Shown here: in pieces, positions 1 to 64,000 of the stretch
How positions within the stretch are numbered: the first letter of the stretch is position 1
Layout: every line of letters begins with the position of its first letter
The notes under the pieces: generated by a model
The model's input: only the letters and a program-made list of their open reading frames with translations
What the model was told of the DNA's origin: nothing
Database searches by the model: none
Made by a program: the position numbers and the translations under genes
Source: a virus
UHGV virus genome: UHGV-1351982
DNA length: 64,000 nt
Reading direction: 5' to 3' (one strand)

Positions 1-22
1 GTACAATTAGCTAAAATTGCAT

Positions 23-51
23 TTGGCAACTGCTCATAATTATTGTATAAT
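23..51 (+). promoter_or_regulatory. sigma70-type promoter (-35 TTGGCA, 17-nt spacer, extended -10 TGTATAAT), followed by a hairpin at about 79-104
   Basis: Hexamers read directly; same TATAATAT..ATAAATT leader motif as the other early promoters in this window. Confidence 0.45.
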
Positions 52-122
52 ATACACATAAATTTGAGAGAGAAAGTTTCGGATTGATAAGAAAGTCCGA
101 AGCAGAAAAATAAAAATTGTAC

Positions 123-152
123 TTGTCAAATCCTCCCGATTTAATGTATAAT
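123..152 (+). promoter_or_regulatory. sigma70-type promoter (-35 TTGTCA, extended -10 TGTATAAT) with conserved leader ATAAATTGATGAGAG before the ATG at 180
   Basis: Motif nearly identical to the leader upstream of the minus-strand gene starting at 58103. Confidence 0.5.
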
Positions 153-179
153 ATATACATAAATTGATGAGAGACAAAA

Positions 180-542
180 ATGAAATTCTTTGATTACGAG
201 AGAATTTACCTCTTAGCTAGAGGAAACTCCGACCTGATTGTCAAGCTATTTAATAGAATGCTTGCAGAGCCTGATGCTCACCAGTTACTGGTCGGTTCTT
301 CATTCATCTTGAATGAATCAACTATTGTTGATAACCCTTACAAATTGTCTAATAGACAACTGGCAGAATATCTAGGAATTCTAAGTCTACGAAATTATGC
401 CGAATATAAGTTTACAAACGATCCGAGTTTGGACATGCAATATGTTCCCATATGGATACCACGTTCTGTAATCGACACTAACCCACTAATTGCAATCAAT
501 AAATCGAAGATAATCTTTAAAGAGGAAATAAAATATGGCTAA
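180..542 (+). CDS. hypothetical early protein (120 aa)
   Basis: ORF directly downstream of promoter and leader; SD-like GAGAGAC before ATG; no recognisable motif. Confidence 0.5.
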   Translation: MKFFDYERIYLLARGNSDLIVKLFNRMLAEPDAHQLLVGSSFILNESTIVDNPYKLSNRQLAEYLGILSLRNYAEYKFTNDPSLDMQYVPIWIPRSVIDTNPLIAINKSKIIFKEEIKYG

Positions 543-1308
543 GTCTTGGGGCGAAACTACTGGCGGTTCTAACGATAAAATCGACTTCCTGAAATTCAAC
601 AACGGTGTAACTCGTGTTCGTATCGTTTCTGGTGTTCTTCCACGTTATGTCTACTGGCTGACTAACAAAGATGGTAATGCAGCTCCGTTTGAGTGCCTGC
701 GTTTCAACCGTACTAAAGAGAGCTTCGTTCGCGGTAAAGCTGACCCGATTCACGAAATGGGCTTCTTCGAGAAAGAGCTGGACAAAGATGGTAATCGTGT
801 TCCGCTGAAACCGAAGAAAAACTACATCGCTTTCGTTATCGACCGTTCTGATAACAAACTGAAAGTTATGGAAGTTAAAGCTACTATCCTGAAAGGCATC
901 CAGTCTATCATGAAGCAGCTGAAACTGTCCGACCCGTTCGATATCGATATTTCTATCGAGAAGAAAGGTAAAGGCTTCGATACTGAGTACGATGTACAGC
1001 AGATCGCAGCAATGCAGTTCCAGATGGCTCTGAAAGATCCTACTAGCGCAGAAGCTAAACTGCACGCCGCAGATGCCGATATTCTCGGTGAAGCTATGTG
1101 TGATGATACTGGTGAGTTCATCAAGTTTGAAAAAGTTCCTTCTCTGGAAGAAACCTACCCGGTTCCGTCCTACGAAGAGCAGAAAGAAGCTATTCTCGCC
1201 TTCATGGAAGGTCGTGAGAAGCAAGACGGCGGTGACGCTAAGTCTGGTGGTGATGCTGGTTCTCAGAAAGGCATCGACGCTGAAGCTGCTAGCGATCTGG
1301 ACGACTAA
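535..1308 (+). CDS. putative ssDNA-binding protein (T7 gp2.5-like)
   Basis: 257 aa with strongly acidic C-terminal tail (DGGDAKSGGDAGSQKGIDAEAASDLDD) typical of phage SSBs; sits in the replication/recombination block; assignment by resemblance only. Confidence 0.4.
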   Translation: MAKSWGETTGGSNDKIDFLKFNNGVTRVRIVSGVLPRYVYWLTNKDGNAAPFECLRFNRTKESFVRGKADPIHEMGFFEKELDKDGNRVPLKPKKNYIAFVIDRSDNKLKVMEVKATILKGIQSIMKQLKLSDPFDIDISIEKKGKGFDTEYDVQQIAAMQFQMALKDPTSAEAKLHAADADILGEAMCDDTGEFIKFEKVPSLEETYPVPSYEEQKEAILAFMEGREKQDGGDAKSGGDAGSQKGIDAEAASDLDD

Positions 1309-1317
1309 TAAACCAAG

Positions 1318-1342
1318 GGGAGCTACGGCTCCCTTTCTTTTT
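1318..1342 (+). terminator. rho-independent terminator (GGGAGC-TACG-GCTCCC then T-run)
   Basis: GC hairpin plus TTTCTTTTT immediately after the stop at 1308. Confidence 0.6.
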
Positions 1343-1347
1343 AACTT

Positions 1348-2325
1348 ATGAGAATACTATTTAGTGCTGATCATCATATCAAATTAGGACAAGATAAAGT
1401 TCCAAAGGAATGGCAGAAGCGTCGCTTCCTGATGCTAGGAGAACGGTTAAATGACATATTCCATAATCATAACTGTGATCTGCATATTGCTGGTGGTGAT
1501 ATTCTTGATGTTGCCGACCCATCGTCGGAAGAAATAGAACTTCTTGAACAGTTCATGTCAAGACTTGACCATTCAGGCAAGATCTTCACTGGGAACCATG
1601 AAATGTTAACTAAAACTATTTCATGTCTGTATCATTATGCAGGAGTTATTAATAAAGTAACAAACGGAAATTGGGAAGTCATTACTAAACCATATCGTTC
1701 TCCTGAATTTGATATTATCCCTTATGATGAAATCCACAAACCAAAGTGGAAACCATCTGAATCAAAACTATGTTTCACGCATGTTCGTGGTGAAATCCCT
1801 CCACATGTAAAACCAGAGATTGATCTAACGAGGTATAACTGTTATGACACTGTAATTGCTGGCGATTTACATTCTTATACTAATAGTCAAACTGTTGGTT
1901 CTACTAGACTTCTTTATCCAGGATCTCCATTAACTACATCGTTCCATAGAGAAAGAACAAAAGGTACAAATGGTTGTTTTATCATTGATACCGACACATT
2001 AAAAGTAGAATGGATTGAACTTGGTGACTTACCACAACTGATTCGTAAAACAATCGGAGTTGGTGAGGAAATGGAGCCTAGTGACTATGACCGTGTAATT
2101 TATGAAGTCACTGGTGACGTCGTTCAGTTAAAGTCTATTAAAGATTCCGATCTCTTAGATAAAAAGATTAACCATCGAGTTACTAAAGATGCTAAGTTAA
2201 ATCTTGTTGATCTTGATATGTTAGGCGAGCTTGAGCTTTACTTCCGTGAAGTTGAAAAGCTGTCTCAAGACGACATTGATAGAATCTTGGCTAGAGCTGC
2301 TAAATATGTCAAAGATTATAATTAA
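1348..2325 (+). CDS. D12: SbcD/Mre11-like nuclease subunit (T5 D12-like)
   Basis: Metallophosphoesterase motifs (SADHH, GGDILD, TGNHE, HVRGE); immediately upstream of the SbcC-like ATPase. Confidence 0.75.
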   Translation: MRILFSADHHIKLGQDKVPKEWQKRRFLMLGERLNDIFHNHNCDLHIAGGDILDVADPSSEEIELLEQFMSRLDHSGKIFTGNHEMLTKTISCLYHYAGVINKVTNGNWEVITKPYRSPEFDIIPYDEIHKPKWKPSESKLCFTHVRGEIPPHVKPEIDLTRYNCYDTVIAGDLHSYTNSQTVGSTRLLYPGSPLTTSFHRERTKGTNGCFIIDTDTLKVEWIELGDLPQLIRKTIGVGEEMEPSDYDRVIYEVTGDVVQLKSIKDSDLLDKKINHRVTKDAKLNLVDLDMLGELELYFREVEKLSQDDIDRILARAAKYVKDYN

Positions 2326-4144
2326 GACACTAAAATTCAGCAACGTTATGTCTTACGGTAAGGATATAGTAATTCATTTCGATAAGAATCCAGTTACTCA
2401 GTTAATCGGAGGAAACGGTCTAGGGAAGTCCACTATTGCTACTGTTATCGAGGAATTGTTCTATAACAAGAACTCACGTGGTATCAAGAAGGACGCCCTA
2501 TTCTCTTGGGGTTCTCCGAAGAAAGAGTATGATATGCACGCTTACTTCTCGAAAGATGAAGATGAGTATGAGTTGCATAAAGTAGTTAAATCAACTGCTA
2601 AGGTTACACTGATTAAGAATGGAGAAGATATCAGTGGACACACAGCAACTCAAACGTACAAGATGATTGAAGAGATTATGGGTGGTGACTTCCAAACATT
2701 CACTAAACTGATCTATCAATCTGTTGGTTCCAATCTAGACTTCCTCAAAGCAACTGATGCAACACGTAAAGCTTTTCTTGTTAATCTGTTCAATCAGGAA
2801 CAGTATAAAGAGATGTCAGAAACTATTAAGGCTGATCGTAAAGAAGTGGCAAGTACGTTAAGTAACTTGCAAGGCCAGATGGCCGTAATTACGAAGATCC
2901 TCAACGGAAAAGGCAATCTCGGAAGTTTACAAGAGCCAGTTGAAGTTCCAGAGTTTGATGAAGAACCATTAGCACAAGAACTTACTGAATCGAAAATTAA
3001 GGCGGCATTAGCCAAGTCACAAGAGGCTAATATTACTAAACTCCGTAATTTGGACAAAGCTGTACAAGTTGCCGAACAATCTTTCGAGCCTTTCAAAAAT
3101 TTCCCTGCGCCCACTGACCAATCTGAAGAGATCTCAAGTGTTACGCGTGACCTAACGATTGTTACCTCACGTGCGGGAGAAGTCAAGAAACGTTATCAGA
3201 AGTTTAAGCAAGAGGCTTCAAATACTGAATGTCCTACTTGTGGTACGCATCTTGATACAACTGCTGCTCAAAAAGCAATGGATATGGCTAGAACAGAATA
3301 TGATCCTCTGTTTAAAGAGAAACAATCTCTTGAAGCTACATTGGAGCAGTTAAAGAAAGAACAACTCGAGTACACTGCGTATACTAGAGCTAAAGATACT
3401 TTGGATAGGGCAGTAGCAGCTAGAGACGAGTTCAAAAATTCAATGAGTGATGCTTCTTTTGAAGAACTCAATGTGCAAATCCTACAGGTGCAAATCCGAC
3501 AATTAGAACAGGAAATCGCAGATGGACGTTCTAAAGTTGCAATTGCCAAAGAGCATAATGCAAATGTCGAATTAGCCAATGCAAAATATAAGGCGAAATT
3601 AGAACAGATTGAGAAAGCTGAGGCAGAAATGTCTGAGATAACGTCCAAACTGGATGGAGTATCAGAAGCTGTTGCTGATCTTGATATTCTGATCACTGCA
3701 TTGAAAAATCTGGTAGGATATAAATTAGAGCATAGTGTGAAAGTATTTGAGGAATTGATTAATAAATATCTTTCTATTATGACTGGTGGTAAGTTCGCAC
3801 TTGGATTTGAGCTTGATGAAACGAAATTACAAGTAGTAATCTTCAATGATGGGAACCGTACCAGTATGGAGAACTGCTCTACTGGTCAGCAAAGTAGAAT
3901 TAACCTAGCAACTCTGTTAGCTATTCGAATGCTGTTAACATCTATTAGTAAAGTTAATATTAATCTTCTGTTCCTTGACGAAGTTATTAGCTTTATTGAT
4001 ACGAAAGGACTTGATACTCTCGTTGAATTATTAAATGAGGAAGATAGTCTGAATTCTATCATTGTTTCTCATGGGCATACGCATCCATTAGCCCATAAGA
4101 TTACTGTCAAAAAAGATGCAGAAGGATTTTCCTACTTAGAATAA
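2306..4144 (+). CDS. D13: SbcC/Rad50-like recombination ATPase (T5 D13-like)
   Basis: Walker A GGNGLGKST, long central coiled-coil, signature CSTGQQSR, Walker B LLFLDEV; start placed at ATG 2306 (MSKIIIKTLKF) rather than the upstream ORF-track start at 2231 that overlaps D12. Confidence 0.75.
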   Translation: MSKIIIKTLKFSNVMSYGKDIVIHFDKNPVTQLIGGNGLGKSTIATVIEELFYNKNSRGIKKDALFSWGSPKKEYDMHAYFSKDEDEYELHKVVKSTAKVTLIKNGEDISGHTATQTYKMIEEIMGGDFQTFTKLIYQSVGSNLDFLKATDATRKAFLVNLFNQEQYKEMSETIKADRKEVASTLSNLQGQMAVITKILNGKGNLGSLQEPVEVPEFDEEPLAQELTESKIKAALAKSQEANITKLRNLDKAVQVAEQSFEPFKNFPAPTDQSEEISSVTRDLTIVTSRAGEVKKRYQKFKQEASNTECPTCGTHLDTTAAQKAMDMARTEYDPLFKEKQSLEATLEQLKKEQLEYTAYTRAKDTLDRAVAARDEFKNSMSDASFEELNVQILQVQIRQLEQEIADGRSKVAIAKEHNANVELANAKYKAKLEQIEKAEAEMSEITSKLDGVSEAVADLDILITALKNLVGYKLEHSVKVFEELINKYLSIMTGGKFALGFELDETKLQVVIFNDGNRTSMENCSTGQQSRINLATLLAIRMLLTSISKVNINLLFLDEVISFIDTKGLDTLVELLNEEDSLNSIIVSHGHTHPLAHKITVKKDAEGFSYLE

Positions 4145-4147
4145 AAC

Positions 4148-4630
4148 ATGGCCGTAGATAGTAGAGAGAAAGGTAAACGTGGGGAATATCAGGTAAGAGA
4201 TATACTACGTGAACGTACAGGTCTTGAGTGGGAACGTGTTCCAGGCTCTGGTGCTTTTGGCCAGAGCCATGGACTGAAGGGCGACATCTACCTTCCACCA
4301 CAAAGCGGACACATTAGTAAATACTGCTTCGAAGTTAAGTGGTATAAAGATGATAACATATCAAGTAATTTATTTAACGTTGGTGAATCCACTCTAGAGA
4401 AGTGGTGGCAGCAGTGTTCCCGTGAGGGTGAACAGATGAACTCCAAACCAGCCTTAATATTCAAGAAAGACAGAGGACAGTGGTTAATTGCTTTGGATAG
4501 CTCAGACCCGATGGTAGACAACTTAATGAGTCGTACCCATATGGTGTTAAATAAGAAAGACATGGAAATCGTAATCGGGTTATTCGAACCGTGGTTACAT
4601 CACGCATCTGTTGAGGACTTAATTAAATAA
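4148..4630 (+). CDS. hypothetical protein (D14 position)
   Basis: 160-aa ORF tightly packed between the SbcC-like gene and the flap endonuclease. Confidence 0.5.
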   Translation: MAVDSREKGKRGEYQVRDILRERTGLEWERVPGSGAFGQSHGLKGDIYLPPQSGHISKYCFEVKWYKDDNISSNLFNVGESTLEKWWQQCSREGEQMNSKPALIFKKDRGQWLIALDSSDPMVDNLMSRTHMVLNKKDMEIVIGLFEPWLHHASVEDLIK

Positions 4631-5505
4631 TGAGTAAATCCTGGGGAAAATTTATTGAAGAGGAAGAAGCTGAGCTGGCTTCTCGTCGCAACCTAATGAT
4701 TGTTGATGGAACTAACTTAGGCTTCCGCTTCAAACATAATAATAGTAAGAAACCATTCGCATCAAGTTATGTTTCTACAATTCAATCTCTGGCAAAATCC
4801 TATTCAGCTAGAACTACAATAGTTCTCGGTGATAAAGGAAAGTCTGTATTCCGTTTAGAGCATCTCCCTGATTATAAAGGGAACCGTGACGAAAAGTATG
4901 CACAACGTACAGAAGAAGAAAAAGCACTAGATGAACAGTTCTTTGAATATCTTCGTGATGCTTTCGAATTATGTGAAACCACATTCCCGACCTTTACTAT
5001 TCGTGGTGTAGAAGCAGACGATATGGCAGCTTATATTGTTAAGCTCATTGGTCATTTATATGATCACGTTTGGCTGATCTCTACTGATGGTGACTGGGAT
5101 ACCCTATTAACTGATCGAGTTTCTCGCTTCTCCTTCACCACACGTCGTGAGTACCATCTTCGTGATATGTATGAACACCATAACGTTGATGATGTTGATC
5201 AGTTTATCTCCCTGAAAGCAATCATGGGGGATCTCGGTGATAACATTCGCGGCGTTGAAGGCATTGGTGCAAAACGTGGTTATAACATTATCCGTGAATT
5301 TGGTAATGTTCTGGATATTATTGATCAACTCCCTCTGCCTGGGAAACAGAAGTATATACAGAATCTGAACGCATCGGAGGAGTTGCTTTTCCGAAACTTG
5401 ATTCTGGTTGATTTACCGACCTATTGTGTAGATGCTATTGCTGCTGTGGGTCAAGACGTATTAGATAAGTTTACGAGAGATATTTTGGAGATCGCAGGAC
5501 AATGA
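4630..5505 (+). CDS. D15: flap endonuclease / 5'-3' exonuclease (T5 D15)
   Basis: 291 aa; N-terminus MSKSWGKFIEEEEAE..NLMIVDGTNLGFRF matches my recollection of T5 exonuclease; FEN motifs; synteny. Confidence 0.85.
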   Translation: MSKSWGKFIEEEEAELASRRNLMIVDGTNLGFRFKHNNSKKPFASSYVSTIQSLAKSYSARTTIVLGDKGKSVFRLEHLPDYKGNRDEKYAQRTEEEKALDEQFFEYLRDAFELCETTFPTFTIRGVEADDMAAYIVKLIGHLYDHVWLISTDGDWDTLLTDRVSRFSFTTRREYHLRDMYEHHNVDDVDQFISLKAIMGDLGDNIRGVEGIGAKRGYNIIREFGNVLDIIDQLPLPGKQKYIQNLNASEELLFRNLILVDLPTYCVDAIAAVGQDVLDKFTRDILEIAGQ

Positions 5506-5948
5506 TTAAAATTAAACTAACTCATCCAGATTGCATGCCAAAGATTGGCTCTGATGATGCCGCAGGTATGGATCTGCGTGCGTTCTTCGGCACTAACCTT
5601 GCAGCAGATTTACGTGCTATTGCACCAGGCAAATCCCTTATGATTGACACCGGTGTTGCGGTGGAAATTCCGCGAGGTTGGTTTGGTTTGGTAGTTCCTC
5701 GCAGCTCTTTAGGTAAGCGTAAACTGATGATCGCAAATACCGCAGGAGTGATCGACTCAGACTACCGTGGTACTATTAAGATGAACCTTTATAACTACGG
5801 TTCTGAAATGCAAACTCTGGAGAATTTCGAGAGACTTTGTCAGCTAGTAGTACTACCACACTACTCAACTCATCATTTTGAAATCGTTGACGAACTAGAG
5901 GAGACTGATCGTGGAGAAGGCGGCTTTGGAAGCTCAGGAAGTAAATAA
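5502..5948 (+). CDS. dut: dUTP pyrophosphatase
   Basis: dUTPase motifs AGMDLRA, PRSSLG, GVIDSDYRG; 148 aa. Confidence 0.85.
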   Translation: MIKIKLTHPDCMPKIGSDDAAGMDLRAFFGTNLAADLRAIAPGKSLMIDTGVAVEIPRGWFGLVVPRSSLGKRKLMIANTAGVIDSDYRGTIKMNLYNYGSEMQTLENFERLCQLVVLPHYSTHHFEIVDELEETDRGEGGFGSSGSK

Positions 5949-6180
5949 TTATAACTATTCAGATCCTAATATGGTAGGCAATTTTGAGCAGTCAAATACT
6001 TATCATGTTGCAGTTGCTGAACCTAACCTGAATAATGTAGTTCTTAAGGTAGATCGTGAAGGTAACGTAATCCATTGGGATGAAGAAGCTTTTGTCGAAT
6101 TATGTAGTAAGTCTGATGATCCTACACTTAGAACTATGTTGGCAGTGTTTAACTTAGGTATTATTGCTGGAAGCAGATAA
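5911..6180 (+). CDS. hypothetical protein (GTG start, overlaps dut end)
   Basis: ORF only; ORF-track start is a GTG codon; weak. Confidence 0.3.
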   Translation: MEKAALEAQEVNNYNYSDPNMVGNFEQSNTYHVAVAEPNLNNVVLKVDREGNVIHWDEEAFVELCSKSDDPTLRTMLAVFNLGIIAGSR

Positions 6181-6184
6181 TAAT

Positions 6185-6218
6185 AAACCCCAGTGGATTT
6201 CCACTGGGGTTTTCTTTT
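6185..6218. terminator. bidirectional terminator hairpin (CCCCAGTGG-ATTT-CCACTGGGG, A-run before and T-run after)
   Basis: Perfect 9-bp stem between convergent genes ending at 6180 and 6217. Confidence 0.65.
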
Positions 6219-7431
6219 ACTTATCAAGTAATTGTTTTACCAATTTCTTAAGTTCATCAATTTCTTGCTGTTGCTTTTCAACAACTTCATTAAGTTCATT
6301 AAAAGCATTAACTAGGAGAGCGGTAACACCGCTATAACTTACACCTAAATACTCGCTGTTAGAGATTTTATAAACAGCCTCCGGCAAAACTGCCTGTACA
6401 TCCTGAGCTATTACACTTGCTTCCTCAGAATAAATAGAGTGTTCATCTTCATCAAGATTATTACGTTTAAAATAAGTATAACCCTTAATAGATTTAACTT
6501 TCTCTCTTGCTGTTTTAATCTCTTTTAAATTGGCTTTTAATCTAATATCAGAAGTGCTAACCCATTGAACGCAAGACGCATATCCAGCATCATTAAATGT
6601 GTAGATTGCACCTTTTATGTTAAAATGAGCCTCACAACCCCCGGCACTATATCTAACAACATCAAGGCCAGCAGCCCAGTCACCACCCCATCTAACTACT
6701 TTAAACACGTTTGAGGCAGCATCATCACCTGGTAATTCAACAAGAAGGCCACAAGCGCGATCGGCTTCAGCCTTAGCACGATTTGCCTCAGTAGTAGCAT
6801 CTACAGCCTTATCTCCTGCTTCTACAGCAGAACCAGCCGCATTAGTTTCTGATTCTTTAGCATTTAATTCTGATTGTTTAGCGGAAGCAGCATGTTCTCC
6901 AGCAGTTGTAGCAGCAGCTTCTGCACCTGCTTTTGCTGTTTCAGCACCAGTCTTAGCAGTTTCTGCAGCTGTCTGAGCTTGTTGAGCCGCAGTTTTAGCT
7001 TGTTCGGCAAGTCTACGACTGGTCTCCGCATTTTGAGCAGCTAATTCAGCAGAATTCCTGAATCCTTTAGATTCTTCCGCCGATGTAGCGGATGCTTCAG
7101 CACTCTTTTGTGACAGACCAGCTTGTCTCTCAGCTTCCGCGGCAGATGCCGCAGATTGAGTTGCAGATGTTTCAGAAGAAGTAGCATAAATTGCAGCTAG
7201 GTTCTCCGAGTCCTTAGCATTTGTTTCAGATTCTTTTGCTGCAATCTCAGAATCTTTTGCTGCCGCAGCAGAAGAAGCAGAGGCTTCTACAGCAGCAGTT
7301 AATTCACCAGCAGTAATAGAACTAATAGAATTACCTAAAACTACTGTATATTTAGGATACTTACTAGCAGTAGTTGTAGTGTCATCTATATTCAGAATCT
7401 GCTGTACAATAATTTTAGTTTTAAGTGCCAT
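6217..7431 (-). CDS. ltf: short lateral (L-shaped-type) tail fiber with C-terminal intramolecular chaperone domain
   Basis: Ala-rich repetitive N-terminal part; C-terminal about 130 aa with SDIRLK and EAVY.. motifs resembling self-cleaving intramolecular chaperone (S74-like) domains; position before collar/pb4 as in T5. Confidence 0.55.
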   Translation of the reverse strand: MALKTKIIVQQILNIDDTTTTASKYPKYTVVLGNSISSITAGELTAAVEASASSAAAAKDSEIAAKESETNAKDSENLAAIYATSSETSATQSAASAAEAERQAGLSQKSAEASATSAEESKGFRNSAELAAQNAETSRRLAEQAKTAAQQAQTAAETAKTGAETAKAGAEAAATTAGEHAASAKQSELNAKESETNAAGSAVEAGDKAVDATTEANRAKAEADRACGLLVELPGDDAASNVFKVVRWGGDWAAGLDVVRYSAGGCEAHFNIKGAIYTFNDAGYASCVQWVSTSDIRLKANLKEIKTAREKVKSIKGYTYFKRNNLDEDEHSIYSEEASVIAQDVQAVLPEAVYKISNSEYLGVSYSGVTALLVNAFNELNEVVEKQQQEIDELKKLVKQLLDK

Positions 7432-7853
7432 TATTGAGTTACTCCATCGCTGATGTATACTTTACCTTCCATAATACGGAAAGAACTGACTTCAGAGCCA
7501 ATTACATCACGAGTCATTAGGATATCATAATAACCAGCAAAACGTTGTCTTGGGTTATACTTATCACGTTCTTTAGATGCTTTTTCACCAATATTAGTAA
7601 CGTCTGCAACGGAAAGACTAATTGCAGCAGCACCTTGAGCAGCATCAATAACACGAGTTTTAAAGTTAGCTAGAACCTCGGCGTTCTCATCTAAACTAGA
7701 TTTAATAGTTCCTCGGAGTGAATATCCGGTTAAGTTAACAGGAACTTCTGTTGGTGGATATACACTGTCATCAACATCCATAAACTGCATGATAAGACCA
7801 TAAGGTACTTTCTCATCAACAACAATATCAATAACTCGGTTTTCTGTACTCAT
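7431..7853 (-). CDS. collar protein (T5 p132-like)
   Basis: 140 aa, position between ltf and pb4 as in T5; assignment by synteny and size. Confidence 0.45.
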
Positions 7854-7858
7854 TATAA

Positions 7859-9916
7859 TTACCTTATATGGATATACCCACTATTTAGGTCTATCTTCAT
7901 CTTGTAGTATGCTTCAGGGTTCCCTGATAACGCAGCATTTCTATCATAGATTATATTAACACCGATTTGTGATAAGAAGGCATTTCCTGCCACAATCTTA
8001 TCCGCAGTAACAGTTCCATTAACAATCATATTGCCATGAAGAACCATTGCAGGGTTAATCCATCCAGCTCCGTTCCATTGACGGGTAAATGCTGTTTGTG
8101 GAGCATTACTGTTAAATTGTGTTAGAACATCGTATTTAACCGGAGGTTTTCCAAAGTTATTTTGAAAGAATGCGTTAGCTTGTCCATCATCCCAACCGCC
8201 TAATCCAGGAATACCCATGGAGTACATCCCAGGACCACGCTGTCCATCATGTCCTATAGTACCTTCAGTACCACTCCATTGAACTACATCAGACCAGCTA
8301 GTACCTTCAAGAAGTTTGTCAGTAACTGGATCAAGTGTACCTGTAGTCGCATAGATATTTTGTGTCATATCTGTACGGTTAGGTGGAGTTTTTGACCAAC
8401 CAGGAGGTGGATAATCTTGTTCTAACGGTTTGGCCGGTAAAGATGTTGCTAACTTATAAACAAATACTATTTGCTTACCTTGTAAACCAGTTCCAATATC
8501 TACGTCACCATTTGGTGTTCCAATTACTACACCACTAGAAATACGCAGAGTAGTACCATCATAACGTATCCATTGTGTAGCATTACCAATGTCTAACTTA
8601 GCTTTGGCAGAGGTATTATCCATACCCATCCAAATACCAGAGTTATTATCCCCCCAGGATTTACCTTGAGTGTAAATTGCTGGGTTATCTTTACCAGACA
8701 AGTTAGTCATGATAAAGTTCGCAGCATTAATATCTCTAGTAATTACTTTACCATCAACGTTAACAACACGGTTTATAGGGTCAAAAGAAATAGGTGCTTT
8801 ACCTTCTTCATCTAGCAGACCAATGTTAATAGCACCAGTAGCTGCATCAATTAGGAATGTTTGTCTCCAGATTTCCCCATCTTTCATACTACCCTTAATA
8901 AAGGCATAGTTAACATCAATACCCGTCTCATTGACAAAACTATTATCTAGAGGAGTATCTTCATTCAGAATAAATGTTACAGGAGATGACTCTGTTATAT
9001 CTTGTTTGTTTGGTCCCCAGGCAATTGATGAAACCTTAAAGGTATGTTCAACTTTCCATGGGAATGATATAATCGTTGCAGCTCTGGCAGCACCCACGTT
9101 TATCTTTTGAGCTTTAGCCCATCCGGTTTTAGCGTATTCCTCGGAGTTTATGTAAGTAACCAAGAATTCACGAACGTTAGCACCAGCACCACGTTCCCAG
9201 TCCCACTCAATTCTAACATCATATCGTTCTTTACCATCAGCAATTCGTGCAGCTTTAAAAACAATATCGATAGGTGCAGTAGGAGGAACAAAATTATAAG
9301 CTACAGTTAGAATATTAGGGAACTCATAGTACCCAGAAGAATCAACTGTAACACCATCAGGCATAGTTACTTGACCAGATATTCTGATCTTATAATCTCC
9401 GATAGGAACTCCACCAAATTTAATAGTAGAACCTAAAGCCCCAATATAATATTTAGTCCATGGACTGTCTTCAGTGGCTGTACTTTTTAACTCAATAGTA
9501 CAGTAGCTTGCTTCACCAGTTGTTTCCACAACAACTATTGGTGCGCCCACCCCAACATCCACAGGTTCTGACTCAGATCTTGCTGCAACAATTATTGGCT
9601 TCTCTTTTGTTTTAAAGTTAGTTTCATTAGAGAGGTTAATACCAATTTTTGCATTTAAAAGTTCTGAGTCAATAATTGAGTCATAAAAAGCTCCCTGAAC
9701 CTGATAGGTAGTTGAGGGAGTTAAGTTATTGATCATAACAAAGAAAGTGTCGATTCCAGTGAAATCTCTCCTATCCACTTCTTCGCCAAGTTTAAGCCAG
9801 AATGATCTACCGATAACATCGTAGTCGGTATAGATAGAATGCTGGATATACGCCATAGTATATCCAGTCATAATACTATTTAAGACCATCTTGGCTGGTG
9901 CATTATTCGAAATCAT
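7859..9916 (-). CDS. baseplate/central fiber protein (T5 pb4-like)
   Basis: 685 aa (T5 pb4 about 688 aa); synteny upstream of pb3. Confidence 0.6.
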
Positions 9917-12766
9917 TTAAATAGATGCCCAATCCACAGATTGCTCGCCATTATCACCTTCTGCTCTTATACGGAAGCGTAACTTCCTATTAATACCTAG
10001 AGCATCCTCGTTATGAAGAGCATAGTCTGCCTTATTGTATATCAGTAGATAATCGTAGACATACTGATCTTCAATTCGTACACTTCTTAATAAACGATCT
10101 AGGTTATCGTAGATTTCGAGAGTGTAGAAGATTCCATCAATGATATCTTCTTCTGGAATTCTATCCCAGGCCAACTTAACGTCTGGTCCTACAAACTCCG
10201 ATGCATCTCCTGAAGCTGTGTTAGTAACCCTGAAATTACTAACGATGCTTAAGTTTTTAGCAGAGTTAAGTTCTACCGATAATGTTACAGGAGAACTTCG
10301 TCTACCATTAATATCTACAGCTCTAATCTCAAAGACTGCTAAACCAGCAGGTTCTCCAATAATTTCTTGGATCATTCGTAGATTTGGATTAGTTTCTAGT
10401 TGCTGTATGATATAAGGATCAGCATGCCCTGAATGAACGATGGAGTAATAAACAACGTTATTAGTTAAGCTAGGAAGCCAAGATAACTCACCATTCTTAC
10501 CAATAGATCCTACTTGTCCACCCGGTGTTGGTGTGTACATAAAGTCTCTAGGAGGCAGTACGTTATTACTAACATCAGGGATATCGTTACCACTATTATC
10601 AACCTGCTCGGAGTTAATGAATACATCCTCACCATACTCTTGCAGTGTAATATTAATCTTACCTTCTCTAGAGTTTTCAACTTCATCAACTAGGAAGTAT
10701 TTCTTATCCCAACCATAACGACCATATGTAAAAGCAATCGGATCGTTAGGCTCAATGCCTATGAAATGATATGGTAATGAGAATGTGAGAGTTCGTGAGT
10801 AACGAGACTTTTTCAGTTCTCTATCTGCAAAGCTACGTGCAGTATAGTAGTTAGTGATATTTGCAAAAGAAAGCTGAAGTTTTTTATCTAATCCTTTATC
10901 TTGTTCCTTAAATATAGAGTTAAAGAATGTAATGGAGTTAGTTTTCCAGCTTAATGCGGGATCTAATATAGAGGCTTGTACTGAGTTAAACTTATTTCTA
11001 CCAGTAGTATCTGATAGCTCCAGATCACCATAGGTATCTAAGAAGTCAATCTCTAATGGGGTGTTTGAGAACTTCTCAACAGTTATTCTATACTGTCCAG
11101 ATAAGTTGTTGATAGCACCGCCATAAGACTCTATTAATCCCTGCACGTTTTTAAATACTGACTCAGAGGTATCGAGAATAGTATTCATTTGAACTATTTG
11201 TCTATTCTCTCCTACAGCATCAGTCCATCCAACGTATCTCCAGTAGGGTTGCCAAGAAACCTGATAGGATTCATCAATGATATCCAGGATAGCTGCTTCT
11301 TGAATAAGTTGCTGGAGAGGGAACTGATCAATAGTGATATTAGCACCATAGCGATCAGAGGTTAGGTAGTCCAGAGTTTGCCAGATACCATTTAAGCTAG
11401 TCTTGTCAGCAGTTACTCTACCATCTGAATGATAGATCTTAATCTTCTTACCCTGAACTTCAGCACTAACTTCTGGAATTTCTGTTCTGTTTTCATTAAT
11501 AGTAAAGCGAACGATAGCATAAGCAGTATCTAACAGTTTATAACGAGAGTCCCAGTATTCCGGGCCATTCTCATTCATGTTCTGTAAATAGAAACCTTTC
11601 TCTTTTGCAATGTTAACTAGAACATCCGCAGCAGATTGATCTGCTTTACCATGATAAGTCCATATACGGATATCGCCATTACCATCATTATACTTATATT
11701 CCTGTCCATGAACAGAAGGTTCAGAGCTTGGCTGGCCTGAAGCAATACGTTGCATGGTATCACCAGCTACTTTCTTAGTACCAAAGCAAGTACGAGACTT
11801 ACTATCATTAGGATCAATACAGATCATTGGTACATCACCAAAGTAGAAATCTAGGAATCCATCAATCTCACCCTCACAGAAAGCGTATACTACATATACG
11901 ATATTAGGGTTATGCAGTTCAGTATCTGCGAATACTGGGATTCCAGGAATTTTCTGAACTCCGTACACTACTGGCAGGAATTTAGCAGCTAAGTTAAAAT
12001 CAAGATCTACTTCCTTAGTTACAGTCTCATAGTATTTCTTTAGGCTATAGCTTCTAGAAAGACCAAATAACTTTTTCTTAGATTGTAACTTATAACGTTC
12101 TTCCTGAACCTGATACTTAGCAAGAATAGAGATACTCTTGTTAGCGTGGAAGAACCCGTAGTCCTCTTGATATTCAGGTCGCTTAGCACCATTAGACGGA
12201 ACTAATTGTCCGGCAACAATCTCAAGCCCTCTATGGTCAGCATCATCTGTGAAACGTCCATTTACTCTATCAAAGTCATAGAATTGGTTTGAACAGTTCC
12301 ATGTAATAACGGATGTACTAACTCCCGAAGTACCAATGTTATCCTTAATACCACCACCAGTGATTTTACCACGGAAGTAAAGTAAAGGACCATTAGTGTC
12401 TGGATCTACAGGAAGAATGTTACCTTCTTCATCAATAACCGCTTGATGGATTGAGATAGATCTATCTAGGAAGGATACACCATTTTGGACTAGTTTTAAT
12501 ACTTCATCCTCAGCAGTACCTGTGATAGTAAAAGAAAGGCTACCAATGGAAAGTTTTCTATTTTGTTTATGTGTTGTTATAGACTTAACTTTACCGGATG
12601 TGTAAAGAATACCATTATAAATTACATCCCTAAAATAGTCTGTAAGATAAATGTATGCAGAACTTGATCCGGTAGAGCTTGGCAATTCAAGAGTAATAAG
12701 GCATGCAGTTTTTATTTTATTATTAGTTCTTAAATACTCTCTTGCACTGTCAAGAATTTTCTTCAT
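9917..12766 (-). CDS. baseplate hub protein (T5 pb3-like)
   Basis: 949 aa, same length as T5 pb3; synteny between pb4 and pb9. Confidence 0.65.
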   Translation of the reverse strand: MKKILDSAREYLRTNNKIKTACLITLELPSSTGSSSAYIYLTDYFRDVIYNGILYTSGKVKSITTHKQNRKLSIGSLSFTITGTAEDEVLKLVQNGVSFLDRSISIHQAVIDEEGNILPVDPDTNGPLLYFRGKITGGGIKDNIGTSGVSTSVITWNCSNQFYDFDRVNGRFTDDADHRGLEIVAGQLVPSNGAKRPEYQEDYGFFHANKSISILAKYQVQEERYKLQSKKKLFGLSRSYSLKKYYETVTKEVDLDFNLAAKFLPVVYGVQKIPGIPVFADTELHNPNIVYVVYAFCEGEIDGFLDFYFGDVPMICIDPNDSKSRTCFGTKKVAGDTMQRIASGQPSSEPSVHGQEYKYNDGNGDIRIWTYHGKADQSAADVLVNIAKEKGFYLQNMNENGPEYWDSRYKLLDTAYAIVRFTINENRTEIPEVSAEVQGKKIKIYHSDGRVTADKTSLNGIWQTLDYLTSDRYGANITIDQFPLQQLIQEAAILDIIDESYQVSWQPYWRYVGWTDAVGENRQIVQMNTILDTSESVFKNVQGLIESYGGAINNLSGQYRITVEKFSNTPLEIDFLDTYGDLELSDTTGRNKFNSVQASILDPALSWKTNSITFFNSIFKEQDKGLDKKLQLSFANITNYYTARSFADRELKKSRYSRTLTFSLPYHFIGIEPNDPIAFTYGRYGWDKKYFLVDEVENSREGKINITLQEYGEDVFINSEQVDNSGNDIPDVSNNVLPPRDFMYTPTPGGQVGSIGKNGELSWLPSLTNNVVYYSIVHSGHADPYIIQQLETNPNLRMIQEIIGEPAGLAVFEIRAVDINGRRSSPVTLSVELNSAKNLSIVSNFRVTNTASGDASEFVGPDVKLAWDRIPEEDIIDGIFYTLEIYDNLDRLLRSVRIEDQYVYDYLLIYNKADYALHNEDALGINRKLRFRIRAEGDNGEQSVDWASI

Positions 12767-13377
12767 AGACTTTCCCTCAAGGAAAGTGAAATACCAGTAT
12801 ATGTACCATTACTATTTAACGTAGAGCCGAAGCTGTCTCCGTTCATTAATTTAGTTCTAAATAGAATACCATTAAATACCGGTTTCTCACTACCCGTAGT
12901 AGTAATGAATAGATCAGGGTAAACACTTATATTCCAAGTATTTCCTACTGTGTTGATAGAAGTGATTTTGTACACTTTTGGGTGGTTGGACAATTTAAAT
13001 AAATCGCCTGGTTTAGGCAGTCCACGAAGTGTACCTTTAGTGTCCATAATAACTGTTGAACCTTTTTGTCCAGCAGGAATATTTACAGCACTAGTATCAC
13101 CACGAACTCGGAAAGCTTCATATTGTGGTAATAACACATCAATATAGCTACCTGTTCTTTTGTAATCTAGAATGAATGAATCTAATTTAGCAAATTCATC
13201 TGGGAATAATTCTGGATAAGAGATATTAATACCCCAATATTGAGCAGACACCTTAACCTCCCTAACTTTACCATTAGGTAATTCATCACGAATCATAGGG
13301 TCATTGTCTACTAAGTTAACGCTTTCAAAACCTAACCCTGATAGCTCTGGGTTCGTGTATGGGTCTGGTAGTCTCAT
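12763..13377 (-). CDS. distal tail protein (T5 pb9-like, Dit)
   Basis: 204 aa, same as T5 pb9; located between tape measure and hub. Confidence 0.6.
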   Translation of the reverse strand: MRLPDPYTNPELSGLGFESVNLVDNDPMIRDELPNGKVREVKVSAQYWGINISYPELFPDEFAKLDSFILDYKRTGSYIDVLLPQYEAFRVRGDTSAVNIPAGQKGSTVIMDTKGTLRGLPKPGDLFKLSNHPKVYKITSINTVGNTWNISVYPDLFITTTGSEKPVFNGILFRTKLMNGDSFGSTLNSNGTYTGISLSLRESL

Positions 13378-13403
13378 AGTTAATTTCTCCTCTTAATAAC
13401 AAT

Positions 13404-13432
13404 ATTATAATAGGATTGGAAAATTTTATCAA
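13404..13432 (-). promoter_or_regulatory. sigma70-like promoter (TTGATA-N17-TATAAT) upstream of the pb9-like gene
   Basis: Perfect -10 and near-consensus -35 on minus strand, followed by RBS AAGAGGAG and ATG at 13377. Confidence 0.45.
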
Positions 13433-13454
13433 GAAATTTTTATTTTTCCATAAA

Positions 13455-13480
13455 GAAAAGGAGGACATAAAGTCCTCCTC
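13455..13480 (-). terminator. rho-independent terminator after tape measure gene
   Basis: Hairpin GGAGGAC-TTTATG-TCCTCC followed by U-run on minus-strand RNA. Confidence 0.55.
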
Positions 13481-13485
13481 CAGTA

Positions 13486-16400
13486 TTAAGAATTACCAAG
13501 TGATTTCAGGGTGGTTCCATTCTCATTAAGAGCCTGTTCCACGGCATCCCTGAAAGCAGCACTATTGCTCGAAGCAAAATCTCGGAAGCTAGCCGCATCC
13601 ATCGTACTGATGTTCAGCACAATAGGTCTACCCGATGTGCCTTTTGAAGATCCTTTGAGTTCATCAGTAGGGGTAGCCTTCATCGGAACCATAGGAGTGA
13701 TTACTTCGGTACCATGCTCACCCATCTGGTAACTAACTCCAGGATACATATTACCACCTTCTGCACGAGGTACGAAAGAGTTAGCATTACCAATCCCTTG
13801 ATCTCCTCGAATATAAGAAAGTTCACCTGCGTTAGCCGACATAGAAACGTCTACATTCTTCTGGCGCTCTCCAAGAGTTAAGTAACCCGCTGTCTCAGCA
13901 CCAGAGTCTCCAATAGAAGACATACCAGATGCAGAGGATGCTTGAGCAAGAGCCATAGCACCTGCTAAACCAGCCGCAACCATCAGAGGAATAGAGAATG
14001 GATACGGAACAGCTGTTGCTGCTTGCATCACCGCTACTGCCGTCTGGATAATGATTTGCTTCTTAGCTGCATCTTGCTGGATCTTGAGCTTTTCAGCCTC
14101 TAACTTCTTGATCTTAGCTTTGGATTGCTCAGATTTACCATCACGTTTCTGTTCTGCTGCAATAGCTGCATCAATAGCACTTACCTGTTGACCAACACTA
14201 TACTGAATCATTGAAGACACAGTTTGCATACCAGCCGCTACTAGAGAAGTGGTATCCAGAGATCCTTGTGAGAACTGGATCATAGCGTTAGTTAGGTTAC
14301 CCATGCTTTGTGCTACAGCGGTTGCTTCGGAGTTCAGTTCAGACAGCTTAGAAATAGCCTGGTCATAGGACGCCATTCTATTCTGCATATCTGCGAAGTT
14401 TTTATCTTCTCCAGTTAATCCAGTAGTAGGAGTATACGTAGCCCCTACAGCCGCACCTACAGAAGACTGCATTTCTGCATCGCGCTGTACTCTTAAAGCT
14501 GCGAGCTGGGCTCTAGTTTCTGCTAGCTTTTTATTATACTCTAACTGAGCAGCAGCATTCCCTAAAGTTTTTTGCTTAAGGTCTTCGAATAGCTGGATTT
14601 GCTCCTTGATACGTTCCGCAGCTCCCATTAAAGGATTTGCGGTAAATTTCCTTTGTTGCTCCTCTTCCCTGCCAGCAGCCATTTCCCTTTGCTGATCCTG
14701 ACGGAATTTCCAGATTTCACGTTCAATTTGTGCCTGAGCACGTCTTGATTGTTCAGCTTCCTTATGCTTATCAACCTGTTTGGAGTACCATTCATACTTT
14801 TCTTTCTCGACAGTCAGTTCAAGGTTCAACTGAGCTAAACGATATTGAGTATCTGTCATAGTACGGTTATTCAGGAGAGCAATTTCACGATCAACACCAA
14901 GAATCTTATCGGTATAGTCCTTAACCTTCTTCTGGGCTTCCATACCCTGGTTAGTAATCTTGATACGTTCTAACTGAATCTTAGCTATTTCACCTTCGAT
15001 TGCTTTGTTACCTTTGTTAGTTTCTAGGACACGCTTAAGAGCTGCTTCCTGTTCTTCTAACTGTTGAATTTCCAAACGTCTACCAGCTTCCTGTGCTTTC
15101 TCTTTGTCCTTAGTCTGGTTATACACTTCGGCAATCTTCTGCTGAACTTCTAACTGATTCTTAGTCTCATTACCAGTTAATTTTACATAACCAGCAAGAG
15201 CTTGTGAAGCAGTCTTCATCTCACTAAGAGTATTATATCCTAAGTTCAGGCTCTTAACATACTCATCAGCATTTTTACCAGTACCAGCAGAAAGAGACTC
15301 AATAGTCTTAATCGTATCTGATAGGGATGCACTAGTTTTAGCCGCAGTATTAGTATTCTGAGCAATGTTCTGGATATCATTAGCTAAGTCGCTAGCAGTT
15401 TTCTTAGCTTGGTCATACGCTTTCTGCTGTTCTGTCAATCCTTTCAGAGTTGCAGAGTTAAAGTCATAAACCGCATCAGGATCATTCATATCCTTCTGCA
15501 GATTAATCTGCTTCTGAAATTCTGGATTAGCCTTAGCAGCCGCAGCACCCGCAGCTTGATATGCAGATTTCCATGCACCTAAATTATCGGTTGAATCAGT
15601 AACTTCCTTATCCAAACGTTCTACTTGGAGTGCCATAGCCGCAGTTTCAGCTACGAACTTCTTGTTTTCCTCAGAAGCACCAAGAGCCGCAGCACTTACC
15701 GGAACACCCTGAGCCACAGAACGAATTGCACCTGCAGTAAAGAAGTCAGCCTGTTCCATACGCTTGTCTAGATCAGCTTTTAACTTATTACGCTTTTCTA
15801 GAGATTCTTTATACATATCAAGAGCTTTATTATACCCTTCCTCAGAAGCGGAAAGACTTAAAGCTACAGCGCCAACGTTAGTTGGGTCAATCTGACGGTT
15901 AGTTTCTTCCTGTGCTCTAGCAGCAGAAGCTGAGATAGATGCTTGAGAAGTATAGAATACTGCGTTAATAGAATCAATTACCGGACCTAAATACTTAGCA
16001 GCAGCCTGTTGAACCTTTCTCAGTGCAGCATCAGCATTAGCAGCAAACTGTTCCCATGGAGTTGCGCGAAGTACATCATCTAGGTAGCCGAAACGTTTAG
16101 TAGATTCAGCGATTACTGCGTTAGCATATGCTTGTTGCTTCTGGAAAGTAGATAGACTATTAACGTTATATGTAATACCTGTGTTAGCAGCATTTAACTG
16201 TTTAACATAGTCAGCATAAGCATCGTTAAGACGTATAGTAACACCAAGTTCGTCCAGAAGTTCGATTTCTTGTTTAGATACACCCTTGATTACACGGTTA
16301 AGTGCATCAGTCATATCAACACCAAGAACAGCAGCAGCACGACGAGCTACTAGACCAAATTTATTAAGTTGTTCCGCATCGAATCCATATGCAGAAGCAG

Positions 16401-17166
16401 AGGATGCCTGTCTCATTGCTTCTTCGAAGGAGATTGCGTAACCAGCAGCCTCTTGTAGAGATCTAGCTAGAGTTTGTACCGGAGTACCTGTTTGAGTACC
16501 AACAATAGTACCAAACTTCTCAAGACGGTTTAACTGGTCACCCATCTTAAGCTGTTCAAATGCAGATTGTAGAACGAACACGTTAGATGCGATAGCAGCG
16601 TACATAAGAGGTAAACCACCACCCACTTTAGCCATAGCTGCGAAGTCACGAGTAGCACCACGTGCTGAGCCAGAAGTATTACCAATTGCACGACTAGCAC
16701 GTCCTGCAGCGGTAGTTGTATCATTAAAGCCTCTAGCAGTATTACCTAGGGCTCGGTTAGTATCATATAATCTATCTTGAACTTTTTCAGTTGCAGCAGC
16801 TACATCATTACCCATCGCCTTAACAGATTTACCAACATGTGTAAATCCAGACTCTAGCTTCTCAGATACCTCGATCATAGCAAGGGCAAGATCATCTAGC
16901 TTATCACCAATACCCTCAATGGATTTAGTGATACCAGCCATACCTCTGCTAGCCTGCATTTTAGTTAGACTTTTAGCTGCTCTATCCGCCGCCCTCTCAA
17001 TGGAGTAAAGAGTTTTGGGCATTTTTCCTAACTGCTCATTAGTCAGTTCGGAAGCGGCAGCAGCATTTTCTAACGCATCGGAAACGTTCTCAATAGATTT
17101 TGCAGTACGGGTTGCCCCTTTCTGCTTTACATCTATAAGTAGTTCTCGTATTAGCTTATCAGTCAT
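13486..17166 (-). CDS. pb2: tail tape measure protein (T5 pb2-like)
   Basis: 1226 aa, extensive coiled-coil/Ala-Gln-rich sequence, hydrophobic Gly/Ala-rich segment, position in tail module. Confidence 0.85.
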   Translation of the reverse strand: MTDKLIRELLIDVKQKGATRTAKSIENVSDALENAAAASELTNEQLGKMPKTLYSIERAADRAAKSLTKMQASRGMAGITKSIEGIGDKLDDLALAMIEVSEKLESGFTHVGKSVKAMGNDVAAATEKVQDRLYDTNRALGNTARGFNDTTTAAGRASRAIGNTSGSARGATRDFAAMAKVGGGLPLMYAAIASNVFVLQSAFEQLKMGDQLNRLEKFGTIVGTQTGTPVQTLARSLQEAAGYAISFEEAMRQASSASAYGFDAEQLNKFGLVARRAAAVLGVDMTDALNRVIKGVSKQEIELLDELGVTIRLNDAYADYVKQLNAANTGITYNVNSLSTFQKQQAYANAVIAESTKRFGYLDDVLRATPWEQFAANADAALRKVQQAAAKYLGPVIDSINAVFYTSQASISASAARAQEETNRQIDPTNVGAVALSLSASEEGYNKALDMYKESLEKRNKLKADLDKRMEQADFFTAGAIRSVAQGVPVSAAALGASEENKKFVAETAAMALQVERLDKEVTDSTDNLGAWKSAYQAAGAAAAKANPEFQKQINLQKDMNDPDAVYDFNSATLKGLTEQQKAYDQAKKTASDLANDIQNIAQNTNTAAKTSASLSDTIKTIESLSAGTGKNADEYVKSLNLGYNTLSEMKTASQALAGYVKLTGNETKNQLEVQQKIAEVYNQTKDKEKAQEAGRRLEIQQLEEQEAALKRVLETNKGNKAIEGEIAKIQLERIKITNQGMEAQKKVKDYTDKILGVDREIALLNNRTMTDTQYRLAQLNLELTVEKEKYEWYSKQVDKHKEAEQSRRAQAQIEREIWKFRQDQQREMAAGREEEQQRKFTANPLMGAAERIKEQIQLFEDLKQKTLGNAAAQLEYNKKLAETRAQLAALRVQRDAEMQSSVGAAVGATYTPTTGLTGEDKNFADMQNRMASYDQAISKLSELNSEATAVAQSMGNLTNAMIQFSQGSLDTTSLVAAGMQTVSSMIQYSVGQQVSAIDAAIAAEQKRDGKSEQSKAKIKKLEAEKLKIQQDAAKKQIIIQTAVAVMQAATAVPYPFSIPLMVAAGLAGAMALAQASSASGMSSIGDSGAETAGYLTLGERQKNVDVSMSANAGELSYIRGDQGIGNANSFVPRAEGGNMYPGVSYQMGEHGTEVITPMVPMKATPTDELKGSSKGTSGRPIVLNISTMDAASFRDFASSNSAAFRDAVEQALNENGTTLKSLGNS

Positions 17167-17186
17167 TTATTTTTCCCAATAAAAAA

Positions 17187-17211
17187 GGCTCTGGGCAAAT
17201 CACCCAGAGCC
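17187..17211 (-). terminator. hairpin GGCTCTGGG-CAAATCA-CCCAGAGCC in conserved intergenic element upstream of pb2
   Basis: 9-bp stem; same flanking 25-nt sequence CATTTATTTTTCCCAATAAAAAAGG recurs at 22186-22210. Confidence 0.5.
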
Positions 17212-17246
17212 AAGCCTCATCGTGGAACGCCCATTGGAGGAAACTT

Positions 17247-17615
17247 TTACTGAGCTCGAGATCTAGCATGCGGTTTAATGTTCGGAGTACGACCATTAGG
17301 TTTACTATGCTTCTCGGCTCTCTTACGAGCTGCATCTACAGCTTTCGAATCAAATATATTGATTATGTGTAGAACAAACTCTTTCTCTATGGGATCAGTA
17401 ATCCCATAGATATCAAATAAAACACCTAATGCACTTTTGTCTTTTCCTATAAATATAGGAAAATCGCCTGGTATGAAGCAGTCAATAAGACTATTATAAA
17501 TATTCATACTAGTAGATACAATAGGTGGAAAATCTTCGAGTTCAACAGGCATTGCCTTAGGATCAGGTTCAATACCAAGTGACTCACAAAGCATTAAATA
17601 TTGTTGTTTTGTCAT
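17247..17615 (-). CDS. putative tail assembly chaperone (downstream ORF)
   Basis: 122 aa between major tail gene and tape measure; its frame stays open 29 codons upstream of its ATG and overlaps the preceding ORF. Confidence 0.4.
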   Translation of the reverse strand: MTKQQYLMLCESLGIEPDPKAMPVELEDFPPIVSTSMNIYNSLIDCFIPGDFPIFIGKDKSALGVLFDIYGITDPIEKEFVLHIINIFDSKAVDAARKRAEKHSKPNGRTPNIKPHARSRAQ

Positions 17616-17676
17616 TTTAGATGCCGAGGATTTAATGCATTTATCAGCAAAATCGGCAACAGCATCTAGTAACTGC

Positions 17677-18081
17677 TTACGCTTTTGAGCTACGAAAAGT
17701 GTCTAAGTGGAACACTGTCTGGTTGATCCAAGAATCAAACGCAGCAGAGTTCTGCATAAGCATGATAGCGTTATCGCGACTAAATGGAACTTCAGTAGTA
17801 GGATCAGCCTCAGTTTCGATAAGCATCAGCTTCTCAACATCTCCAATCGTCAAGCCAGTCCAGCCAGCAATTGCAGTATCAACGAAAGCTTCAATAAACT
17901 TATCATCATCCTGAACCTGAATCATAGTACCGTTAACCCACTCGTCACGCTTAGCGGAAGAGATAACACGCTTAGACGCAGCACGAGACATGTAGTTCAG
18001 TTGCAGCTTGAAGTTAGGCATACCTGGGTAAGCCAGCTCAATAGTACGAGTTTCAAGGGTAATATCTTTTAAATTGATCAT
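17677..18081 (-). CDS. putative tail assembly chaperone (upstream ORF)
   Basis: 134 aa, acidic; canonical position of siphovirus chaperone gene pair. Confidence 0.45.
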   Translation of the reverse strand: MINLKDITLETRTIELAYPGMPNFKLQLNYMSRAASKRVISSAKRDEWVNGTMIQVQDDDKFIEAFVDTAIAGWTGLTIGDVEKLMLIETEADPTTEVPFSRDNAIMLMQNSAAFDSWINQTVFHLDTFRSSKA

Positions 18082-18977
18082 TTCTTTATTTCTCCAAAGA
18101 AGTCGATTCTTACCGGATCAGAGTCTGCAGTAGGGATTACATCCCATTCAACTCTGTATATATCCGAGAATTGTAGGCGTTTTGTTATACGTGCTGAAGG
18201 AAAATCAATCGAAATATGTTCATTTCGGATGGTTAATGGTATGTCAGTTTCGGGTTCAATATTATAAAACATATCGCCAGCAAATCGCTTGGTGTAGTAA
18301 AATGCAATTGTTGCCGAAGCATTCATTTCATTAACATAAGCTCTCTTATTATTATATATTTTGTTTATGTCAAATACGCTTTTATCTTCTCTCCAAGAAC
18401 ATTGTTGCTGGAATGACATAGAAGCGGATAAAAGAGCCGGTAAAACGTTACTGTTAGTAGATACTCTAGGAGGACTATATGACATAACTTCACCCTGAAC
18501 AATAGAACCAGCAGGAGTAAAAGTAGACACCTCAGAGAACTTACCAGATTCAATTCCTACGTTTAGAATAGGAACGCTTTTATCTAGAGAAAAGTCTACA
18601 GTAGATACATAGCAATTCTCAAAATACACACAGTTATTATCTTTATTAACTATGTATATATTAAACATTGTTGGCTCAATATTTGTACTATAAAGTGGTA
18701 GTAGGAATGTGTTACCCTCTCGGTCAAAGCCCATCCATTCAAAGAAGTTAGCTTCAGTAAGGGTATTACTAAAATTTATAGCCAGCGATATTGAAGATGG
18801 AGTTTGTGCATTAATAATAGAGTCAGCATAGTTGGTTCTACGATGTATAGTCCTACGAAGAGTTTTAAATTCCTCATAGGACGTATTGATATCGTAATTT
18901 GACAGGGCATCAAAATGATAAGCCCTGCCATCGTACTCAACTATAACTTTTGACTCCCTCATTAGAGAGTAGTACAT
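18078..18977 (-). CDS. minor tail protein (T5 p140-like)
   Basis: 299 aa immediately downstream of major tail tube gene; assignment by synteny only. Confidence 0.4.
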   Translation of the reverse strand: MYYSLMRESKVIVEYDGRAYHFDALSNYDINTSYEEFKTLRRTIHRRTNYADSIINAQTPSSISLAINFSNTLTEANFFEWMGFDREGNTFLLPLYSTNIEPTMFNIYIVNKDNNCVYFENCYVSTVDFSLDKSVPILNVGIESGKFSEVSTFTPAGSIVQGEVMSYSPPRVSTNSNVLPALLSASMSFQQQCSWREDKSVFDINKIYNNKRAYVNEMNASATIAFYYTKRFAGDMFYNIEPETDIPLTIRNEHISIDFPSARITKRLQFSDIYRVEWDVIPTADSDPVRIDFFGEIKK

Positions 18978-18981
18978 TTAA

Positions 18982-20391
18982 TTAGCCACCAGAAGCAGTA
19001 ACTGTAATGCTCTTAGTACCTTCTACACCAGAACCATCTTTAGCTACAGCTTTCACAGTAACTGCACCAGTCTTAGAAGCATCAGCGGTTAGTAACCCAG
19101 AAGTTGCATCAATAGTGGCAGCAGTACCAGAGGAAATAGACCAAGTTACTTCCTTATTAGTAGCTTCAGCAGGTAAAACATCTACAGTCATCTGAAGAGT
19201 TGCACTATTCTTGACGGAAGTTGCATCACCCGCAGATTTAACAGTAATACCTGTTACTTTTACTGGAGCTGCTTTACCACCGTCACCAGTTGCAATCAGA
19301 TTTGCAATAGTAGCTTTGGTGTACTTATTAGAGAAACCAAGATAACCTTCATCACCAGTATCCAGATCAGTAGGAATTGCTTTGAACTCTACAGAAGTAC
19401 CAAGTACATCGTCAGTCTCAATAGTTGGGATGTTTACGTGGGCTTGCTTAGCAACCAGAACAGCAGCAGGGCGCTCATCATCATATTCACCCCCAAGTAC
19501 TAGAGCGATTTCGAAACGGTTAACTACTTTCAGGGTCTTAATTAGATCTTTGTACAGATCCATAGAACCTAGAGCTTTATCGTTAAGATAAGCAGTTAGA
19601 GAACCAGTTAGTTCGAATGCACCAGTAAATGAACCGATTGGGATGTTAACACGGGACATAACGTTCGGAGTCAGGTAGGTGATGTTGTTGTTGATTGTAA
19701 AACTACCACCAGTGATCGGAATGTCATATGCCTTACCAGTATCCATATCCTTAATTTTGAGGATAGTCAGTTTGTTCTTGATATAAGAACCCTGGATAGT
19801 CATGTAAGTTTCATCATCAATACCTACAGTATCAGGATCAAATGGAGCAGCATCCAGAGGGATCAGCTGGTTACCATTACCTGACCAAGTTACACGACCG
19901 ATATCTTCGATATCAACGTTTACTTCAGCCTGGTTGATCTGGCAGGAATCGATGTAGCTCCATGCTTTATCAGTAAGGATGTAAATATGTAGCATTGCCA
20001 GTTCGTGGTATGCGTTATCCTTAAAGTTAACCATGAAGTTAGTTTCGTTAGTGTGTGCACCTGTATCACCATCTAGGTTGATAGGCTTACCACTAGAAAG
20101 AGCATGCCACAGCATGTAGTCCGGAACGATCTGCTTACTCGTAGTCTTGTCTAAGTAAGGCAGGATGTAAGTAGAGAAACTCCACTCAGCTGCGTTCAGG
20201 GAGTCGTTGAAACGTTTTGAACCACGAGTTGGACGCGGACCAGCTTCGTTAACAGTAATATCGGTTGAGTTACTGTCCTGACCCCAAGAAATATCATCTT
20301 GAACTAGAATCTCTTGCGTGTTTTCTTTGGTGTGACCAGACTTAACCGTAGACACGAAGATTCGAGTATTACGTAATAGTTGTAAAGACAT
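18982..20391 (-). CDS. pb6: major tail tube protein with C-terminal Ig-like (Big_2-like) domain (T5 pb6-like)
   Basis: 469 aa; C-terminal VTGITVKSAGDATSVKNSATLQMTVDVLPAEATNKEVTWSISSG.. is Ig-like; synteny. Confidence 0.75.
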   Translation of the reverse strand: MSLQLLRNTRIFVSTVKSGHTKENTQEILVQDDISWGQDSNSTDITVNEAGPRPTRGSKRFNDSLNAAEWSFSTYILPYLDKTTSKQIVPDYMLWHALSSGKPINLDGDTGAHTNETNFMVNFKDNAYHELAMLHIYILTDKAWSYIDSCQINQAEVNVDIEDIGRVTWSGNGNQLIPLDAAPFDPDTVGIDDETYMTIQGSYIKNKLTILKIKDMDTGKAYDIPITGGSFTINNNITYLTPNVMSRVNIPIGSFTGAFELTGSLTAYLNDKALGSMDLYKDLIKTLKVVNRFEIALVLGGEYDDERPAAVLVAKQAHVNIPTIETDDVLGTSVEFKAIPTDLDTGDEGYLGFSNKYTKATIANLIATGDGGKAAPVKVTGITVKSAGDATSVKNSATLQMTVDVLPAEATNKEVTWSISSGTAATIDATSGLLTADASKTGAVTVKAVAKDGSGVEGTKSITVTASGG

Positions 20392-20417
20392 TTATATATA
20401 TTCTCCTAATCTGTAAC

Positions 20418-20903
20418 TTATCTGCGTAATGCACGCTTAGGTGGCATATAACGCACTGTTACATTTATTTCCGCTAAACCATATGGGGCCAGTAGACCTT
20501 CATCTGTAGCTACTGAGGTGATGTTCATATCAGTTGCCTCACATGGGAAGGTCGATCCATTAGGTTTACTAACAGTATATTCTAAATTTCCACCTGTGTC
20601 AATGACGGTTTTTATGTCAGCTACGAGTTTTTCAAGTTGCTCTTGAATATCTGTTTTCTCTTTGTCATACACGAGGATTGGAAGTTCTAAAAACATCCAC
20701 TGTTGGCCTGAAGGAAGATACTGCCCAGTTTCAGTTCCGATATGGACTGCCACATAAGGAAATTCTCGGATTTCCTCAAATTTATAAGTTTGACGAGAAA
20801 CGTTTCCATAAAGGTTATTGAAATACTCGTCAGGTTGTGAACCATCCATTTGTGTGGCGATTCGGTCAACCACTGCTTGTGCAATACTTGTTCTGTGATC
20901 CAT
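20418..20903 (-). CDS. putative tail terminator/completion protein
   Basis: 161 aa directly upstream of major tail tube gene. Confidence 0.4.
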   Translation of the reverse strand: MDHRTSIAQAVVDRIATQMDGSQPDEYFNNLYGNVSRQTYKFEEIREFPYVAVHIGTETGQYLPSGQQWMFLELPILVYDKEKTDIQEQLEKLVADIKTVIDTGGNLEYTVSKPNGSTFPCEATDMNITSVATDEGLLAPYGLAEINVTVRYMPPKRALRR

Positions 20904-20906
20904 TTA

Positions 20907-21674
20907 TTAGGTTCCTTGATTAACCTTGATTTTATATCTAGAATGAATCAGGTCTCTTGCAGCTTTTGCGATTGCTTCCCCAATAAGTTTTTGAGGGTTT
21001 CGAGCGCCAGGGTAAGGTCGTAGAGAAAGTCTTCGATATGTAGAAACTGCGGGGTTGAACACAGAATAAGGACGAACCATATAATTATACGTCACATTCA
21101 GCTCTGGAGCACCTTTACTAGTTTCTGCATCACGTAGCATAACGTCTTTAATCTTTAAGGAGTTAGCAAAGCGACCAGTTCTGAACTTCAATGGTGCTCC
21201 TGCTTTTTTCATATCCTTGATTAAGTATTCCTTAGCTACTATCTCAAGAATAGCACGCATGTTACTATTCGATACGAAACGACCGGAAGCACCTGTTACT
21301 GCACCAGAATAGCCATCTTCAGTATCTCTAGGATCTCCAAAGTTTACCTGAACTCTACCGGTAGAACGTTTTTTACCAACAGCAGAACGTTTACCTGCGG
21401 TTGCTTGAATTAGATTCTCTAGAGCACCTAAATCACCAGAAAGATCTAAGTTAGAAGAGACGGCCTTCAATATAGATGCTGTCCTAACATTTAATAAGTC
21501 TTGAGATACTGGTTTTGAGAATTTGAAAGATACCTGTGCAACTGTACCATCTCTTGTAGGATCTTTCAAACCTGTCTCAACTGTATACACAACAGTATTC
21601 TTATTATTCTCAGATCGTCCTGCAGTATCTAGCTGCTCTTTAATAATTTGTCTAGCTAGATCAGAAAGAGCCAT
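20907..21674 (-). CDS. putative neck/tail completion protein
   Basis: 255 aa in head-tail joining region. Confidence 0.4.
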   Translation of the reverse strand: MALSDLARQIIKEQLDTAGRSENNKNTVVYTVETGLKDPTRDGTVAQVSFKFSKPVSQDLLNVRTASILKAVSSNLDLSGDLGALENLIQATAGKRSAVGKKRSTGRVQVNFGDPRDTEDGYSGAVTGASGRFVSNSNMRAILEIVAKEYLIKDMKKAGAPLKFRTGRFANSLKIKDVMLRDAETSKGAPELNVTYNYMVRPYSVFNPAVSTYRRLSLRPYPGARNPQKLIGEAIAKAARDLIHSRYKIKVNQGT

Positions 21675-22186
21675 TACACTCTCCTATAGACTTCGATGAT
21701 TGTACGAATATGCTCTGGAATACCAGACTTAGTATTGTTAAACGTAACTGTCTCACCACCAATAGTCTTGGCTTGACGATAATCTTGCTTATGCCAGTGA
21801 TCTACTAACAGACATGCTGCCAGTTTAAGATCTTCAGGCATTGGATTGAAACCACCTTGAGTATACTCTACATCCATGTATCCTTCAGGAGGATTAAACT
21901 TAAGGAGAATAACACCATCAGGATACAGTTTAAACTGTTCCGGGTCTATTTCATTCTCGTTAATAGTCATCTTTGTAATAGATGTGGCTGAGGGAGAACT
22001 CAGAAAATATTTTCTGCGAGTAGGTTTTGTGTTGATTAGCTGATCTATCGCATCCGCATCATCCATACCTAAAAGGCTAGTAATCAGCGTATTGGCAGCC
22101 TTAATCATCATGTCTACTCCAGATTCGATTTCAGGTCGTTTTAGGCTACCGTATAGTCTATAATCTTCAGCTGTGATGATTTGCAT
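21674..22186 (-). CDS. putative head completion/connector protein
   Basis: 170 aa directly downstream of major capsid gene. Confidence 0.4.
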   Translation of the reverse strand: MQIITAEDYRLYGSLKRPEIESGVDMMIKAANTLITSLLGMDDADAIDQLINTKPTRRKYFLSSPSATSITKMTINENEIDPEQFKLYPDGVILLKFNPPEGYMDVEYTQGGFNPMPEDLKLAACLLVDHWHKQDYRQAKTIGGETVTFNNTKSGIPEHIRTIIEVYRRV

Positions 22187-22206
22187 TTATTTTTCCCAAT
22201 AAAAAA

Positions 22207-22224
22207 GGAGAGCCGAAGCTCTCC
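22207..22224 (-). terminator. rho-independent terminator after major capsid gene (GGAGAGC-CGAA-GCTCTCC plus U-run)
   Basis: 7-bp GC stem followed by TTTTTTATTGGG on minus-strand RNA; plausible attenuation after a highly expressed gene. Confidence 0.6.
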
Positions 22225-22245
22225 TTATCGGCTGAAAAGCCTGTA

Positions 22246-23619
22246 TTAAGCAGCGTAAGCACCAGATACAACGCCGTTTTCGAAGTAACGTTGCAGGTTA
22301 ACACGCTGAGTAACGTAGTATGCGTCACGCTGTTTTCCAGCTTGGCGCTCACGTTCAACAGTAACAGCACGCTGACGCGGCATTACGAAGTTATCTTTGT
22401 AAACAATAACTGCGAATTCAGCGGAAGCAGCTTTAGCTGGGAAGTACTCAGAAACTACAACCGGTAGACCGTAAATACGACCAACCTGACCCTGCAGTTT
22501 AACAGCATCATTACCAACCTGGGCAACATCCTGCCATTCTTCATCTTCCAGCAGATCGTAGTAAGCATCCATAGATACGATCAGTACCAGTTTACTCAGT
22601 TTCAAACCATGACGGCCCAGTTTACGACGCAGCTTGGAGATAGTCTTAGCAGTTACCAGAACAGAACCGTCAGCTTTAGCTTCGGTAACAACCTTAGCAC
22701 CATCATCAGCAGCCAGTTTCAGCAGACCCTTAGGCTGACCAGTACCATTACCAGACATGAAAGCTTCTTCGATAGAAACAGCGTGTGCTTCGATCAGACG
22801 CTTACGCAGCAGAGGCAGCAGGGAGAAGATTGCATCTTCTTCAGTTTCATCAGTGATGAAGGATTTAGCAGCCAGCTTGTAAGTTTTGAAGCTGATTTCA
22901 GTCAGTTGACCTTTAACTTCGTCACCAACAGTTTCGTCAGTACCGAATTTGGAAGCGTCTACCCAAGTAGCACGACCAGCTTCTGGTTCAACGAGCATAG
23001 TAAGAATTTTGCTGGACATTGGCAGTTCATCGAACAGTGCACCAACTACCAGTTCCTTCTGCAGGTCACGGATAATACGGGTAGAGAAGATAGTTTCGTA
23101 TGCTTCGCTAGACATGGAAACGGAAGAAGAACCGTTAACAGCTTTAACGTGAGCCTTACCATGTTCAGTTTCGAATACGTCCTTCTCCATCATATAAGAC
23201 AGAAGAACCAGTTTCTCAACTTCATCCTCGAAAGCATCCTGAGTGCCATAAAGAGCTTTAGCTACGCTATCACCAACGAAGGAACGACCTTCACGAGCTG
23301 CCAACAGAGACTTGATTTCGTCCTGAAGACCAACGATGGTTTCCTGTTGCTTTTCTACAGTCTGTGCAAACAATTCTGCGCTCTTCTTAGACTTCTCGTC
23401 CAGGTTCTTAACCAGATCCAGAGCTTCTTCCAGACGCTTACGGTCTTCACCAACAGCTTTAGATACTAGGTCGTTCATACGAGCCAGTTCTTTTTCTTCC
23501 TGCTCTTCACGCAGACGCTTAGCTTCCGCAGCTTTCTGAGCAGCAGTCAGACCTTCCAGAGATTTAGCCAGATCACCCAGACCAAGTTCTTCCTTCAGCT
23601 TATTAATATCAATAGTCAT
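22246..23619 (-). CDS. pb8: major capsid protein precursor (T5 pb8-like)
   Basis: 457 aa; N-terminal coiled-coil delta domain (KLKEELGLGDLAKSLEGL..) followed by capsid body; downstream of protease. Confidence 0.85.
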   Translation of the reverse strand: MTIDINKLKEELGLGDLAKSLEGLTAAQKAAEAKRLREEQEEKELARMNDLVSKAVGEDRKRLEEALDLVKNLDEKSKKSAELFAQTVEKQQETIVGLQDEIKSLLAAREGRSFVGDSVAKALYGTQDAFEDEVEKLVLLSYMMEKDVFETEHGKAHVKAVNGSSSVSMSSEAYETIFSTRIIRDLQKELVVGALFDELPMSSKILTMLVEPEAGRATWVDASKFGTDETVGDEVKGQLTEISFKTYKLAAKSFITDETEEDAIFSLLPLLRKRLIEAHAVSIEEAFMSGNGTGQPKGLLKLAADDGAKVVTEAKADGSVLVTAKTISKLRRKLGRHGLKLSKLVLIVSMDAYYDLLEDEEWQDVAQVGNDAVKLQGQVGRIYGLPVVVSEYFPAKAASAEFAVIVYKDNFVMPRQRAVTVERERQAGKQRDAYYVTQRVNLQRYFENGVVSGAYAA

Positions 23620-23636
23620 TTTTAAATAATTCTCCG

Positions 23637-24269
23637 TTATTCTTTAACGTAGCCTAAAGCTATCGCAAGTTTTTCTAGTTCAGAAAGATTACGTTCTTGA
23701 GCTGGGACAGCCTTAGAACTTGTTGCAGTAAAAGATTTGCGCCATTCAGTGTAATCGTGGCCATTCATACTCTTAGCGAGGTTGAACGTTGAGTCCTGAT
23801 TACAAGGTACAGAAACTACCGAAACTTCGTATAGTTCTAAATCTTTAATAATAAATATGTCAGTAGCTTCATCCCATTCTGCGTCTAGGCAGCGGAATCC
23901 GATACTGAAGGTTTTCAGTACACCGTTTTTAATTAGTGAGAAGATAGCTGGATCAGAACTTTCATAAATCTCGCATTCAATTTCGAGACCCATTTCAGTA
24001 GGGTTAAGATCAATACACTTGCCGATTGGACGACGATGGTCGTGGCCGAAAAGAATAATCGGGTTTTTCATGTAGTTAGCAAGTGCATTAGACGTTTTCC
24101 ATGCCGAAGCAGGAATTACGTCACCAGCGCGATCTTTACTAATTGTATTAGCGAATCCACGGATTTTTACAACACCCTCTTTGGATTCGCTATCAATAGA
24201 CTTAATGTAAGCGTCTAAATGAACCGGTGCTGATTTTAACTTGTTATAGTCAATAGCAGCATTTGTCAT
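23637..24269 (-). CDS. pb11: prohead protease (T5 pb11-like)
   Basis: 210 aa with FGHDH motif of HK97-type prohead proteases; between decoration protein and capsid genes. Confidence 0.75.
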   Translation of the reverse strand: MTNAAIDYNKLKSAPVHLDAYIKSIDSESKEGVVKIRGFANTISKDRAGDVIPASAWKTSNALANYMKNPIILFGHDHRRPIGKCIDLNPTEMGLEIECEIYESSDPAIFSLIKNGVLKTFSIGFRCLDAEWDEATDIFIIKDLELYEVSVVSVPCNQDSTFNLAKSMNGHDYTEWRKSFTATSSKAVPAQERNLSELEKLAIALGYVKE

Positions 24270-24272
24270 TTA

Positions 24273-24755
24273 TTAAGCCTCCAGCGCAGGGTTGATAGTT
24301 GTTACGCACTCGTTAGAAGTAATAGAAGTAGATTTACTATCCGTTACAACAACTTTGTAAGTACCAGCATCTTCTGCAGCAGCTGTAGCTTTGTTGAAAT
24401 TAGGGCCAGTAACACCACTAAGTGGAGAACCGTCTTTAGTCCAAGCATAAGTATATGGTGCAGTACCACCAGTAACTGTTACGCCCAGATTAATTGCTGC
24501 ACCAGTATCAACAGCTAGAGTTTTAGCCAGATTCTTCGTGAAAGCTAGAGCCGGAACAACCGGAGCAGTAACTTCGTATGCTTCTTTGAACTTATTCCAA
24601 ACCTTGCGGTTGGTATGTGCAGTGGTCATTCCAAACTCTTTACGTAGAGTAGTGTAGTTTGGAACGAACTTGTGTGCTGCAACCGTAGCAAAGAAGATAT
24701 GAGATTCTGGCAGCTTTTCACCAAAAATGGCCTTTAGACCATCATAATCAATCAT
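24273..24755 (-). CDS. capsid decoration protein with Ig-like domain (T5 pb10-like)
   Basis: 160 aa; C-terminal TVTGGTAPYTYAWTKDGSPL..GTYKVVVTD is Ig-like. Confidence 0.6.
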   Translation of the reverse strand: MIDYDGLKAIFGEKLPESHIFFATVAAHKFVPNYTTLRKEFGMTTAHTNRKVWNKFKEAYEVTAPVVPALAFTKNLAKTLAVDTGAAINLGVTVTGGTAPYTYAWTKDGSPLSGVTGPNFNKATAAAEDAGTYKVVVTDSKSTSITSNECVTTINPALEA

Positions 24756-25969
24756 TCTTTATCCCCATCGGCAGTGCCTTGCGGTCTACCACCTTCTTGA
24801 CCAGATACACCTGTTGCAGAACCAGCAACGTTAGCAGGAATACGAATCTTATTCATCTGCTCATCATCTAAAGGTTCAAGGTTAAGCTCTTCACGAGCTT
24901 CGTTACCAGTCATGATACCGTTATTAACCAAAGAGGTTAAATGTTTAGCCTCAGCTTCTTTATCTGGCGTCAGTGCAGCTACTTCCTTAGTATTAGGAGT
25001 AACCTTGTAGCCAAAGAAGAAAGTAAGAGAACTAGTCAGCTTGTTCAGCATAGGAATGATAGTCATGTAATAGAACAATTCGATGTTTGGTCGAATGTTA
25101 GCATTATTACCACCATCAAGTAACACTTGCGGAACACCAAAGGCAAGACAGATGGATTTATTAAATCCTTCGATATCTTCCTTGAAGTCTAGATCTTTAA
25201 AAGAGGATATTTGGGAGTACGGTTTTGCTTTCATACCACCATCTAGAATCAGGACAGTAGACTGACCAGTACTAGGATTATAATCGAGTTGTAATTCTTC
25301 TTGTTTACGCTCACGCAATTTCTTGTTCAGGATTTCATCCGTCTCAAGAATAAGACCAATCACTGTGCCGTTATCGAGGAACTTCTCTTTAAAGTTAAGC
25401 ATTTTAGAACGCTTCTCAAGAGAGTCAATAACTGTAGCAACACGAGATTGTCCAGAAATTTGGGAGTTTGTGCCACACACGTAACTGTTATCCTTTATAA
25501 AGATAATCTCATCTACGCGATAGTCTATCTGGTTATTAAATATGAATTTTTTGATAAACTTATTGGCATCTGCCTCTACTTGCATTAGTGCAGCAGGGAC
25601 ATGGTAAAGTGCTGTGCCATCCCAATAGATGTATGCACAACCCTCAAAAAGTAGGTCAGTGACTACAAGTCTACGGAATGTGCTTATATCCATGAATGGA
25701 TTAGGTCGTACATTTAAGAGAGTGTCTAGAGTCTTTGCCTTGACGCCATTAGCGTACGTGACAATATTATATTTATCTCCGACAGTATAAGAACACTCCG
25801 CCGCACTATCGATAACCATGTTAGCAGTTCGGTTGAGAATCTCAATCTTACTGTAGGCTTGTCCAGTGGTAAATGGCTTACGGTTAGTGCGATGACTAAC
25901 TGGTTCCATGTCTCTTATAATACGTTGACCCGGATTTAGCTTTTCAGTAATCCAGCTTTTTAAACCCAT
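24752..25969 (-). CDS. pb7: portal protein (T5 pb7-like)
   Basis: 405 aa, downstream of terminase side of the head module; acidic C-terminus. Confidence 0.75.
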   Translation of the reverse strand: MGLKSWITEKLNPGQRIIRDMEPVSHRTNRKPFTTGQAYSKIEILNRTANMVIDSAAECSYTVGDKYNIVTYANGVKAKTLDTLLNVRPNPFMDISTFRRLVVTDLLFEGCAYIYWDGTALYHVPAALMQVEADANKFIKKFIFNNQIDYRVDEIIFIKDNSYVCGTNSQISGQSRVATVIDSLEKRSKMLNFKEKFLDNGTVIGLILETDEILNKKLRERKQEELQLDYNPSTGQSTVLILDGGMKAKPYSQISSFKDLDFKEDIEGFNKSICLAFGVPQVLLDGGNNANIRPNIELFYYMTIIPMLNKLTSSLTFFFGYKVTPNTKEVAALTPDKEAEAKHLTSLVNNGIMTGNEAREELNLEPLDDEQMNKIRIPANVAGSATGVSGQEGGRPQGTADGDKE

Positions 25970-26493
25970 TATAAGAACCTTGCGAATCCTGATTTAATTT
26001 CAGTCTTGACTTGTGTCTTTTCTTGAGGATTCTGTAGCTTTTCCTTTTGTTTAAGAACCCATACCTTCTGCTTATTAGCAGAGAAAAGGGGAGGTTCTTT
26101 AGTGTACACCTTATGTAATAGTTGGTGATGGTGGACACAAAGGGTAACAGTGTCATCTACTAGCTCATGCCTATATCTTTCATAGAATGCCGTCCTATTT
26201 GAGAGGACTGTTTCTTCGTCAGTGAAATCCAACTGGAGTTCTTTAGCAAATTTTTTAACTAGTAGAGACACTGTATGGTAATGATGAAGCTCTAATTCTT
26301 CACCACAACCACAGATTTCGCAGCGATCGGCTTTTTTATATTGACTTTTTATACCGTCTCGCATGAGTGATATAGCATCACGTTTATATTTTACATTTCC
26401 TGCCACAGTATTCTCCTCAACTGTATGAATATAGTATACATAATCATGTCGAATTTGTAAAGGGGATTTTAAAATGCAGGAATGGGATACCAA
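25969..26493 (-). CDS. HNH-type endonuclease-like protein
   Basis: Cys/His clusters CEICGCGEELELHHYH and LCVHHHQLLH; located between terminase and portal. Confidence 0.4.
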   Translation of the reverse strand: MVSHSCILKSPLQIRHDYVYYIHTVEENTVAGNVKYKRDAISLMRDGIKSQYKKADRCEICGCGEELELHHYHTVSLLVKKFAKELQLDFTDEETVLSNRTAFYERYRHELVDDTVTLCVHHHQLLHKVYTKEPPLFSANKQKVWVLKQKEKLQNPQEKTQVKTEIKSGFARFL

Positions 26494-26520
26494 CTGAGTA
26501 GTATCCCATCCTATACTTAT

Positions 26521-27837
26521 TTATTTCCCACGGGAAATTGAGTAAATTCCATAACGCAGTGCGTCACAAAGGTGAGAGTTCGCATCATGACGTGGTTTTT
26601 CACGTGATAATTTCTCTTCGCCTTCCTGGAAGTCCCACTTGTAGTTCGCTAGGGCGTGGATCAATGAGGTACATGAAGCATCTACGATGATCTTGCCTTG
26701 CTGGAACAGTGCTTGCAGACATGCCAAACCATCTAGGACAGATTTCTTAGCAGGTGCAGAAGCGATTTCATGTTCATATGCTAAGTCCTGACGGAACTGA
26801 GCAGCAGCGGAGTCTACAAATATACGATCAACATTATAACGATCTATGCAGTGTTGGATATAAGCAGCGTGTTGAGCTGTAGTCTTTTCAGCTTGCTGAT
26901 ATTCTTCCAGTACGTAATAAACATCAGTATCATAGTGATACTTGATAGTAAGAACTGCTGTAGGGTCACGATAACCAACGTCGATACCAAGTAATGTTTC
27001 GAAAGCCTCATCATCTTTAAAGAAGTGGCGCATACCTTTGAGGTCTTTAACATGTTCGATAGCATTGAAGGTGTCAAAGATCTGACCTTCGAATACAGAG
27101 AAGTCAGCCTCATATTCTTGACGGAAGTAGTTTTTACTAACAGTACGACGCGCTTCTTCGATATCGTTCAGATCAGCACGTGGGTTATCACGATATGTAC
27201 CATGAATAGATACCCAGTTAGGTAGCGTTTCGTTAAATCCTTTCTCATAGAACTCTTTAAACCAGTTACCACCACGAGGTGTGGAAATAAACAGAGCTTT
27301 AGAGTTTGGCTTATCTAGAGTAGGACGTAACTGAATATCGAAAGCTGCACCACCAACGTCGGAAATCGCTGCTTCGTCAAAAATGATGAAGTCATATGAA
27401 CGACCAACCGCGGAGTCAGCCTGCGCCGCAGAAGCCAGCTTAAAGAGAGAGCCGTTTGCTAGCTCAATCTCTTTATCTTTGGCGTTCTCACGTTCAGTCT
27501 GTAGTCCATACTTCTTAATAAGACCACGAATCTGTGACCAACCGATGTTAGCCAGTGAGTAGTTAGGTGCAACTACCAGCACCTTCACATTGGGTTCCAG
27601 AAGTTTTAGGAACCCAAGTGTATATGCGATGAATGACTTACCTACACGACGTGATACACATGCAGTCACGAAGCGGTGTCTTGGGTCTTCCAGCGCATTA
27701 ATGATTGCAATCTGAGGGGCATTAGGTGTAATTCCCTCTTGAGCTAGAATGCTAGAGACTGGCAGACGGAAGAATCGTTTGTCAATACCAAAGTCAATAA
27801 CATCTGTGGTGTTAATATAGTCTCTAGAGACTTTCAT
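26521..27837 (-). CDS. terL: terminase large subunit
   Basis: 438 aa; Walker A VSRRVGKS, Walker B FIIFDEA, C-terminal nuclease-like region (IDVGYRDP, VDSA). Confidence 0.85.
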   Translation of the reverse strand: MKVSRDYINTTDVIDFGIDKRFFRLPVSSILAQEGITPNAPQIAIINALEDPRHRFVTACVSRRVGKSFIAYTLGFLKLLEPNVKVLVVAPNYSLANIGWSQIRGLIKKYGLQTERENAKDKEIELANGSLFKLASAAQADSAVGRSYDFIIFDEAAISDVGGAAFDIQLRPTLDKPNSKALFISTPRGGNWFKEFYEKGFNETLPNWVSIHGTYRDNPRADLNDIEEARRTVSKNYFRQEYEADFSVFEGQIFDTFNAIEHVKDLKGMRHFFKDDEAFETLLGIDVGYRDPTAVLTIKYHYDTDVYYVLEEYQQAEKTTAQHAAYIQHCIDRYNVDRIFVDSAAAQFRQDLAYEHEIASAPAKKSVLDGLACLQALFQQGKIIVDASCTSLIHALANYKWDFQEGEEKLSREKPRHDANSHLCDALRYGIYSISRGK

Positions 27838-28319
27838 TATCTCTTACCTCCTCCTGCTAGAGCGGTAATAAGATTCATATAGTTTTCGTCACCACTTCCA
27901 GCAATAATATTATTCTGAATATTAGTCTGGTTAGCCGGAGTACGGGCTGCTGCCTTCACTTTCTCCAGTTCTACCATCATTTTCATTTCTTCCATCTTCA
28001 TCTTGTGCGCCTTCCAGAGAATATCCATGATATCCTGGTCAGAACCCATGCCAGTTTCTTCGAGTTCTTCCAACTTGCGCTTGATAACTTCATCAAGAAC
28101 TCCGAATAAGCGGTCACGATTACGGAAGCCGCTTTCCATAAAGATATCGTTAAGATAGTTTTTAACTTCCCCACGATTCATTATATCACGGAATGCAATC
28201 TCGGACATCCCAAGACTACGAGCAGCGGCAGGAACATCACTACCGCACTGTAAATAGGCTTCAATAACATCCATGCCTTCGGGAGACATGAGATCGGGAA
28301 CTAATACATCATTTGCCAT
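27837..28319 (-). CDS. putative terminase small subunit
   Basis: 160 aa directly upstream of terL with overlapping stop/start; HTH-like N-terminus. Confidence 0.45.
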
Positions 28320-28329
28320 ATATCCTCCT

Positions 28330-30111
28330 TTAGGTTAGGCGTTGAACTGTTACACGTAGTCTTGGCAAGAAAACAGCTGCCGCTTCTGCAGCGTGAATGA
28401 TAACACCCAACTCAACGTTGCCATTACCAAGGTTTTTAATAGTATAAATATATCCGTTCCTACGGAAAGCAAACTTATCAGGCCTACTAGCCCAAGTTTG
28501 TGTATAACTATAGGAAGTTGTACTGTGATAAGGTACTAGATATCCAGGTGGCAGAGTAAGAATCTGGTGGAATACACCATCACCAGCTGTATAACTTTGT
28601 TGACGTCTACCTTGTACCTGCCAAGCGCTACCGCCGTAAGTACGCACAGGCATTCCAGCAGTATTAAGATTACCCATAATAACTTCAGTAGTTAATATAA
28701 CGGTAGAGTGAGCATTAGGTAATCCTAACCAAACAGTGGCCAAAGGTGTATAGAAGTCACCAGCACCAGGGTAGGAAGGAGTTATATCATCACCAACATA
28801 AGTACTTGCAACGTTGCCTGGAAATAACCTGAGGGGTACAGTACTAGGACTCCACACAGGTCCATGTTCATTACCGATGGAGTTGGTATTAGTATCTACA
28901 TACCATTGTTTACCTACACCAAATTTATATAAGCTAATTTGAGAAGCTGCACCCCCATAGTTAACAGGAGACCACAACCCGCCATTACTAGAGCCGATAA
29001 ATTCACATCGTGCAGTATTATCACCAAAAACTCCGGTATACGCAGCGTTATTACCAACATACTCCATATCAGGGCGATAGCCTAAGTTTCCAAAGGCATT
29101 CTGGTTAATGAATTTATATCCTGTATTTGGTAAACTAACACCTTTAATAGTAAAGTTAGATGGAGATATTAGGATATCTGAACCGGTAAATGGATTACCA
29201 GAAACTCCCATACTACCATTAGAATAGCGCAGATTTAGCACATACCAAATAACCTTAGTTGGCGTAACGTTATACCAGTCCTGTACATATACCTTTCTAG
29301 CAGACTGAGCAGCCATATTAGAAGTAGAACCTCTACAAACATATATTTTTTTTGGATATGCAGGAGATTGGTAAAGAACGTTTACGTTATCTGGTAGTAC
29401 ACCTTTCTTACCTGCAAAGCCACGAATATTAGAATTACAAACATAAAACCAATCATGGCCTCTACCAGCAGAACCAACAGGCGCCTGCCAGTTAGGTTCC
29501 CAATAATCTGCGTTACCACCATCTAAAGGAACAGTAGAGACACCAGTTGGAAAACCCATAAGACTCCAGGCTCTGGCAATGGCTTCACCAGCAGAAACAC
29601 CACCAGGTCTAAAGATCTGGAAACCAGAGGACTGTAGTAAACTGCCTCCAGAACCTTGCCGAGCAATAGATTCCTCATGACCAAGACCACCATTATAGAT
29701 ATAGGTACCATGAGCTAAACTATCACCGATCGCAAAAGCAGATGTTACAGATAATTCAGCACCAGCACGTGGTTGGTCTTCAAAGAATGATAAGAACTGG
29801 CCAACCTGAGATTGTGTACCATTAAGGAAACCCCTATGAGTACCATTTATCTCAATAGCAGTTAATATAACTCTACCAGGATCATTGGATTTAATGTTTA
29901 TAATATCCCAAGGCATCTGAGTAACAAAGTACCCATTACCTGCATCACCTAGGGCAGCCTCATAAGTCCCATCAACTAGGACGAAGGGCATATCTGAGTG
30001 GAAGATACTATTAGTATTTGGAGAGTAGTGCTGATTTATATCACCACCATTAGCAGCGTTTAGAGATAATACAGTTTTACCATCACTAAATTTTCCTGCG
30101 AAAAAACTCAT
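28330..30111 (-). CDS. oad: receptor-binding protein (T5 pb5/oad-like)
   Basis: 593 aa; N-terminus [18 protein letters not shown]...IFHSDM resembles my recollection of T5 pb5; divergently adjacent to llp as in T5-like phages. Confidence 0.6.
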
Positions 30112-30136
30112 ACAATCTCCTTCTTTAAAAATGTAT

Positions 30137-30165
30137 TTGCTTAGATCCCTCTATTTTGCTATAAT
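30137..30165 (+). promoter_or_regulatory. early-type promoter (TTGCTT-N17-TATAAT) with ATAAATT leader upstream of llp
   Basis: Hexamers and spacing read directly; same family as minus-strand early promoters. Confidence 0.55.
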
Positions 30166-30194
30166 ATATTTATAAATTAAACAGAGGAACGATT

Positions 30195-30461
30195 ATGAAA
30201 AAGTTACTAGCTATCGTAGTTGCAGCAGTAGTGTTGACTGGTTGTGTGCCAGCTCCCGAGCCATTTTGTAGGGCATATGTGAAGTCTTATGGTCATGTTG
30301 GTGAAGAACACTACGCTTTAGATATTCGAGAAGCACGTACTGTGGGCTACCGATTCCCTAAAACTCAGTTACGCACTAAGTTTGGGTGGTGGGATTTGTC
30401 ACAGTTTGATCTCAAATATGGCGATTGCAAATTTAAACTAGAACAATCTGGTCACTTGTAA
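30195..30461 (+). CDS. llp: lipoprotein Llp-like (receptor-blocking superinfection exclusion)
   Basis: Signal peptide with lipobox LTGC; small; divergent from the receptor-binding gene as in T5. Confidence 0.6.
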   Translation: MKKLLAIVVAAVVLTGCVPAPEPFCRAYVKSYGHVGEEHYALDIREARTVGYRFPKTQLRTKFGWWDLSQFDLKYGDCKFKLEQSGHL

Positions 30462-30535
30462 TTAGTATAAAGTAAAAAGATCTCGAAGTAAACAAAAATT
30501 TTTATTTCTGGGATGAGGTACAGGTAGCAAACACA

Positions 30536-30850
30536 ATGCAAGATGAAGAAAAGTCCTTTCAGGAACCTGTTAACTTTGAAATAGATCCCAGGACTAAAGC
30601 AATACATGATGCGATTAACGAAATCATTCAAGACGTCATAGAAGATACAATGGAAGATGTGATGGGAACATCCTTCTTACTAGAAGAATCCGGCTTCGAT
30701 GAAGTAATGGATCTTATCGGGACAGTCATAATGGTTCGTGCAATTGCTAGGATATTCCAAATACCAGGACTACAGGAGAAGCAAAGAGATGTCAGACGAC
30801 AACAGAAGAAAGAACAGACGCGGGGAAGTGTACGAAAGTTGGATAAATAG
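30536..30850 (+). CDS. hypothetical acidic protein
   Basis: 104-aa ORF, acidic N-terminal half, basic C-terminus. Confidence 0.4.
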   Translation: MQDEEKSFQEPVNFEIDPRTKAIHDAINEIIQDVIEDTMEDVMGTSFLLEESGFDEVMDLIGTVIMVRAIARIFQIPGLQEKQRDVRRQQKKEQTRGSVRKLDK

Positions 30851-30923
30851 TTTCGGATTCGGGACTGTATTATTCTTTATCTTTGTACTCTTTTGGTTAG
30901 CGGCTATGGCGGGATGGTTATAA
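30738..30923 (+). CDS. possible small membrane protein (overlapping, uncertain)
   Basis: C-terminal hydrophobic helix GTVLFFIFVLFWLAAMAGWL; overlaps previous ORF in another frame. Confidence 0.25.
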   Translation: MQLLGYSKYQDYRRSKEMSDDNRRKNRRGEVYESWINSFGFGTVLFFIFVLFWLAAMAGWL

Positions 30924-31026
30924 TGGAAGTAGTAATTATTGCTTTACTAGTTGTGGTACTTATCGGGCAGTGCATCTTAGACAACCACTTAGCTCGTATC
31001 GAACGTAAGCTGCGGGGAGACAAATA

Positions 31027-31221
31027 ATGGATTGGTTAGGACTTATTACACTTGTAGTATGGCTTGTCTGGATTGTTGGATATATGACTTCACATCGTAA
31101 CCGTATACAGCGGCTAGAGGATAAAGTCACCCAGCTTAATATTAATATGGATAAGTTACTGGACTCCCAACGTAATGATCGGGCACGTATTCACCAACTT
31201 GAGAGGGAATTAGATGTTTAG
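31027..31221 (+). CDS. small membrane protein
   Basis: 64 aa with N-terminal TM helix LGLITLVVWLVWIVGY. Confidence 0.4.
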   Translation: MDWLGLITLVVWLVWIVGYMTSHRNRIQRLEDKVTQLNINMDKLLDSQRNDRARIHQLERELDV

Positions 31222-31441
31222 CTTTGTAGCTATCTTCATTATCGGGGTGCTTGCGGGAATCTTCGGAACACTCGGGGCTATTAACAAGCATCGTGAATAC
31301 GTTGCGGGAGTATCGCGGGAGCTTTCGGAAAGGGAGCGGAAGTTTGCGGAGAAACGTGCGGAGTTTGAGCGAGAGTGGTCGGATGGATCTCGGGCGTCGC
31401 AGAGGAGGTTTCGGGCTGATTCCGTGAGTTCTCCTAAGTAG
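31214..31441 (+). CDS. small membrane protein
   Basis: 75 aa with N-terminal TM helix FSFVAIFIIGVLAGIFGTLGAI. Confidence 0.4.
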   Translation: MFSFVAIFIIGVLAGIFGTLGAINKHREYVAGVSRELSERERKFAEKRAEFEREWSDGSRASQRRFRADSVSSPK

Positions 31442-31599
31442 CGCTAATTTGACTTTTGCCAAATCTCATAAGATTACACATGAAGGTGTGCCCAGAGGTT
31501 CCCTAGATGAGAATGAGTCTCATTACCGCCCCCTTACTTAGCAAGCTAATAGTCACACCATGTTATCATTACACAGTGTGACTATTTTATTTTTAATTG

Positions 31600-32334
31600 T
31601 TAGGCAACTTTTAATTTATCAATGAATTGTTGCGGTGTGGTACTATATTCCGCGCGTTCTTCCTCGGTCATACCTTCCCAACACATTTTTAAACGTTCGG
31701 CTAGGAATTGATAATCGTTATCATCATCAAGCGATTCATCAATAAAGGTTTCACCGATCAATGTTACGCCGATTGATAGGATATCGTTAACGGCTTGAGC
31801 ATCCAGCGTTTTAAATCCAGCACTTGCCGCCGCTGATAATACACCTTTATGATCATCAATCATTGTAAAATCAGCATTAGGATATAGCTGTTTAAACAGT
31901 TCAAAGTAATAAGATTTATATACAGCGTCTTTACTGTGGTATATTTCGCTAACCTTATTTGCATCAAAGTATTTATGTAATGTATCGCGGGAAAATACGC
32001 GAATATTACTATTTCCGCGCCCTCGCAAGCCTTGTTTGCGTAAATAAAAATAATCGCTTTTAGACATTAGGCGCGCGGTACAAATAATATTTAAAGTATT
32101 TGCATCATTCATACATTGGCGCATATATTCAACCAATGGCAATAAAGAATCCTGCATAATTAAATCATGCTTGCAGGCTTCGCGGGAATATTTATTTAAA
32201 TCTAAATTCCCATTATCATCAAAACAAGGCCCGACACGGTGCATTGAGTTAATGATTGTACCGTCTAAATCCCAAATCATAACGCGGGAAATATGCGGGA
32301 AAGTGCGGGTAATATTCATGTTGACTTGATTCAT
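31600..32334 (-). CDS. dmp: 5'-deoxyribonucleotidase (T5 Dmp-like, HAD-family)
   Basis: 244 aa, same length as T5 Dmp; HAD motif I VMIWDLDGTI near N-terminus. Confidence 0.6.
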   Translation of the reverse strand: MNQVNMNITRTFPHISRVMIWDLDGTIINSMHRVGPCFDDNGNLDLNKYSREACKHDLIMQDSLLPLVEYMRQCMNDANTLNIICTARLMSKSDYFYLRKQGLRGRGNSNIRVFSRDTLHKYFDANKVSEIYHSKDAVYKSYYFELFKQLYPNADFTMIDDHKGVLSAAASAGFKTLDAQAVNDILSIGVTLIGETFIDESLDDDNDYQFLAERLKMCWEGMTEEERAEYSTTPQQFIDKLKVA

Positions 32335-32421
32335 TTGTTACATTCTCCATTTAAGGGATTTAGGTTAATTCAATCTTGCCAGCTAATTATATTGGATTAG
32401 CTGGCAATGTTCAATTAACTA

Positions 32422-32814
32422 TTAATTAGTGAGGCCATACGCTAGCGCGTCACCAATAAAGCTAAGATCTTCACCATGTACGCTAGAACGAATCCCCGCG
32501 CAAGTGTAGACCATCGCGCTAGCTTCTGGATTGCAGACCGGACACGGCTTAACAACCGCAAACGCTAGACCGGATTTAAGCGCATCAATAATAATTGTTT
32601 GTACTGTTAAAGTATCAGCGTAAACACCTTTTGCTTTTGTATGGCTTGCCACTTTGCCGGTATCATAAGCAAAGGTAGTAACCTGCAAAACGTCGTTATA
32701 ATTCAGCAAATCGAAATTAACTTGCCCCGCCTCGACGTGATAACGTTCGCCATTAGAATAAACTAGAACGATGGAAGAAGTAGCGCGGTCAAAAGGAATG
32801 CTTTGGTTTTTCAT
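32422..32814 (-). CDS. hypothetical pre-early protein
   Basis: 130-aa ORF between dmp and A1-like gene. Confidence 0.4.
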   Translation of the reverse strand: MKNQSIPFDRATSSIVLVYSNGERYHVEAGQVNFDLLNYNDVLQVTTFAYDTGKVASHTKAKGVYADTLTVQTIIIDALKSGLAFAVVKPCPVCNPEASAMVYTCAGIRSSVHGEDLSFIGDALAYGLTN

Positions 32815-32846
32815 GTTTATGACTCCAGATTATTTAATTACGGGAT

Positions 32847-33125
32847 TTATTGAAAAAATACATTTAAAGATAAATCAGTTTTACGAAAATATGTTTCGTC
32901 GCCGTCTTTCCTTTCTTGATTAAGGTAATCGCCTGTCATTACCTGAATAGAATCTTTTCCGAAAAAGATCATATTTTCGCCAATATTACTATCCCATACG
33001 GCGTACATTCCCGCGTACATTCCACGGGTAACTAAATAAACGCAACTATCAAAAGACATTTCAGACCATGCAATATCTTCTAAACAATTGCTATCAGGGA
33101 TAGATATATTAATTTTACTAGCCAT
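32847..33125 (-). CDS. hypothetical pre-early protein
   Basis: 92-aa ORF. Confidence 0.4.
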   Translation of the reverse strand: MASKINISIPDSNCLEDIAWSEMSFDSCVYLVTRGMYAGMYAVWDSNIGENMIFFGKDSIQVMTGDYLNQERKDGDETYFRKTDLSLNVFFQ

Positions 33126-33177
33126 TTAATAAACCTTTTATTAATGGCGGTATATTTCAACCGCCGATTAAATTTAA

Positions 33178-34842
33178 TTATGCAAAGAATTTACCGTTCT
33201 TAAAGTCAATCAATGTTCTTTGACCGTTTGCATAGGTAATTAAATGCGTTTGCGTCCAGCTTGACGCGCCCACGTTGTAGCCCATATCAAGGGAACCAGC
33301 AACGCCAGCGGTATAAACGCCGCCGTAAATGCTAGCCGTATGAGTATGACCAGTGTTAAGGCGTCCCAACTTTTTAAACTGCTTAGGATTGCCCCGACTG
33401 CCGTTAATGCCATTGTGACCATGTACGCCGCATTCAATGCCAGCGATTTTAAACGACTGGTCAGTAGTCAGGAAAATAGCGTTAAATTCGCAACCTGCGA
33501 CACTACGCAAGGCGTAATCTAGCACGTTAAAAGTATCATCCTTTTCAGCAATAGCGGCGTATATAGCAGCGTTTAGACGGTGATACAATTCCGCGTTTGC
33601 GGGATCGTCTTTAATGTTAGCGTTACGATCATCTAACCAGCGGGATAAAGCTAAATCATGGTTAGATTCAACAATGATTGTTTGAGAGAAATCACGCTCC
33701 ATTGATTCTAATACGCGTCCAGTGTCGATAAGATCATCTAGAACCTTGTCACGTCCTGCGGCGTACTGTTTAGCAAGGAATACACCACTAGCGCGGTTGT
33801 GATGGTTACGCGATGTAAAATCATGCACATCATGAATAAACTGATATTTAGGCTTGAGAATATCAAGCAAGCTGTTTTCACTAGCCCATGAAGCAACGGC
33901 GCATTCATCATCTAATTTTTCGGCGTGAATATCACCATATTGCAAGCCTAGAACATGATCGGACGTTTCAAAACATCCGGTAGGCATAGCGCAAACATTC
34001 AAATCATAAAACATTCCGCTTTCGTCCATCGTTTCAAGCTGACGAACAAAAAATTCGCCGTCGTCGTCAAATTCTACCAGCAAAGCGCCGAAATTATGTA
34101 AAGCCTCGGCCTTTTGTCCTGCCTTTTGCTGGATATAGTTTTTAAGCGTAGCCGTTCCGGTTGAATACATACGGCGCACTACTTCACCTTTTAACGCTGG
34201 CACACTTTCAGCGGTAATTTTAGCGTGACCAATTGCCAGACCTTCAATATTTAAAGCCGTGGCGGTTTCTGCGAATCCTGAAAGCGGATAGTCTGCCGTT
34301 GGTAACACGTTAATTTCAGCCATGAAAGCAAAACGGCGATTATTTAAAAATACGTTTTTCTCGCAAATATATTTATTAAATGCGGGATCGTATTTAATGC
34401 CTTCGTTACCTTCTCCATTCTGGAAGCCGTTTTTATTGTAAATGAATTTACTAACCAGCAATTCACCGCCGATATATTCAGCGAATTTTTCCAGACTTGC
34501 TAAAAAGTTTTTATGCGGGAAAGTATTATTTTGAATCGACGTTAGAATAAAACGGCGACCGGATTTAACTTCCCACTGTTCCACGGTACTAGAAACAATT
34601 CCCGCCGCTTCGGGGCGATCATCATTTTTAATCGCCTTTTCAGCTTTTGCCGCTTTCGGTTTTGCTGGCTTATTTGCTTCCAACCAATCGCAAATTGCGG
34701 TTGAATGTTTCGTTGTATCGTAAACAGCTTTTGATATATCGTCGCAAACTTCCAGCTTAGTAGCGCGTAAACGTTTACCGTAGAAATTAAAATCAGCGGC
34801 AAGTTTAACGATCTGGGCTTGTTTTTCTGCGGAAATATTCAT
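33178..34842 (-). CDS. A1: A1-like pre-early protein with metallophosphatase motifs
   Basis: 554 aa (T5 A1 about 556 aa); calcineurin-like motifs GDIHAE and GHTHTASIYGG; in pre-early region next to dmp. Confidence 0.6.
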   Translation of the reverse strand: MNISAEKQAQIVKLAADFNFYGKRLRATKLEVCDDISKAVYDTTKHSTAICDWLEANKPAKPKAAKAEKAIKNDDRPEAAGIVSSTVEQWEVKSGRRFILTSIQNNTFPHKNFLASLEKFAEYIGGELLVSKFIYNKNGFQNGEGNEGIKYDPAFNKYICEKNVFLNNRRFAFMAEINVLPTADYPLSGFAETATALNIEGLAIGHAKITAESVPALKGEVVRRMYSTGTATLKNYIQQKAGQKAEALHNFGALLVEFDDDGEFFVRQLETMDESGMFYDLNVCAMPTGCFETSDHVLGLQYGDIHAEKLDDECAVASWASENSLLDILKPKYQFIHDVHDFTSRNHHNRASGVFLAKQYAAGRDKVLDDLIDTGRVLESMERDFSQTIIVESNHDLALSRWLDDRNANIKDDPANAELYHRLNAAIYAAIAEKDDTFNVLDYALRSVAGCEFNAIFLTTDQSFKIAGIECGVHGHNGINGSRGNPKQFKKLGRLNTGHTHTASIYGGVYTAGVAGSLDMGYNVGASSWTQTHLITYANGQRTLIDFKNGKFFA

Positions 34843-34951
34843 AACTAATTCAACTCCTATAAAGGGATAAAGATTAAAGCTGGCAATATTGCCAAATATA
34901 ACGCCTTGCCTGAAGTGAGGACAATTTAAAAGGCGTTATAATTTGCAACAT

Positions 34952-35176
34952 TTAATTAATCGGCATTAAACTAGAACAAAAGCCAAATACAATGCCAATT
35001 GTAAGAAAGATAATTGACATATATTTTTGAATGTTCGCGTTTTTGCGGAAATTATTTGCGGCGTAAACGTTATTAATTCCAATTATTGCCAGAATTGACC
35101 GCGTATAATTCAGAATAAAAGCGGCGGCAATAATAAATAAACCTAAAATAAACGCTTCGCTAGGATAAAAGATCAA
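34952..35176 (-). CDS. small membrane protein
   Basis: 74 aa, two hydrophobic helices. Confidence 0.35.
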   Translation of the reverse strand: MIFYPSEAFILGLFIIAAAFILNYTRSILAIIGINNVYAANNFRKNANIQKYMSIIFLTIGIVFGFCSSLMPIN

Positions 35177-35226
35177 GATTATTCTCCTTTAAGGGATAGC
35201 GGGGAATATTCCCCGCTAATTAAAAT

Positions 35227-35643
35227 TTATTCACCTGCGGCCTGTTTTACTTCCTCCGCTACGCCTAACAATTGCGCTACGGCGTCCAGCGTTTCCAGTT
35301 TTGCACTTTCCAGACTTGCCAAATCGTCGGCATCTTTTACAATGCCGCTATCAATGGCATGTTTAGCAATGACGCGCACATAGTGAGCTTTACGGACAGA
35401 GCTACCGCCGCCAACTTTACGCGGTTTATCGCTTTTCTGATAGGCTTTTGCACTGGCCAATTTAGAACGTACAGAAACAGGGGACGCAGCGCCAACGGCG
35501 GCGGCAATTTCTTTTAAGCCGTCACTATTCGCAAACTCAATCCCGCTTTTAGCAACCATTTCAGAGTACATAGAAACAGCTTTTTCGGTGTTTTCTTCGT
35601 TCCAAGAGAATTTTGCGGTTTTTTCGGTTTTAACGTTAGACAT
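35227..35643 (-). CDS. A2-like pre-early protein (putative DNA-binding)
   Basis: 138 aa immediately upstream of A1-like gene; size and position as T5 A2. Confidence 0.4.
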   Translation of the reverse strand: MSNVKTEKTAKFSWNEENTEKAVSMYSEMVAKSGIEFANSDGLKEIAAAVGAASPVSVRSKLASAKAYQKSDKPRKVGGGSSVRKAHYVRVIAKHAIDSGIVKDADDLASLESAKLETLDAVAQLLGVAEEVKQAAGE

Positions 35644-35743
35644 AATTTAATACTCCATTCAATTATTAATTAAGGGATTATGATTAACTAATGTTAATCC
35701 ATATATTCCCCATATTTCAGGGGAATATAAAAGTAACACTAAT

Positions 35744-35995
35744 TTATGCTATAGCTTGCCATTTATCATCTTTCTGAATGATCTTTACAACGTCGCCAGA
35801 TTTAACGCGAACATTATAAATAGGCTTGCTGTTGTTACTGCGTTCCGTTTCCGCATAGACCGCTTCAATCTTATCAAAGGGATCAAGCGCCGCACCTTTG
35901 ATACGTTCGGCTTTTCCGGTTAATTCATCAGTTTTAGTTACAAAAGGAATGAAAACAGATTGACCTACTTTCGGCGCGGTAATAACGTTTTGCAT
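35744..35995 (-). CDS. hypothetical protein
   Basis: 83-aa ORF. Confidence 0.4.
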   Translation of the reverse strand: MQNVITAPKVGQSVFIPFVTKTDELTGKAERIKGAALDPFDKIEAVYAETERSNNSKPIYNVRVKSGDVVKIIQKDDKWQAIA

Positions 35996-36159
35996 TTTTA
36001 ATACTCCGGTTTATTGGGGATTATTCCACAATAGCGCCTCGATACTTTGAAACGCTATTAGATTATAATCCGCTAGGAGTTAGCCTAAACATTACCATTA
36101 TCCAAATTTTTAAAGAGCAGTTACTACGGGGAACATCTTAAAACCTATCGGCTAGCGTG

Positions 36160-36378
36160 TCAAGCGTTTTTTAAACTTTTTTCGATTTGATGTGAGTTAT
36201 ATAAATCAATCATTATATTACGCCACACCATTTCCAGACCTTGCTGCTTACCTTTCTTGTATTGCTTGAATCTGTATTTTACAGATCGTTGCGCTACTGT
36301 CAACAAATTTTTTGTTCTGCTATCCAGTGGGCTAGCAGGTTTTGCACTAATCACTAAAGCGTTTTTTGATTTGATCAT
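36160..36378 (-). CDS. hypothetical basic protein
   Basis: 72-aa basic ORF. Confidence 0.35.
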   Translation of the reverse strand: MIKSKNALVISAKPASPLDSRTKNLLTVAQRSVKYRFKQYKKGKQQGLEMVWRNIMIDLYNSHQIEKSLKNA

Positions 36379-36760
36379 TATCGTCGATTCCTTATAATGT
36401 ATAAGTTTACCGCCGATAGGCTTTAAGATGTTCCCTAGTTTTTAAAGAGCATGGCGGTAAACTTCCCCGCCGTGTAATCTTGCGTTTCGTTTCCGTCCCG
36501 CCGTCCTACGAGATAAATAATAGGGGATTCCCGAAAATGGCGCAACCTTATTTTTGTAAAGAAACGTAAAGAAAACCACTACCCGCACCACGGCAAGCGG
36601 CGCACTAAGTTTAATGAAACAGGCGCGCGAATAACACTAAAACAACCACTTTAGCAAGTAATTTTTTCATTTATATCTGCTCTAGGGTACTTGACAAAAT
36701 CTAAAATCCTCGTGGTGAGGTTTTCTCGGTGTACCCCTTATGATTGCCTATCTTTTCCTT

Positions 36761-36798
36761 TGATGCGCTTAGAATCGCTTACAGAGCGTTTTAGACCC
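36761..36798. repeat. direct repeat copy 1 (TGATGCGCTTAGAATCGCTTACAGAGCGTTTTAGACCC)
   Basis: About 85 percent identical to 40503-40538 by eye. Confidence 0.6.
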
Positions 36799-37010
36799 TG
36801 TTAATAACTTATACAAAAAGCAAAAATGAAATTTAATGAGTTATCCACTTGATTTTTCAAAAAAGTATTTTCTGCTGTTATTTTTCATTGACAAATAAGT
36901 TTAGACGTGCATTGATTGGTTAGCAGACTAACAATCGCTAGGATAATAATCACGCTGGTGGATTGTAACAGCCGAAACAGTTAGCAGACTATTAATACTC
37001 TAAAAACCTA

Positions 37011-37041
37011 TTAGCCAACTAACTATTTCATATTATATAAT
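37011..37041 (+). promoter_or_regulatory. candidate promoter (-10 TATAAT with ATAAATT leader) about 430 nt upstream of the plus-strand cluster
   Basis: TATAATATACTTATAAATT matches the conserved early promoter/leader motif; -35 weak. Confidence 0.35.
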
Positions 37042-37099
37042 ATACTTATAAATTAAAGAGAAATAATAACTATAAGAAACTATCGGCTAAGTGAGAACC

Positions 37100-37222
37100 A
37101 CTATCATTTAGGTTATTCACAAAGTTATCCACAGCACAAAATAACTTGACGCAATAGGCGACGTTTTGGCGACTTATCCACAGACTTATGTACAGGTTAT
37201 CCTACTGTATAAATATACAGGG
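37100..37222. repeat. left copy of about 120-bp imperfect inverted repeat carrying two DnaA boxes (TTATTCACA 37113-37121, TTATCCACA 37125-37133), a third DnaA box (37174-37182) and a LexA-like box (37203-37222)
   Basis: Reverse complement of 40567-40690 aligns by eye; includes an identical 16-mer TTATCCACAGACTTAT. Confidence 0.6.
37203..37222. promoter_or_regulatory. LexA (SOS) box-like palindrome TACTGTATAAATATACAGGG
   Basis: CTGT-N8-ACAG core with AT-rich spacer, close to the E. coli consensus TACTGTATATATATACAGTA. Confidence 0.5.
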
Positions 37223-37469
37223 TAGAATGGTAGCAGTAACAACCGCAATCAAATTTAAGCGGCCTAGAACGCGCTACACGGCGTTTTCTCACTGCTACCC
37301 TTATTATAATAAAGCCTTGTGTACGCTTACAGAGAGCTAGAAATAGAAAACGCGCGGTTATCATAAAAACAGGCAGTAGGCAAGGAATAAAAAACCTTTT
37401 CTTTTTTCTTGCCCATAGTGAACAAATATCTATATCATTCACTCACCGATTAACGAGGGAGGCAAAGAA

Positions 37470-38489
37470 ATGTCTACTGTAAGAATTGCAGTGCCAGCAA
37501 ACGCAACTATTGTTAAAGGTAGTTTGCGCAACCTGCTAGATGGTAGTAGTGCGGCAAGTATTCAGCACACCGCTACTATTGTAGAAAAGATTCACGATGA
37601 AATTTTAGACAATAATGATACTCATTATTCAGTTGATGATTTCACGCTATTACTAGACCAGACAAGGGCGCTAGTAATTTTCAACCGTGATTATCACATT
37701 TTCCGTAATAGTCGGGGAACTGATATTGATTTTATCATTGTTGGTTATAGTGAGTCTCATAGTGGTTACATTGCGCGATTATATAACGTGCAAGAAAAGG
37801 AGCAGGTAACAGCAACAAAAGTAAATAATATCCGGCTGGATAGTGTCGGATCGTTATTAAATAGTATCTGGCGTGAATTATCCTCAAGCTATAAAGGTGC
37901 GGATAGTGACGCAATCGAAACAACTGGCGTATTGTGTTTTGAAAAGTCAACGGGTAACATGTTGATCCCTAGCGATTATTTAGGGTATGGGAATGAATCA
38001 AACGTTGCAAACGCTGGATTTACACTTTTCCCGCTTGACAATGTAACAAAACAGGCTGTAAACTCTCAAACTTCAAGCGCAATTGCGCAAACTACTGAAA
38101 ATAAAGGAAATAACACTATGTCTAAAGTAACCGCTATCGTTGCCGCTAATAAATCCGCCGCCGCTACCGCTGCAAAACTGGAAGCGGGTAAAGTAGCACT
38201 AACTCAGCTTACAAAAGTAGCGGCTAAAGCCCTGCCTTCTGGTATGGCTGGCATGTTCGCTAAACAGTATTTAGATACTCCGGTCGGGCGCGTTGTTGTT
38301 GCCAACTTGTTAAATCTGGCAATCGAACAATACGCACCGAATAACCAGAAAGCGCGAATTGTTGCTAAAGCCGCAATGGATGCCGCAATGCTGGAAGTGG
38401 TACAGAGTTTCAATATTTCTGAAATGATCGACAAGGCAATCGAGGGAATCAACATTGATGCTTTGACTGCTAATATTTCAGAAGAGTAA
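37470..38489 (+). CDS. hypothetical protein (339 aa), first gene of plus-strand pre-early cluster
   Basis: Strong RBS GAGGGAGG before ATG; own terminator hairpin after stop; no recognisable domain. Confidence 0.5.
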   Translation: MSTVRIAVPANATIVKGSLRNLLDGSSAASIQHTATIVEKIHDEILDNNDTHYSVDDFTLLLDQTRALVIFNRDYHIFRNSRGTDIDFIIVGYSESHSGYIARLYNVQEKEQVTATKVNNIRLDSVGSLLNSIWRELSSSYKGADSDAIETTGVLCFEKSTGNMLIPSDYLGYGNESNVANAGFTLFPLDNVTKQAVNSQTSSAIAQTTENKGNNTMSKVTAIVAANKSAAATAAKLEAGKVALTQLTKVAAKALPSGMAGMFAKQYLDTPVGRVVVANLLNLAIEQYAPNNQKARIVAKAAMDAAMLEVVQSFNISEMIDKAIEGINIDALTANISEE

Positions 38490-38498
38490 TAATAACAA

Positions 38499-38525
38499 GC
38501 GGGAATTAATTTTCCCGTTTTCTTC
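38499..38525 (+). terminator. terminator-like hairpin after the 339-aa gene
   Basis: CGGGA-ATTAATTT-TCCCG followed by TTTTCTT. Confidence 0.45.
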
Positions 38526-38547
38526 CCTTTTAGTTAGGAGACTAATT

Positions 38548-39039
38548 ATGTTTGGTAACAGAAATTATGGCAACCCTATTGAAGCACGATCCCTTAATCA
38601 TGACGCAATTGTATTCACTCATGCGTCTACCGGTTATTGTGGATCAGATGGGAATGATTATCATTTCGTTCCCGCTGGTGACGATATTGATGATCTATGT
38701 AATGAGGCAGGTTATGAAAATGCTTGCTCTTATGGTCTAGAAGTTATTGAAGTAGACGACGGCGAATATGAGGATAATGATAATATTGAATGCTCCGCTT
38801 ATCATTATCAGTTAAGTGAATCAGGTTGTTATATTGGCGGCGGCGATCCTATTAATTCCATCACTGAAATAATTATTGAAAATGGTGGCGTTTCGCTGAA
38901 TGGTAACAAGGCGTTACTATATGCAAACCGATTAAAGCAACTTGTATATATTCCTGATGGGAAAGAATGGGAAGAATACAACGTTCTAATTGCAGAATTG
39001 AAAAGCTGTTTCGGCGTGGAAGTGGTAGAAATAGTCTAA
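38548..39039 (+). CDS. strongly acidic hypothetical protein (163 aa)
   Basis: RBS TTAGGAGA; Asp/Glu make up over one fifth of residues with very few Lys/Arg, several Cys. Confidence 0.5.
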   Translation: MFGNRNYGNPIEARSLNHDAIVFTHASTGYCGSDGNDYHFVPAGDDIDDLCNEAGYENACSYGLEVIEVDDGEYEDNDNIECSAYHYQLSESGCYIGGGDPINSITEIIIENGGVSLNGNKALLYANRLKQLVYIPDGKEWEEYNVLIAELKSCFGVEVVEIV

Positions 39040-39054
39040 TGTAAAGTTTTGTAA

Positions 39055-39081
39055 AGGTCGCCCTAATCGGCGGCCTTTTTT
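39055..39081 (+). terminator. rho-independent terminator (GGTCGCC-CTAATC-GGCGGCC then TTTTTT)
   Basis: GC stem plus T6 immediately after the stop at 39039. Confidence 0.6.
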
Positions 39082-39146
39082 GTTATAATGCCTTTACACC
39101 GAAACGGTGGATTGAAAATTTTCCCTGATTTCTAGGAGGCGTTAAA

Positions 39147-39377
39147 ATGGTTGCTTTCTCTTCTTCTGACTCCCTTTTCACTGGTAAAGGTTGGGTATCT
39201 AATCGCTGGATCATTGATCAAATGGTTTCGGAATTTGGGATTGGTAAAACTTATGTTACCATTCAGGCGCTTTATGATAATGACAAGATTGACCAGCAAA
39301 CCGCCGGATTTTTGCTGGATACGCTGAAAGCGGAACATTGCACTAAAAAGCAAGCGGCAAAAATTGTTTTAATGTAA
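39147..39377 (+). CDS. hypothetical protein (76 aa)
   Basis: RBS CTAGGAGG; followed by hairpin GGGGCG-TTACTTTC-GCCCC. Confidence 0.45.
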   Translation: MVAFSSSDSLFTGKGWVSNRWIIDQMVSEFGIGKTYVTIQALYDNDKIDQQTAGFLLDTLKAEHCTKKQAAKIVLM

Positions 39378-39424
39378 TTAATAACGGGGCGTTACTTTCG
39401 CCCCTCATTCCCTTACTAGGAGTT

Positions 39425-39643
39425 ATGCAAATGTTAAAGAATGTTTCCCTTGCCCGTTCTAAAGGTTTTAAGCTGGTGGATGTTAACACCTTCGAGCGTC
39501 CAGATTGTAAAATCGAATATGTAGCACGCAACAAAAACCCTTTCCGTGTTACAGAAAAGAAATTTGACAAGCGCGGCAATTTGATAGCCGAAACGGTTAA
39601 ACACTTTGCTACTTTTTACGCTGCTTTTCGTGGGGTATTATGA
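39425..39643 (+). CDS. hypothetical basic protein (72 aa)
   Basis: RBS CTAGGAG; possible 33-aa hydrophobic ORF (39642-39743) overlapping its stop. Confidence 0.45.
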   Translation: MQMLKNVSLARSKGFKLVDVNTFERPDCKIEYVARNKNPFRVTEKKFDKRGNLIAETVKHFATFYAAFRGVL

Positions 39644-39752
39644 GATCCTTATATATTGCTCTAGCGTTTGCTACTGTTGGCGTTGTATGCTCATTCGCCG
39701 CATTTGTTTTAAAAATGTACATGATATTTTCCCAGCTTTAGGAGGTTGACAA

Positions 39753-40100
39753 ATGGTAATTTATGAGGGCAATCGTTTTGTTGCTAATTGCCGTCCGGCA
39801 TTGTTAGCAAACTATTTAAATCAGCTTTCACCAGTTTATAAAGGCGTGGTTAATATCTATGAAGGCAAAGCACATTATAAAATTTCTGCCGTTGTCGCTC
39901 GCGAGCTTGCCTTTCAGTTTCTTACTTTTAACTCATGCGATATTCAGGTTATGGGTGAGCCATTAGTCGCAGAAAATGAAAATGAATTTATTGACATTTT
40001 CCGCAAAGTATGTACAGAGCGCCTGATTATGAAGGGCGCGTATATTCAATCAACCGCTGAAAGTATTGAAACAGCGTTTCGAAAAATTGTAAATGAATAG
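39753..40100 (+). CDS. hypothetical protein (115 aa)
   Basis: RBS TTAGGAGG 8 nt before ATG. Confidence 0.45.
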   Translation: MVIYEGNRFVANCRPALLANYLNQLSPVYKGVVNIYEGKAHYKISAVVARELAFQFLTFNSCDIQVMGEPLVAENENEFIDIFRKVCTERLIMKGAYIQSTAESIETAFRKIVNE

Positions 40101-40226
40101 CTGGTGGCGAAAAACACAAAGCCATAAATCTAATAATACCGCTGGGAAACATTCCCAGCGTTTACGATTTGGTAATGGCTGCGTAATGATATTGATAATC
40201 ATCCTCATTCTAGGAGCGATGGCGTT

Positions 40227-40421
40227 ATGAGTGATAAAATTGTTGTAACTAAAACTACTGTTACCGTTGATACTTTCTTTGTGCCTGATACGCTGGAAAA
40301 TCGGCAATTAGTCGAGCGTGGCGATTATGACAAAGTGATATATGATGGGGATGGATACTATCAACATTTGGTAGACTCCTACGGCGAAAGCGAAAAGATC
40401 ACACATCGACTACCAGACTAA
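40227..40421 (+). CDS. hypothetical acidic protein (64 aa)
   Basis: RBS CTAGGAGC; terminator follows. Confidence 0.4.
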   Translation: MSDKIVVTKTTVTVDTFFVPDTLENRQLVERGDYDKVIYDGDGYYQHLVDSYGESEKITHRLPD

Positions 40422-40427
40422 TAATAA

Positions 40428-40457
40428 CGGGGCGCAACTATCGGCCCCGTCTTTTCT
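40428..40457 (+). terminator. rho-independent terminator (CGGGGCG-CAACTATC-GGCCCCG then TCTTTTCT)
   Basis: Strong GC hairpin and T-rich tail after last gene of plus-strand cluster. Confidence 0.6.
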
Positions 40458-40502
40458 GGCCTTCCTCAAATTTCCCCTTATTAAAATACCTCTTCCAAAA
40501 AT

Positions 40503-40538
40503 AAACGCGTTAGAATGCGTTACAGAGCGTTTTAGAGC
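40503..40538. repeat. direct repeat copy 2 (AAACGCGTTAGAATGCGTTACAGAGCGTTTTAGAGC)
   Basis: Matches 36761-36798. Confidence 0.6.
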
Positions 40539-40566
40539 TATATTAGAGTTATTCACTACGCAGGAA

Positions 40567-40586
40567 TACTGTATAAATATACAGTA
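40567..40586. promoter_or_regulatory. near-consensus LexA (SOS) box TACTGTATAAATATACAGTA
   Basis: Perfect palindrome TACTGTAT/ATACAGTA, 19 of 20 matches to the E. coli LexA consensus. Confidence 0.55.
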
Positions 40587-40690
40587 GAATAATCTGTTGA
40601 TAAGTCTGTGGATAACGCCTCAAAATCGCTAGGATTTTGTCAAGTCAAATCGTGCTGTTAATAAACCTGTGGATAACTTAAATAACAGTG
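40567..40690. repeat. right (inverted) copy of the about 120-bp repeat with LexA box (40567-40586) and two DnaA boxes TGTGGATAA (40607-40615, 40668-40676)
   Basis: Reverse complement aligns with 37100-37222. Confidence 0.6.
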
Positions 40691-40708
40691 TTTCTCACTT
40701 CGCTTTGT

Positions 40709-40852
40709 AAATGCGAGTCATTCTCATTATCATTCGCGTTTCCCTTCCTAAATGCAAATCATTCTCATTCGTATTCCGGTAGTCAAATGATAACTATTCT
40801 CATTCGCATTCAACTTCTCAAATGCGAATCAATCTCATTATCATTCGCATTT
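40709..40852. repeat. four tandem copies of a palindromic unit (AATGCGA..TTCTCATT..CATTCGC)
   Basis: Units at about 40709, 40750, 40785 and 40820; last unit has perfect 10-bp arms AAATGCGAAT/ATTCGCATTT. Confidence 0.6.
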
Positions 40853-40889
40853 CGGCAGGCAGGGCATTTTCTATTTGCCCTGCGCTTTT

Positions 40890-41489
40890 GTGCAAATCCG
40901 ACATTTGCCCCCACGGATTACGTGCCAGCGTGTATGTGCGAATCCGACAATTTTTGGTAGTGTGCAAATCCGACCCGAAATATTTTTATAGTGTGCGAAT
41001 CCGACAATGAATTTCCCTAAAAACTCCAGCAATCTCGAACTGCGATCGAATCCTGTGGGATATGCGCAAATCCGACATGAGTTTGCTAGGAGACAGATTT
41101 ATGGTTTCAGGAATATTTTTGTGACTTCGATGAGAGGGTGTGTAATTGTGTGAGTTTGGGGAGAAGTGCGAATCCGATGAGGTTTTGGGAGGAACTATGA
41201 GAGGAGCAGCGGTGTTGGTGCTTTAGCACCGATTTGCTGCGTTTTTGGGGATAATGTGAGATGTTTTGGGATAATTGGGCGTGGGGTGAGATAAAGTGAA
41301 ATTTTATTAGTTAAATGGGGCAAAATCGCTTGACAAGTGAAAATTCCTGTGTCCCTAAAAACTCAGGCAATCATGGGCCTTCGGCCCGAAATAATGCTGC
41401 TATTTTCAGGAGATTATGTGCTCATGAAAACTTAGGCAATTGTGCAAATCCGACCAGTTTTTAAACTTATATCAGTGTGCAAATCCGAT
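40890..41489. repeat. iteron-like array: 8 direct copies of GTGC(A/G)AATCCGA(C/T), all in one orientation, irregular spacing
   Basis: Copies at 40890, 40936, 40962, 40993, 41064 (variant GCGCAAATCCGAC), 41166, 41442, 41477. Confidence 0.7.
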
Positions 41490-42025
41490 AGCAATTTCCA
41501 GAAATGTGTTTTCAAAAAATGTTGTCTAGAAATAACCGCCCTCCCCATAACCGCCCTGTATTAACCGCCTATTGCTGGAGTTTCTAGGAACATGAAAACC
41601 GCCTGAGTTAATGGGAGTTTTCCTAGAAACTTAGGAGTCTAGAAGAAAGTGTTGTGCCATCCTAGCAGATGAGCGGCAACAGGTGTATCATCTTGAACGT
41701 TAATTTATCTATTTAACAGTATTAGTTTTTATATAAGTATAAGATCCCCAAGGGTTCTCATATAGAGCTTTGCCCCCGCCAGAAGGTCTCGTGATGTTTC
41801 TAGTAATCTTTATTAAATTACTTGTTGACTTGTCCTGTCGCTCCGTAACCTACGCTACAAGTCAGTAATTTAAGATTCCTGAACCACCACACCTTCTGTG
41901 TGGCAACTCTAAATGGTTAATTCTATTAACTCATAGAGTTATGATAACATACATTTAGCTATCTGTCAACGAGAGTTTGTATCTGAGTCTCGGTACAGGT
42001 ATTGTGCACCGAGACATGCAGGATC

Positions 42026-42913
42026 TTACAGTAACTCTTGGTATGCTTTTTGGTACGCCTCAGTGTTAGTAGGTGTATCTTTTGCAATAGTTATTAATTC
42101 ATCTGTGATCTGAATATTCGTATTATAACGTGAGTGGAACTCGTCAGGAATTTCTAGATACCTATTGATGAATGCTGCAGCAAGCGGTGAAGCTATACCC
42201 ATTTCTAGAACCCATCCAACTTGTTTCTCAAACTTCAAATAAGGAGATTCTGTTTGAATAGTAGAAGTTTTGGTTTCCTTGATTTCTTTTATTGGTAGGA
42301 TTGGATTTTCATAACGTGCTTCTTCAGGGATAGCAGATCTACGTTCTTTATAAATATAAGTCTCTAGATCCGATGCTTTAGACCCTGAATATACTGCAAA
42401 GACACTTGCTTTACCTTGTGATGCTCTAATTGGTAAATAGCAATTTGGATAACTTCTCAATGCATCGTGGAAAGGGCTTCCAGAATATTGATAACGCTCT
42501 CCATATAAATCATCAATGTTCATTCGTTCATCTTCGAAGATATGGAATGCACTAAATGAAGGTAGTGTGAAATATTCTGTTTCTAGCGCGCGAATTAAGA
42601 ATCGATGAGCATATGCACTAATCTTAATAACTGTGTAGGGTTTTTCTCCTTCTTTGAGAGCGTTACCCTTAGATGTAACTTGATAACGTTTTCCGAAGAA
42701 CTCTACTAAACGCTTCTCGTTTAAAGAGAGTGTAGAGTATAAACGTCCGTTCAGTCCTAGCAAGGTATCAAACATAAATGCTAGCTTATCTTTTTCTTCT
42801 TGGGTTAGTTCAGGAAATGGTAGGATCTTAGCATTTGGAATGTTATTTGTTTCCTTTGCCTTTCCTTTGCCAGCATTTTGTCTCAGTTTGTCTTTAAAAT
42901 TATAAGTACCCAT
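42026..42913 (-). CDS. hypothetical early protein (295 aa)
   Basis: ORF with coding-like composition; last gene of minus-strand early block. Confidence 0.5.
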   Translation of the reverse strand: MGTYNFKDKLRQNAGKGKAKETNNIPNAKILPFPELTQEEKDKLAFMFDTLLGLNGRLYSTLSLNEKRLVEFFGKRYQVTSKGNALKEGEKPYTVIKISAYAHRFLIRALETEYFTLPSFSAFHIFEDERMNIDDLYGERYQYSGSPFHDALRSYPNCYLPIRASQGKASVFAVYSGSKASDLETYIYKERRSAIPEEARYENPILPIKEIKETKTSTIQTESPYLKFEKQVGWVLEMGIASPLAAAFINRYLEIPDEFHSRYNTNIQITDELITIAKDTPTNTEAYQKAYQELL

Positions 42914-42982
42914 TGTATTTCCTTTTTAAGGTCAGATGACCTGCTTTTTATTTTAAAGCCTCCGTAGAGGCTTTTGTGTTAG

Positions 42983-43228
42983 CTACTTTTTGCGTGGTAT
43001 TACATCCACACATACTAGACCTAGTTGTTTAACAAGATCTGCTAAATAACAATGATGCAAGATTGCTTCTTTTGGTATTTTACTTACTAACTCAATAATA
43101 GTGCGTAGATCTTGTTGGTTAGCAAAGAAAACATGTCTGATTTCTTCTTTTAAATAAATACCAAACGTATCTGTATTAATAAGTTTTATACTAAAGTCTT
43201 CATGTTCATAAGAGAGCAGTGTATCCAT
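42983..43228 (-). CDS. hypothetical protein (81 aa)
   Basis: ORF, start overlaps upstream gene stop. Confidence 0.4.
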   Translation of the reverse strand: MDTLLSYEHEDFSIKLINTDTFGIYLKEEIRHVFFANQQDLRTIIELVSKIPKEAILHHCYLADLVKQLGLVCVDVIPRKK

Positions 43229-43890
43229 TAACGACCTCTAGCCTTATCTGCATCAATAGCTTCGAATACTTTCGTTAACATTTCTTCAAGCTCACCTTCT
43301 TTGCTAGGATTGCTCAAGCGAATAGTATATGAGTTCCTAGAAACTCCGGAGTCCTCGAACTGTTTCTGTGCTATCTCTTGGAACTTCTCGGTAGACCCCG
43401 TCCCACCATCCGCAATCTTTAGAGCATCAATTTTAGTACCGATTACCATTCCATTAGCTAGAATGGGTTCTCCACTAACTTCACCAAACTTATAAGACTG
43501 TGTGCTATTTACTACACCACCACACTTAATATTGTGCATATCCAACATTAATCTTTTATCAGAATTATTTAATATCGTGATTGGTCCCGACTGCCACGGA
43601 TCTCTAATAGTTACTGGAGTACTCGGGCGATTCACCTCAGTCTTCACGAGTTTGTATCCAGCGTCGATTAGTGAATTAATCAGATTATCAGCCGGGATGC
43701 GAGCTGTGCCAAAGATCTTACGAGCATTCATGAGTTTAGCCTGAAACTCTTTGCACGCCTGAAGATCAATGTGCAAAAACGACAGTTGCATAGATTTAAA
43801 TTGTACTGTAGCAGTCAGATCTTTAAAGCTATAATCCCACGTGTCGAGTTCGTGATCTGCAACTACTTTAATGGTTTGTTGTGTAAACAT
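43228..43890 (-). CDS. hypothetical protein (220 aa)
   Basis: ORF. Confidence 0.5.
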   Translation of the reverse strand: MFTQQTIKVVADHELDTWDYSFKDLTATVQFKSMQLSFLHIDLQACKEFQAKLMNARKIFGTARIPADNLINSLIDAGYKLVKTEVNRPSTPVTIRDPWQSGPITILNNSDKRLMLDMHNIKCGGVVNSTQSYKFGEVSGEPILANGMVIGTKIDALKIADGGTGSTEKFQEIAQKQFEDSGVSRNSYTIRLSNPSKEGELEEMLTKVFEAIDADKARGR

Positions 43891-44075
43891 TATCTATTCT
43901 CCAGTTTATCTAACAGCTTACGAGCTGCGATATTATGTTGTTTAATTTCTCGGTTAAGAATCTCATTCTCACTATTTAATTCTAGATTCTTAACATTAAG
44001 ACGACTGCATATAATTATCAAGCCTAGAATAGTTAAGAGTGAGCCGCCTAGTAGTACAAGAAGTAGTGTTTCCAT
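43890..44075 (-). CDS. small membrane protein (61 aa)
   Basis: N-terminal TM helix LLLVLLGGSLLTILGLIIIC. Confidence 0.35.
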   Translation of the reverse strand: METLLLVLLGGSLLTILGLIIICSRLNVKNLELNSENEILNREIKQHNIAARKLLDKLENR

Positions 44076-44076
44076 A

Positions 44077-44361
44077 TTAACCCCAGATTAGCATCCAACT
44101 TTTATCAAAGGTGGCTGCTCTATTAATTACTTCACGCATAGAGATACTATTATCTTCTACAGCTTCTATTACAAACTCATGCCCAAAAGAGTCTAGCAGA
44201 TATTCTTTACCATCAATCTTTACCTTAAATAGGGTAGGAACTAACGGATGATTATTTGGGTAAGGATTTGTACCTATAAAGACTTCATGCCTCCCCCACG
44301 TCGTCTTGAATAGTTTGTGGGAGAGTAGAGCTAAGGGGTTTGACCAGACTACGTACTCCAT
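44077..44361 (-). CDS. hypothetical protein (94 aa)
   Basis: ORF. Confidence 0.35.
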   Translation of the reverse strand: MEYVVWSNPLALLSHKLFKTTWGRHEVFIGTNPYPNNHPLVPTLFKVKIDGKEYLLDSFGHEFVIEAVEDNSISMREVINRAATFDKSWMLIWG

Positions 44362-44827
44362 CTTTCTTTAACTCCTGTTTTAACTTTTGATCTTTATTAT
44401 ACCAAATTATGTGCTCACCGTCAACTACAAATTTGTGGAAAGATGCTGGTACGGTGTACACTCCATATTCTGTTAAGCGTGTCACAACTTTATGGGCGCA
44501 TAATCGGCAACCGTGTCCTTCTAAGTGAGACCGTGCAGTTTGCAAGAAGTAACCATCGTGATCTGGACAATAGATTTCAACTTGCTGTTGCATCGTTCTA
44601 TACTTAACTCTTTCATACCCAAAGAACTTACCATGTGCTTCTACAGCTCTTCTAATAAAGATTAGATTAAGTGCATCTTGCTGAAAGTCTGGATGAAGTT
44701 GTTTGAGTTTAGTTCTATTAATAGATCCATCTGACTTAGTGAATCTATTTATAGGGAATTGTAGTGCTTCCTCATACAGTAATTCGTTTATTTTATCACG
44801 CATAGTATACACGAAAGGCCAGAACAA
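44285..44827 (-). CDS. hypothetical protein with Cys/His cluster (180 aa)
   Basis: CPDHDGY..HLEGHGCRLCAHK suggests a zinc-binding motif. Confidence 0.4.
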   Translation of the reverse strand: MFWPFVYTMRDKINELLYEEALQFPINRFTKSDGSINRTKLKQLHPDFQQDALNLIFIRRAVEAHGKFFGYERVKYRTMQQQVEIYCPDHDGYFLQTARSHLEGHGCRLCAHKVVTRLTEYGVYTVPASFHKFVVDGEHIIWYNKDQKLKQELKKDGVRSLVKPLSSTLPQTIQDDVGEA

Positions 44828-44847
44828 TTAAGTTCTGGCCTCTAGGA

Positions 44848-45297
44848 TTAGTGAAGTTGCTTGCCGTTTAAGGCCATATCAGCAGTTTCCAGAAGAGATT
44901 CGGTAATCTCACGAGAAACTAGATATTCATCAATTGAATGGCGGCGTTTATAGGCATAAGCATTAACAATCAGATCTAGAGCACCGAGAACATCATGAAC
45001 AGTTACTTCTTCATCATTATCTAGCTCTTCTTGGGTGATCTCAATTAATTGGCCCACTGCCATTAAAAGCCCAAGAATATCTGCTGTTTCACCTGCCACC
45101 AGCGGATTAGCACATCCTACTGTAAGATCGAAAGCATGATTGACAATTGACTGTCCATCAACGCTTCCTTCTTCAATCTGCTTCTCCAACTGCTTCATCT
45201 GCTCTAGCACTGGATTTTTCTTTTGTGTCATGGTAAAGATTTCCTGTATCAGTTGGAAGGAATGCCGATTGTGCCTTCGGCGGATGTTGTTTAGCAA
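44848..45297 (-). CDS. hypothetical protein (149 aa, start uncertain)
   Basis: ORF; 5' end overlaps the next ORF so the true start is probably downstream. Confidence 0.4.
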   Translation of the reverse strand: MLNNIRRRHNRHSFQLIQEIFTMTQKKNPVLEQMKQLEKQIEEGSVDGQSIVNHAFDLTVGCANPLVAGETADILGLLMAVGQLIEITQEELDNDEEVTVHDVLGALDLIVNAYAYKRRHSIDEYLVSREITESLLETADMALNGKQLH

Positions 45298-45640
45298 TCC
45301 AGTTGAGGATCAGTACACGGCTAGGAACGATATCGGTATTATACCAGAAGTCATGAACCCAATGTCGTGCATCTTCGAACTTACCGAACTTATATGCTTT
45401 CTTAAACAGTTCAAAACCAAAACAGTCAGGTGCAAAATCTACATCACGATAAGGAATTACCTTAGAACCAGTGAGATCTTGAATCGCTGCGTTAATCTCT
45501 GTATGCGAGAACTTCGTTTCATGGAAAGTATTAAAGAAGCGGTAATTAAAACGTCCGTTCGTTTCGACAAACAACTGGATGAATAAATCATTAAATTGGC
45601 TATCAAACCAGTAATTCTGTAATCTTTGCAGTGCTGTCAT
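45173..45640 (-). CDS. hypothetical protein (155 aa)
   Basis: ORF. Confidence 0.4.
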   Translation of the reverse strand: MTALQRLQNYWFDSQFNDLFIQLFVETNGRFNYRFFNTFHETKFSHTEINAAIQDLTGSKVIPYRDVDFAPDCFGFELFKKAYKFGKFEDARHWVHDFWYNTDIVPSRVLILNWIAKQHPPKAQSAFLPTDTGNLYHDTKEKSSARADEAVGEAD

Positions 45641-45837
45641 TTACGAACTCCATTTATTGCTGCGATAACGCCTTCATACATGAAAGGAAGAACTTGTGAA
45701 ATGTGGAAATCTTGAACTGTCCAACCAGCTTCTTGGTACATAATGTTAATGATTGCACAACTTAACATAAAGGCTGGTAGAACTATAAAGTAATCCCACG
45801 TTGCTTTCTGCAAGTTAGGGTTATAAAAATTAATCAT
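45637..45837 (-). CDS. small membrane protein (66 aa)
   Basis: Hydrophobic segment FIVLPAFMLSCAIINIM. Confidence 0.35.
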   Translation of the reverse strand: MINFYNPNLQKATWDYFIVLPAFMLSCAIINIMYQEAGWTVQDFHISQVLPFMYEGVIAAINGVRK

Positions 45838-45937
45838 CTATTTTTAAGTCTCCGTATTACTTTGGCCTGCTCAACGATTATGAAAACGGCAACCACTAAA
45901 CCGAAGATTAGGATTGCCGTAATAGTTGTTAAATCAA

Positions 45938-46270
45938 TCAAGGCAGACGCCAAACGTAATGGGCTGTCCAAAGTGTTTCTGGTTCATCGTCATGATGCAT
46001 CACTAGGGACTCTGGAGAATAACTATTAGCCAGTTCTTTACGAACCATTTCACGTTCTTCACCAGTTTCAATATTTTTAACAATCACTTTCATATTAAGA
46101 GGAGTTAACTCAGAAAGCGGTCGCCATAAGTCTTCCAGATCTGTTTTAGTTTTATTCTGGATGGATTGCAGTACTTCTAGTGTCTGAGGGTCTACGTTAA
46201 TAAACCCACATTCAGTAACAAAACCTAGAAACTCGTCCAGCAGGGTTAGTTCACTAAAATTAAGCTTCAT
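45938..46270 (-). CDS. hypothetical protein (110 aa)
   Basis: ORF. Confidence 0.4.
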   Translation of the reverse strand: MKLNFSELTLLDEFLGFVTECGFINVDPQTLEVLQSIQNKTKTDLEDLWRPLSELTPLNMKVIVKNIETGEEREMVRKELANSYSPESLVMHHDDEPETLWTAHYVWRLP

Positions 46271-46505
46271 CTTTCAGGATATCCTCGATCATGTCAGAAG
46301 ATTGCTGTAGTTCGTCTACAATGCGTCTAACGTCAGTTTTTGTTACTTTACCGGCCAACATCGTGAATAGCATAGCAACGATGATGATAGGAACCGGCAG
46401 AACAAACAGTGCTACTTTACCAACGTTCTTCGGAGTCCAGGTGTGATACTTAGTAACCAGAACACCAACAATAACCAGATAAAAAGCTAAGATAATTAAC
46501 ATCAT
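46260..46505 (-). CDS. small membrane protein (81 aa)
   Basis: Two hydrophobic helices. Confidence 0.4.
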   Translation of the reverse strand: MMLIILAFYLVIVGVLVTKYHTWTPKNVGKVALFVLPVPIIIVAMLFTMLAGKVTKTDVRRIVDELQQSSDMIEDILKDEA

Positions 46506-46783
46506 TTCTTAATCTCCGTGATTACCTGAGCGCGCAGGACTTTAATAGGAAGTTTAGTGTTACCAACAAGAGTTTCAATATTCGTTAGCTTTTCTTTAAG
46601 GAGATCTGAGCGTCTTTGCGTGTCCTCGATATCTTTTTCAGCAGCTATATATTTTTCCCAAAGCGCATTGTTGGTGGCCTTCATTGCTTCCATATTTTTA
46701 TTAGCATTAAGAATGCCAATGATTCCACCAATTGCTGCTAAAGTAGTGAGAACCAGCAATCCAATTAAAATTTCTGTAATCAT
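46502..46783 (-). CDS. membrane-anchored coiled-coil protein (93 aa)
   Basis: N-terminal TM helix then coiled-coil. Confidence 0.4.
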   Translation of the reverse strand: MITEILIGLLVLTTLAAIGGIIGILNANKNMEAMKATNNALWEKYIAAEKDIEDTQRRSDLLKEKLTNIETLVGNTKLPIKVLRAQVITEIKK

Positions 46784-47178
46784 TTAAATACTCCGTTGCC
46801 ACATTCAATATATGGGCTTATAGTTCTATAAAACGTGATTTTTTCTAAAGATTGGTCTATTGATTTACAAAATCTTTTGGCCTCTTCAATTTGATGCTTT
46901 ATTTCTTCCAAGTCTTTCATAACGTGTGCATCTTTTACTTCAGCACCGGAATATTTTGAGAGAGCTATATCAAACTCTGCTTGATTAAGCACAAGGTTTG
47001 CTTCTGCGAGCATTTTATTACGTTTTGCTTGTTCTTTGATTTCCGGGCTAATGTACACTTGTTCAAGAGCTTCTTTCTTCTCATGCTGATTAAGCATGAA
47101 GTCACTAACACCGAGTGTGATAGCTAGAGAGACTAGGGCATTCAGCCCTAGTACAAGTAAGAATTTTCCATTAGTCAT
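46780..47178 (-). CDS. membrane-anchored protein (132 aa)
   Basis: N-terminal TM helix. Confidence 0.4.
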   Translation of the reverse strand: MTNGKFLLVLGLNALVSLAITLGVSDFMLNQHEKKEALEQVYISPEIKEQAKRNKMLAEANLVLNQAEFDIALSKYSGAEVKDAHVMKDLEEIKHQIEEAKRFCKSIDQSLEKITFYRTISPYIECGNGVFK

Positions 47179-47429
47179 TATTTCTTACCTTTCAGTTGCT
47201 TAACTTCACGCTCAAAGGATGCTGCACGACGTTCGGCAGTTGCCTGATGCTCTTTCGCAAAACGTGCTTCCTGTTTTGTTAGGTTGAATGCCATAGCATT
47301 CTTGTTCAGAGAATCATACATTTTTTTCATTGCCGGAATAGACATCTTCATGAGCTGACCTTCAAAACCCTGCATATCGAGGAGAATTGCCAGAACGTTA
47401 GCCATTTCAGTTTTAGTCATGTTTTCCAT
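47178..47429 (-). CDS. hypothetical protein (83 aa)
   Basis: ORF directly downstream of promoter 47464-47492. Confidence 0.4.
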   Translation of the reverse strand: MENMTKTEMANVLAILLDMQGFEGQLMKMSIPAMKKMYDSLNKNAMAFNLTKQEARFAKEHQATAERRAASFEREVKQLKGKK

Positions 47430-47463
47430 TAGAATTTCCTCTCTCTCATTAATTTATGAACTT

Positions 47464-47492
47464 ATTATACAGAATTTTAAAGCTAAAAGCAA
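47464..47492 (-). promoter_or_regulatory. early promoter (TTGCTT-N17-TGTATAAT) with conserved leader
   Basis: Read on minus strand; leader TAAATTAATGAGAGAGAGG precedes ATG at 47429. Confidence 0.55.
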
Positions 47493-47509
47493 CTGAATTT
47501 TTTATTTAC

Positions 47510-47941
47510 TTACCAATCGTTAACGAAACCTGAGAACTCAGAAGCAAATACTAGCTCAAATTTCTCAGCAATTTCAGGATGATCTTTACAGATCAGTTCG
47601 ATACACTTCTCAGGTTCCATACCATCTTCTTCGGGGTCACCATAATACTTGTCCCAAAGATCGTCAGGAATAACTTGCTCAGCTAGATCTTGGAAGTTCA
47701 CTAACTGATAGCGTGGAGTATCCTCATTAATAAAGATCTCATGCAATTCCTCAGATACTTCTCCTTTATAATCGGAAATTAGCAGAGCATTGCAAGCAAA
47801 ACATTCCCACATCATCAAACGCTCAGAAATCGGGTTAGATTTGTCTTGAACATAGGACTGAAAGACTGCCTTAAAAGTAGCTTTAACTTGCTCAAACTTA
47901 TCTGCTGTTGCGATTAAAAGTGCTTTATCAATCTTTTGCAT
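47510..47941 (-). CDS. hypothetical protein (143 aa)
   Basis: ORF downstream of promoter 47971-48000. Confidence 0.45.
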   Translation of the reverse strand: MQKIDKALLIATADKFEQVKATFKAVFQSYVQDKSNPISERLMMWECFACNALLISDYKGEVSEELHEIFINEDTPRYQLVNFQDLAEQVIPDDLWDKYYGDPEEDGMEPEKCIELICKDHPEIAEKFELVFASEFSGFVNDW

Positions 47942-47970
47942 TTTGATTCCTTCTCATCAATTTATAAAGT

Positions 47971-48000
47971 ATATATACAGAAAACTAAGCGTTTTAGCAA
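47971..48000 (-). promoter_or_regulatory. early promoter (TTGCTA-N18-TATATA)
   Basis: Minus strand; leader TTTATAAATTGATGAGAAGG precedes ATG at 47941. Confidence 0.5.
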
Positions 48001-48102
48001 ATGAAGTTTTAAAATAAAAGGCCTAAGCCTAGGCCTGTAAAGAAAGAGATAAGGACTACTATCCCTATTGCTATAAATAGCTCACGAGCCATTCCATCAA
48101 AA

Positions 48103-48687
48103 TCAAACATCATATACTCCCATCGCTAAATCTCCAGCATCAATTTCAGATACCACACCAGTTACAGGATCAACAATTTTATTCCACGTCTGAAACTTGC
48201 CAGATACAATATCCTCTAGAGGAATTGGAGTCTTACTCATCTCAAAGGAGACGTTGATATAGCGTTGGTCACGTACAGAATTAGTGTGCACGTGCCCGTG
48301 AATGTTCAGCTTACCCCGAAGTTCCTCTGGATGTAAAGGACAGTGAGATAGCCAAAACTTCTTGCCACCACCAGTCTGCTTACCTAGAGCTTGAATATCA
48401 TCATAAACGTCTACAAGATCTTTAATACGCAGACCCTGACGCTCAGCATCATGGTTGCCCATGATTAACTGGTTAGGCACGTTGTGGATAACCGACTTCA
48501 ATTTGGCCAATCCTTCACGTCCCACGGCACTATCTCCTAGCAGTACAAGTTTTGTACGCTTGCCAATGTGCTTGGACAAAGTATCCAGAATATATTCGTC
48601 ATGCTCTTTCATGTTCTTAAACCACGGACGGAAGCGAAGAGTTCCAGGGTGGTCTAAGTGCAACTCCGACCAGAATTTAACTTTCAT
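48103..48687 (-). CDS. metallophosphoesterase (calcineurin-like)
   Basis: Motifs LLGDSAVGR, IMGNHDAE, GHVH; 194 aa. Confidence 0.6.
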   Translation of the reverse strand: MKVKFWSELHLDHPGTLRFRPWFKNMKEHDEYILDTLSKHIGKRTKLVLLGDSAVGREGLAKLKSVIHNVPNQLIMGNHDAERQGLRIKDLVDVYDDIQALGKQTGGGKKFWLSHCPLHPEELRGKLNIHGHVHTNSVRDQRYINVSFEMSKTPIPLEDIVSGKFQTWNKIVDPVTGVVSEIDAGDLAMGVYDV

Positions 48688-48893
48688 TATTTATTCCTTA
48701 CACATGTGGATGTAATAGTTATGGTATCCCAGAATGGGCCTTTTGTGATCCCAATCTGGATACTAGAATTATCTAGTTTACCATTAGCCACATCGCATAG
48801 CTGTTTGGTATCTTCTGCGGTGAATCGCATACTATTATCATAAGGATTACATCCAGCTAACAGAAATATGGATAAGAATACCAGCTTTTTCAT
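48687..48893 (-). CDS. small lipoprotein (68 aa)
   Basis: Signal peptide with lipobox LLAGC. Confidence 0.4.
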   Translation of the reverse strand: MKKLVFLSIFLLAGCNPYDNSMRFTAEDTKQLCDVANGKLDNSSIQIGITKGPFWDTITITSTCVRNK

Positions 48894-48895
48894 TA

Positions 48896-49192
48896 CTACC
48901 TCTGTTTAGTTAACCAATACATATGGTGCTCATATTGATAGCGATTCCACTTATCTTTAAATTCATTCATATGATTAAAGATATGTTTGGCTAAATCGTT
49001 AGCATTCTCTAGTGTTTTAGCATAAAGTTTTACTGGTTCGCTATTTTCATATGAGATAATAATAAAGAGCCTATTATCTTCTTCAAATGAGGGGGATATA
49101 GATCGTATCCCCTCAACATCAATAAAGCCAGCCCAGCCTAGAGACTCAAAGTTACAATACTTAGTAATTGTTGGTATAATAGGTTTTTCCAT
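48896..49192 (-). CDS. hypothetical protein (98 aa)
   Basis: ORF. Confidence 0.4.
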   Translation of the reverse strand: MEKPIIPTITKYCNFESLGWAGFIDVEGIRSISPSFEEDNRLFIIISYENSEPVKLYAKTLENANDLAKHIFNHMNEFKDKWNRYQYEHHMYWLTKQR

Positions 49193-50070
49193 TACAGAAT
49201 CCTCTGTACACCACAGCTATCATTTTTGTCCGTGGTAAATGTCATAATCTTACCGGCTTCATCATTAACTTGCGCAACCGTCAACTGCCCGTTGAAAACA
49301 CCGCCAGTATCGAGATAAACACGGTTCTTGTACAGAATTGGGTAAGGAACACCAGTGTGACCATGGAATACGAAATCTACACTTTCAACTTCTGGTACTT
49401 CCACAGTCAATTCATCTTTAAATCCTGCATAACGCTGGAAATAGGGATGCTCTGCACCTTGCTTAGACAGATGAAAACCAATTTCCTGAATTACATCACG
49501 ATCCCACAGATACGGCTCAATGTAATAGCTAGGATGATCATTGGGATCATTTTCACTTGCAGCGATATGATCAATAATATCATCCCAATTAGGTGTATGT
49601 ACATCGAATCCAGCATCTTTATACTGAAACGGTATTCCGCCATGAACAACACCGTATTTCTTGCCACGATGGAGTACGGTCATGAATACAGGCATTTTAG
49701 CTGCCATATCTTCTGCGATACCTTTAATTGTATCGGTATCCAGATCATTCATTGCCCACATTCCACCATTATACATCCAGTTGGCGTAGTCACCAGCAAT
49801 CATAAACTGATCATGGTTGCCACGAACGCTACGGAAGCGTGGGTTATATAAGAATTTGGCTAGAACCTGTAAGTTCTGCGGGCCACGGTCGATCAGGTCG
49901 CCAACACAGACAACATAGTCACGCTTTTCTTTATACCCTGCTAGTTTAAGAGCATCTTCCAGCATATCATTACAGCCGTGAATATCTCCTACGAAGAACA
50001 GGTTAACATCATCTGGTACTACTAACATTTCGTGCAGGTTAAATTCTTTTTTCATTATCGAGTCATCCAA
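49192..50070 (-). CDS. Ser/Thr protein phosphatase (PPP-family, lambda-PPase-like)
   Basis: Motifs GDIHG, GDLIDRG, GNHD in canonical order; 292 aa. Confidence 0.7.
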   Translation of the reverse strand: MDDSIMKKEFNLHEMLVVPDDVNLFFVGDIHGCNDMLEDALKLAGYKEKRDYVVCVGDLIDRGPQNLQVLAKFLYNPRFRSVRGNHDQFMIAGDYANWMYNGGMWAMNDLDTDTIKGIAEDMAAKMPVFMTVLHRGKKYGVVHGGIPFQYKDAGFDVHTPNWDDIIDHIAASENDPNDHPSYYIEPYLWDRDVIQEIGFHLSKQGAEHPYFQRYAGFKDELTVEVPEVESVDFVFHGHTGVPYPILYKNRVYLDTGGVFNGQLTVAQVNDEAGKIMTFTTDKNDSCGVQRIL

Positions 50071-50435
50071 TTAGTGTGTTTTTCAGCTTCTGTATCGTTT
50101 GGCTCAAAGACAACGTGACAGTCTACTGCTTCCCAGAAAGATTGACGGATGATAGCATTTTGTTCTGCAATATCCAACTCTTCCCATTCTTCAAGTGTTT
50201 CTAGATCTGTATCAACTTCGGTATCACAGCCCACCAGCCCCAAAGTAACAACAATAGTAACACGGCCTTCACGTTCTTCGGGATAAGCCTCAGCATATTC
50301 CCAAGCAGCTTGCTCAACATAATATTCTTGCTCCTTTTCAGGCAGTGACTTATATTTTTCTTCTGTGATTCCCATTTCTACAGCACGAGTACCACAGACC
50401 ACGTTGTTATGTATTATAAGATATGCGTAATTCAA
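50055..50435 (-). CDS. hypothetical acidic protein (126 aa)
   Basis: ORF downstream of promoter 50467-50495. Confidence 0.4.
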   Translation of the reverse strand: MNYAYLIIHNNVVCGTRAVEMGITEEKYKSLPEKEQEYYVEQAAWEYAEAYPEEREGRVTIVVTLGLVGCDTEVDTDLETLEEWEELDIAEQNAIIRQSFWEAVDCHVVFEPNDTEAEKHTNWMTR

Positions 50436-50466
50436 TGTGATACTCCTCCCATCAATTTATACATAT

Positions 50467-50495
50467 ATTATATCAAAATTTTTAGCAGAAAGCAA
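50467..50495 (-). promoter_or_regulatory. early promoter (TTGCTT-N17-TATAAT)
   Basis: Minus strand; hexamers read directly. Confidence 0.55.
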
Positions 50496-50500
50496 GTAAT

Positions 50501-50528
50501 AAAAAAGCCTAGTCAGCTAAGACTAGGC
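50501..50528 (-). terminator. rho-independent terminator (GCCTAGTC-AGCTAA-GACTAGGC then U6)
   Basis: 8-bp stem; U-run on minus-strand RNA after thioredoxin-like gene. Confidence 0.55.
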
Positions 50529-50536
50529 TTTGGGTA

Positions 50537-50827
50537 TTAATCCTCTGGATTATCTTCCAGGAAGTTTTTGATTGCATCGTGCATAGTTTCTTTACGAAGC
50601 TGACGACCAATCAGAATGTGGTTGGCTTCCACACGACCATTCGGGAGACGATCTGCTAAAACTACTACAGGAACCTGACGAACGCCAAATTTCTGCATAA
50701 GTTCTGTGTTATCAGTCTCTTTATGAACTTCTAGACTGTAATCCTGTACTACTTTATCGAATACAGGCTCAAACATTTTGCATGGATTGCAGGTAGATCC
50801 CTTTAATAGATATACTAATTTACTCAT
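50537..50827 (-). CDS. thioredoxin/glutaredoxin-like protein
   Basis: 96 aa with CNPC active-site-like motif near N-terminus. Confidence 0.5.
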   Translation of the reverse strand: MSKLVYLLKGSTCNPCKMFEPVFDKVVQDYSLEVHKETDNTELMQKFGVRQVPVVVLADRLPNGRVEANHILIGRQLRKETMHDAIKNFLEDNPED

Positions 50828-51230
50828 GTTTATTAATGGCCTCCAAAAATGCCTTCATCACTTTAACAGTTGCAGTGCTAAGATCTAAGGTAGCACCTAA
50901 GCACTCAGATACAGCAGCCTGATAAGGGGCCTTTAGCCTGCCTTCCGGTACTTGTACTTTCTTATAGGTTTTCTTTTTGACTTTATCCAGCATCGTTTCA
51001 AGAACATTGAGAGGCAACTTCTGACCTTCAATATTCACGCCAAGCTCTTCCATTAGCATGGTATTTAAGTCAATACGAGTAAGTTTCTTGCCCTTGCTAG
51101 ACATACGAATTCCCGCCTTTTTCTCAAGTTTTGCACGCTCTGGTGAATCGAGGTCACGTAATGCGATGTTCAATTCATACGGAGCCATATTGTAATGGTT
51201 AGCCATCTGAGTATAGTAACGATCTGACAT
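50820..51230 (-). CDS. hypothetical protein (136 aa)
   Basis: ORF downstream of promoter 51264-51292. Confidence 0.4.
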   Translation of the reverse strand: MSDRYYTQMANHYNMAPYELNIALRDLDSPERAKLEKKAGIRMSSKGKKLTRIDLNTMLMEELGVNIEGQKLPLNVLETMLDKVKKKTYKKVQVPEGRLKAPYQAAVSECLGATLDLSTATVKVMKAFLEAINKHE

Positions 51231-51263
51231 TTGTGAAACTCCTCTGATTCAATTTATACAAAT

Positions 51264-51292
51264 ATTATATAAAAATTTCAGCGTAAAGTCAA
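51264..51292 (-). promoter_or_regulatory. early promoter (TTGACT-N17-TATAAT)
   Basis: Minus strand; leader TTTGTATAAATTGAATCAGAGG precedes ATG at 51230. Confidence 0.55.
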
Positions 51293-51305
51293 CTACTTTT
51301 TTATA

Positions 51306-51722
51306 TTAATGTGCTTGATGTGGGAATCTCTTCCTAACTAAGTACATTGTTATTGGATATATTGAATACATAAGTATAGGGGAGAAAAGGGTGAAATAAG
51401 CCGTGACTCCCCCAGCTAACATTAGTGGTATCAATGCTAGAGTAAGGGCCATAAGAATCATACCGAATGAGACAGCCAGGGCTACTGTGATGCAGTTCTC
51501 TAACTCCATCCAAAGCCAACAATATTTCGTATTCCTCTGGCAGTTGCATTTGCAAACGCCGAATGTGCCCATAATTATATACTCTAGCCCATGAACGACT
51601 TTCTTTAATGTATCATTTTGGGTAACTAGTGCGACAACAGTGAGAATTATCATTAAGATGAAAACTACTAGGCTTATTTTCCATATTCCTAGTAATATCA
51701 TAGTGAATAGTTCTGCAAACAT
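51306..51722 (-). CDS. integral membrane protein (138 aa)
   Basis: Multiple hydrophobic helices; next to endolysin/holin, so possibly a lysis accessory. Confidence 0.4.
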   Translation of the reverse strand: MFAELFTMILLGIWKISLVVFILMIILTVVALVTQNDTLKKVVHGLEYIIMGTFGVCKCNCQRNTKYCWLWMELENCITVALAVSFGMILMALTLALIPLMLAGGVTAYFTLFSPILMYSIYPITMYLVRKRFPHQAH

Positions 51723-51797
51723 GGCTTTCTCCTATCATTAAGTTTTTAAAGCCCCCTTTGCTTTAAAAGGCGGGAATTACCCCGCCTTGATTTATTA

Positions 51798-52211
51798 TCA
51801 GACTAATTCTACGTGACCACCGTCGTAAGTACCACGATCGATCTCATCATGATAATCACCAGAACTATTCCAGTCGGCACCAAAACGAAGTTTGACACCA
51901 AGTTCCTTACCCGCTTGTTCAAAAGCCTTCTTAACAGCCCAAAATGCTTCCAGATCTTTCCAATCAATCTTACCATTAATATATGGTGCAAAATCGATAG
52001 CGTCTCCAGTTACATGCTTACTTTTGCTAGGGTCTTTCAAGAATGAAGTACCATTAGCAATATTTTGGGCACTTTGTGCTACTGTACGAATACCCTGTAC
52101 GATTGTGAAATCATACGGGGATAATTCTAAAGCCCTACGAGCTACCTTCTGTAGCTCGGGCTTAACAGTTGCTAATTGTTTTTCGCTATTTTTACCAAAT
52201 TTAAAACTCAT
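51798..52211 (-). CDS. lys: endolysin, L-alanyl-D-glutamate peptidase (M15-type, T5 endolysin-like)
   Basis: 137 aa, same size as T5 endolysin; Zn-peptidase motifs HVTGDAIDF and DGGHVE. Confidence 0.75.
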   Translation of the reverse strand: MSFKFGKNSEKQLATVKPELQKVARRALELSPYDFTIVQGIRTVAQSAQNIANGTSFLKDPSKSKHVTGDAIDFAPYINGKIDWKDLEAFWAVKKAFEQAGKELGVKLRFGADWNSSGDYHDEIDRGTYDGGHVELV

Positions 52212-52864
52212 ATAGATCTACCTAATGATCTTTGCTGTGGTGAGCAAAGCTTTGTTAAGTACTCATTAAATTGTTCCGAGTCAGCTGTATCTACGGGTTT
52301 ATCCTTCCAGGCAATACCTATGTATCCAGCATAGATATTATTTAGGTTGAAATACGGACAAGTGTAGACGTAATTAAAAGTAACGTTCTTAAACGCGGGT
52401 ATATTTGACCCCATATATTTATTTACTTTTACACTTAAATCCGAAGCGTAGTTAAAGCCTTCCAGGTGACGTCTATAAAGTTCAGACGTCTTGTTTACTG
52501 CTTTATCGGCCAAGTCAGCCCTATCCAATTGCGCATTGCTTTCCCATGCAATAATGTTCGAATAATCGTTTATAGCATCGGGTTTATACTTGACTACAAA
52601 AACAGCATCCGCACCCGTCTGAGAGAAAAGAACCATACTCTTTTCTCGTGCTACATTAGGAAAGTTATCTATCCTTTGGGTTTGAACATCCTGTAAAACC
52701 GCAGACGTGGAGAAAGTCTTTAAAAATGACATCACCTCGCTAGTGTTACTTACAAACAAGAAAATAATGACAGCAACTAAGATAGTTAGCAGACGTTTTA
52801 GTAGCGAAGCTGGATCTTTCGCTTCTTGGAGCAGTACCGTTAATAGTTGTAGAAACTTTTCCAC
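52208..52864 (-). CDS. putative holin
   Basis: 218 aa with N-proximal TM helix LTILVAVIIFLFV; immediately upstream of and overlapping the endolysin. Confidence 0.5.
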   Translation of the reverse strand: MEKFLQLLTVLLQEAKDPASLLKRLLTILVAVIIFLFVSNTSEVMSFLKTFSTSAVLQDVQTQRIDNFPNVAREKSMVLFSQTGADAVFVVKYKPDAINDYSNIIAWESNAQLDRADLADKAVNKTSELYRRHLEGFNYASDLSVKVNKYMGSNIPAFKNVTFNYVYTCPYFNLNNIYAGYIGIAWKDKPVDTADSEQFNEYLTKLCSPQQRSLGRSI

Positions 52865-52980
52865 TTGTAACCTCCTCTAACCATTACCATTATACTAACT
52901 CTAGAGGAAAATTACAATGTGTTTTTAAAGTTCACTTCTGGAGCACAATTTTTTGTCGTTGTCAAGAAGAATTTTAGGCA

Positions 52981-53010
52981 AAAGAAAAGCCAGAGTCGTT
53001 AAACTCTGGC
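52981..53010 (-). terminator. rho-independent terminator (GCCAGAGT-TTAACG-ACTCTGGC then U-run)
   Basis: 8-bp stem after the stop of the ClpP-like gene. Confidence 0.55.
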
Positions 53011-53020
53011 TTAAAACTAC

Positions 53021-53503
53021 TTACACTTCTCCATGTTCTTCTGGATGCGGAGCTTGAGCTCTACTATATTGCTCTTTGCGATAATTCGCCAAAATTTCAA
53101 TACGCTTATTGATTTCTTTGCTGTTGAGGTAGATATTCTTATTCTCTTTTACCATATCCTCGATCTCGTCAATAGAGAAGAACGGGAAGTAAACATCGAG
53201 CATCATATCTTCTACAAACTGGTTGTAAGATTCATAGGCTTTCTTGATTTCTTGACCTTTCTCACAGAATCCGCCAGAGAACGTATGTCCCATAAGCGTA
53301 GCATGTGGATGTACAACCCAACCGTGGCAAGACAGGAAGATTGTGCAGTAAGCAGAAGCACTAGGACCGAGCAGGTGTCCAATAACCGTTCCACGACAGT
53401 TAGCGATTAAGTTAGATAGCTGTGCAGCAGTATCAACATAACCACCAGGCCCATTAATCATCAGATTAATTTCATCATCTTCACCAGCCTGCATCAGTAT
53501 CAT
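53021..53503 (-). CDS. ClpP-like serine protease (N-terminally interrupted, see findings)
   Basis: Aligns by eye to ClpP core: INLMINGPGG (YINSPGG), GPSASAY (Ser site), MGHTF (His site). Confidence 0.55.
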   Translation of the reverse strand: MILMQAGEDDEINLMINGPGGYVDTAAQLSNLIANCRGTVIGHLLGPSASAYCTIFLSCHGWVVHPHATLMGHTFSGGFCEKGQEIKKAYESYNQFVEDMMLDVYFPFFSIDEIEDMVKENKNIYLNSKEINKRIEILANYRKEQYSRAQAPHPEEHGEV

Positions 53504-53631
53504 CGATAGATCACGATACTCATCTGGTGAACCTAATTCTTCGTCAAAGAAAAGGTATATTCGTTAGATTGGCGAACAGTGTGAAACAGGTTAGTCTTTT
53601 CTTCTTTCTTATTAGTCATAGTGATCCTTAA

Positions 53632-54384
53632 TTATCCAACTAGTGGTTCTAGCTCTAAGTCACAGAAGTGGTACACATCGGTACGAAGTGCATCAAGTCC
53701 GTTGAAGGTATTCTCAAATTTATGAGAAATGTATTTTTCAGGAATACCGCTTTCAGACGGGTGATCTGTCTCGATGCGATACTTATTAGTAATACCAGAT
53801 TCAACCTTAATAAGCATGGAATCCATATCTAGAGTATTGGTTTCCATGATTAGCTCTCCCTCATTGGGGAAACGCACATCGGTAACGATTGCGACGTCTG
53901 GGTCGTCTTTATCGATGGATTGCTCCAGAATTATGAGCCAAATGCGTTCATGCACCAGCTGCCTTCCTAACTCAGTACCTACAAGCTGTAGCATTTTTCT
54001 TGGGGAGATAAACACGCTATATAGCGCATCATCAGCTTGCCCAATCAATTGCTGAGGATCAAGGTATTTTCCTTCAAAAATCGGCCAAACGTACGAGAAG
54101 TCCTCAAACTTATCGATACCATACTTAAACCATACGTCTCTAGCTCGCTCCAATTGAGATTGTGTGACCATAAACCATTGGTCAATCTCTTTTCCCCTGC
54201 GCTCTCCCAGAAACTCTGGAGTTACCCCGAGGATTACGGATGCAAGTTCGTAAACGGGTTTAGCAAAACTGTAACGACGGGATAAACACGTTGGGAACGT
54301 GTCATTACACCAGTCAATCATTAATTCTGCAACGGTATCTTTTCCCGCACCAGCCTCACCATGTAAACCGACTAATACTGACAT
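53632..54384 (-). CDS. dnk: deoxynucleoside monophosphate kinase (T5 Dnk-like)
   Basis: 250 aa; P-loop GLHGEAGAGKDT at N-terminus; size matches T5 dNMP kinase. Confidence 0.6.
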   Translation of the reverse strand: MSVLVGLHGEAGAGKDTVAELMIDWCNDTFPTCLSRRYSFAKPVYELASVILGVTPEFLGERRGKEIDQWFMVTQSQLERARDVWFKYGIDKFEDFSYVWPIFEGKYLDPQQLIGQADDALYSVFISPRKMLQLVGTELGRQLVHERIWLIILEQSIDKDDPDVAIVTDVRFPNEGELIMETNTLDMDSMLIKVESGITNKYRIETDHPSESGIPEKYISHKFENTFNGLDALRTDVYHFCDLELEPLVG

Positions 54385-54737
54385 TAATCTTTCCTATTTG
54401 TAATGGGTGGATAGTAAACTAAGCAACGTTTTTCTTGTAAATCTTGACGATAGAAGCAAACCATACCGGTCAGTCGTGAAATGTAAGAGTAAACTGCTTC
54501 CTCGCATTTTGCTTTTGCATTCCAATCTTTGTAAGGTACAACAACTACTACGCCATCTTCACCATTTGTAGCTAATTTCTTTTCGAATTTGAAATCAAAG
54601 CTACACGGCTGAAGTCCTTTAGGCCAGTCAACATGAGCTTGCTTTAACTCATGAGATGGCTCTGGTTTTATTTCTTCTGCACAGCCTGTGATTGTGATTG
54701 CGGCTGCGAGCAGTACTCCAAGTTTCCAGTTAAACAT
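54384..54737 (-). CDS. lipoprotein (117 aa)
   Basis: Signal peptide plus lipobox ITGC. Confidence 0.45.
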   Translation of the reverse strand: MFNWKLGVLLAAAITITGCAEEIKPEPSHELKQAHVDWPKGLQPCSFDFKFEKKLATNGEDGVVVVVPYKDWNAKAKCEEAVYSYISRLTGMVCFYRQDLQEKRCLVYYPPITNRKD

Positions 54738-55117
54738 GCTAATCTTTCCTCGAACTCTTTATTCTGCTTTTTAGCAATTAATGTTACCAATCCAGGCTTT
54801 GCAGCGATAACATCCTGACGACTAAGAGCTTTATCTAACTGCTTAATCTTTTTGTCTAGATCTGCTTGTGAAATATTATTCATTGTGAAGTACTGATTCA
54901 TTAGAGTCTCACGAAGTTCACTCTCAGTTTTCACTTTATTAAGAGAAGTCTCTAGAGTGGAGATCTTTTTAGTCGCAACTGCAAGATCTCCCGCTAAAGT
55001 TTCAACCTTATTTACTAAATGATAAGCACCGAATCCGATACCTATCGCAAGACCAGCTCCCAGGATATACCACTTACCTTGCCATATTCCTGAAAGAAGT
55101 TTTTGTATCAAATCCAT
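54668..55117 (-). CDS. membrane-anchored coiled-coil protein (149 aa)
   Basis: N-terminal TM helix; overlaps the downstream ORF. Confidence 0.4.
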   Translation of the reverse strand: MDLIQKLLSGIWQGKWYILGAGLAIGIGFGAYHLVNKVETLAGDLAVATKKISTLETSLNKVKTESELRETLMNQYFTMNNISQADLDKKIKQLDKALSRQDVIAAKPGLVTLIAKKQNKEFEERLACLTGNLEYCSQPQSQSQAVQKK

Positions 55118-55772
55118 GTGCTGCTAACCTGTCTTTATCTGATACGGTAATCATATCAGGCTCACCAGTTCCTAGTACACCGAAGATATACTGTTCGAGA
55201 ACTTGGTGTAAACGGTATAAGTTACTTTCAATTTCCTGCCACGGAATACCTGACTGGTGGAAACGAATGTTTGTCTGAATTACGAAGTTACGAACATCAT
55301 CGTTATCGTTCTTCTTAATACCTTTCACATACGCAATTGGTACGCGCAGTTCAGATAAGATACGTTCTGCTTTAGGTTTTGCTTCAACCAACATATCTCG
55401 CATGGTTTCACGAACATCACCACGATTCTTATCTAGTAAGTAAGAACGGGCATGTAATCCCATTTCTTCCATTTTATCAAATACAGCATCGATGTTGAAC
55501 GTTTTGAAACTGAATGCCGGATGCCAGCAGGACAGCTCATGTAACCAGTAAACTTCACCTGCAATAAATAGCGGATTTACTGAGTATTCGAAATCACCAC
55601 GGAAGGATAAGGAACCCTCACGAAACACCTGACGATTATGAACGATATTCTTTTCTACATCGTCAGTTACTTTTACCAGCAGCTCTTCAGTTTTACGCTC
55701 CCAGACACGATCTGGATCAAATAAACTATTCTGCAAATCGTATACATCATTGAACTTTGAAATGATTCTCAT
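55074..55772 (-). CDS. hypothetical protein (232 aa)
   Basis: ORF downstream of promoter 55804-55832. Confidence 0.45.
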   Translation of the reverse strand: MRIISKFNDVYDLQNSLFDPDRVWERKTEELLVKVTDDVEKNIVHNRQVFREGSLSFRGDFEYSVNPLFIAGEVYWLHELSCWHPAFSFKTFNIDAVFDKMEEMGLHARSYLLDKNRGDVRETMRDMLVEAKPKAERILSELRVPIAYVKGIKKNDNDDVRNFVIQTNIRFHQSGIPWQEIESNLYRLHQVLEQYIFGVLGTGEPDMITVSDKDRLAAHGFDTKTSFRNMAR

Positions 55773-55803
55773 AAATTATCCTTTTGCCTCAATCTATAAA
55801 CAT

Positions 55804-55832
55804 ATTATACAATACTTGTGGCATCTGAGCAA
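55804..55832 (-). promoter_or_regulatory. early promoter (TTGCTC-N17-TGTATAAT)
   Basis: Minus strand; hexamers read directly. Confidence 0.5.
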
Positions 55833-55917
55833 CTGAAATTTTATTACAAAAATAGCCCAGTCGCAAAATTGCAGGCTGGGCTTTGTCATTATTATTCTTG
55901 CTAGGAGGTGATTATCA

Positions 55918-56307
55918 TCACTCTTGTTTACTTAATTCTCTAGCACGACGTAGCGATCCAGCGGTTCTCCATAATTTAATGTCGTCAACAACTTCTTTGT
56001 AGGGAGCAATAGTAAGACCTAGCGGCCCCGCTACCAACAGTCCAAAGAAACCAATTACACGCATGTAAAGCAAGCATTCTTTGGGAGTCATTGACTGGAC
56101 AGCCTGTCTTTCCTCAGCACTGTCGAACTCGTGTTCTTGATCGTCTAAACGTAGGTACTTAATAAACCATTCAGCAGAATATTCATCCAGATGACGAATA
56201 ACTGCAATAGCATAGCCTAAACCAATAATAAACCATGCTGCTACAATGAATAAAATAAAGCTCATGATATCTCCAATTAAAGTTGAGGTCAGCGACCAAC
56301 TCACCAC
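55918..56307 (-). CDS. membrane protein (129 aa)
   Basis: Two hydrophobic helices. Confidence 0.4.
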   Translation of the reverse strand: MVSWSLTSTLIGDIMSFILFIVAAWFIIGLGYAIAVIRHLDEYSAEWFIKYLRLDDQEHEFDSAEERQAVQSMTPKECLLYMRVIGFFGLLVAGPLGLTIAPYKEVVDDIKLWRTAGSLRRARELSKQE

Positions 56308-56381
56308 TTACCGCACTAAGGGGCACGACTCCCTTATCCGTAACAGTTGCAGGTGACGCAACTCGGTCCTACGCGAGTTCT

Positions 56382-56666
56382 TTACTTGCTCTGCATTTCA
56401 GCACGGAACTTTTTCATCTTACGAGTTTTACGGAAGAAGAAATAAGTAGCTACTAGCCCGAACAAGGTGTCCATGATAAGCATACCTGACATAATGAATT
56501 TGAACATCTTTTCATCGTCAAATTCTGCTAATTCTGGTGGACGATATTTGTTTATAACATAAAGAATAACATCTTTATTTTTAGAGATATACAGATCATC
56601 AATCAGACTGTAAATCGCGACAACCGCACCAATAACAAACCACAAAGCAAATGGAGAGATAATCAT
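56382..56666 (-). CDS. membrane protein (94 aa)
   Basis: Hydrophobic helices. Confidence 0.4.
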   Translation of the reverse strand: MIISPFALWFVIGAVVAIYSLIDDLYISKNKDVILYVINKYRPPELAEFDDEKMFKFIMSGMLIMDTLFGLVATYFFFRKTRKMKKFRAEMQSK

Positions 56667-56956
56667 TTAAGATCCTTTTCGTCAATTAAAATAGTAACAA
56701 ATAATGGTACACAACCTGGGCATAAATCTTTGCCAAACTTTTCCATTACATCCCAAAGTGGTAAAGTAATCATACCATTCTTAACTCTAGGATCTGTATA
56801 CTCAGCTATTCGTTTATTTGCAAAATCGGTAGCTAAATCTGAATTATGCTCATAGCTATAATCAGTCCAGAATTTAGTGTGATCCTTTCTAAGATACTCT
56901 AGTACAGCATCAGTTGCTGGAATCTGTACTAGACTGTTGAGATTTAGCTCTTTCAC
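56663..56956 (-). CDS. hypothetical protein (97 aa)
   Basis: ORF. Confidence 0.4.
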   Translation of the reverse strand: MKELNLNSLVQIPATDAVLEYLRKDHTKFWTDYSYEHNSDLATDFANKRIAEYTDPRVKNGMITLPLWDVMEKFGKDLCPGCVPLFVTILIDEKDLK

Positions 56957-57407
56957 GTTCTTCTCTCCGACGTTTGCGTTCTTTCATCATGTAAGCTGCT
57001 ACAACCTCATGGTAGTAGTCGTTAATGTTGCCTTCTGGCAAGAAATGTTTAATTGTTTCTAGCTGACAGATAACACGGTAAAGATGTTTATTTGGCAAAC
57101 ATAATTTCATGCCCATAACAAATCCAGAGAAACCTGGAACACTGAACATGGGTTGGGCTTCTACGTTGCCCTCGGGATTGATACTAAGTTCAATCGAGAT
57201 ACCCATTTTCATACTATAAAGCTGACAACCCTCACCATTACCAAATCTTGACCAAACAGTGAAGTCCTCATCGATTTGATCTTGGATTTCTTCAATCGCA
57301 AGTTTAATTCTAGGATCTAAATTAGTCATCTTCACCTTCAAAGTCGCAATCATAACGACAAGTAAACGAATCGGAATTGTTAGAACGTTGAGTAGTGATT
57401 TCACCAC
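56910..57407 (-). CDS. hypothetical protein (165 aa, start uncertain)
   Basis: ORF; N-terminus overlaps upstream gene. Confidence 0.4.
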   Translation of the reverse strand: MVKSLLNVLTIPIRLLVVMIATLKVKMTNLDPRIKLAIEEIQDQIDEDFTVWSRFGNGEGCQLYSMKMGISIELSINPEGNVEAQPMFSVPGFSGFVMGMKLCLPNKHLYRVICQLETIKHFLPEGNINDYYHEVVAAYMMKERKRRREERERAKSQQSSTDSSN

Positions 57408-57621
57408 GTTTGCTAACAGTAACAGCCGGAGTAGAGAAGTTTTTATTAGTATAGATCTCTACTTTGCCATTACGTTCTTTAATATCACGCACTTTACCAT
57501 ATTCGGTGGTAATACCGTTCTGCTGAACTTTAATATTACCATTTTTCATAGAAACTTTGGTGGATGCCAGAGAACCGAAACTAACTGCTGAAATTACTAG
57601 AGCAATAATAAGTTTACGCAT
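57322..57621 (-). CDS. secreted/periplasmic small protein (99 aa)
   Basis: Signal peptide MRKLIIALVISAVSFGSLAS. Confidence 0.4.
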   Translation of the reverse strand: MRKLIIALVISAVSFGSLASTKVSMKNGNIKVQQNGITTEYGKVRDIKERNGKVEIYTNKNFSTPAVTVSKRGEITTQRSNNSDSFTCRYDCDFEGEDD

Positions 57622-57895
57622 AATGCAACTCTCTTAGTTTATTCGTGATAGCCTGTAGTACGCCTTCTCGACTAGTATCTATAGTTACACCGATAGAGTC
57701 TCCAGTCACATACACTTTACACCTATTAGGGCCTTCACTAATTATTAATGCCACTGTAGTTATATTTATAGAACAGTCCTTATAATTAGAAGTTCTAAAG
57801 GTAACGAAAGGAGAACAGAAATTACTCATCTTCATCATCCTCCTTACAGTCACGGCATACATCATAATCATTGAAAGAATGTTCGTGAGCTTCAC
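57614..57895 (-). CDS. hypothetical protein (93 aa)
   Basis: ORF. Confidence 0.35.
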   Translation of the reverse strand: MKLTNILSMIMMYAVTVRRMMKMSNFCSPFVTFRTSNYKDCSINITTVALIISEGPNRCKVYVTGDSIGVTIDTSREGVLQAITNKLRELHYA

Positions 57896-58103
57896 ACCAC
57901 CAAGAACAAGAATCGCACAAGAAAATTTCTGTTTTCTCTATTGCCTGTCCAAGCAGTTCGTCTGCTTCATCTTCTGTGATTTTCAAACTACAAACATCAG
58001 CAATACGTTTAACAATCATTCTGCCTGCTTCATGATAGGACATACAAGTCCCAGCAACATCATGCTCAAGAACATGGACAGCGCAGTCTAAGCGAGTTTT
58101 CAT
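57822..58103 (-). CDS. Cys-rich small protein (93 aa)
   Basis: CDSCSWWC..CRDC motifs; first ORF after promoter 58134-58161. Confidence 0.4.
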   Translation of the reverse strand: MKTRLDCAVHVLEHDVAGTCMSYHEAGRMIVKRIADVCSLKITEDEADELLGQAIEKTEIFLCDSCSWWCEAHEHSFNDYDVCRDCKEDDEDE

Positions 58104-58133
58104 TTCAAAGCCCTCTCATCAATTTATATAAAT

Positions 58134-58161
58134 ATTATATCAAGAAAAGAGGGTTTTAGCA
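58134..58161 (-). promoter_or_regulatory. early promoter (TTGCTA-N17-TGATATAAT) with conserved leader ATAAATTGATGAGAGG
   Basis: Minus strand; leader nearly identical to the plus-strand one at 153-172. Confidence 0.55.
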
Positions 58162-58179
58162 AATGAATTATTTACGAAA

Positions 58180-58575
58180 TTAGTCGTAGCACCACCATAA
58201 CCCCCGCTTACGCAGATCATGATCGCGATTATAGTCGTAATTTTCTGGATCTTTCATCACATGATGAAGTTCACGACGGTTTCCCTGACGAACCATTTTG
58301 TTAGAATGCCACTTAACGTTCCTACTAACAGAATCCCACCAGTGCCCATCTTTCTTCTCGTTACGGATGATATTTTCCTGAATCTCCTTCTCAATTTCAT
58401 CCCAAGTTTTAGCCCATGCTTCATTGGATCGAACTTGATAATACTTCCACTGCTTACCATCCCTATCCGTGTAGATATACGGAATACGGATATTAGTGCT
58501 ATGAAAGTTATAAGTAGAACGATGTGAATCACGCCAGTGACGATTTCCAGATTGTTTACGATATGTACGGCTCAT
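58180..58575 (-). CDS. hypothetical basic protein (131 aa)
   Basis: Trp/His/Arg-rich ORF. Confidence 0.4.
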   Translation of the reverse strand: MSRTYRKQSGNRHWRDSHRSTYNFHSTNIRIPYIYTDRDGKQWKYYQVRSNEAWAKTWDEIEKEIQENIIRNEKKDGHWWDSVSRNVKWHSNKMVRQGNRRELHHVMKDPENYDYNRDHDLRKRGLWWCYD

Positions 58576-58633
58576 ATTACCTCCATTAAGTCTTTTAAAT
58601 TAACTTAATGTGGGCGAACTTCAAAATATAACA

Positions 58634-58819
58634 TCAGTAATCTCCGTTGTCGTTGTATACTACCCCACTGCTAGGGAGTTCTTCTATTGTCACATTCTCG
58701 AATTCTATAGAACTTCTATGGTTTCTGGCCAGTTCGATTGCTTCTTCCGCAGTTTCCGCAATAACAATAGCTGTACCACCCAACCACAGGCCTTTATAGT
58801 CAACTCTAAAAATTTTCAT
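58634..58819 (-). CDS. hypothetical small protein (61 aa)
   Basis: ORF. Confidence 0.35.
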   Translation of the reverse strand: MKIFRVDYKGLWLGGTAIVIAETAEEAIELARNHRSSIEFENVTIEELPSSGVVYNDNGDY

Positions 58820-58885
58820 TTTGAAAATCCTGCGTATATAAGAAAACCCCAGACTACTTATTCAATAGCTGGGGTTTATTATTAA

Positions 58886-59185
58886 TTAGATAATTTCGAC
58901 AATATCCTGGGTTACAAACCCGTCGAATTCATCAGAGATACCACCTGTAAAGGTGATGCCCATAATCATTGCATCCATTTTTCTTATCTCCGATATTTTC
59001 ATGCCTGCTTTACTATTTTTATAGTATTTGCGAGGATTTCCACACATCCAACAAGAACAGATGCAAGGAGTGGTAGTGATAATGCCCAAACGTTTAGGAC
59101 TTTCCTCGTGTGGGAAGACTGTCCAATACTTTTTGCGATTGTTTTTCACACGTTGACGGTGATGACGCCTTAATGCTCTGTCCAC
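58886..59185 (-). CDS. Cys-cluster protein (99 aa)
   Basis: TPCICSCWMCGNPRK metal-binding-like cluster; directly downstream of the GrcA-like gene. Confidence 0.4.
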   Translation of the reverse strand: MDRALRRHHRQRVKNNRKKYWTVFPHEESPKRLGIITTTPCICSCWMCGNPRKYYKNSKAGMKISEIRKMDAMIMGITFTGGISDEFDGFVTQDIVEII

Positions 59186-59266
59186 TAAGTTCTCCTAAAA
59201 CTTGGGAGATAAATGGAGTTTGCTCGACTACTTTGCGTAGCTGGGAGAAATCGTATCCAAACCCCA

Positions 59267-59635
59267 TTATATCGCCTGAGTAAATGTACGACTAATAACG
59301 TCGTTCTGTTGTTCACGCGTCAGTGCATTAAATCGAACAGCATAGCCAGAGACACGAATGGTCAACTGAGGGTATTTTTCAGGATGTTTCTGTGCATCCA
59401 AAAGCTGATCACGACTTAACACATTGACATTTAGGTGCTGACCGCCCTCGACCTGAGGAACTACTTCAACATCTACGATGCGAAAGGCTTCAGGATCAAA
59501 GTGAGGTGTGATACCTTCTAGATCTTCAACTAGAACTTTTTGTTTAAGTTCACCATCTTTAGAGTATAATTGAATGATCTGATTGTCATGAACAAGGTTA
59601 ATTACGCCGGATTTAAGGTTTTGGTATGCTTTCAT
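59267..59635 (-). CDS. grcA: autonomous glycyl radical cofactor (GrcA/YfiD-like)
   Basis: 122 aa; C-terminal [12 protein letters not shown]...[33 protein letters not shown] matches my recollection of E. coli GrcA including glycyl-radical signature RVSGYAV. Confidence 0.75.
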
Positions 59636-59818
59636 TAGATCTCCCTGATGTTAGAATTTGGCTCAGCTTTTTGTTAACCCAGAAGCAAGATAAAAACTGG
59701 GAGGCAGGCTGTTTATTAAGTGAATACCCGATAATCGCTCGTAGTCCGGCTTGTGGATTGATAGTCCCATTCAGTTTAATAAACACAGAGATCTGGCACA
59801 AAGGCCTGATCTTATCTT

Positions 59819-59894
59819 TGGTAGTTAGTAGTGGATTTGAACCACTGTAGTCGCTCCGTATGAAGGAGGTGCATAACCTCTCTGCCAACTAACT
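59819..59894 (-). tRNA. tRNA, anticodon CAU (Met or Ile2), encoded CCA
   Basis: Manual fold: acceptor AGTTAGT/ACTAACT, T-arm AGTGG-TTCAAAT-CCACT, anticodon loop TTCATAC. Confidence 0.5.
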
Positions 59895-59990
59895 ATTATG
59901 TTTTACTAGACTAAGTAAGTATTCTTTATACTCTTTAGACCAATTAGCTTTTTTAAACTTTCCTGGACGCATAGTCTTACTTCCTAAATT

Positions 59991-60067
59991 TGGTACTCCG
60001 GGAGGGATTTAAACCCCCGATCTCTCGGTTATCAGCCGAGTGCTTTAGATCGCTAAGCTACCGAAGC
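59991..60067 (-). tRNA. tRNA-Ile (GAU), encoded CCA
   Basis: Manual fold: anticodon arm CTCGG-CTGATAA-CCGAG, T-loop TTTAAAT, acceptor GCTTCGG/CCGGAGT. Confidence 0.55.
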
Positions 60068-60068
60068 A

Positions 60069-60275
60069 TTAACATTTAATTGCAGAACGTTTACCATTTC
60101 TAGGCGCACCTGGAAGTCGTGCACGTTCTGCCATTCTTCGCTTAATCTTTGAGATATTTTCTAGTGTTTGTTCTTCAGGCTTAATACCTGAAACACTACA
60201 CCACTGATTACCATCCCATGCGGTAATGATCATAACACCATTGCCCATAATCTTTTCTGTGAAAGTAATTCTCAT
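60069..60275 (-). CDS. hypothetical small protein (68 aa)
   Basis: ORF between tRNAs. Confidence 0.35.
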   Translation of the reverse strand: MRITFTEKIMGNGVMIITAWDGNQWCSVSGIKPEEQTLENISKIKRRMAERARLPGAPRNGKRSAIKC

Positions 60276-60568
60276 TATAACAACTCGTCTAAGTAAGAGG
60301 TATACTGGTATTTAGCTTCACCAGTTTTATCTACTTCGACTTCTGTTCTAGGTACTTTTCGTACCAGACCGTGAATCATCTTATATTGAATAGATTTAGA
60401 TGGTTCGTGATCTTTAGGAAAGACCTGCTTAACTGTAACTACTTTAAATCCCTCACGTGGTGTTAGTACAACAACTTGATCACCTTCTTTGATTTTCCAA
60501 GACTCAGGAAATTCATAAGTGTAGCGTTGACCACCGGTAAGGAATATAACAGAAAGATAACGTTTCAT
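60275..60568 (-). CDS. hypothetical protein (97 aa)
   Basis: ORF after promoter and leader. Confidence 0.4.
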   Translation of the reverse strand: MKRYLSVIFLTGGQRYTYEFPESWKIKEGDQVVVLTPREGFKVVTVKQVFPKDHEPSKSIQYKMIHGLVRKVPRTEVEVDKTGEAKYQYTSYLDELL

Positions 60569-60598
60569 TTGGTTTTCCTCTCATTAATTTATATAAAC

Positions 60599-60627
60599 AT
60601 TATATCAAGAAATAAGAGGAAAGGCAA
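60599..60627 (-). promoter_or_regulatory. early promoter (TTGCCT-N17-TGATATAAT)
   Basis: Minus strand; conserved leader before ATG at 60568. Confidence 0.5.
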
Positions 60628-60642
60628 ATGAATTTTTAAATT

Positions 60643-60717
60643 TGGTGCTCCCACCAGGAATCGAACCCGGTTCAGATGCTTACAAGGCAACTGCATCGCC
60701 AGCAATGCTTTAGGAGC
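60643..60717 (-). tRNA. tRNA-Thr (UGU), encoded CCA
   Basis: Manual fold: D-stem GCAT/ATGC, anticodon loop CTTGTAA, T-arm CCGGG-TTCGATT-CCTGG. Confidence 0.55.
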
Positions 60718-60884
60718 AATAAACCCGTTATTTCAACGGGATTTCTTTTTCAAATACAGGAGACTTATCAGACATTACTGTCATAGCCAACTGCTGTAGA
60801 AATTCGAATGAGAGTTTTAAACGTTCTTCGCCCAACTCAACCTCAACGCGCTTCATTCGTTTATCTACCTTTATCTTTAGATTA

Positions 60885-61106
60885 TCAGCCATCTTCGGGT
60901 TCTCTTTGCTCAGCTATTGCTAGCCAGTCTGGTAAAAGAAACTTAGTACGAAATTCTTCATATGTTTCTTCCGGATGAAAGCTATAGCCTTGCTTTTCAT
61001 CATTTAATAAAACCGAACCGTCTTCCTGCTCATAAGCTCGGTATGTTTCACCAATAATTAAAACTCGCCTATTAGGATTTTTATTACGAAACTCAAAAAC
61101 GTCCAT
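60885..61106 (-). CDS. hypothetical small protein (73 aa)
   Basis: ORF between tRNAs. Confidence 0.35.
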   Translation of the reverse strand: MDVFEFRNKNPNRRVLIIGETYRAYEQEDGSVLLNDEKQGYSFHPEETYEEFRTKFLLPDWLAIAEQREPEDG

Positions 61107-61121
61107 AACGTTTCCTTAAAT

Positions 61122-61196
61122 TGGTGCGGGATACGAGAGTCGAACTCGTGTCTACTGGTTGGAAGCCAGTTATTCTAGCCACTGAACTAATCACGC
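61122..61196 (-). tRNA. tRNA-Gly (UCC), encoded CCA
   Basis: Manual fold: anticodon arm ACTGG-CTTCCAA-CCAGT, T-arm ACGAG-TTCGACT-CTCGT. Confidence 0.6.
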
Positions 61197-61203
61197 ATTC
61201 GTT

Positions 61204-61279
61204 TGGCTGGAGAAGGAGGAATCGAACCTACCATTAACGGAGTCAAAGGCCGTTGTGCTAACCATTACACTACTCTCCA
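61204..61279 (-). tRNA. tRNA-Gln (UUG), encoded CCA
   Basis: U1-A72 pair and G73 as in E. coli tRNA-Gln; anticodon loop CTTTGAC. Confidence 0.5.
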
Positions 61280-61285
61280 AGTATT

Positions 61286-61361
61286 TGGCTGGGATGCCAC
61301 GGATCGAACGTGGAACCTTCGGAGTCAGAGGCCGACGATCTGCCAATTGATCTACATCCCA
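61286..61361 (-). tRNA. tRNA-Gln (CUG), encoded CCA
   Basis: U1-A72, G73; anticodon loop CTCTGAC; T-arm CCACG-TTCGATC-CGTGG. Confidence 0.5.
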
Positions 61362-61369
61362 ATAATTTT

Positions 61370-61570
61370 TTATTCTTCAGGAACCGTGGCTATTGGATCT
61401 GGTTCTTCTAGACGTTTACCATTATGATCGACACGAATAATGCCACAACCTTCACAGATTACAACAGCACCATAGCCTTCTTTAACTTCGGCTTCTGTAA
61501 TCAGACCAGATAAATCACCAGTATCTTTGCCCCACATATCAATAGAGCATTCTTTGCAGAAATCAGCCAT
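61370..61570 (-). CDS. small zinc-ribbon-like protein (66 aa)
   Basis: CKEC ... CEGC paired Cys motifs. Confidence 0.4.
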   Translation of the reverse strand: MADFCKECSIDMWGKDTGDLSGLITEAEVKEGYGAVVICEGCGIIRVDHNGKRLEEPDPIATVPEE

Positions 61571-61594
61571 ATTTTAGTTCCTGTATAAGTTAAT

Positions 61595-61669
61595 TGGTGC
61601 ATCCTCAGGGAATCGAACCCCGATCGTAAAGTTCGTAGCTTTACATTCTTTCCGTTGAAATAAGGACGC
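61595..61669 (-). tRNA. tRNA-Arg (ACG), encoded CCA
   Basis: Manual fold: anticodon arm TAAAG-CTACGAA-CTTTA, acceptor GCGTCCT/AGGATGC. Confidence 0.5.
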
Positions 61670-61675
61670 AATATT

Positions 61676-61752
61676 TGGGGTGGCTAGTGGAATTCGAATC
61701 CACATAGGCCTGATTCACAATCAGGATCATTAACCAATTATGATATAGCCAC
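61676..61752 (-). tRNA. tRNA-His (GUG), encoded CCA
   Basis: Manual fold: D-stem TCAT/ATGA, anticodon arm CCTGA-TTGTGAA-TCAGG, T-arm GTGGA-TTCGAAT-TCCAC, C73. Confidence 0.6.
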
Positions 61753-62116
61753 AATTGAAAACCATTGAGGAGTAGCGAACTCTCTACACTAGAAGCTTGC
61801 ATGCTCATACCTAGTGATTAGACCTAGCAAATAGGCGCTACAAGTAACGACCCTAAGTGGTAGACTCAAACAGACAATGATTTTCAATTGTGGCGGCTCT
61901 CCGAAACTCATCACACTAACAACTAGTTGATTACTTCTGGATTCTCGCCCAGAAAATTCTCTAGAAAGGTGCACCGTTACTCTTTGAGCCATTGATGATG
62001 GGATGGTCTCTCATCCCCACTAACTACTTAATCCTTACGATTCGTCGGTTAGCACGAGCAGCAACCCTTCATATATAATTTATAGTGCCCAGAAGGTCAT
62101 TAGAAGCACTTTATCA

Positions 62117-62246
62117 AGAAGTAGAAGGACTCGAACCTTCAAGAGATAGACCATTTATCTCAGCCTCGTTTTCGGGTATCTTATGAGGAGTGGATGTTCC
62201 CCTTACGCCCTTTAGGAAGCCCCGTCTACCGATTCCGGCATACTTC
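62117..62246 (-). ncRNA. tRNA-like structured RNA (about 130 nt; T-arm and acceptor pairing but no canonical cloverleaf)
   Basis: GAAGG-TTCGAGT-CCTTC T-arm, acceptor-like pairing GAAGTAT/CTACTTC about 115 nt apart, internal 6-bp hairpin GAGATA-AATGGTC-TATCTC; no long ORF. Confidence 0.3.
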
Positions 62247-62255
62247 AAGAATTAT

Positions 62256-62459
62256 TTAAAACTTGTAACCTTTGGGAACCTTATCTTTAACACCGATATA
62301 CTCAGCTTGGATGTAGTATGTTGGCACATGATCTTTAGGTAGATCTTTATTTACATCATTAACTTCCATCAAGGCTTCGGCCTCGGTGTCAAATGGGCGA
62401 TACCAGATTTCACCACCCCAGCCACGTTCACTTTCAGTATACTTAACAATGTGTTTCAT
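62256..62459 (-). CDS. hypothetical small protein (start trimmed to MKHIVKY)
   Basis: ORF-track start at 62510 would overlap tRNA-Ser; internal Met at 62459 has upstream AGGAAAAC. Confidence 0.35.
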   Translation of the reverse strand: MKHIVKYTESERGWGGEIWYRPFDTEAEALMEVNDVNKDLPKDHVPTYYIQAEYIGVKDKVPKGYKF

Positions 62460-62477
62460 AAGGTTTTCCTTATTAGT

Positions 62478-62567
62478 TGGAGGAAGGTAATGGAGTCGAA
62501 CCATCACCATATCGCTACAGCGGGCAGGTTTTCAAGACCTGTTACATACCACTATGTCCTACCTTCC
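62478..62567 (-). tRNA. tRNA-Ser (UGA), type II with long variable arm, encoded CCA
   Basis: Perfect acceptor GGAAGGT/ACCTTCC, anticodon arm CAGGT-CTTGAAA-ACCTG, variable hairpin CGCT-GT-AGCG. Confidence 0.6.
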
Positions 62568-62794
62568 AGTATTTGTTCTACTTCTTTGCGTAGATCTTCT
62601 GGATTATCATGATAGGTTGTTTGCCATACATAAATAACCCCGGCATCACATGCTTTATCAAAGATTTCTCGCTCAGGAAGTTTCATCCCCATTGCATACT
62701 TGATATGTAACTCTAGAGCTTGCTTACTAGGGAATGTATGACGCAAGAAAAACTTATCATTAGCTAAATCCAACATCATAATTTTGACTTTCAT
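62552..62794 (-). CDS. hypothetical small protein (80 aa)
   Basis: ORF; 3' end overlaps tRNA-Ser 5' end by about 16 nt. Confidence 0.35.
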   Translation of the reverse strand: MKVKIMMLDLANDKFFLRHTFPSKQALELHIKYAMGMKLPEREIFDKACDAGVIYVWQTTYHDNPEDLRKEVEQILEGRT

Positions 62795-62815
62795 TTATAT
62801 CCCCTATTAGTTGTT

Positions 62816-62907
62816 TGGCGGAAGAAGAGAGATTCGAACTCTCAAGCCTGCTTTCACAAGTCAGCCACTTTCCAAGCGGTTTTCGTCACCTATCGATTTG
62901 CTCTTCC
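62816..62907 (-). tRNA. type II tRNA, probably tRNA-Ser (GGA), encoded CCA
   Basis: Acceptor GGAAGAG/TTCTTCC, T-arm GAGAG-TTCGAAT-CTCTC, candidate anticodon loop TTGGAAA; D-arm atypical. Confidence 0.4.
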
Positions 62908-63081
62908 GTAGATCTCAGGATTAAATCATAAACTTCATTAGCGGATACTGGAAGTATGAGATTATACATCTTTTGGTCATACCTCTGACCATACTCTATA
63001 AACACATACTCTTTAGTTAATGTATTAACAGCTAACCAGATATCAGTTATAGGAGTTTTCATCATGAGTTAATCTAATGTT

Positions 63082-63162
63082 TGGTAGGGATGGAGGGACT
63101 CGAACCCACACCCGAAGACTAGAACCTAAATCTAGCGCGTCTGCCAATTTCGCCACATCCCC
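63082..63162 (-). tRNA. tRNA-Leu (UAG), encoded CCA
   Basis: Anticodon arm CTAGA-TTTAGGT-TCTAG, extended variable arm, acceptor GGGGATG/CATCCCT. Confidence 0.5.
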
Positions 63163-63169
63163 ATTTTAT

Positions 63170-63388
63170 TTAGTTAGAAATAAATAATAATCCCGCAACA
63201 ATGGAACCTACGCCACTGAATACCATTATCAGCATAGCTTCTAAGCTGATAAAGCGGACAGTATATGGAGCGCCCCAAGAATAATCAGTAAAGAAAGTTT
63301 TCTTTTCTTTAGCTAAATCTTTAACAGTTCTAAAATAGATAGCTAGTGCTAAAGCTGCAAGAACTACAGAGGCTGCTAAGAATACCAT
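63170..63388 (-). CDS. small membrane protein (72 aa)
   Basis: Two hydrophobic helices. Confidence 0.35.
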   Translation of the reverse strand: MVFLAASVVLAALALAIYFRTVKDLAKEKKTFFTDYSWGAPYTVRFISLEAMLIMVFSGVGSIVAGLLFISN

Positions 63389-63407
63389 ATTATTTCCTTA
63401 ATTTGTT

Positions 63408-63483
63408 TGGTGGAGTCACTCAGAATTGAACTGAGTTCCACTGCTTGCAAGGCAGTAAGTTTAACCAAATAACCTATGACCCC
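63408..63483 (-). tRNA. tRNA-Cys (GCA), encoded CCA
   Basis: Anticodon arm ACTGC-CTTGCAA-GCAGT, T-arm CTCAG-TTCAATT-CTGAG. Confidence 0.6.
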
Positions 63484-63488
63484 GAATT

Positions 63489-63562
63489 TGGTGGAGAAAG
63501 AGGGAGTTGAACCCTCGTCTTCTGCGTGCAAAGCAGATGTTCTACCATTAAACTATATCCCC
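63489..63562 (-). tRNA. tRNA-Ala (UGC), encoded CCA
   Basis: Anticodon arm TCTGC-TTTGCAC-GCAGA, T-arm GAGGG-TTCAACT-CCCTC. Confidence 0.55.
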
Positions 63563-63824
63563 AAAATCTTTAAGTTTACTAAGGCTATTAGCTCGGTGTG
63601 CGTAATACCCTCGGCAATTAGCCATGCGAGGATACCCGCTCTCCACAAACCCGATACACTATTCAGTTGCCGCTGAATCTAGTGGACTAATCTAGAACTT
63701 CTTGCAAAGTATCCCCCGCCATTAGGGGTCTAATTGCAACCGTGCTTTTTGGCAGCCAGTCCTAGGTCGAGCTAATACCTTAGTGAACTTTGATGAGGAT
63801 TTCTCCTCATCAATTTATATAAAT

Positions 63825-63857
63825 ATTATAACAAGAAATTAAGCATCAAGCAAGTAC
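63825..63857 (-). promoter_or_regulatory. early promoter (TTGCTT-N17-TATAAT) reading into the leader and tRNA cluster
   Basis: Minus strand; conserved leader ATAAATTGATGAGGAG follows, but no ORF start. Confidence 0.5.
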
Positions 63858-64000
63858 ATTTTTGCAGATTTCTTGTATTTCCTTAACGTCACTAACGAAA
63901 AGGTAATCAGAGCTTCCAGAGTGCATACTCTGCATAACCACACCACCATCCGGTGCATCATCTTTCAGAGTAATTCCTAACCAGAACTCGGCAAAACTAG

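Follow-up and report, generated by a model that had tools for sequence, protein, structure and literature searches.

The window that we analysed, a 64,000-nucleotide stretch of DNA from the viral genome UHGV-1351982, carries a 2,132-bp module of two divergent genes at positions 28330–30461. The minus strand holds, at 28330..30111, an open reading frame for a 593-amino-acid protein (start MSFFAGK), which is annotated here as a tail-tip receptor-binding protein (RBP) of the BtuB class and a homologue of pb5/Hrs/Oad (phrog_4815). Separated from it by 83 bp, the plus-strand llp gene at 30195..30461 encodes an 88-amino-acid precursor of an outer-membrane lipoprotein of the Epseptimavirus type, a protein variously termed receptor-blocking, superinfection-exclusion or ‘lytic conversion’ lipoprotein, whose amino terminus reads MKKLLAIVVAAVVLTGC. 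Both reading frames lie exactly where the first-pass annotation had placed them.

The RBP gene is followed on the minus strand by terS (27837..28319) and then by terL (26521..27837). This order, with the RBP gene immediately upstream of the genes for terminase, is the same in T5, DT57C, SPC35 and Stitch. The 24 kb surrounding the module are colinear with, and 95–97% identical to, the corresponding regions of NG_S8, NBSal002 and Stitch, and the relatives that we retrieved from this near-identical group are all classified as Epseptimavirus. The window phage belongs to Epseptimavirus, among the EPS7/Stitch/TrudiRoth-like members of the T5 family.

The 83-bp divergent control region between the two genes (30112..30194) contains the llp promoter and the ribosome-binding sites of both genes. 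On the plus strand, a −35 hexamer (TTGCTT, 30137–30142) is separated by a 17-nucleotide spacer from an extended −10 element (TGcTATAAT, with TATAAT at 30160–30165), and the ribosome-binding site of llp (GAGGAA) follows at 30184–30189. The ribosome-binding site of the RBP gene (AAGGAG) occupies 30117–30122 on the minus strand. A consensus promoter scan missed the llp promoter, whose −35 hexamer fits the consensus at three of six positions; it was identified instead by alignment with annotated promoters of BF23 and T5. The two hexamers coincide with the annotated −35 and −10 elements of BF23 llp and with the putative T5 early promoter T5P41 (P41), and the same alignment reveals that both are invariant in TrudiRoth, BF23, SPC35, DT57C and T5. 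Indeed, the llp slot and its promoter are the same in every FhuA-class and BtuB-class locus examined. Because these hexamers are retained across BtuB-type and FhuA-type loci, the receptor cassette is swapped inside a conserved regulatory frame.

The RBP matches the profile of phrog_4815 (‘receptor binding tail protein’) with E = 3e-283, with residues 1–593 aligned to profile positions 1–650. A search of PDB sequences returned only chains of T5 pb5 (8b14_B and 8a8c_B, E = 1.6e-46), matched over stretches 1–195 and 274–593, and no Pfam or NCBIfam family scored above threshold. Compared directly with the 640-residue T5 pb5 by BLASTP, the protein is 29% identical over its full length (E = 3e-52), a figure that becomes roughly 35% in our comparison of reference phages. 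This identity is unevenly distributed, reaching 57% in residues 1–30 and about 45% in the first 100, and falling to 13–27% in residues 91–300; the extreme carboxy terminus (...LP.L...QRLT) is also conserved with pb5. Thus, the first-pass description of a 593-residue RBP with a pb5-like amino terminus and a length of its own is borne out by the alignments.

A dip in identity, measured in 30-residue bins, is present in every comparison at residues 91–270 of the RBP, a hypervariable segment encoded at 29302..29841 on the minus strand. The L1 and L2 loops of pb5 are known to insert into the receptor (loop assignments are from PMC9586334), and the tips of these loops, Gln115 and Phe170 in T5 pb5, align to residues 114 and 173 of the window RBP, inside the hypervariable segment. 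Even among phages that share the Llp type of the window, identity in this segment ranges from 50% to 100%. For example, STWB21 and AKM_ECS have the same Llp type and are 50–87% identical to the window RBP in residues 91–270, compared with 93–100% in residues 1–90. In comparisons with these two phages, dN/dS is 0.20–0.25 for residues 91–270 and 0.05 for residues 271–593. We looked for positive selection both in this segment and in residues 18–57 of Llp; dN/dS is raised in each (0.2–0.3) but is well below 1, and no positive selection is detectable at such resolution.

Llp begins with a signal peptide (30195..30245, plus strand) that ends in the lipobox MKKLLAIVVAAVVL-T-G-C, and residues 14–17 read L-T-G-C, confirming the 88-residue adjacent lipoprotein with an LTGC lipobox that had been noted at first pass. 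The lipid-attachment model LPAM_1 of Pfam matches residues 1–17 with E = 0.0026, slightly below its curated cut-off, and the mature protein is predicted to start at Cys17, which would carry the lipid. In the Lol pathway, Asp at position +2 serves as the retention signal. Because Llp has Val at this position and lacks the Asp retention signal, it would be expected to be sorted to the outer membrane.

Beyond the signal peptide, the kinship of Llp emerges at the level of profiles. The protein matches phrog_1119 (‘Cor superinfection exclusion protein’) from end to end with E = 2e-23, and the Llps of BF23 (E = 2e-26) and T5 (E = 1e-19) also match this profile over their full lengths. By contrast, BLASTP aligns the window Llp to the 77-residue T5 Llp with an E value of only 0.06, through the signal peptide and a few further residues, and the two proteins are 21% identical in a multiple alignment. 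The earlier remark that this lipoprotein does not resemble T5 Llp therefore holds for pairwise comparison and fails at the profile level, where both belong to the Cor/Llp family. The broader claim that the gene pair has diverged from T5 stands, as neither the RBP (29%) nor Llp (E = 0.06) is nearly identical to its T5 counterpart. In searches of Pfam and NCBIfam, no family passed its threshold for Llp; the only hits were the LPAM_1 signal and a sub-threshold match to Cor (E = 0.068), for which the NCBIfam equivalog model yields 13.2 bits where 31 are required. A PDB sequence search with Llp returned nothing, even at E ≤ 10, and a large protein search returned 10 clusters of 64–98% identity and no remoter relatives.

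The three cysteines of Llp lie at positions 17 (the predicted lipidation site), 25 and 78, compared with 16, 26 and 73 in T5 Llp, and Cys25 and Cys78 are invariant across two Llp alignments. In both proteins the two cysteines that are not lipidated lie near the ends of the mature chain, and those of T5 Llp are joined in a disulphide (Cys11–Cys58; PMC9586334); by analogy a Cys25–Cys78 disulphide would be expected in the window protein. An AlphaFold2 model built from an alignment of 11 sequences (pLDDT of 83) has five strands and a carboxy-terminal helix, and in a structural search of BFVD the second-best match is a T1-like ‘super-infection exclusion protein’ (E = 5e-3). The Llps of T5 and BF23 are often termed non-homologous in the literature. 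However, the full-length matches to phrog_1119 and the cysteine pattern that the proteins have in common point to remote homology among the Llps of T5, BF23 and the window. The same PHROG includes the Cor lipoproteins of T1, phi80 and N15-type phages, which are likewise small outer-membrane lipoproteins but differ from the window Llp in their target receptor (FhuA) and phage family. A relationship between Llp and Cor at about 20% identity, with the disulphide included, has been described previously (PMC9586334).

The module DNA is 95–99% identical to 126 deposited phage records in which the genes are annotated as receptor-binding and receptor-blocking proteins. The best matches are Salmonella phages SIY1lw and KKP_3831 (98.5%); Stitch, S147, rokbiter, Sds2 and the Escherichia phage TrudiRoth are also among the matches, and dozens of records are at 97–98.5%. 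At the protein level, the RBP and its KKP_3831 counterpart share 99.7% identity, and Llp is 98.9% identical to the proteins of TrudiRoth, S126 and many further phages. For EPS7, the corresponding values are 97.7% for Llp and 95–98% for fragments of the RBP. The modules of EPS7, TrudiRoth, Stitch, S126 and EscoHU1 represent essentially the same allele as the window module, with the same gene order, protein lengths (593 and 88 residues) and promoter. They differ from it at a few residues; EPS7 in addition has an Llp that is longer by a single Ala, and frameshifts interrupt the RBP gene in its deposited record.

Comparison with phages of assigned receptor separates the receptor classes cleanly. 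The RBP and Llp of the window are, respectively, 98.7% and 98.9% identical to those of TrudiRoth (also called Bas30) and 90.1% and 98.9% identical to those of S126, both BtuB phages. For the more distant BtuB phages, the values are 83% and 69% (SPC35), 76% and 68% (BF23) and 66% and 67% (DT57C), such that RBP identity to these BtuB references is 66–83%. Identity drops to about 35% for the RBP and about 21% for Llp in the FhuA class (T5 and S131), and to 32–33% for the RBP in the FepA class (S124 and a second FepA-class contig), where no Llp was found. Alignment to the reference classes named in the first-pass annotation thus puts the RBP in the BtuB cluster with SPC35, BF23 and DT57C, far from the FhuA and FepA classes. 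BF23 (with its RBP Hrs), DT57C and SPC35 are Tequintavirus members that match the window in receptor class, architecture and promoter, although their RBPs are 595/586 residues long rather than 593. T5 is the more distant comparison. Its RBP is homologous, has conserved termini and is encoded in the same slot upstream of terS and terL; T5 also shares the divergent early/late promoter region and has an Llp of the same Llp/Cor profile family. However, its receptor is FhuA rather than BtuB, its pb5 is 47 residues longer with insertions in the loop region, and its Llp has 77 rather than 88 residues. Structures 8A8C, 8B14, 8A60 and 7QJF belong to the T5 pb5 and Llp system, and T5 is the source of the mechanistic model considered below.

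The receptor of this group is experimentally established in near-identical phages. TrudiRoth depends on btuB, as demonstrated by gene knockout and full complementation (PMC8594841, S8 and S9 Figs), and the same study states that the terminal receptor can be predicted from the RBP cluster and is BtuB for nearly all Markadamsvirinae. EPS7, SPC35, DT57C, BF23 and phiR2-01 have been reported to be BtuB-dependent (PMC8624392), an assignment that for EPS7 is credited to Hong 2008 in PMC8624392 and PMC8594841. S126 is listed among the BtuB binders (PMC12980165), and BtuB use has been reported for EscoHU1 (PMC12887010). In the hypervariable segment, the window RBP is 97.6% identical to that of TrudiRoth. 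Because this match extends even to the most variable part of the protein, we can safely infer that the window phage uses BtuB as its receptor. Use of a different receptor, or of a second one besides BtuB, might be suspected from the hypervariable loop region, where identity spans 50–100% even within the Llp type of the window, and from the fact that the authors who described SIY1lw, the closest DNA match, termed its receptor ‘unclear’. This alternative is very improbable, given that the loop region is nearly that of TrudiRoth, which strictly needs btuB, that RBPs as divergent as those of DT57C, BF23 and SPC35 all use BtuB, and that the FhuA-class and FepA-class RBPs are only 32–35% identical. 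By the same homology, the TrudiRoth data would settle the receptor question for SIY1lw.

For Llp, the closest functional evidence comes from Llp of the BF23/DT57C type, which when supplied in trans reduces the plating of BF23 and DT57C by more than 100-fold and leaves T5 unaffected (PMC4728585). A functional test of an Epseptimavirus-type Llp was not found in the literature searched, and the paper on phiR2-01 notes that its own Llp homologue has yet to be tested in this way. By analogy with the tested proteins, the window Llp most likely blocks BtuB after infection. We weighed two departures from this reading. One holds that the 88-residue reading frame encodes a generic phage lipoprotein that has no receptor-blocking role and is next to the RBP gene by chance, as might be argued from the failure of any Pfam or NCBIfam family to pass its curated threshold. 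This is scarcely credible for a protein that is 67–69% identical to the functionally tested Llps of BF23 and DT57C, aligns to the Cor/Llp PHROG from end to end, occupies the same slot behind the same promoter in all FhuA-class and BtuB-class loci examined, and has a carboxy-terminal third under strong purifying selection. The other accepts the BtuB module but supposes that Epseptimavirus-type Llp acts unlike T5 Llp, perhaps by occlusion without plug remodelling, by action at the cell surface or at a step after adsorption. We regard such a difference as unlikely, albeit with an appreciable residual chance. The profile family that is matched over the full length, the cysteine pattern, the genomic slot and the promoter are all common to T5 Llp; Val at +2 predicts a location in the periplasm-facing inner leaflet of the outer membrane; and reverse allostery has been argued to be general across TonB-dependent transporters (PMC9586334). 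T5 Llp acts on FhuA by a periplasmic, allosteric mechanism (PMC9586334), and we infer by homology that the window Llp may act in the same manner.

Overall, we assign a probability of roughly 0.9 to the reading that this host-recognition module consists of a BtuB-binding RBP and a BtuB-blocking Llp. The sequence of events can be modelled on T5. The conserved amino-terminal and carboxy-terminal parts of the RBP most likely dock the protein on the straight tail fibre, whereas its variable loops (residues 91–270 or thereabouts, probably together with a carboxy-terminal loop as in T5) would insert into the extracellular side of BtuB, the TonB-dependent transporter of vitamin B12. This insertion would make adsorption irreversible and trigger DNA ejection. 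The llp gene would then be expressed from its conserved sigma-70 early promoter, and its product, after secretion and lipidation on Cys17, would be sorted to the periplasm-facing inner leaflet of the outer membrane. On the model of T5 Llp acting on FhuA, it would bind the periplasmic face or plug of BtuB, causing the extracellular loops to fold over the RBP site and locking the transporter in a state that the phage’s own RBP cannot bind. Such a lock would exclude superinfection and spare progeny from adsorbing to cell debris. PDB sequence searches and a literature search found no structure of a complex of BtuB with an RBP or with Llp.

At least two types of Llp are found among BtuB-class phages. 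We tabulated the pairing of RBP and Llp at 38 loci, for which a scan of viral contigs gave only two with the Llp type of the window, and intermediate RBP alleles were taken singly from GenBank phage records. In this set, the window Llp type (at least 96.6% identical) always accompanies a 593-residue RBP that is at least 96% identical to the window RBP over its first 100 residues, whereas BF23-type Llp pairs with RBPs of 585, 586, 590 or 595 residues. Intermediate Llp variants occur in metagenomic clusters. A published Llp tree likewise places an S126-type clade apart from the SPC35/BF23 branch (PMC12980165). The divergence between the two types is concentrated in mature residues 18–57, where they are about 52% identical, with dN/dS of around 0.3 and saturated synonymous divergence. 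Residues 58–88 retain 93.5% amino acid identity on 80–83% nucleotide identity, and the dN/dS of 0.06–0.10 with dS above 1 indicates that this carboxy-terminal third is under strong purifying selection. A recent recombination mosaic was considered as the source of the matching carboxy-terminal third and was rejected, as the nucleotides are only 80–83% identical and many synonymous changes are present. The two types are old alleles with a strongly constrained carboxy-terminal third.

Recombination has instead left its mark within the RBP gene. When the window is set against S126 and STWB21, synonymous divergence rises from 0.11 in RBP codons 1–90 to 0.6–1.1 beyond them, which places a recombination boundary near codon 90. 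This boundary implies that llp and the promoter region form one block with the 5′ part of the RBP gene, and that the loop-bearing part of the RBP is swapped independently. Consistent with this arrangement, the type of Llp goes with the first 90 or so RBP codons, and residues 91–270 recombine independently of it, in agreement with the mosaicism reported for DT57C. The proposal that the gene pair co-varies with the receptor used therefore needs to be narrowed. Co-variation is strict between receptor classes, as had been claimed, but is loose within the BtuB class, where Llp type tracks no more of the RBP gene than its 5′ end.

As one speculative explanation for these patterns, the various Llp types might hold BtuB in distinct states or suit different host BtuB orthologues (for example, those of Salmonella and E. 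coli), in which case exclusion between BtuB phages would be only partly reciprocal and RBP residues 91–270 would be engaged in an arms race among phages that compete for one receptor. We consider this scenario a long shot, and the pattern also fits plain relaxed constraint combined with genetic linkage.

The pair is already known as the standard, annotated BtuB-type module of Epseptimavirus. Its divergence from T5 is a textbook trait of the BtuB class (Mondigler 2006 and Hong 2008, both cited through PMC4728585 and PMC8624392). This divergence is no peculiarity of the window genome, and the same allele is present in more than 100 GenBank records. The pair adds no new biology, and its value lies in annotation, the module being annotated in more than 100 genomes. 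Given the predicted use of BtuB, loss of btuB is the expected route to resistance against the window phage, and infected cells are predicted to become refractory to other BtuB-dependent T5-like phages. Both predictions, of the receptor and of exclusion, are relevant to the design of phage cocktails with non-overlapping receptors.

An Llp identical to that of the window is absent among the 398 matching records, the best of which reaches 98.9%. At position 26, the window protein carries Arg in place of the Lys of the other Llps of its type that were examined.

In the FepA-class loci compared, the position that llp occupies in the window appears to be empty. The divergent neighbour of the 637-aa receptor-binding protein (RBP) in both phage S124 (L031:2067-2501) and an H8-length contig of 104,373 bp (L034:2052-2501) is a homologue of the window gene at 30536..30850. 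Neither of these two loci carries a lipobox ORF of at least 30 aa between the RBP gene and this phrog_16810 homologue, and it is for this reason that the llp slot seems vacant in the FepA class. In contrast, entries designated 'Llp' for both H8 and S124 are present in a published Llp tree (PMC12980165).

The Llp of the window carries Arg26, encoded at 30270-30272 and adjoining Cys25, whereas the other type-A Llps compared (NG_S8 cluster P0001 and EPS7) carry Lys at this residue. Codon 26 of the TrudiRoth, S126 and STWB21 Llps likewise differs from that of the window. No Llp identical to that of the window occurs among 398 phage records that match it, the best reaching 98.9%. This conservative change may represent a strain variant.

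In EPS7 (NC_010583; L041:8150-9931) the RBP gene lacks a CDS annotation in the RefSeq record and is broken up as two ORFs, of 237 and 296 aa, whose products share 95-98% identity with the RBP of the window. Either sequencing-error frameshifts or a true pseudogene would explain this split.

Between llp and the terminal-repeat region lies a run of small plus-strand genes (30536-31441) of no known function, all conserved among T5-like phages. These encode a 104-aa acidic protein (30536..30850; phrog_16810, labelled as unknown function), a 64-aa protein (phrog_5851) and a 75-aa membrane protein (phrog_6447), and possible membrane ORFs of 61 and 44 aa are interspersed among them on the same strand. 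A 244-aa ORF (31600-32334, minus strand) then occupies the position of T5 dmp and of the Stitch deoxynucleoside-5′-monophosphatase gene. Because these genes are located just inside the terminal repeat in T5 and Stitch, the window probably passes directly from the late region into single-copy terminal-repeat sequence.

Directly 3′ of terL, a 174-aa minus-strand ORF (25969-26493) with a CxxC...HH motif is a candidate homing endonuclease. Its product matches phrog_3497 at E = 1.5e-67 (a family labelled as unknown function) and has a weak hit to an HNH endonuclease PHROG (E = 2e-5); a Pfam search with it returned no matches. Stitch differs in having an ORF of another size at the equivalent position. 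Elsewhere in the window, 13 tRNA genes (Met, Ile, Thr, Gly, two Gln, Arg, His, two Ser, Leu and two Ala) are clustered on the minus strand at 59819-63562, an arrangement that is usual for T5-like genomes.

What the first reader, a model, noticed from the sequence alone, without database searches (positions are those of the whole stretch)
31600..35643. Pre-early host-takeover module (dmp, A1-like, A2-like) with embedded small unknown genes
Lengths and order match T5 dmp (244 aa, HAD motif), A1 (554 aa with metallophosphatase motifs) and A2. In T5, A1 is needed for host DNA degradation and completion of DNA transfer, yet its mechanism is unknown. Several small ORFs between them (130, 92, 74, 83, 72 aa) are uncharacterised and sit in a region typically enriched for anti-host functions.
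Basis: partly seen in the sequence, partly recalled or inferred. Interest (0 to 1): 0.4.

Follow-up and report, generated by a model that had tools for sequence, protein, structure and literature searches.

The report
T5-type pre-early host-takeover operon
This stretch is the well-known "first-step-transfer" operon of a T5-like Salmonella/E. coli phage (dmp, A1, A2, the FtsZ inhibitor Hdi and small accessory genes); it is ordinary for this family, apart from one small swappable gene of unknown function.

The parts
31600..32334 (-). dmp: HAD-family 5'-deoxynucleoside monophosphatase, last gene of the leftward pre-early operon
   Evidence: 89.8% identity to T5 Dmp (T5.001) over 244/244 aa. phrog_415 E=4e-56. 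Motif I is DLDGT at residues 22-26. The Pfam HAD hit is only sub-threshold, E=0.059.
32422..32814 (-). T5.002 homologue (130 aa), function unknown; dispensable and non-toxic in T5
   Evidence: 72% identity to T5.002. phrog_4576 E=4e-76. No Pfam, NCBIfam, PADLOC or PDB match.
32847..33125 (-). Eps7-type 92-aa acidic protein (pI 4.2) occupying the 'T5.003 slot'; orphan family, function unknown
33178..34842 (-). A1: N-terminal 3-helix domain (5-56), linker, beta-rich middle domain (~90-292), C-terminal metallophosphoesterase domain (~295-554); predicted host-DNA nuclease, also required for second-step transfer
34952..35176 (-). T5.005-like small membrane protein (74 aa, basic, two hydrophobic segments)
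   Evidence: 34% identity to T5.005, E=1e-12. phrog_4820 'membrane protein' E=6.5e-33. Kyte-Doolittle 19-residue windows of at least 1.6 fall within residues 1-34 and 49-74, GRAVY 1.06.
35227..35643 (-). A2: DNA-binding protein required with A1 for second-step DNA transfer
   Evidence: 87.8% identity to T5 A2 over 131 aa. phrog_1725 'DNA binding protein' E=6e-50. The function is taken from the T5 literature.
35744..35995 (-). T5.007 homologue (83 aa, DUF7177), function unknown; dispensable and non-toxic in T5
   Evidence: 79.5% identity to T5.007. PF23801 E=6e-44.
36160..36378 (-). Hdi (T5.008) orthologue: host division inhibitor acting on FtsZ
   Evidence: 68% identity to T5.008 over 60 aa. 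PF24188/DUF7416 E=3e-39. T5.008=Hdi comes from PMC10714956.
36276..36303 (-). Best sigma-70-like promoter match of the region (TTGACA-16-TAAAAT, 11/12), inside the hdi ORF, where T5 has the strong promoter P_H22
   Evidence: Consensus scan. T5 annotation places P-H22 inside T5.008. The position is inferred by homology and function was not tested.
36135..36163 (-). Second promoter-like site (TTGACA-17-TAAGAT, 10/12) at the 3' end of hdi, upstream of the 83-aa gene; possible counterpart of T5 P_D/E20
   Evidence: and the T5 annotation. Inference only.
31475..31599 (.). Inferred left end of the terminal direct repeat (the genome end in the LTR copy), about 110-125 bp beyond the dmp stop
   Evidence: T5 LTR position 83 maps to window 31557. 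The annotated right terminal repeat of EscoHU1 starts 110 bp before the dmp stop. The window holds only one repeat copy, so the boundary itself is not visible here.

Best explanation
This is the leftward pre-early (first-step-transfer) operon of a T5-like phage of the genus Epseptimavirus. It lies at the left end of the roughly 9.9-kb terminal repeat, which maps to window ~31475-41350.

[quoted passage not shown] The order is hdi, 007, A2, 005, A1, the 92-aa cassette, 002, dmp.

A1 is a metallophosphoesterase-fold enzyme whose overall architecture is closest to the PolD DP1 proofreading exonuclease and to SbcD/Mre11. It degrades the host chromosome. This has been shown in vivo for the 90.6%-identical T5 protein; the nuclease chemistry is inferred from motifs and fold.

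Dmp is a HAD 5'-dNMP phosphatase. It converts the released dNMPs to nucleosides, which are excreted (T5 literature).

[quoted passage not shown] Genetics show this in T5, but the mechanism is unknown. Hdi blocks FtsZ.

The small 002, 005 and 007 homologues, and the cassette in the 003 slot, are non-essential accessory proteins. The 92-aa ORF is one allele of a polymorphic slot directly downstream of A1.
For: The nearest phage genomes are Epseptimaviruses: 95.5% nt identity to Salmonella phage BD13, with the same gene series.

Protein identities to T5.001, 002, 004-008 are 34-91% in the same order and strand. T5 LTR 83-10215 maps collinearly to window 31557-41351. All eight genes share a strand, with gaps of 32-164 bp and SD-like sequences (GGAG/AGGA in 7 of 8). 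The best promoter match falls inside hdi, as P_H22 does in T5.

Functional data for the T5 orthologues: A1 is necessary and sufficient for chromosome degradation; A1 and A2 are essential; dmp increases virulence; 002/003/005/007 are dispensable; Hdi targets FtsZ.
Against: Nothing here was tested experimentally on this phage; every function is transferred from T5.

No Pfam metallophosphatase model detects A1 or any of 38 homologues at E<=0.01, and sequence searches of the PDB find nothing. The enzymatic assignment therefore rests on motifs plus a predicted fold.

Purified A1 has not been shown to be a nuclease.

The 92-aa ORF has no T5 counterpart, so the T5 genetics for 003 do not strictly apply to it. 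The 74-aa protein is only 34% identical to T5.005.

The window contains one copy of the repeat, so 'terminal repeat' is inferred by homology.
Confidence: 0.93

Rival explanations
1. A1 is not itself the DNase. Its metallophosphoesterase domain acts as a phosphatase or as an activator of a host nuclease (for example RecBCD or another exonuclease), and chromosome loss is indirect.
Against: The top structural match, and the only class of listed hits that aligns about 180-218 residues rather than ~150, is the DP1 / polymerase B-subunit architecture; Mre11 and SbcD are also among the best hits. A1 alone suffices for chromosome loss in two E. coli strains. Distant family members carry an N-terminal DNA-binding HTH, which fits a DNA-acting enzyme.
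Confidence: 0.12
2. A1, alone or modified by A2, is a site-specific, restriction-like endonuclease. Its sites are absent from the first-step DNA, and it also cuts the phage DNA beyond the injection stop signal to restart transfer (Davison's model).
For: The model was proposed to explain why T5 DNA escapes degradation and why both A1 and A2 are needed. A1 carries an N-terminal helical module at the position where distant homologues have an HTH.
Against: The fold is MPE/DP1/Mre11-like, a class of exo- and structure-specific endonucleases rather than any known restriction-enzyme fold. The T5-type N-terminal domain has no detectable HTH signature. A1 homologues occur in more than 1100 phage records from unrelated families, including 46-kb Rhizobium phages, Flavobacterium podoviruses and phiCbK-like and jumbo phages, and in one metagenomic contig examined the A1 homologue lies among replication genes.
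Confidence: 0.06
3. The 92-aa ORF is simply a very diverged orthologue of T5.003, with the same fold and the same (unknown, dispensable) role, rather than an unrelated cassette.
For: It has the same length (92 aa), the same slot and the same first residues (MA-KIN-P). The C-terminal 25 columns align in register between the two family profiles at a marginal score (E=0.011). A third allele, the 85-aa SE24 type, aligns to the T5.003 family over 67 columns at E=0.014.
Against: hhalign probabilities are only 2-4%, and blastp gives E=1.2. DNA identity to T5 stops abruptly after codon 6 and resumes at the next gene's RBS, which is the signature of cassette exchange. The shared N-terminus lies inside the conserved flank. 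Both types occur within the single genus Epseptimavirus, so the difference is not simple vertical divergence.
Confidence: 0.35

Closest known systems
Bacteriophage T5 left-terminal-repeat pre-early genes T5.001-T5.008 (dmp, 002, 003, A1, 005, A2, 007, hdi; NC_005859)
   Same: Same gene order, strand and spacing. Protein identities are 68-91% for dmp, 002, A1, A2, 007 and hdi. A promoter-like site sits inside hdi as in T5. The module lies at the end of the terminal repeat, next to the receptor-binding-protein/llp locus.
   Different: T5.003 is replaced by a sequence-unrelated 92-aa gene. The 005 homologue is only 34% identical and is 74 rather than 65 aa. Elsewhere in the repeat, hegG, 013 and 016 were not found and an extra 163-aa ORF is present.
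Epseptimavirus genomes (Salmonella phage BD13, JN-S202001, Escherichia phage Eps7, EscoHU1)
   Same: 92-95.5% nt identity across 31000-36600, with identical gene content including the 92-aa gene, which is 100% identical to the Eps7 protein B2I441.
   Different: Only point differences. Database annotations are poorer or misleading; for example, the 74-aa membrane protein is labelled 'putative A1 protein precursor'.
Metallophosphoesterase nucleases: archaeal PolD DP1 3'-5' exonuclease, SbcD/Mre11
   Different: Sequence identity is 12-17%. No Pfam or PDB sequence-level hit exists. Motif II reads H-D-x-H-D rather than G-D-x-x-D. No Rad50/SbcC or polymerase partner gene is nearby. A1 has an extra N-terminal helical domain and binds A2 and RNA polymerase (literature).
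T5.008 / Hdi, FtsZ-targeting host division inhibitor (PMC10714956)
   Same: The 72-aa ORF is 68% identical and belongs to DUF7416 (E=3e-39), in the same position at the head of the operon.
   Different: It is 5 aa longer, and its activity on Salmonella or E. coli FtsZ has not been tested for this allele.

Membership tests
T5-type (Demerecviridae) pre-early / first-step-transfer module | A1 orthologue, the hallmark gene present in all Demerecviridae | tested here: met
   90.6% identity over 554/556 aa, E=0.
T5-type (Demerecviridae) pre-early / first-step-transfer module | A2 and dmp orthologues in the same leftward operon, with the order dmp<-002<-003 slot<-A1<-005<-A2<-007<-hdi | tested here: met
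   A2 87.8% and dmp 89.8% identity, collinear with T5.001-008.
T5-type (Demerecviridae) pre-early / first-step-transfer module | Location inside a ~10-kb direct terminal repeat at the genome end | tested here: inconclusive
   The T5 LTR maps to window 31557-41351, and the EscoHU1 annotated repeat boundary maps ~110 bp past dmp. The window carries a single collapsed copy flanked by late and early genes, so duplication and termini cannot be seen.
T5-type (Demerecviridae) pre-early / first-step-transfer module | Pre-early expression from strong sigma-70 promoters before second-step transfer | not testable with these tools
   Only consensus matches at the homologous positions were found. Pre-early expression of the region is shown for the tequintavirus Bas33 in PMC13250531.
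Calcineurin-like metallophosphoesterase superfamily (A1 C-terminal domain) | Five metal-binding motifs: DxH, GDxxD, GNH[DE], H, GHxH | tested here: met
   G303-D304-x-H306, H337-D338-x-x-D341, N394-H395-D396, H474 and H499-x-H501 are invariant in 39 sequences. Motif II has H in place of the leading G.
Calcineurin-like metallophosphoesterase superfamily (A1 C-terminal domain) | Match to the Pfam Metallophos / Metallophos_2 HMMs | tested here: not met
   A1 has no hit at E<=0.1, and none of 39 family members has a hit at E<=0.01. The family is too diverged for the sequence models.
Calcineurin-like metallophosphoesterase superfamily (A1 C-terminal domain) | MPE beta-sandwich fold | tested here: met
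Calcineurin-like metallophosphoesterase superfamily (A1 C-terminal domain) | Metal-dependent phosphoester (DNA) hydrolysis | not testable with these tools
   Only in vivo chromosome loss on T5 A1 expression is reported. An in vitro assay is still pending.
HAD-superfamily 5'-nucleotidase (Dmp) | HAD motif I DxDx[TV] and motif IV acidic pair; orthology to the biochemically characterised T5 Dmp | tested here: met
   D22-L-D24-G-T26 and D160-D161 (translation). 89.8% identity to T5 Dmp. The Pfam HAD hit is sub-threshold: 14.2 bits against a cutoff of 26.4.
Hdi / T5.008 (DUF7416) FtsZ inhibitor | Full-length match to the family and to T5.008 | tested here: met
   PF24188 E=3e-39 over 69/69 profile positions. 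68% identity to T5.008.
T5.003 family (for the 92-aa ORF) | Detectable sequence homology to T5.003 and its relatives | tested here: not met
   blastp E=1.2. hhalign profile against sequence gives probability 2.3%, and profile against profile gives 3.8%, E=0.011, over the C-terminal 25 columns only.

The most novel reading that the evidence does not exclude
The position directly downstream of A1 may be a hypervariable cassette slot of the pre-early operon. Its states include the Eps7-type 92 aa, the T5.003-type 92 aa, the SE24-type 85 aa, empty, and at least one HNH-bearing variant. The Eps7-type acidic protein, a small beta-barrel, could be a host- or strain-specific counter-defence or takeover effector that is exchanged by recombination between conserved flanks, rather than a neutral passenger. 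This would give a defined, 92-residue candidate for an anti-defence function expressed in the first minutes of infection.
Probability: 0.15. Interest if true: 0.45.

Novelty: already known. Interest (0 to 1): 0.13.

Why it matters
The result matters mainly as a correct annotation: it fixes the phage type (Epseptimavirus, two-step DNA injection) and the position of the terminal repeat in this window. The biology is of current interest. A1 destroys the host chromosome within minutes; how phage DNA escapes A1, and how A1 and A2 restart DNA transfer, are open questions. Host DNA degradation is also now known to be sensed by defence systems such as Metis. These questions are being pursued on T5 itself, and this locus adds only another close orthologue set. 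The one locally useful lead is the polymorphic slot after A1, which offers a small set of alternative 85-92-aa pre-early proteins for comparative toxicity and anti-defence screens.

Tried and rejected
1. Pfam, NCBIfam and PADLOC scans of all eight proteins gave only DUF7177 and DUF7416 above threshold. There were no defence-system matches. The weak hits (Mfa_like_1 for the 130-aa protein, DUF4899 for A1, TrbF, AmaP) are below cutoffs and were rejected as chance.

2. Sequence searches of the PDB were run with A1 (single sequence and a 39-sequence profile), dmp, A2, and the 130-aa and 83-aa proteins. Nothing credible came back. The 3-dehydroquinate dehydratase hit (E=0.0013), the MAPK8 hits and the designer-PPR hits are short, compositional matches.

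4. The idea that Dmp neutralises the Metis sensor of m6dAMP was considered. The Metis preprint reports protection against T5 as well, so the idea is not supported.

5. The hairpin between A1 and the 92-aa gene was tested as a regulatory RNA or terminator. It is present in both T5 and the window with different stems, but z is only -1.6/-1.7 and there is no U-tract, so it was left as a passing note.

6. Plus-strand ORFs inside the region (<=81 aa, all embedded in the minus-strand genes) have no homology support and were disregarded.
Full report
**What is there**

Between 31600 and 36378, all on the minus strand, lie eight ORFs of 244, 130, 92, 554, 74, 138, 83 and 72 aa. The gaps between them are 32-164 bp. 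Seven of the eight starts are preceded by a GGAG/AGGA-type Shine-Dalgarno sequence; the 92-aa ORF has only AAAGG. The plus-strand ORFs in the interval are short and nested inside these genes.

**Identity of the locus**

Megablast of 31000-36600 finds 472 phage records. The best is Salmonella phage BD13 (genus Epseptimavirus, Demerecviridae) at 95.5% identity over 100% of the query, with the same annotated gene series.

Against T5 itself (NC_005859), blastp gives the following:

| Window ORF | T5 counterpart | Identity |
|---|---|---|
| dmp, 244 aa | T5.001 (Dmp) | 89.8% over 244/244 |
| 130 aa | T5.002 | 72% |
| A1, 554 aa | T5.004 (A1) | 90.6%, full length |
| 74 aa | T5.005 | 34% |
| A2, 138 aa | T5.006 (A2) | 87.8% |
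| 83 aa | T5.007 | 79.5% |
| 72 aa | T5.008 | 68% |
| 92 aa | T5.003 | no hit |

At the DNA level, T5 LTR 83-10215 maps collinearly to window 31557-41351. The module is therefore the left part of a T5-type terminal repeat.

The annotated right terminal repeat of EscoHU1 begins 110 bp beyond the dmp stop, which puts the repeat and genome end near window 31475-31490. To the left are the pb5-type receptor-binding protein and the Llp lipoprotein. To the right of 41.4 kb are early genes. The window thus carries a single, collapsed copy of the repeat.

**A1**

An alignment of 39 homologues reaching 41% identity shows these residues as invariant: G303-D304-x-H306, H337-D338..D341, N394-H395-D396, H474 and H499-x-H501. 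Together they form the five metallophosphoesterase (MPE) motifs.

The AF2 model is confident, with pLDDT 90.1 and pTM 0.81. It has:
- an N-terminal three-helix bundle (5-56);
- a disordered linker;
- a beta-rich middle domain (~90-292);
- the MPE domain (~295-554).

No Pfam metallophosphatase model detects A1 or any of the 39 family members, and sequence searches of the PDB are empty. The assignment therefore rests on motifs plus predicted fold.

It agrees with the 2026 preprint of Annor et al. (bioRxiv 10.64898/2026.04.02.716235). [quoted passage not shown] In vitro nuclease activity remains untested.

**Other genes with known function**

- **Dmp.** It carries HAD motif I (DLDGT, residues 22-26). 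At 89.8% identity it is the orthologue of the biochemically characterised T5 5'-dNMP phosphatase, whose deletion halves virulence.
- **A2.** It is the orthologue of the T5 DNA-binding dimer that binds A1 and is required for second-step transfer but not for DNA degradation.
- **The 72-aa ORF.** This is Hdi/T5.008 (DUF7416, E=3e-39), an FtsZ-targeting division inhibitor. It is not an uncharacterised gene.
- **Promoters.** The best sigma-70 consensus match of the region (TTGACA-16-TAAAAT) lies inside hdi at 36303-36276. T5 has promoter P_H22 at the equivalent place. A second match sits at 36163-36135. These are positional inferences only.

**Small accessory genes**

The 130-, 74- and 83-aa proteins belong to PHROGs 4576, 4820 (membrane protein) and 3747. 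The 74-aa protein is basic and has two hydrophobic segments. Their T5 homologues 002, 005 and 007 were non-toxic on expression, and their deletion, singly or combined, had no effect on virulence. No library or PDB match suggests a function.

**The one non-T5 element: the 92-aa ORF**

It has no similarity to T5.003. blastp gives E=1.2, and hhalign probabilities are 2-4%.

The DNA alignment shows T5-level identity running through the A1 3' end, the intergenic region, the RBS and the first six codons. Identity then collapses until the RBS of the next gene (blastn break at T5 1368/1632 against window 32849/33108). That is a precise cassette exchange.

Distribution and structure:
- The protein is 100% identical to the Eps7 protein B2I441 and occurs in 86 phage records. 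T5.003-type genes occur in 33 records.
- Both types occur within the genus Epseptimavirus; TrudiGerster carries the T5.003 type.
- An exhaustive HMMER scan of 1.84 billion representatives found only four further ~90-aa representative proteins, at 32-35% identity in the alignment, plus spurious repeat proteins.

A distant-mode DNA search of the slot shows further states. One is an 85-aa SE24-type gene. One is an empty slot, as in bombadil, where A1 is followed after 74 bp by the 002 homologue. At least one record has an HNH homing endonuclease among the features under the match.

Marginal in-register profile alignments (E about 0.01) between the three small-protein types leave open that they are extremely diverged alleles of one family. 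They do not establish it.

**Wider distribution of A1**

A1 homologues are not confined to T5-like phages. The protein search found at least 803 clusters. tblastn with a distant member hits 1134 phage records. These include Pseudomonas pf16, phiCbK-like Caulobacter phages, jumbo Brevundimonas phages, 46-kb Rhizobium phages, Flavobacterium podoviruses and Cellulophaga phi4:1. Many of them are already annotated 'A1-like'.

Distant members carry a Pfam-detectable N-terminal HTH at the position where T5-type A1 has its three-helix domain. In one metagenomic contig the gene sits among topoisomerase II, ClpP and ribonucleotide reductase genes. This fits a general phage DNA-metabolism nuclease that T5-like phages use pre-early.

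**Verdict**

The module is the textbook T5 pre-early operon in a close relative of many sequenced Epseptimaviruses, and its key open questions are already being addressed on T5. Novelty: already known. The only mildly interesting local feature is the polymorphic cassette slot after A1, whose occupants have unknown function.

Noticed in passing
window 31475-41351 (flanks 28330-30461 and 42026-42913): The window carries a single copy of the T5-type terminal repeat, joined on the left to the late region (pb5-like receptor-binding protein, Llp lipoprotein) and on the right to early genes (a T5.018-sized 295-aa ORF). It therefore looks like a collapsed-repeat or permuted assembly rather than a true genome end.
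   Followed up: partly
window 36379-41351: Compared with the T5 LTR, tblastn (E<0.01) finds no hegG (T5.010), T5.013 (the toxic 2-TM protein) or T5.016. T5.011 is only 47% identical. An extra 163-aa ORF at 38548-39039 (+) has no T5 LTR counterpart.
   Followed up: partly
window 32815-33177 and loci L006-L011: The slot between A1 and the 002 homologue is polymorphic among T5-like phages. The Eps7-type 92-aa gene occurs in 86 records and the T5.003-type 92-aa gene in 33. Other states are an SE24-type 85-aa gene, an empty slot (bombadil, 74-bp gap), and at least one record with an HNH homing endonuclease among the features under the match (GSW6). The first six codons and the flanks are conserved, which suggests recombinational cassette exchange.
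   Followed up: partly
window 33145-33166: A GC-rich hairpin (GGCGG...CCGCC) lies between the A1 stop and the 92-aa start. T5 has a hairpin at the same place with a different stem (AGCGGC/GCCGCT). There is no U-tract, and the folding z-scores are only -1.6 and -1.7.
   Followed up: partly
window 37113-37182 and 40607-40676: Perfect DnaA-box matches (TTATCCACA) cluster in the divergent-promoter gap; one pair of boxes there (TTATTCACA at 37113 and TTATCCACA at 37125) is 3 nt apart. They also cluster in the region homologous to the T5 injection stop signal, as described for T5-like phages. The window-wide count (9) is not above chance (7.8).
   Followed up: no
window 36919-37026: Three copies of a 17-nt direct repeat (GTTAGCAGACTAACAAT; 100, 88 and 76% identity to the reference copy) lie in the non-coding gap between the leftward and rightward pre-early operons.
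   Followed up: no
L004 6001-7602 and phage hits H83-H121: A1-family proteins occur in more than 1100 phage records well outside Demerecviridae (pf16, phiCbK-like, jumbo Brevundimonas, Rhizobium RHEph27, Flavobacterium elemo, Cellulophaga phi4:1). Among metagenomic family members, several distant ones have a Pfam-detectable N-terminal HTH. In one metagenomic contig the gene lies among topoisomerase II, ClpP and RNR genes.
   Followed up: partly
window 34952-35176: In several GenBank records (BD13, EscoHU1, 100268_sal2) the 74-aa membrane-protein gene is annotated 'putative A1 protein precursor'. This is a legacy mislabel: it is the T5.005-type two-segment membrane protein.
   Followed up: yes

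What the first reader, a model, noticed from the sequence alone, without database searches (positions are those of the whole stretch)
36841..40676. Cluster of DnaA boxes flanking the plus-strand cluster
Four exact TTATCCACA 9-mers (37125, 37174 and, reverse-complemented, 40607, 40668) plus TTATTCACA (37113) and TTATCCACT (36841) occur within about 3.8 kb, all inside or next to the inverted repeats. The expected number of exact matches in 64 kb is below one. DnaA boxes have been reported near the injection-stop region of T5, so this fits the family, but their function is unresolved (origin-like element, DnaA titration, transcriptional roadblock or injection pause).
Basis: partly seen in the sequence, partly recalled or inferred. 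Interest (0 to 1): 0.45.

Follow-up and report, generated by a model that had tools for sequence, protein, structure and literature searches.

The report
Known T5-type DnaA-box inverted repeats
The clustered DnaA boxes are real, but they are the already-described inverted repeats that bracket part of the first-injected DNA of T5-like phages, next to the still-unexplained injection stop. Each copy also carries a near-perfect LexA (SOS) operator that I could not find mentioned in the searchable literature.

Summary
Four exact TTATCCACA 9-mers lie at the stated coordinates, against 0.72 expected in 64 kb; four within 3.55 kb has a Poisson P of about 1e-7.

The window is a T5-like phage (Epseptimavirus, about 95% identical to NG_S8, EH3 and Stitch). 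The boxes lie in its terminal repeat, inside a 135–144-nt inverted repeat (37087–37230 and 40559–40702). This is the IRC-spacer-IRD / IRD'-spacer-IRC' pair annotated in T5. Davison (bioRxiv 10.1101/866236) describes it as eight DnaA or DnaA-like boxes in four pairs, each pair separated by 3 bp.

- **Specificity.** In 41 related loci, 165 exact boxes lie in the arms and 1 lies in 656 kb outside them.
- **Box variation.** Variation falls mostly on the degenerate consensus positions 3 and 5, plus position 6.
- **Position.** The right arm sits a fairly constant 0.47–0.83 kb from the repeat boundary, while the arm-to-arm distance ranges from 1.6 to 4.0 kb.
- **Reach.** Vibrio and Pectobacterium relatives keep the same design.
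- **LexA site.** Each arm ends in a near-consensus LexA operator (T5 "palindrome D").

Function is unproven. The most likely reading is host-protein landing pads tied to the injection pause.

The parts
31490..41353 (.). Terminal repeat of the phage (pre-early, first-step-transfer DNA); boundaries are approximate
   Evidence: Window 31490 aligns to position 1 of Salmonella phage Stitch. Several complete-genome contigs end at window 41351-41355. The Stitch repeat is annotated 1-9982 and the T5 repeat 1-10139.
36841..36849 (+). TTATCCACT, a one-mismatch DnaA-like box outside the inverted repeat
   Evidence: Its 19-mer context is exact in only 3 fetched loci and matches with 2 mismatches in 12 more. 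This is weak evidence that it belongs to the system.
36990..37085 (.). Very AT-rich tract (GC 12-18%) abutting the outer end of the left arm
   Evidence: It contains no GATC and no 13-mer repeats. It carries a promoter-like match TAGCCA-18-TATAAT at 37012-37041.
37087..37230 (+). Left arm, equivalent to T5 IRC-spacer-IRD. Read from the outer end inward it contains: outer block AAGTGAGAACCACT 37089-37102; box1 TTATTCACA 37113; box2 TTATCCACA 37125; TTGACG 37146; box3 TTATCCACA 37174; box4 TTATGTACA 37186; box5 TTATCCTAC 37197.
   Evidence: I1; gap-free alignment to T5 6019-6162; 121.9 bits.
37203..37222 (.). LexA-operator-like palindrome TACTGTATAAATATACAGGG at the inner end of the left arm; it overlaps box5 by 3 nt
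   Evidence: Three mismatches to TACTG(TA)5CAGTA with 0 expected. PWM score 22.3 bits, above the median of 20 E. coli SOS boxes. Equivalent to T5 6135-6154.
37470..40421 (+). Rightward pre-early gene block enclosed by the arms: six ORFs (37470-38489, 38548-39039, 39147-39377, 39425-39643, 39753-40100, 40227-40421)
   Evidence: All six match T5-like PHROGs. Only 39425-39643 has a name (phrog_4227, endonuclease nicking abasic sites made by host Ung). The length of this block varies from 1.6 to 4.0 kb among relatives.
40548..40556 (+). TTATTCACT, a DnaA-like box on the inner side of the right palindrome, pointing toward it
   Evidence: Read from the sequence.
40559..40702 (-). Right arm, equivalent to T5 IRD'-spacer-IRC'. 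On the minus strand it contains: outer block 40687-40700; box1 TTATCCACA 40668-40676; box2 TTATTAACA 40656-40664; TTGACA 40638-40643; box3 TTATCCACA 40607-40615; box4 TTATCAACA 40595-40603; box5 TTATTCTAC 40584-40592.
   Evidence: 128.1 bits, the best match overall. The homologous stretch is annotated as injection stop signal in AY692264.1.
40567..40586 (.). LexA-operator-like palindrome TACTGTATAAATATACAGTA (T5 'palindrome D') at the inner end of the right arm
   Evidence: One mismatch to the 20-nt LexA consensus. PWM score 25.6 bits, above all 20 training SOS boxes; the next best site in the window scores 14.9. Annotated only as 'palindrome D' in T5.
40709..40846 (+). Four direct repeats AAATGCGAATCATTCTCATT... 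(T5 DRC/DRE type) between the right arm and the stop/nick point
   Evidence: D1, D3. The T5 equivalents lie at 9468-9637.
40878..40885 (+). CCCTGCGC, equivalent to the T5 'major single-stranded nick 1, 7.9%' site, which marks the end of first-step-transfer DNA
   Evidence: The sequence is identical to T5 9661-9668, where the nick is annotated. This position is inferred by homology only.
40879..41490 (+). Seven or more direct repeats with core GTGCAAATCCGAC (T5 DRD type) that straddle the terminal-repeat boundary
   Evidence: D2, D4, D5. The core TGCAAATCC also recurs near the right-hand box cluster in Vibrio and Pectobacterium relatives.

Best explanation
These are the two copies of the conserved inverted repeat of T5-like phage terminal repeats, called IRC-spacer-IRD and IRD'-spacer-IRC' in T5.

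**What each arm is.** Each arm is a compact landing pad for host DNA-binding proteins. It carries four or five head-to-tail DnaA boxes, arranged as 3-bp-spaced pairs 61 bp apart, with consensus boxes next to weaker ones. All boxes point toward the enclosed gene block. At the inner end sits a near-consensus LexA operator.

**What is shown here.**
- The identity of the repeats.
- Their extreme specificity and conservation.
- A pattern of variation that fits the DnaA and LexA recognition rules.
- The fixed position of the right arm relative to the repeat boundary.

**What is inferred.** Because DnaA and LexA are already present in the uninfected cell, they would occupy these sites as soon as the first-transferred DNA enters. 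The resulting nucleoprotein complex on the right arm lies about 180-330 bp inside the 7.9% stop/nick point. [quoted passage not shown] This is Davison's model, in which membrane-associated DnaA holds the boxes. The left arm, which enters in the opposite orientation, would be an accessory or weaker copy.

**Confidence by layer.** Identity of the element: about 0.97. Genuine selection for DnaA (and LexA) binding: about 0.75. A role in the injection pause: about 0.35.
For: **Identity**
- The region is 95% identical to T5-like Epseptimavirus genomes.
- The arms align without gaps to the annotated T5 repeats.
- The architecture matches Davison's description of eight boxes in pairs separated by 3 bp.

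**Specificity**
- In 41 loci, 165 exact TTATCCACA lie in 11.4 kb of arms and 1 lies in 656 kb of flanks.
- CTGT-N8-ACAG occurs in 72 of 82 arms and 0 times outside them.

**Selection on the sites**
- Left arms resemble left arms of other phages more than the right arm of their own phage, so the duplication is old. Since it happened, box and palindrome columns have kept 93-94% identity between the left and right consensus, against 63% for other columns.
- Box positions 1, 2, 4, 8 and 9 are nearly invariant.
- Positions 3 (A/T) and 5 (any base) vary as the TTWTNCACA consensus allows. For example, left box3 is TTATCCACA, TTTTACACA or TTTTGCACA.

**A host factor rather than a phage factor**
- Vibrio phages VF16, Noelle and D135 and Pectobacterium phage DU_PP_V keep exact TTATCCACA clusters. 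In VF16, Noelle and DU_PP_V the two clusters are oppositely oriented.
- They also keep CTGTAT-N4-ATACAG palindromes with variable centres.
- Their A2 proteins are only 38-43% identical to the one encoded here.

**Position**
- The distance from the outer end of the right arm to the repeat boundary is 468-833 nt. The arm-to-arm distance is 1576-4048 nt.
- Davison reports that some T5-like types lack the left arm but never the right arm. He also cites a minor first-step band at about 5.8 kb, near the left arm, seen by Rhoades in 1979.
Against: - No binding or genetic experiment exists. Davison's model is explicitly untested, and the mechanism was still described as poorly understood in 2026.
- About half of the right-arm boxes carry C6 to A (TTATCAACA, TTATTAACA) and fall outside the strict consensus. 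Right box2 matches the consensus in 0 of 30 unique arms. Their affinity for DnaA is unknown.
- A protein bound to DNA that has already entered does not obviously stop further entry.
- The direct repeats between the right arm and the nick (40709-40846) are equally well placed to be the real stop signal.
- The left arm lies 3.4 kb from the stop and needs a separate explanation.
- LexA has no known membrane association.
- From my own knowledge, not tested here: common recA laboratory strains are T5-sensitive unless fhuA is mutated. If so, LexA cleavage cannot be required for infection.
Confidence: 0.55

Rival explanations
1. The arms insulate or regulate transcription of the enclosed pre-early block. 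DnaA and LexA bound at both ends would act as roadblocks or form a DnaA-bridged loop. This would isolate the hypervariable, oppositely transcribed gene block from the strong leftward pre-early promoters on one side and from early-gene read-through on the other. Alternatively it would tune the block to host growth or SOS state.
For: - The arms bracket exactly the rightward block.
- The boxes in both arms point inward, and this holds in the distant relatives VF16, Noelle and DU_PP_V.
- The left arm lies between the divergent pre-early promoters. The right arm lies about 110 bp past the terminator-like hairpin at 40429-40456.
- LexA operators are classically repressor sites.
- From my own knowledge: DnaA-box complexes are known to block RNA polymerase (the asnC/mioC literature).
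Against: - Neither palindrome overlaps a convincing sigma-70 promoter. Only 9-of-12 matches are found, such as TTATCA-16-TATATT at 40603-40576.
- In T5 the experimentally validated promoter of the block, P11 (taken here to be the annotated T5P4), lies about 180 bp downstream of the left arm.
- This reading does not explain why the right arm keeps a fixed distance to the repeat boundary, nor why some lineages lack the left arm.
Confidence: 0.2
2. The sites are read by phage proteins, not host proteins. The dimeric DNA-binding protein A2, or the A1-A2 complex, would bind them, for example as the place where A1/A2 acts to restart transfer or to cut. Their resemblance to DnaA and LexA sites would be incidental or mimicry.
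For: - A2 is a dimeric DNA-binding protein essential for second-step transfer, and its target is unknown.
- A perfect palindrome suits a dimer.
- The full 16-mer CTGTATA(AA/TT)TATACAG is more invariant within T5-like genera than LexA specificity alone would demand.
Against: - The 9-mer is exactly the high-affinity DnaA R1/R4 box.
- The palindrome scores above the E. coli SOS boxes used for the matrix.
- Both motifs persist in Vibrio phages whose A2 is only 38-43% identical.
- In D135 and DU_PP_V the palindrome centre changes while CTGTAT/ATACAG is kept, which is the LexA rule.
Confidence: 0.12
3. The arms are conserved homology flanks where the variable gene cassette is exchanged between co-infecting phages, or they are relics of an old mobile or invertible element. 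In either case the boxes would be a secondary feature.
For: - Inverted repeats flank a block whose content and length vary widely, from 1.6 to 4.0 kb (Davison).
- The central AA/TT of the palindrome flips between phages without intermediates, which suggests palindrome-mediated rearrangement.
Against: - The block encodes no transposase or invertase; all its PHROG hits are T5-type small proteins.
- No inversion isomers are seen. Left-type and right-type spacers and inner flanks stay on their own side across the close relatives in the 41 genomes or loci examined. Only the divergent L039-L041 left arms have a right-like inner flank.
- Homology flanks alone would not keep box positions 1, 2, 4, 8 and 9 invariant. 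They would also not confine exact boxes to the arms at 165 against 1.
Confidence: 0.08
4. The arms form a DnaA-dependent replication origin, or a DnaA/LexA titration (decoy) locus in the manner of datA.
For: - A cluster of high-affinity boxes is present.
- A 90-bp tract of 12-18% GC lies next to the left arm.
- Plasmid origins such as P1 oriR carry sets of DnaA boxes at both ends (my own knowledge).
Against: - Electron microscopy places T5 origins near the genome centre, and the replication genes arrive only with second-step DNA (Davison).
- There is no GATC in 36600-37470 although the window averages 3.9 per kb. There are no 13-mer repeats. The AT-rich tract is absent from the right arm.
- The boxes converge on the block, whereas the terminal R1 and R4 boxes of oriC point outward (my own knowledge).
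- Eight boxes and two operators per genome cannot titrate the roughly 1000 copies each of DnaA and LexA in a cell (my own knowledge), and host DNA is destroyed within minutes.
- An IHF consensus occurs once, at 40590-40602, and is not conserved.
Confidence: 0.05

Closest known systems
T5 terminal-repeat inverted repeats IRC-spacer-IRD and IRD'-spacer-IRC', with their DnaA boxes at the injection stop signal (Heusterspreute 1987 and Wang 2005, both as cited by Davison; Davison bioRxiv 10.1101/866236; GenBank AY587007 and AY692264)
   Same: - Same genomic place.
- Same length and spacing, with a gap-free 144-nt alignment.
- Same four 3-bp-spaced box pairs.
- Same palindrome D, the same flanking DRC/DRD repeats and the same nick motif.
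This is the same element in another member of the family.
   Different: - Only box-level detail differs. Here all four left-arm boxes are intact, whereas T5 has lost one through a 2-bp deletion.
- There is no HNH insertion upstream of the left arm.
Bacterial oriC and plasmid origins with DnaA-box sets (E. coli oriC; P1 oriR)
   Same: Clustered, regularly spaced DnaA boxes in which high-affinity sites sit next to weaker sites. In P1 oriR the sets lie at the two ends of a unit (my own knowledge).
   Different: - No GATC cluster and no 13-mer unwinding element.
- Box spacing is 3 bp rather than 2 bp.
- The arms are 3.3 kb apart and enclose genes.
- T5 origins map elsewhere.
LexA (SOS) operators of Gammaproteobacteria, such as those of recA, sulA, dinD and dinI
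   Same: - TACTGTATAAATATACAGTA differs from TACTG(TA)5CAGTA at one position.
- It scores above every box used to build the matrix.
- Variants in relatives keep CTGTAT/ATACAG while the centre varies, for example TACTGTATATCCATACAGCG, which resembles the sulA box.
   Different: - It does not overlap a recognisable promoter.
- It sits in a virulent phage that, from my own knowledge, is not known to respond to SOS.
- LexA binding is untested.
IS50/Tn5 ends (my own knowledge: a DnaA box in the outside end and a LexA-sensitive transposase promoter nearby, in inverted copies flanking a cassette)
   Same: Inverted copies that each combine DnaA and LexA recognition and bracket a variable gene cassette.
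   Different: - No transposase is present.
- The arms are 140 nt long with four or five boxes each.
- There is no sign of mobility or inversion among the close relatives in 41 genomes or loci.
- The DnaA-box-plus-palindrome composite is not a recurrent bacterial design: 15 hits in 596 Gb, close to my rough chance estimate of about 8.

Membership tests
T5-type IRC-IRD / IRD'-IRC' terminal-repeat inverted repeats (DnaA-box arrays associated with the injection stop signal) | Lies in the terminal repeat of a T5-like (Demerecviridae) genome and flanks the rightward-transcribed pre-early block, downstream of dmp-A1-A2 | tested here: met
   A1 lies at 33178-34842(-), A2 at 35227-35643(-), and the arms flank 37470-40421(+).
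T5-type IRC-IRD / IRD'-IRC' terminal-repeat inverted repeats (DnaA-box arrays associated with the injection stop signal) | An imperfect inverted repeat of about 131 nt made of two sub-repeats separated by a spacer of constant length, about 52 bp | tested here: met
   (135 nt, 75% complementary). One search shows a gap-free alignment to T5 6019-6162 and 9322-9465, so the spacing is identical to T5.
T5-type IRC-IRD / IRD'-IRC' terminal-repeat inverted repeats (DnaA-box arrays associated with the injection stop signal) | Eight DnaA or DnaA-like boxes arranged as four pairs separated by 3 bp | tested here: met
   The pairs are 37113/37125, 37174/37186, 40607/40595 and 40668/40656. The same columns are occupied in 60 unique arms.
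T5-type IRC-IRD / IRD'-IRC' terminal-repeat inverted repeats (DnaA-box arrays associated with the injection stop signal) | The right copy lies immediately left of the DRC/DRE and DRD direct repeats and the 7.9% nick, a few hundred bp inside the repeat boundary | tested here: met
   The distance to the boundary is 468-833 nt in 11 genomes and about 650 nt here.
T5-type IRC-IRD / IRD'-IRC' terminal-repeat inverted repeats (DnaA-box arrays associated with the injection stop signal) | Acts in cis to stop first-step DNA transfer | not testable with these tools
   This needs infection experiments. It is unproven even for T5.
DnaA-binding site array | 9-mers that match TTWTNCACA, with variation confined to the degenerate positions | tested here: inconclusive
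   - Positions 1, 2, 4, 8 and 9 are at least 97% invariant, and positions 3 and 5 vary as allowed.
- Position 6 is A in 64 of 238 boxes.
- Right box2 never matches the consensus.
The result is strong boxes paired with sub-consensus ones.
DnaA-binding site array | Bound by DnaA protein | not testable with these tools
   No footprint or ChIP data were found in the library.
DnaA-dependent replication origin (oriC type) | An AT-rich unwinding element with 13-mer repeats and a GATC cluster next to the boxes | tested here: not met
   An AT-rich tract exists beside the left arm only. There are 0 GATC in 871 bp, against a window mean of 3.9 per kb. No 13-mer repeats are visible.
DnaA-dependent replication origin (oriC type) | Replication starts here | not testable with these tools
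   According to Davison, electron microscopy places T5 origins near mid-genome.
LexA (SOS) operator | A CTGT-N8-ACAG palindrome with an AT-rich centre, close to TACTG(TA)5CAGTA | tested here: met
   - One and three mismatches to the consensus, with 0 expected.
- 25.6 and 22.3 bits, against 12.9-24.0 for the training boxes.
- Present in 72 of 82 arms and 0 times outside them.
LexA (SOS) operator | Overlaps or abuts a promoter that it represses | tested here: inconclusive
   Only weak promoter-like matches overlap it. The validated T5 promoter P11 lies about 180 bp away.
LexA (SOS) operator | Bound by LexA protein | not testable with these tools
   No paper in the library links LexA to T5-like phages.
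Transposon or invertible-segment terminal inverted repeats | A recombinase encoded within or beside the element, and inversion or mobility seen among relatives | tested here: not met
   No recombinase among the six ORFs. Left- and right-specific spacers and inner flanks are constant across the close relatives; only L039-L041 deviate.

The most novel reading that the evidence does not exclude
The arms would be bipartite DnaA-plus-LexA landing pads rather than DnaA-box arrays alone. A near-consensus LexA operator abuts and partly overlaps the innermost DnaA box of each arm. This pairing is conserved from E. coli and Salmonella phages to Vibrio phages.

If LexA really binds, a strictly virulent phage has hard-wired the host SOS repressor into its first-injected DNA. 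Two possibilities follow:
- LexA forms part of the protein plug or anchor that pauses genome entry.
- LexA acts as a timer. A1-driven host DNA breakdown could activate RecA and remove LexA at about the time second-step transfer and pre-early shut-off occur.

Either way, the 50-year-old injection-stop problem would gain a second, non-essential and genetically tractable host factor to test. lexA(Def), lexA(Ind-) and recA hosts are viable, unlike dnaA nulls.
Probability: 0.25. Interest if true: 0.65.

Novelty: already known. Interest (0 to 1): 0.3.

Why it matters
How T5 stops after injecting 8% of its genome, and how it restarts, has been open since the 1960s. These repeats are the main cis-acting candidate.

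The finding itself adds nothing beyond published descriptions. The survey done here sharpens the case that the sites are under selection as host-protein binding sites:
- 165 exact boxes lie inside the arms and 1 lies outside.
- Variation follows the DnaA and LexA recognition rules.
- The design is conserved in Vibrio phages despite a diverged A2.
- The right arm is positionally locked to the repeat boundary.

It also adds LexA as a second candidate host factor. LexA is easy to test genetically.

Tried and rejected
- **Rfam scan of 31000-43000 at E <= 1.** It returned only a sub-threshold sRNA match at 39044-39096, so there is no known RNA element in the arms.
- **IHF consensus WATCAANNNNTTR.** The window has 7 matches against 5.9 expected. 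One lies in the right arm (40590-40602) but depends on the TTATCAACA variant of box4, which only 4 of 30 right arms have. I do not count it as a conserved feature.
- **Sigma-70 promoter scan.** It gave 24 hits against 17.3 expected. None is strong in the arms, and the conserved TTGACA in every spacer has no usable -10 at 16-18 nt.
- **Search of 596 Gb of bacterial genomes for TTATCCACA-N(1-30)-CTGTAT-N4-ATACAG.** The 15 hits are close to my rough chance estimate of about 8, so the composite is not a general bacterial module.
- **Concerted evolution or inversion between the arms.** I reject this for the close relatives. Orthologous arms are more alike than the two arms of one phage, and the flanks never swap. 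Only the divergent L039-L041 left arms have a right-like inner flank.
- **Davison 2015 (Bacteriophage 5:e1086500).** It could not be retrieved by DOI or by my guessed PMC id. Heusterspreute 1987 is also not held. I therefore cannot exclude that LexA was mentioned in either paper.
- **Loci files for scripts.** For some calls I wrongly thought the fetched loci were unavailable to scripts. They were all stored inside a single file.

Full report
**1. Checking the observation**

A fifth exact copy lies at 48483(-). The window has 5 copies against 0.72 expected, and none of 100 dinucleotide-preserving shuffles reaches 5. TTATTCACA at 37113 and TTATCCACT at 36841 are also present.

Four copies within 3552 bp correspond to lambda = 0.04 and P(>=4) of about 1e-7. 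The degenerate patterns are not clearly enriched over the whole window. TTATNCACA gives 7 against 3.3 expected, and TTWTNCACA gives 9 against 7.8. The signal is therefore a local cluster of near-perfect boxes.

The copy at 48483 lies inside a 194-aa ORF. The orthologous site is the only exact box in 50 kb of the 95%-identical phage NG_S8.

**2. What the region is**

Region 36600-41000 is about 95% identical to Epseptimavirus phages (NG_S8, EH3, NBSal002, Stitch), and 533 phage records match it. Synteny with Stitch and T5 shows dmp, A1 (33178-34842, minus strand), A2 (35227-35643, minus strand) and small leftward ORFs. A rightward block of six ORFs follows (37470-40421), then a repeat-rich non-coding stretch. 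This is the terminal repeat carrying the pre-early, first-step-transfer genes. By alignment it spans about 31490-41353 in the window.

The four exact boxes and TTATTCACA lie in a 135-nt inverted repeat, 37086-37220 / 40569-40703, which is 75% complementary. The two arms align without a single gap to T5 6019-6162 and 9322-9465. In GenBank AY587007 these stretches are annotated as inverted repeats C and D and D' and C', with 'palindrome D' at the inner end of the right copy. In another T5 record the homologous stretch is annotated 'injection stop signal'.

Read in full, each arm holds two 3-bp-spaced pairs of boxes, 61 bp apart:
- Left arm: 37113 and 37125, then 37174 and 37186.
- Right arm, minus strand: 40668 and 40656, then 40607 and 40595.
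- A fifth, weaker box follows after 2 bp in each arm, at 37197 and 40584.

This is exactly the arrangement Davison describes for 25 T5-like phages. He reports eight DnaA or 'DnaA*' boxes, in pairs separated by 3 bp, one pair in each of IRC, IRD, IRD' and IRC', with a constant spacer. Davison credits the first report of DnaA boxes here to a 1987 paper. The finding is therefore a correct rediscovery of a documented feature.

**3. Evidence gathered here that bears on function**

I built a sequence-only model of the arm. It recovered both arms in every one of 40 IMG/VR T5-like loci, and also in T5 and Stitch. This gave 30 unique left arms and 30 unique right arms.

(a) *No concerted evolution.* Left arms resemble the left arms of other phages more than the right arm of their own phage. 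The duplication is therefore old, and whatever is still shared between left and right arms is constrained. The left and right consensus sequences are 93-94% identical in box and palindrome columns, against 63% elsewhere.

(b) *Variation within boxes.* Positions 1, 2, 4, 8 and 9 are nearly invariant. Position 3 toggles between A and T and position 5 takes any base, as the TTWTNCACA consensus allows. For example, left box3 is TTATCCACA, TTTTACACA or TTTTGCACA. However, position 6 is A in 64 of 238 boxes, and right box2 never fits the strict consensus. The picture is of strong boxes flanked by sub-consensus partners. From my own knowledge of oriC, that arrangement is typical of cooperative DnaA loading, but the affinities here are unknown.

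(c) *Specificity.* Across 41 loci, 165 exact boxes lie in 11.4 kb of arms and 1 lies in 656 kb of flanking DNA.

(d) *Position.* The arm-to-arm distance ranges from 1576 to 4048 nt. The outer end of the right arm stays 468-833 nt from the repeat boundary in 11 genomes whose ends are known. In the window the right arm ends about 180 bp before CCCTGCGC (40878-40885), the equivalent of the annotated 7.9% nick in T5. It ends about 650 bp before the repeat boundary.

(e) *Reach.* Vibrio phages VF16, Noelle and D135 and Pectobacterium phage DU_PP_V keep two clusters of exact TTATCCACA flanking the inverted gene block. In VF16, Noelle and DU_PP_V the boxes point inward; in D135 the orientations are mixed. 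Their A1 proteins are 31-69% identical and the two Vibrio A2 proteins compared are 38-43% identical to those encoded here. Unchanged motifs alongside strongly diverged phage proteins argue that a host factor of conserved specificity reads them.

**4. A near-consensus LexA operator at the inner end of each arm**

This is the observation I did not expect.

- The right arm carries TACTGTATAAATATACAGTA (40567-40586), one mismatch from TACTG(TA)5CAGTA.
- The left arm carries TACTGTATAAATATACAGGG (37203-37222), three mismatches from it.
- No match at three or fewer mismatches occurs in any shuffle.
- I built a weight matrix from 20 E. coli SOS boxes recalled from memory, so it is approximate. It scores the two sites at 25.6 and 22.3 bits. 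The training boxes score 12.9-24.0, and the next best site in the window scores 14.9.
- CTGT-N8-ACAG is present in 72 of 82 arms and nowhere else in 656 kb.
- In distant relatives the flanks CTGTAT and ATACAG persist while the centre varies. D135 has TACTGTATATCCATACAGCG and DU_PP_V has TACTGTATGCCTATACAGGT. That is the LexA recognition rule.
- The central AA/TT flips between phages with no AT/TA intermediate, as expected for a dyad-symmetric site.
- The palindrome overlaps box5 by 3 nt. On the right it is also faced from the inner side by TTATTCACT at 40548.

T5 annotates this sequence only as 'palindrome D'. Davison's preprint never mentions LexA, SOS or promoters. Three full-text searches found no paper that links LexA to T5-like phages. 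The 1987 paper and Davison's 2015 review are not held, so prior mention cannot be excluded.

**5. Mechanism**

*What is shown.* The identity of the repeats, their specificity and conservation, a variation pattern that follows the recognition rules, and the positional coupling of the right arm to the repeat boundary.

*What is inferred.* DnaA and LexA pre-exist in the cell. They would therefore load on the arms as soon as these enter, before any phage protein is made.

*Best-supported role.* The right-arm complex is part of the injection stop signal. In Davison's model, membrane-associated DnaA holds the boxes and A1/A2 later relieve the block. Three points support this:
- The geometry fits. 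The right arm is the last conserved block to enter before the stop.
- Some lineages lack the left arm, but none lacks the right arm.
- Davison cites a minor first-step band at about 5.8 kb, near the left arm.

*Points against.*
- Nothing has been tested experimentally.
- The DRC repeats between the right arm and the nick are equally good candidates for the stop signal.
- It is unclear how a protein bound to DNA that has already entered would stop the rest.
- LexA is not membrane-bound.
- From my own knowledge, recA laboratory strains are T5-sensitive, so LexA cleavage cannot be essential.

*My probabilities.* Injection pause about 0.35. Transcriptional insulation or regulation of the enclosed block about 0.2. 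Recognition by phage A2 or A1 instead of host proteins about 0.12. Cassette-exchange flanks or a relic of a mobile element about 0.08. Origin or titration locus about 0.05.

*Evidence bearing on the rivals.*
- The origin reading fails its membership test. There is no GATC in 871 bp and there are no 13-mers. An AT-rich tract lies beside the left arm only, and T5 origins are mapped mid-genome.
- The mobile-element reading fails as well. There is no recombinase in the block, and no inversion isomers appear among the close relatives in 41 genomes or loci.
- The arms are not at the known promoters. The validated T5 promoter P11, taken here to be the annotated T5P4, lies about 180 bp downstream of the left arm. 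The right arm follows the terminator of the block.
- The DnaA-box-plus-LexA-palindrome composite is not a general bacterial design. A scan of 596 Gb found 15 hits, close to my rough chance estimate of about 8.

**6. Verdict**

The feature is already known, down to the pairwise box architecture, and it is annotated in public T5 records.

Interest is modest. The underlying biological question is old and genuinely open, but the finding does not move it forward. The LexA operator, and the quantitative case for host-factor selection, are the only additions. They are computational leads that need footprinting and infection assays in DnaA-depleted and lexA or recA mutant hosts.

Noticed in passing
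window 37203-37222 and 40567-40586; T5 L042 6135-6154 and 9330-9349; VF16 L043 7030-7049 and 9523-9542: A near-consensus LexA (SOS) operator sits at the inner end of each DnaA-box arm, scoring 25.6 and 22.3 bits against 12.9-24.0 for E. coli SOS boxes. It is present in 72 of 82 arms and absent from 656 kb of flanks, and it is conserved in Vibrio and Pectobacterium relatives. T5 annotates it only as 'palindrome D'. No paper in the library links LexA to T5-like phages.
   Followed up: partly
window 36771-36795 and 40512-40536; Stitch L001 5402-5426; VF16 L043 9495-9519; Noelle L046 3980-4004: A 25-nt non-coding motif, TAGAATCGC(N)TACAGAGCGTTTTAG, is identical (0 mismatches) between a Salmonella phage and a Vibrio phage. 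It lies next to the palindrome region. In the window there is one copy left of the left arm and one just inside the right arm. Its function is unknown. It may correspond to the T5 IRB/IRB' repeats.
   Followed up: partly
alignment A3, columns of the palindrome centre (window 37212-37213 and 40576-40577): The central dinucleotide of the palindrome is either AA or TT, with no AT or TA intermediate. Among right arms (9-bp palindrome arms) there are 15 AA against 10 TT unique sequences. Among left arms (7-bp arms) TT is rare. This looks like repeated inversion of the palindrome centre, or indifference of a dyad-symmetric binder to it.
   Followed up: partly
window 40879-41490; VF16 L043 5528-6790; DU_PP_V L044 1269-1425; Noelle L046 153-168: The direct repeats with core GTGCAAATCC(GAC) straddle the terminal-repeat boundary. 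Their core recurs near the right-hand box cluster in Vibrio and Pectobacterium relatives. They could be a recognition element for formation of the repeat boundary, for packaging, or for A2.
   Followed up: no
window 36600-37470: There is no GATC in this 871-bp non-coding region, although the window averages 3.9 GATC per kb. Both arms also lack GATC.
   Followed up: no
window 31490 and about 41353: The window runs straight from late-region DNA into position 1 of the terminal repeat, and out of the repeat into early genes. The source record is therefore a permuted assembly, or one in which the two repeat copies are collapsed into a single copy.
   Followed up: partly
L058 (RZZU01000077.1, a 3015-nt contig labelled Clostridia bacterium MAG), 382-416(+) and 2741-2787(-): This short contig binned as Clostridia carries two inverted copies of the DnaA-box-plus-palindrome composite about 2.3 kb apart. 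That is the T5-like arm arrangement, so it is probably a mis-binned fragment of a T5-like phage.
   Followed up: no
window 48483-48491: This is the only exact DnaA box outside the arms. It lies inside a 194-aa minus-strand ORF, and the box is conserved at the orthologous site in NG_S8 (7578). It is probably coding sequence that happens to match.
   Followed up: partly
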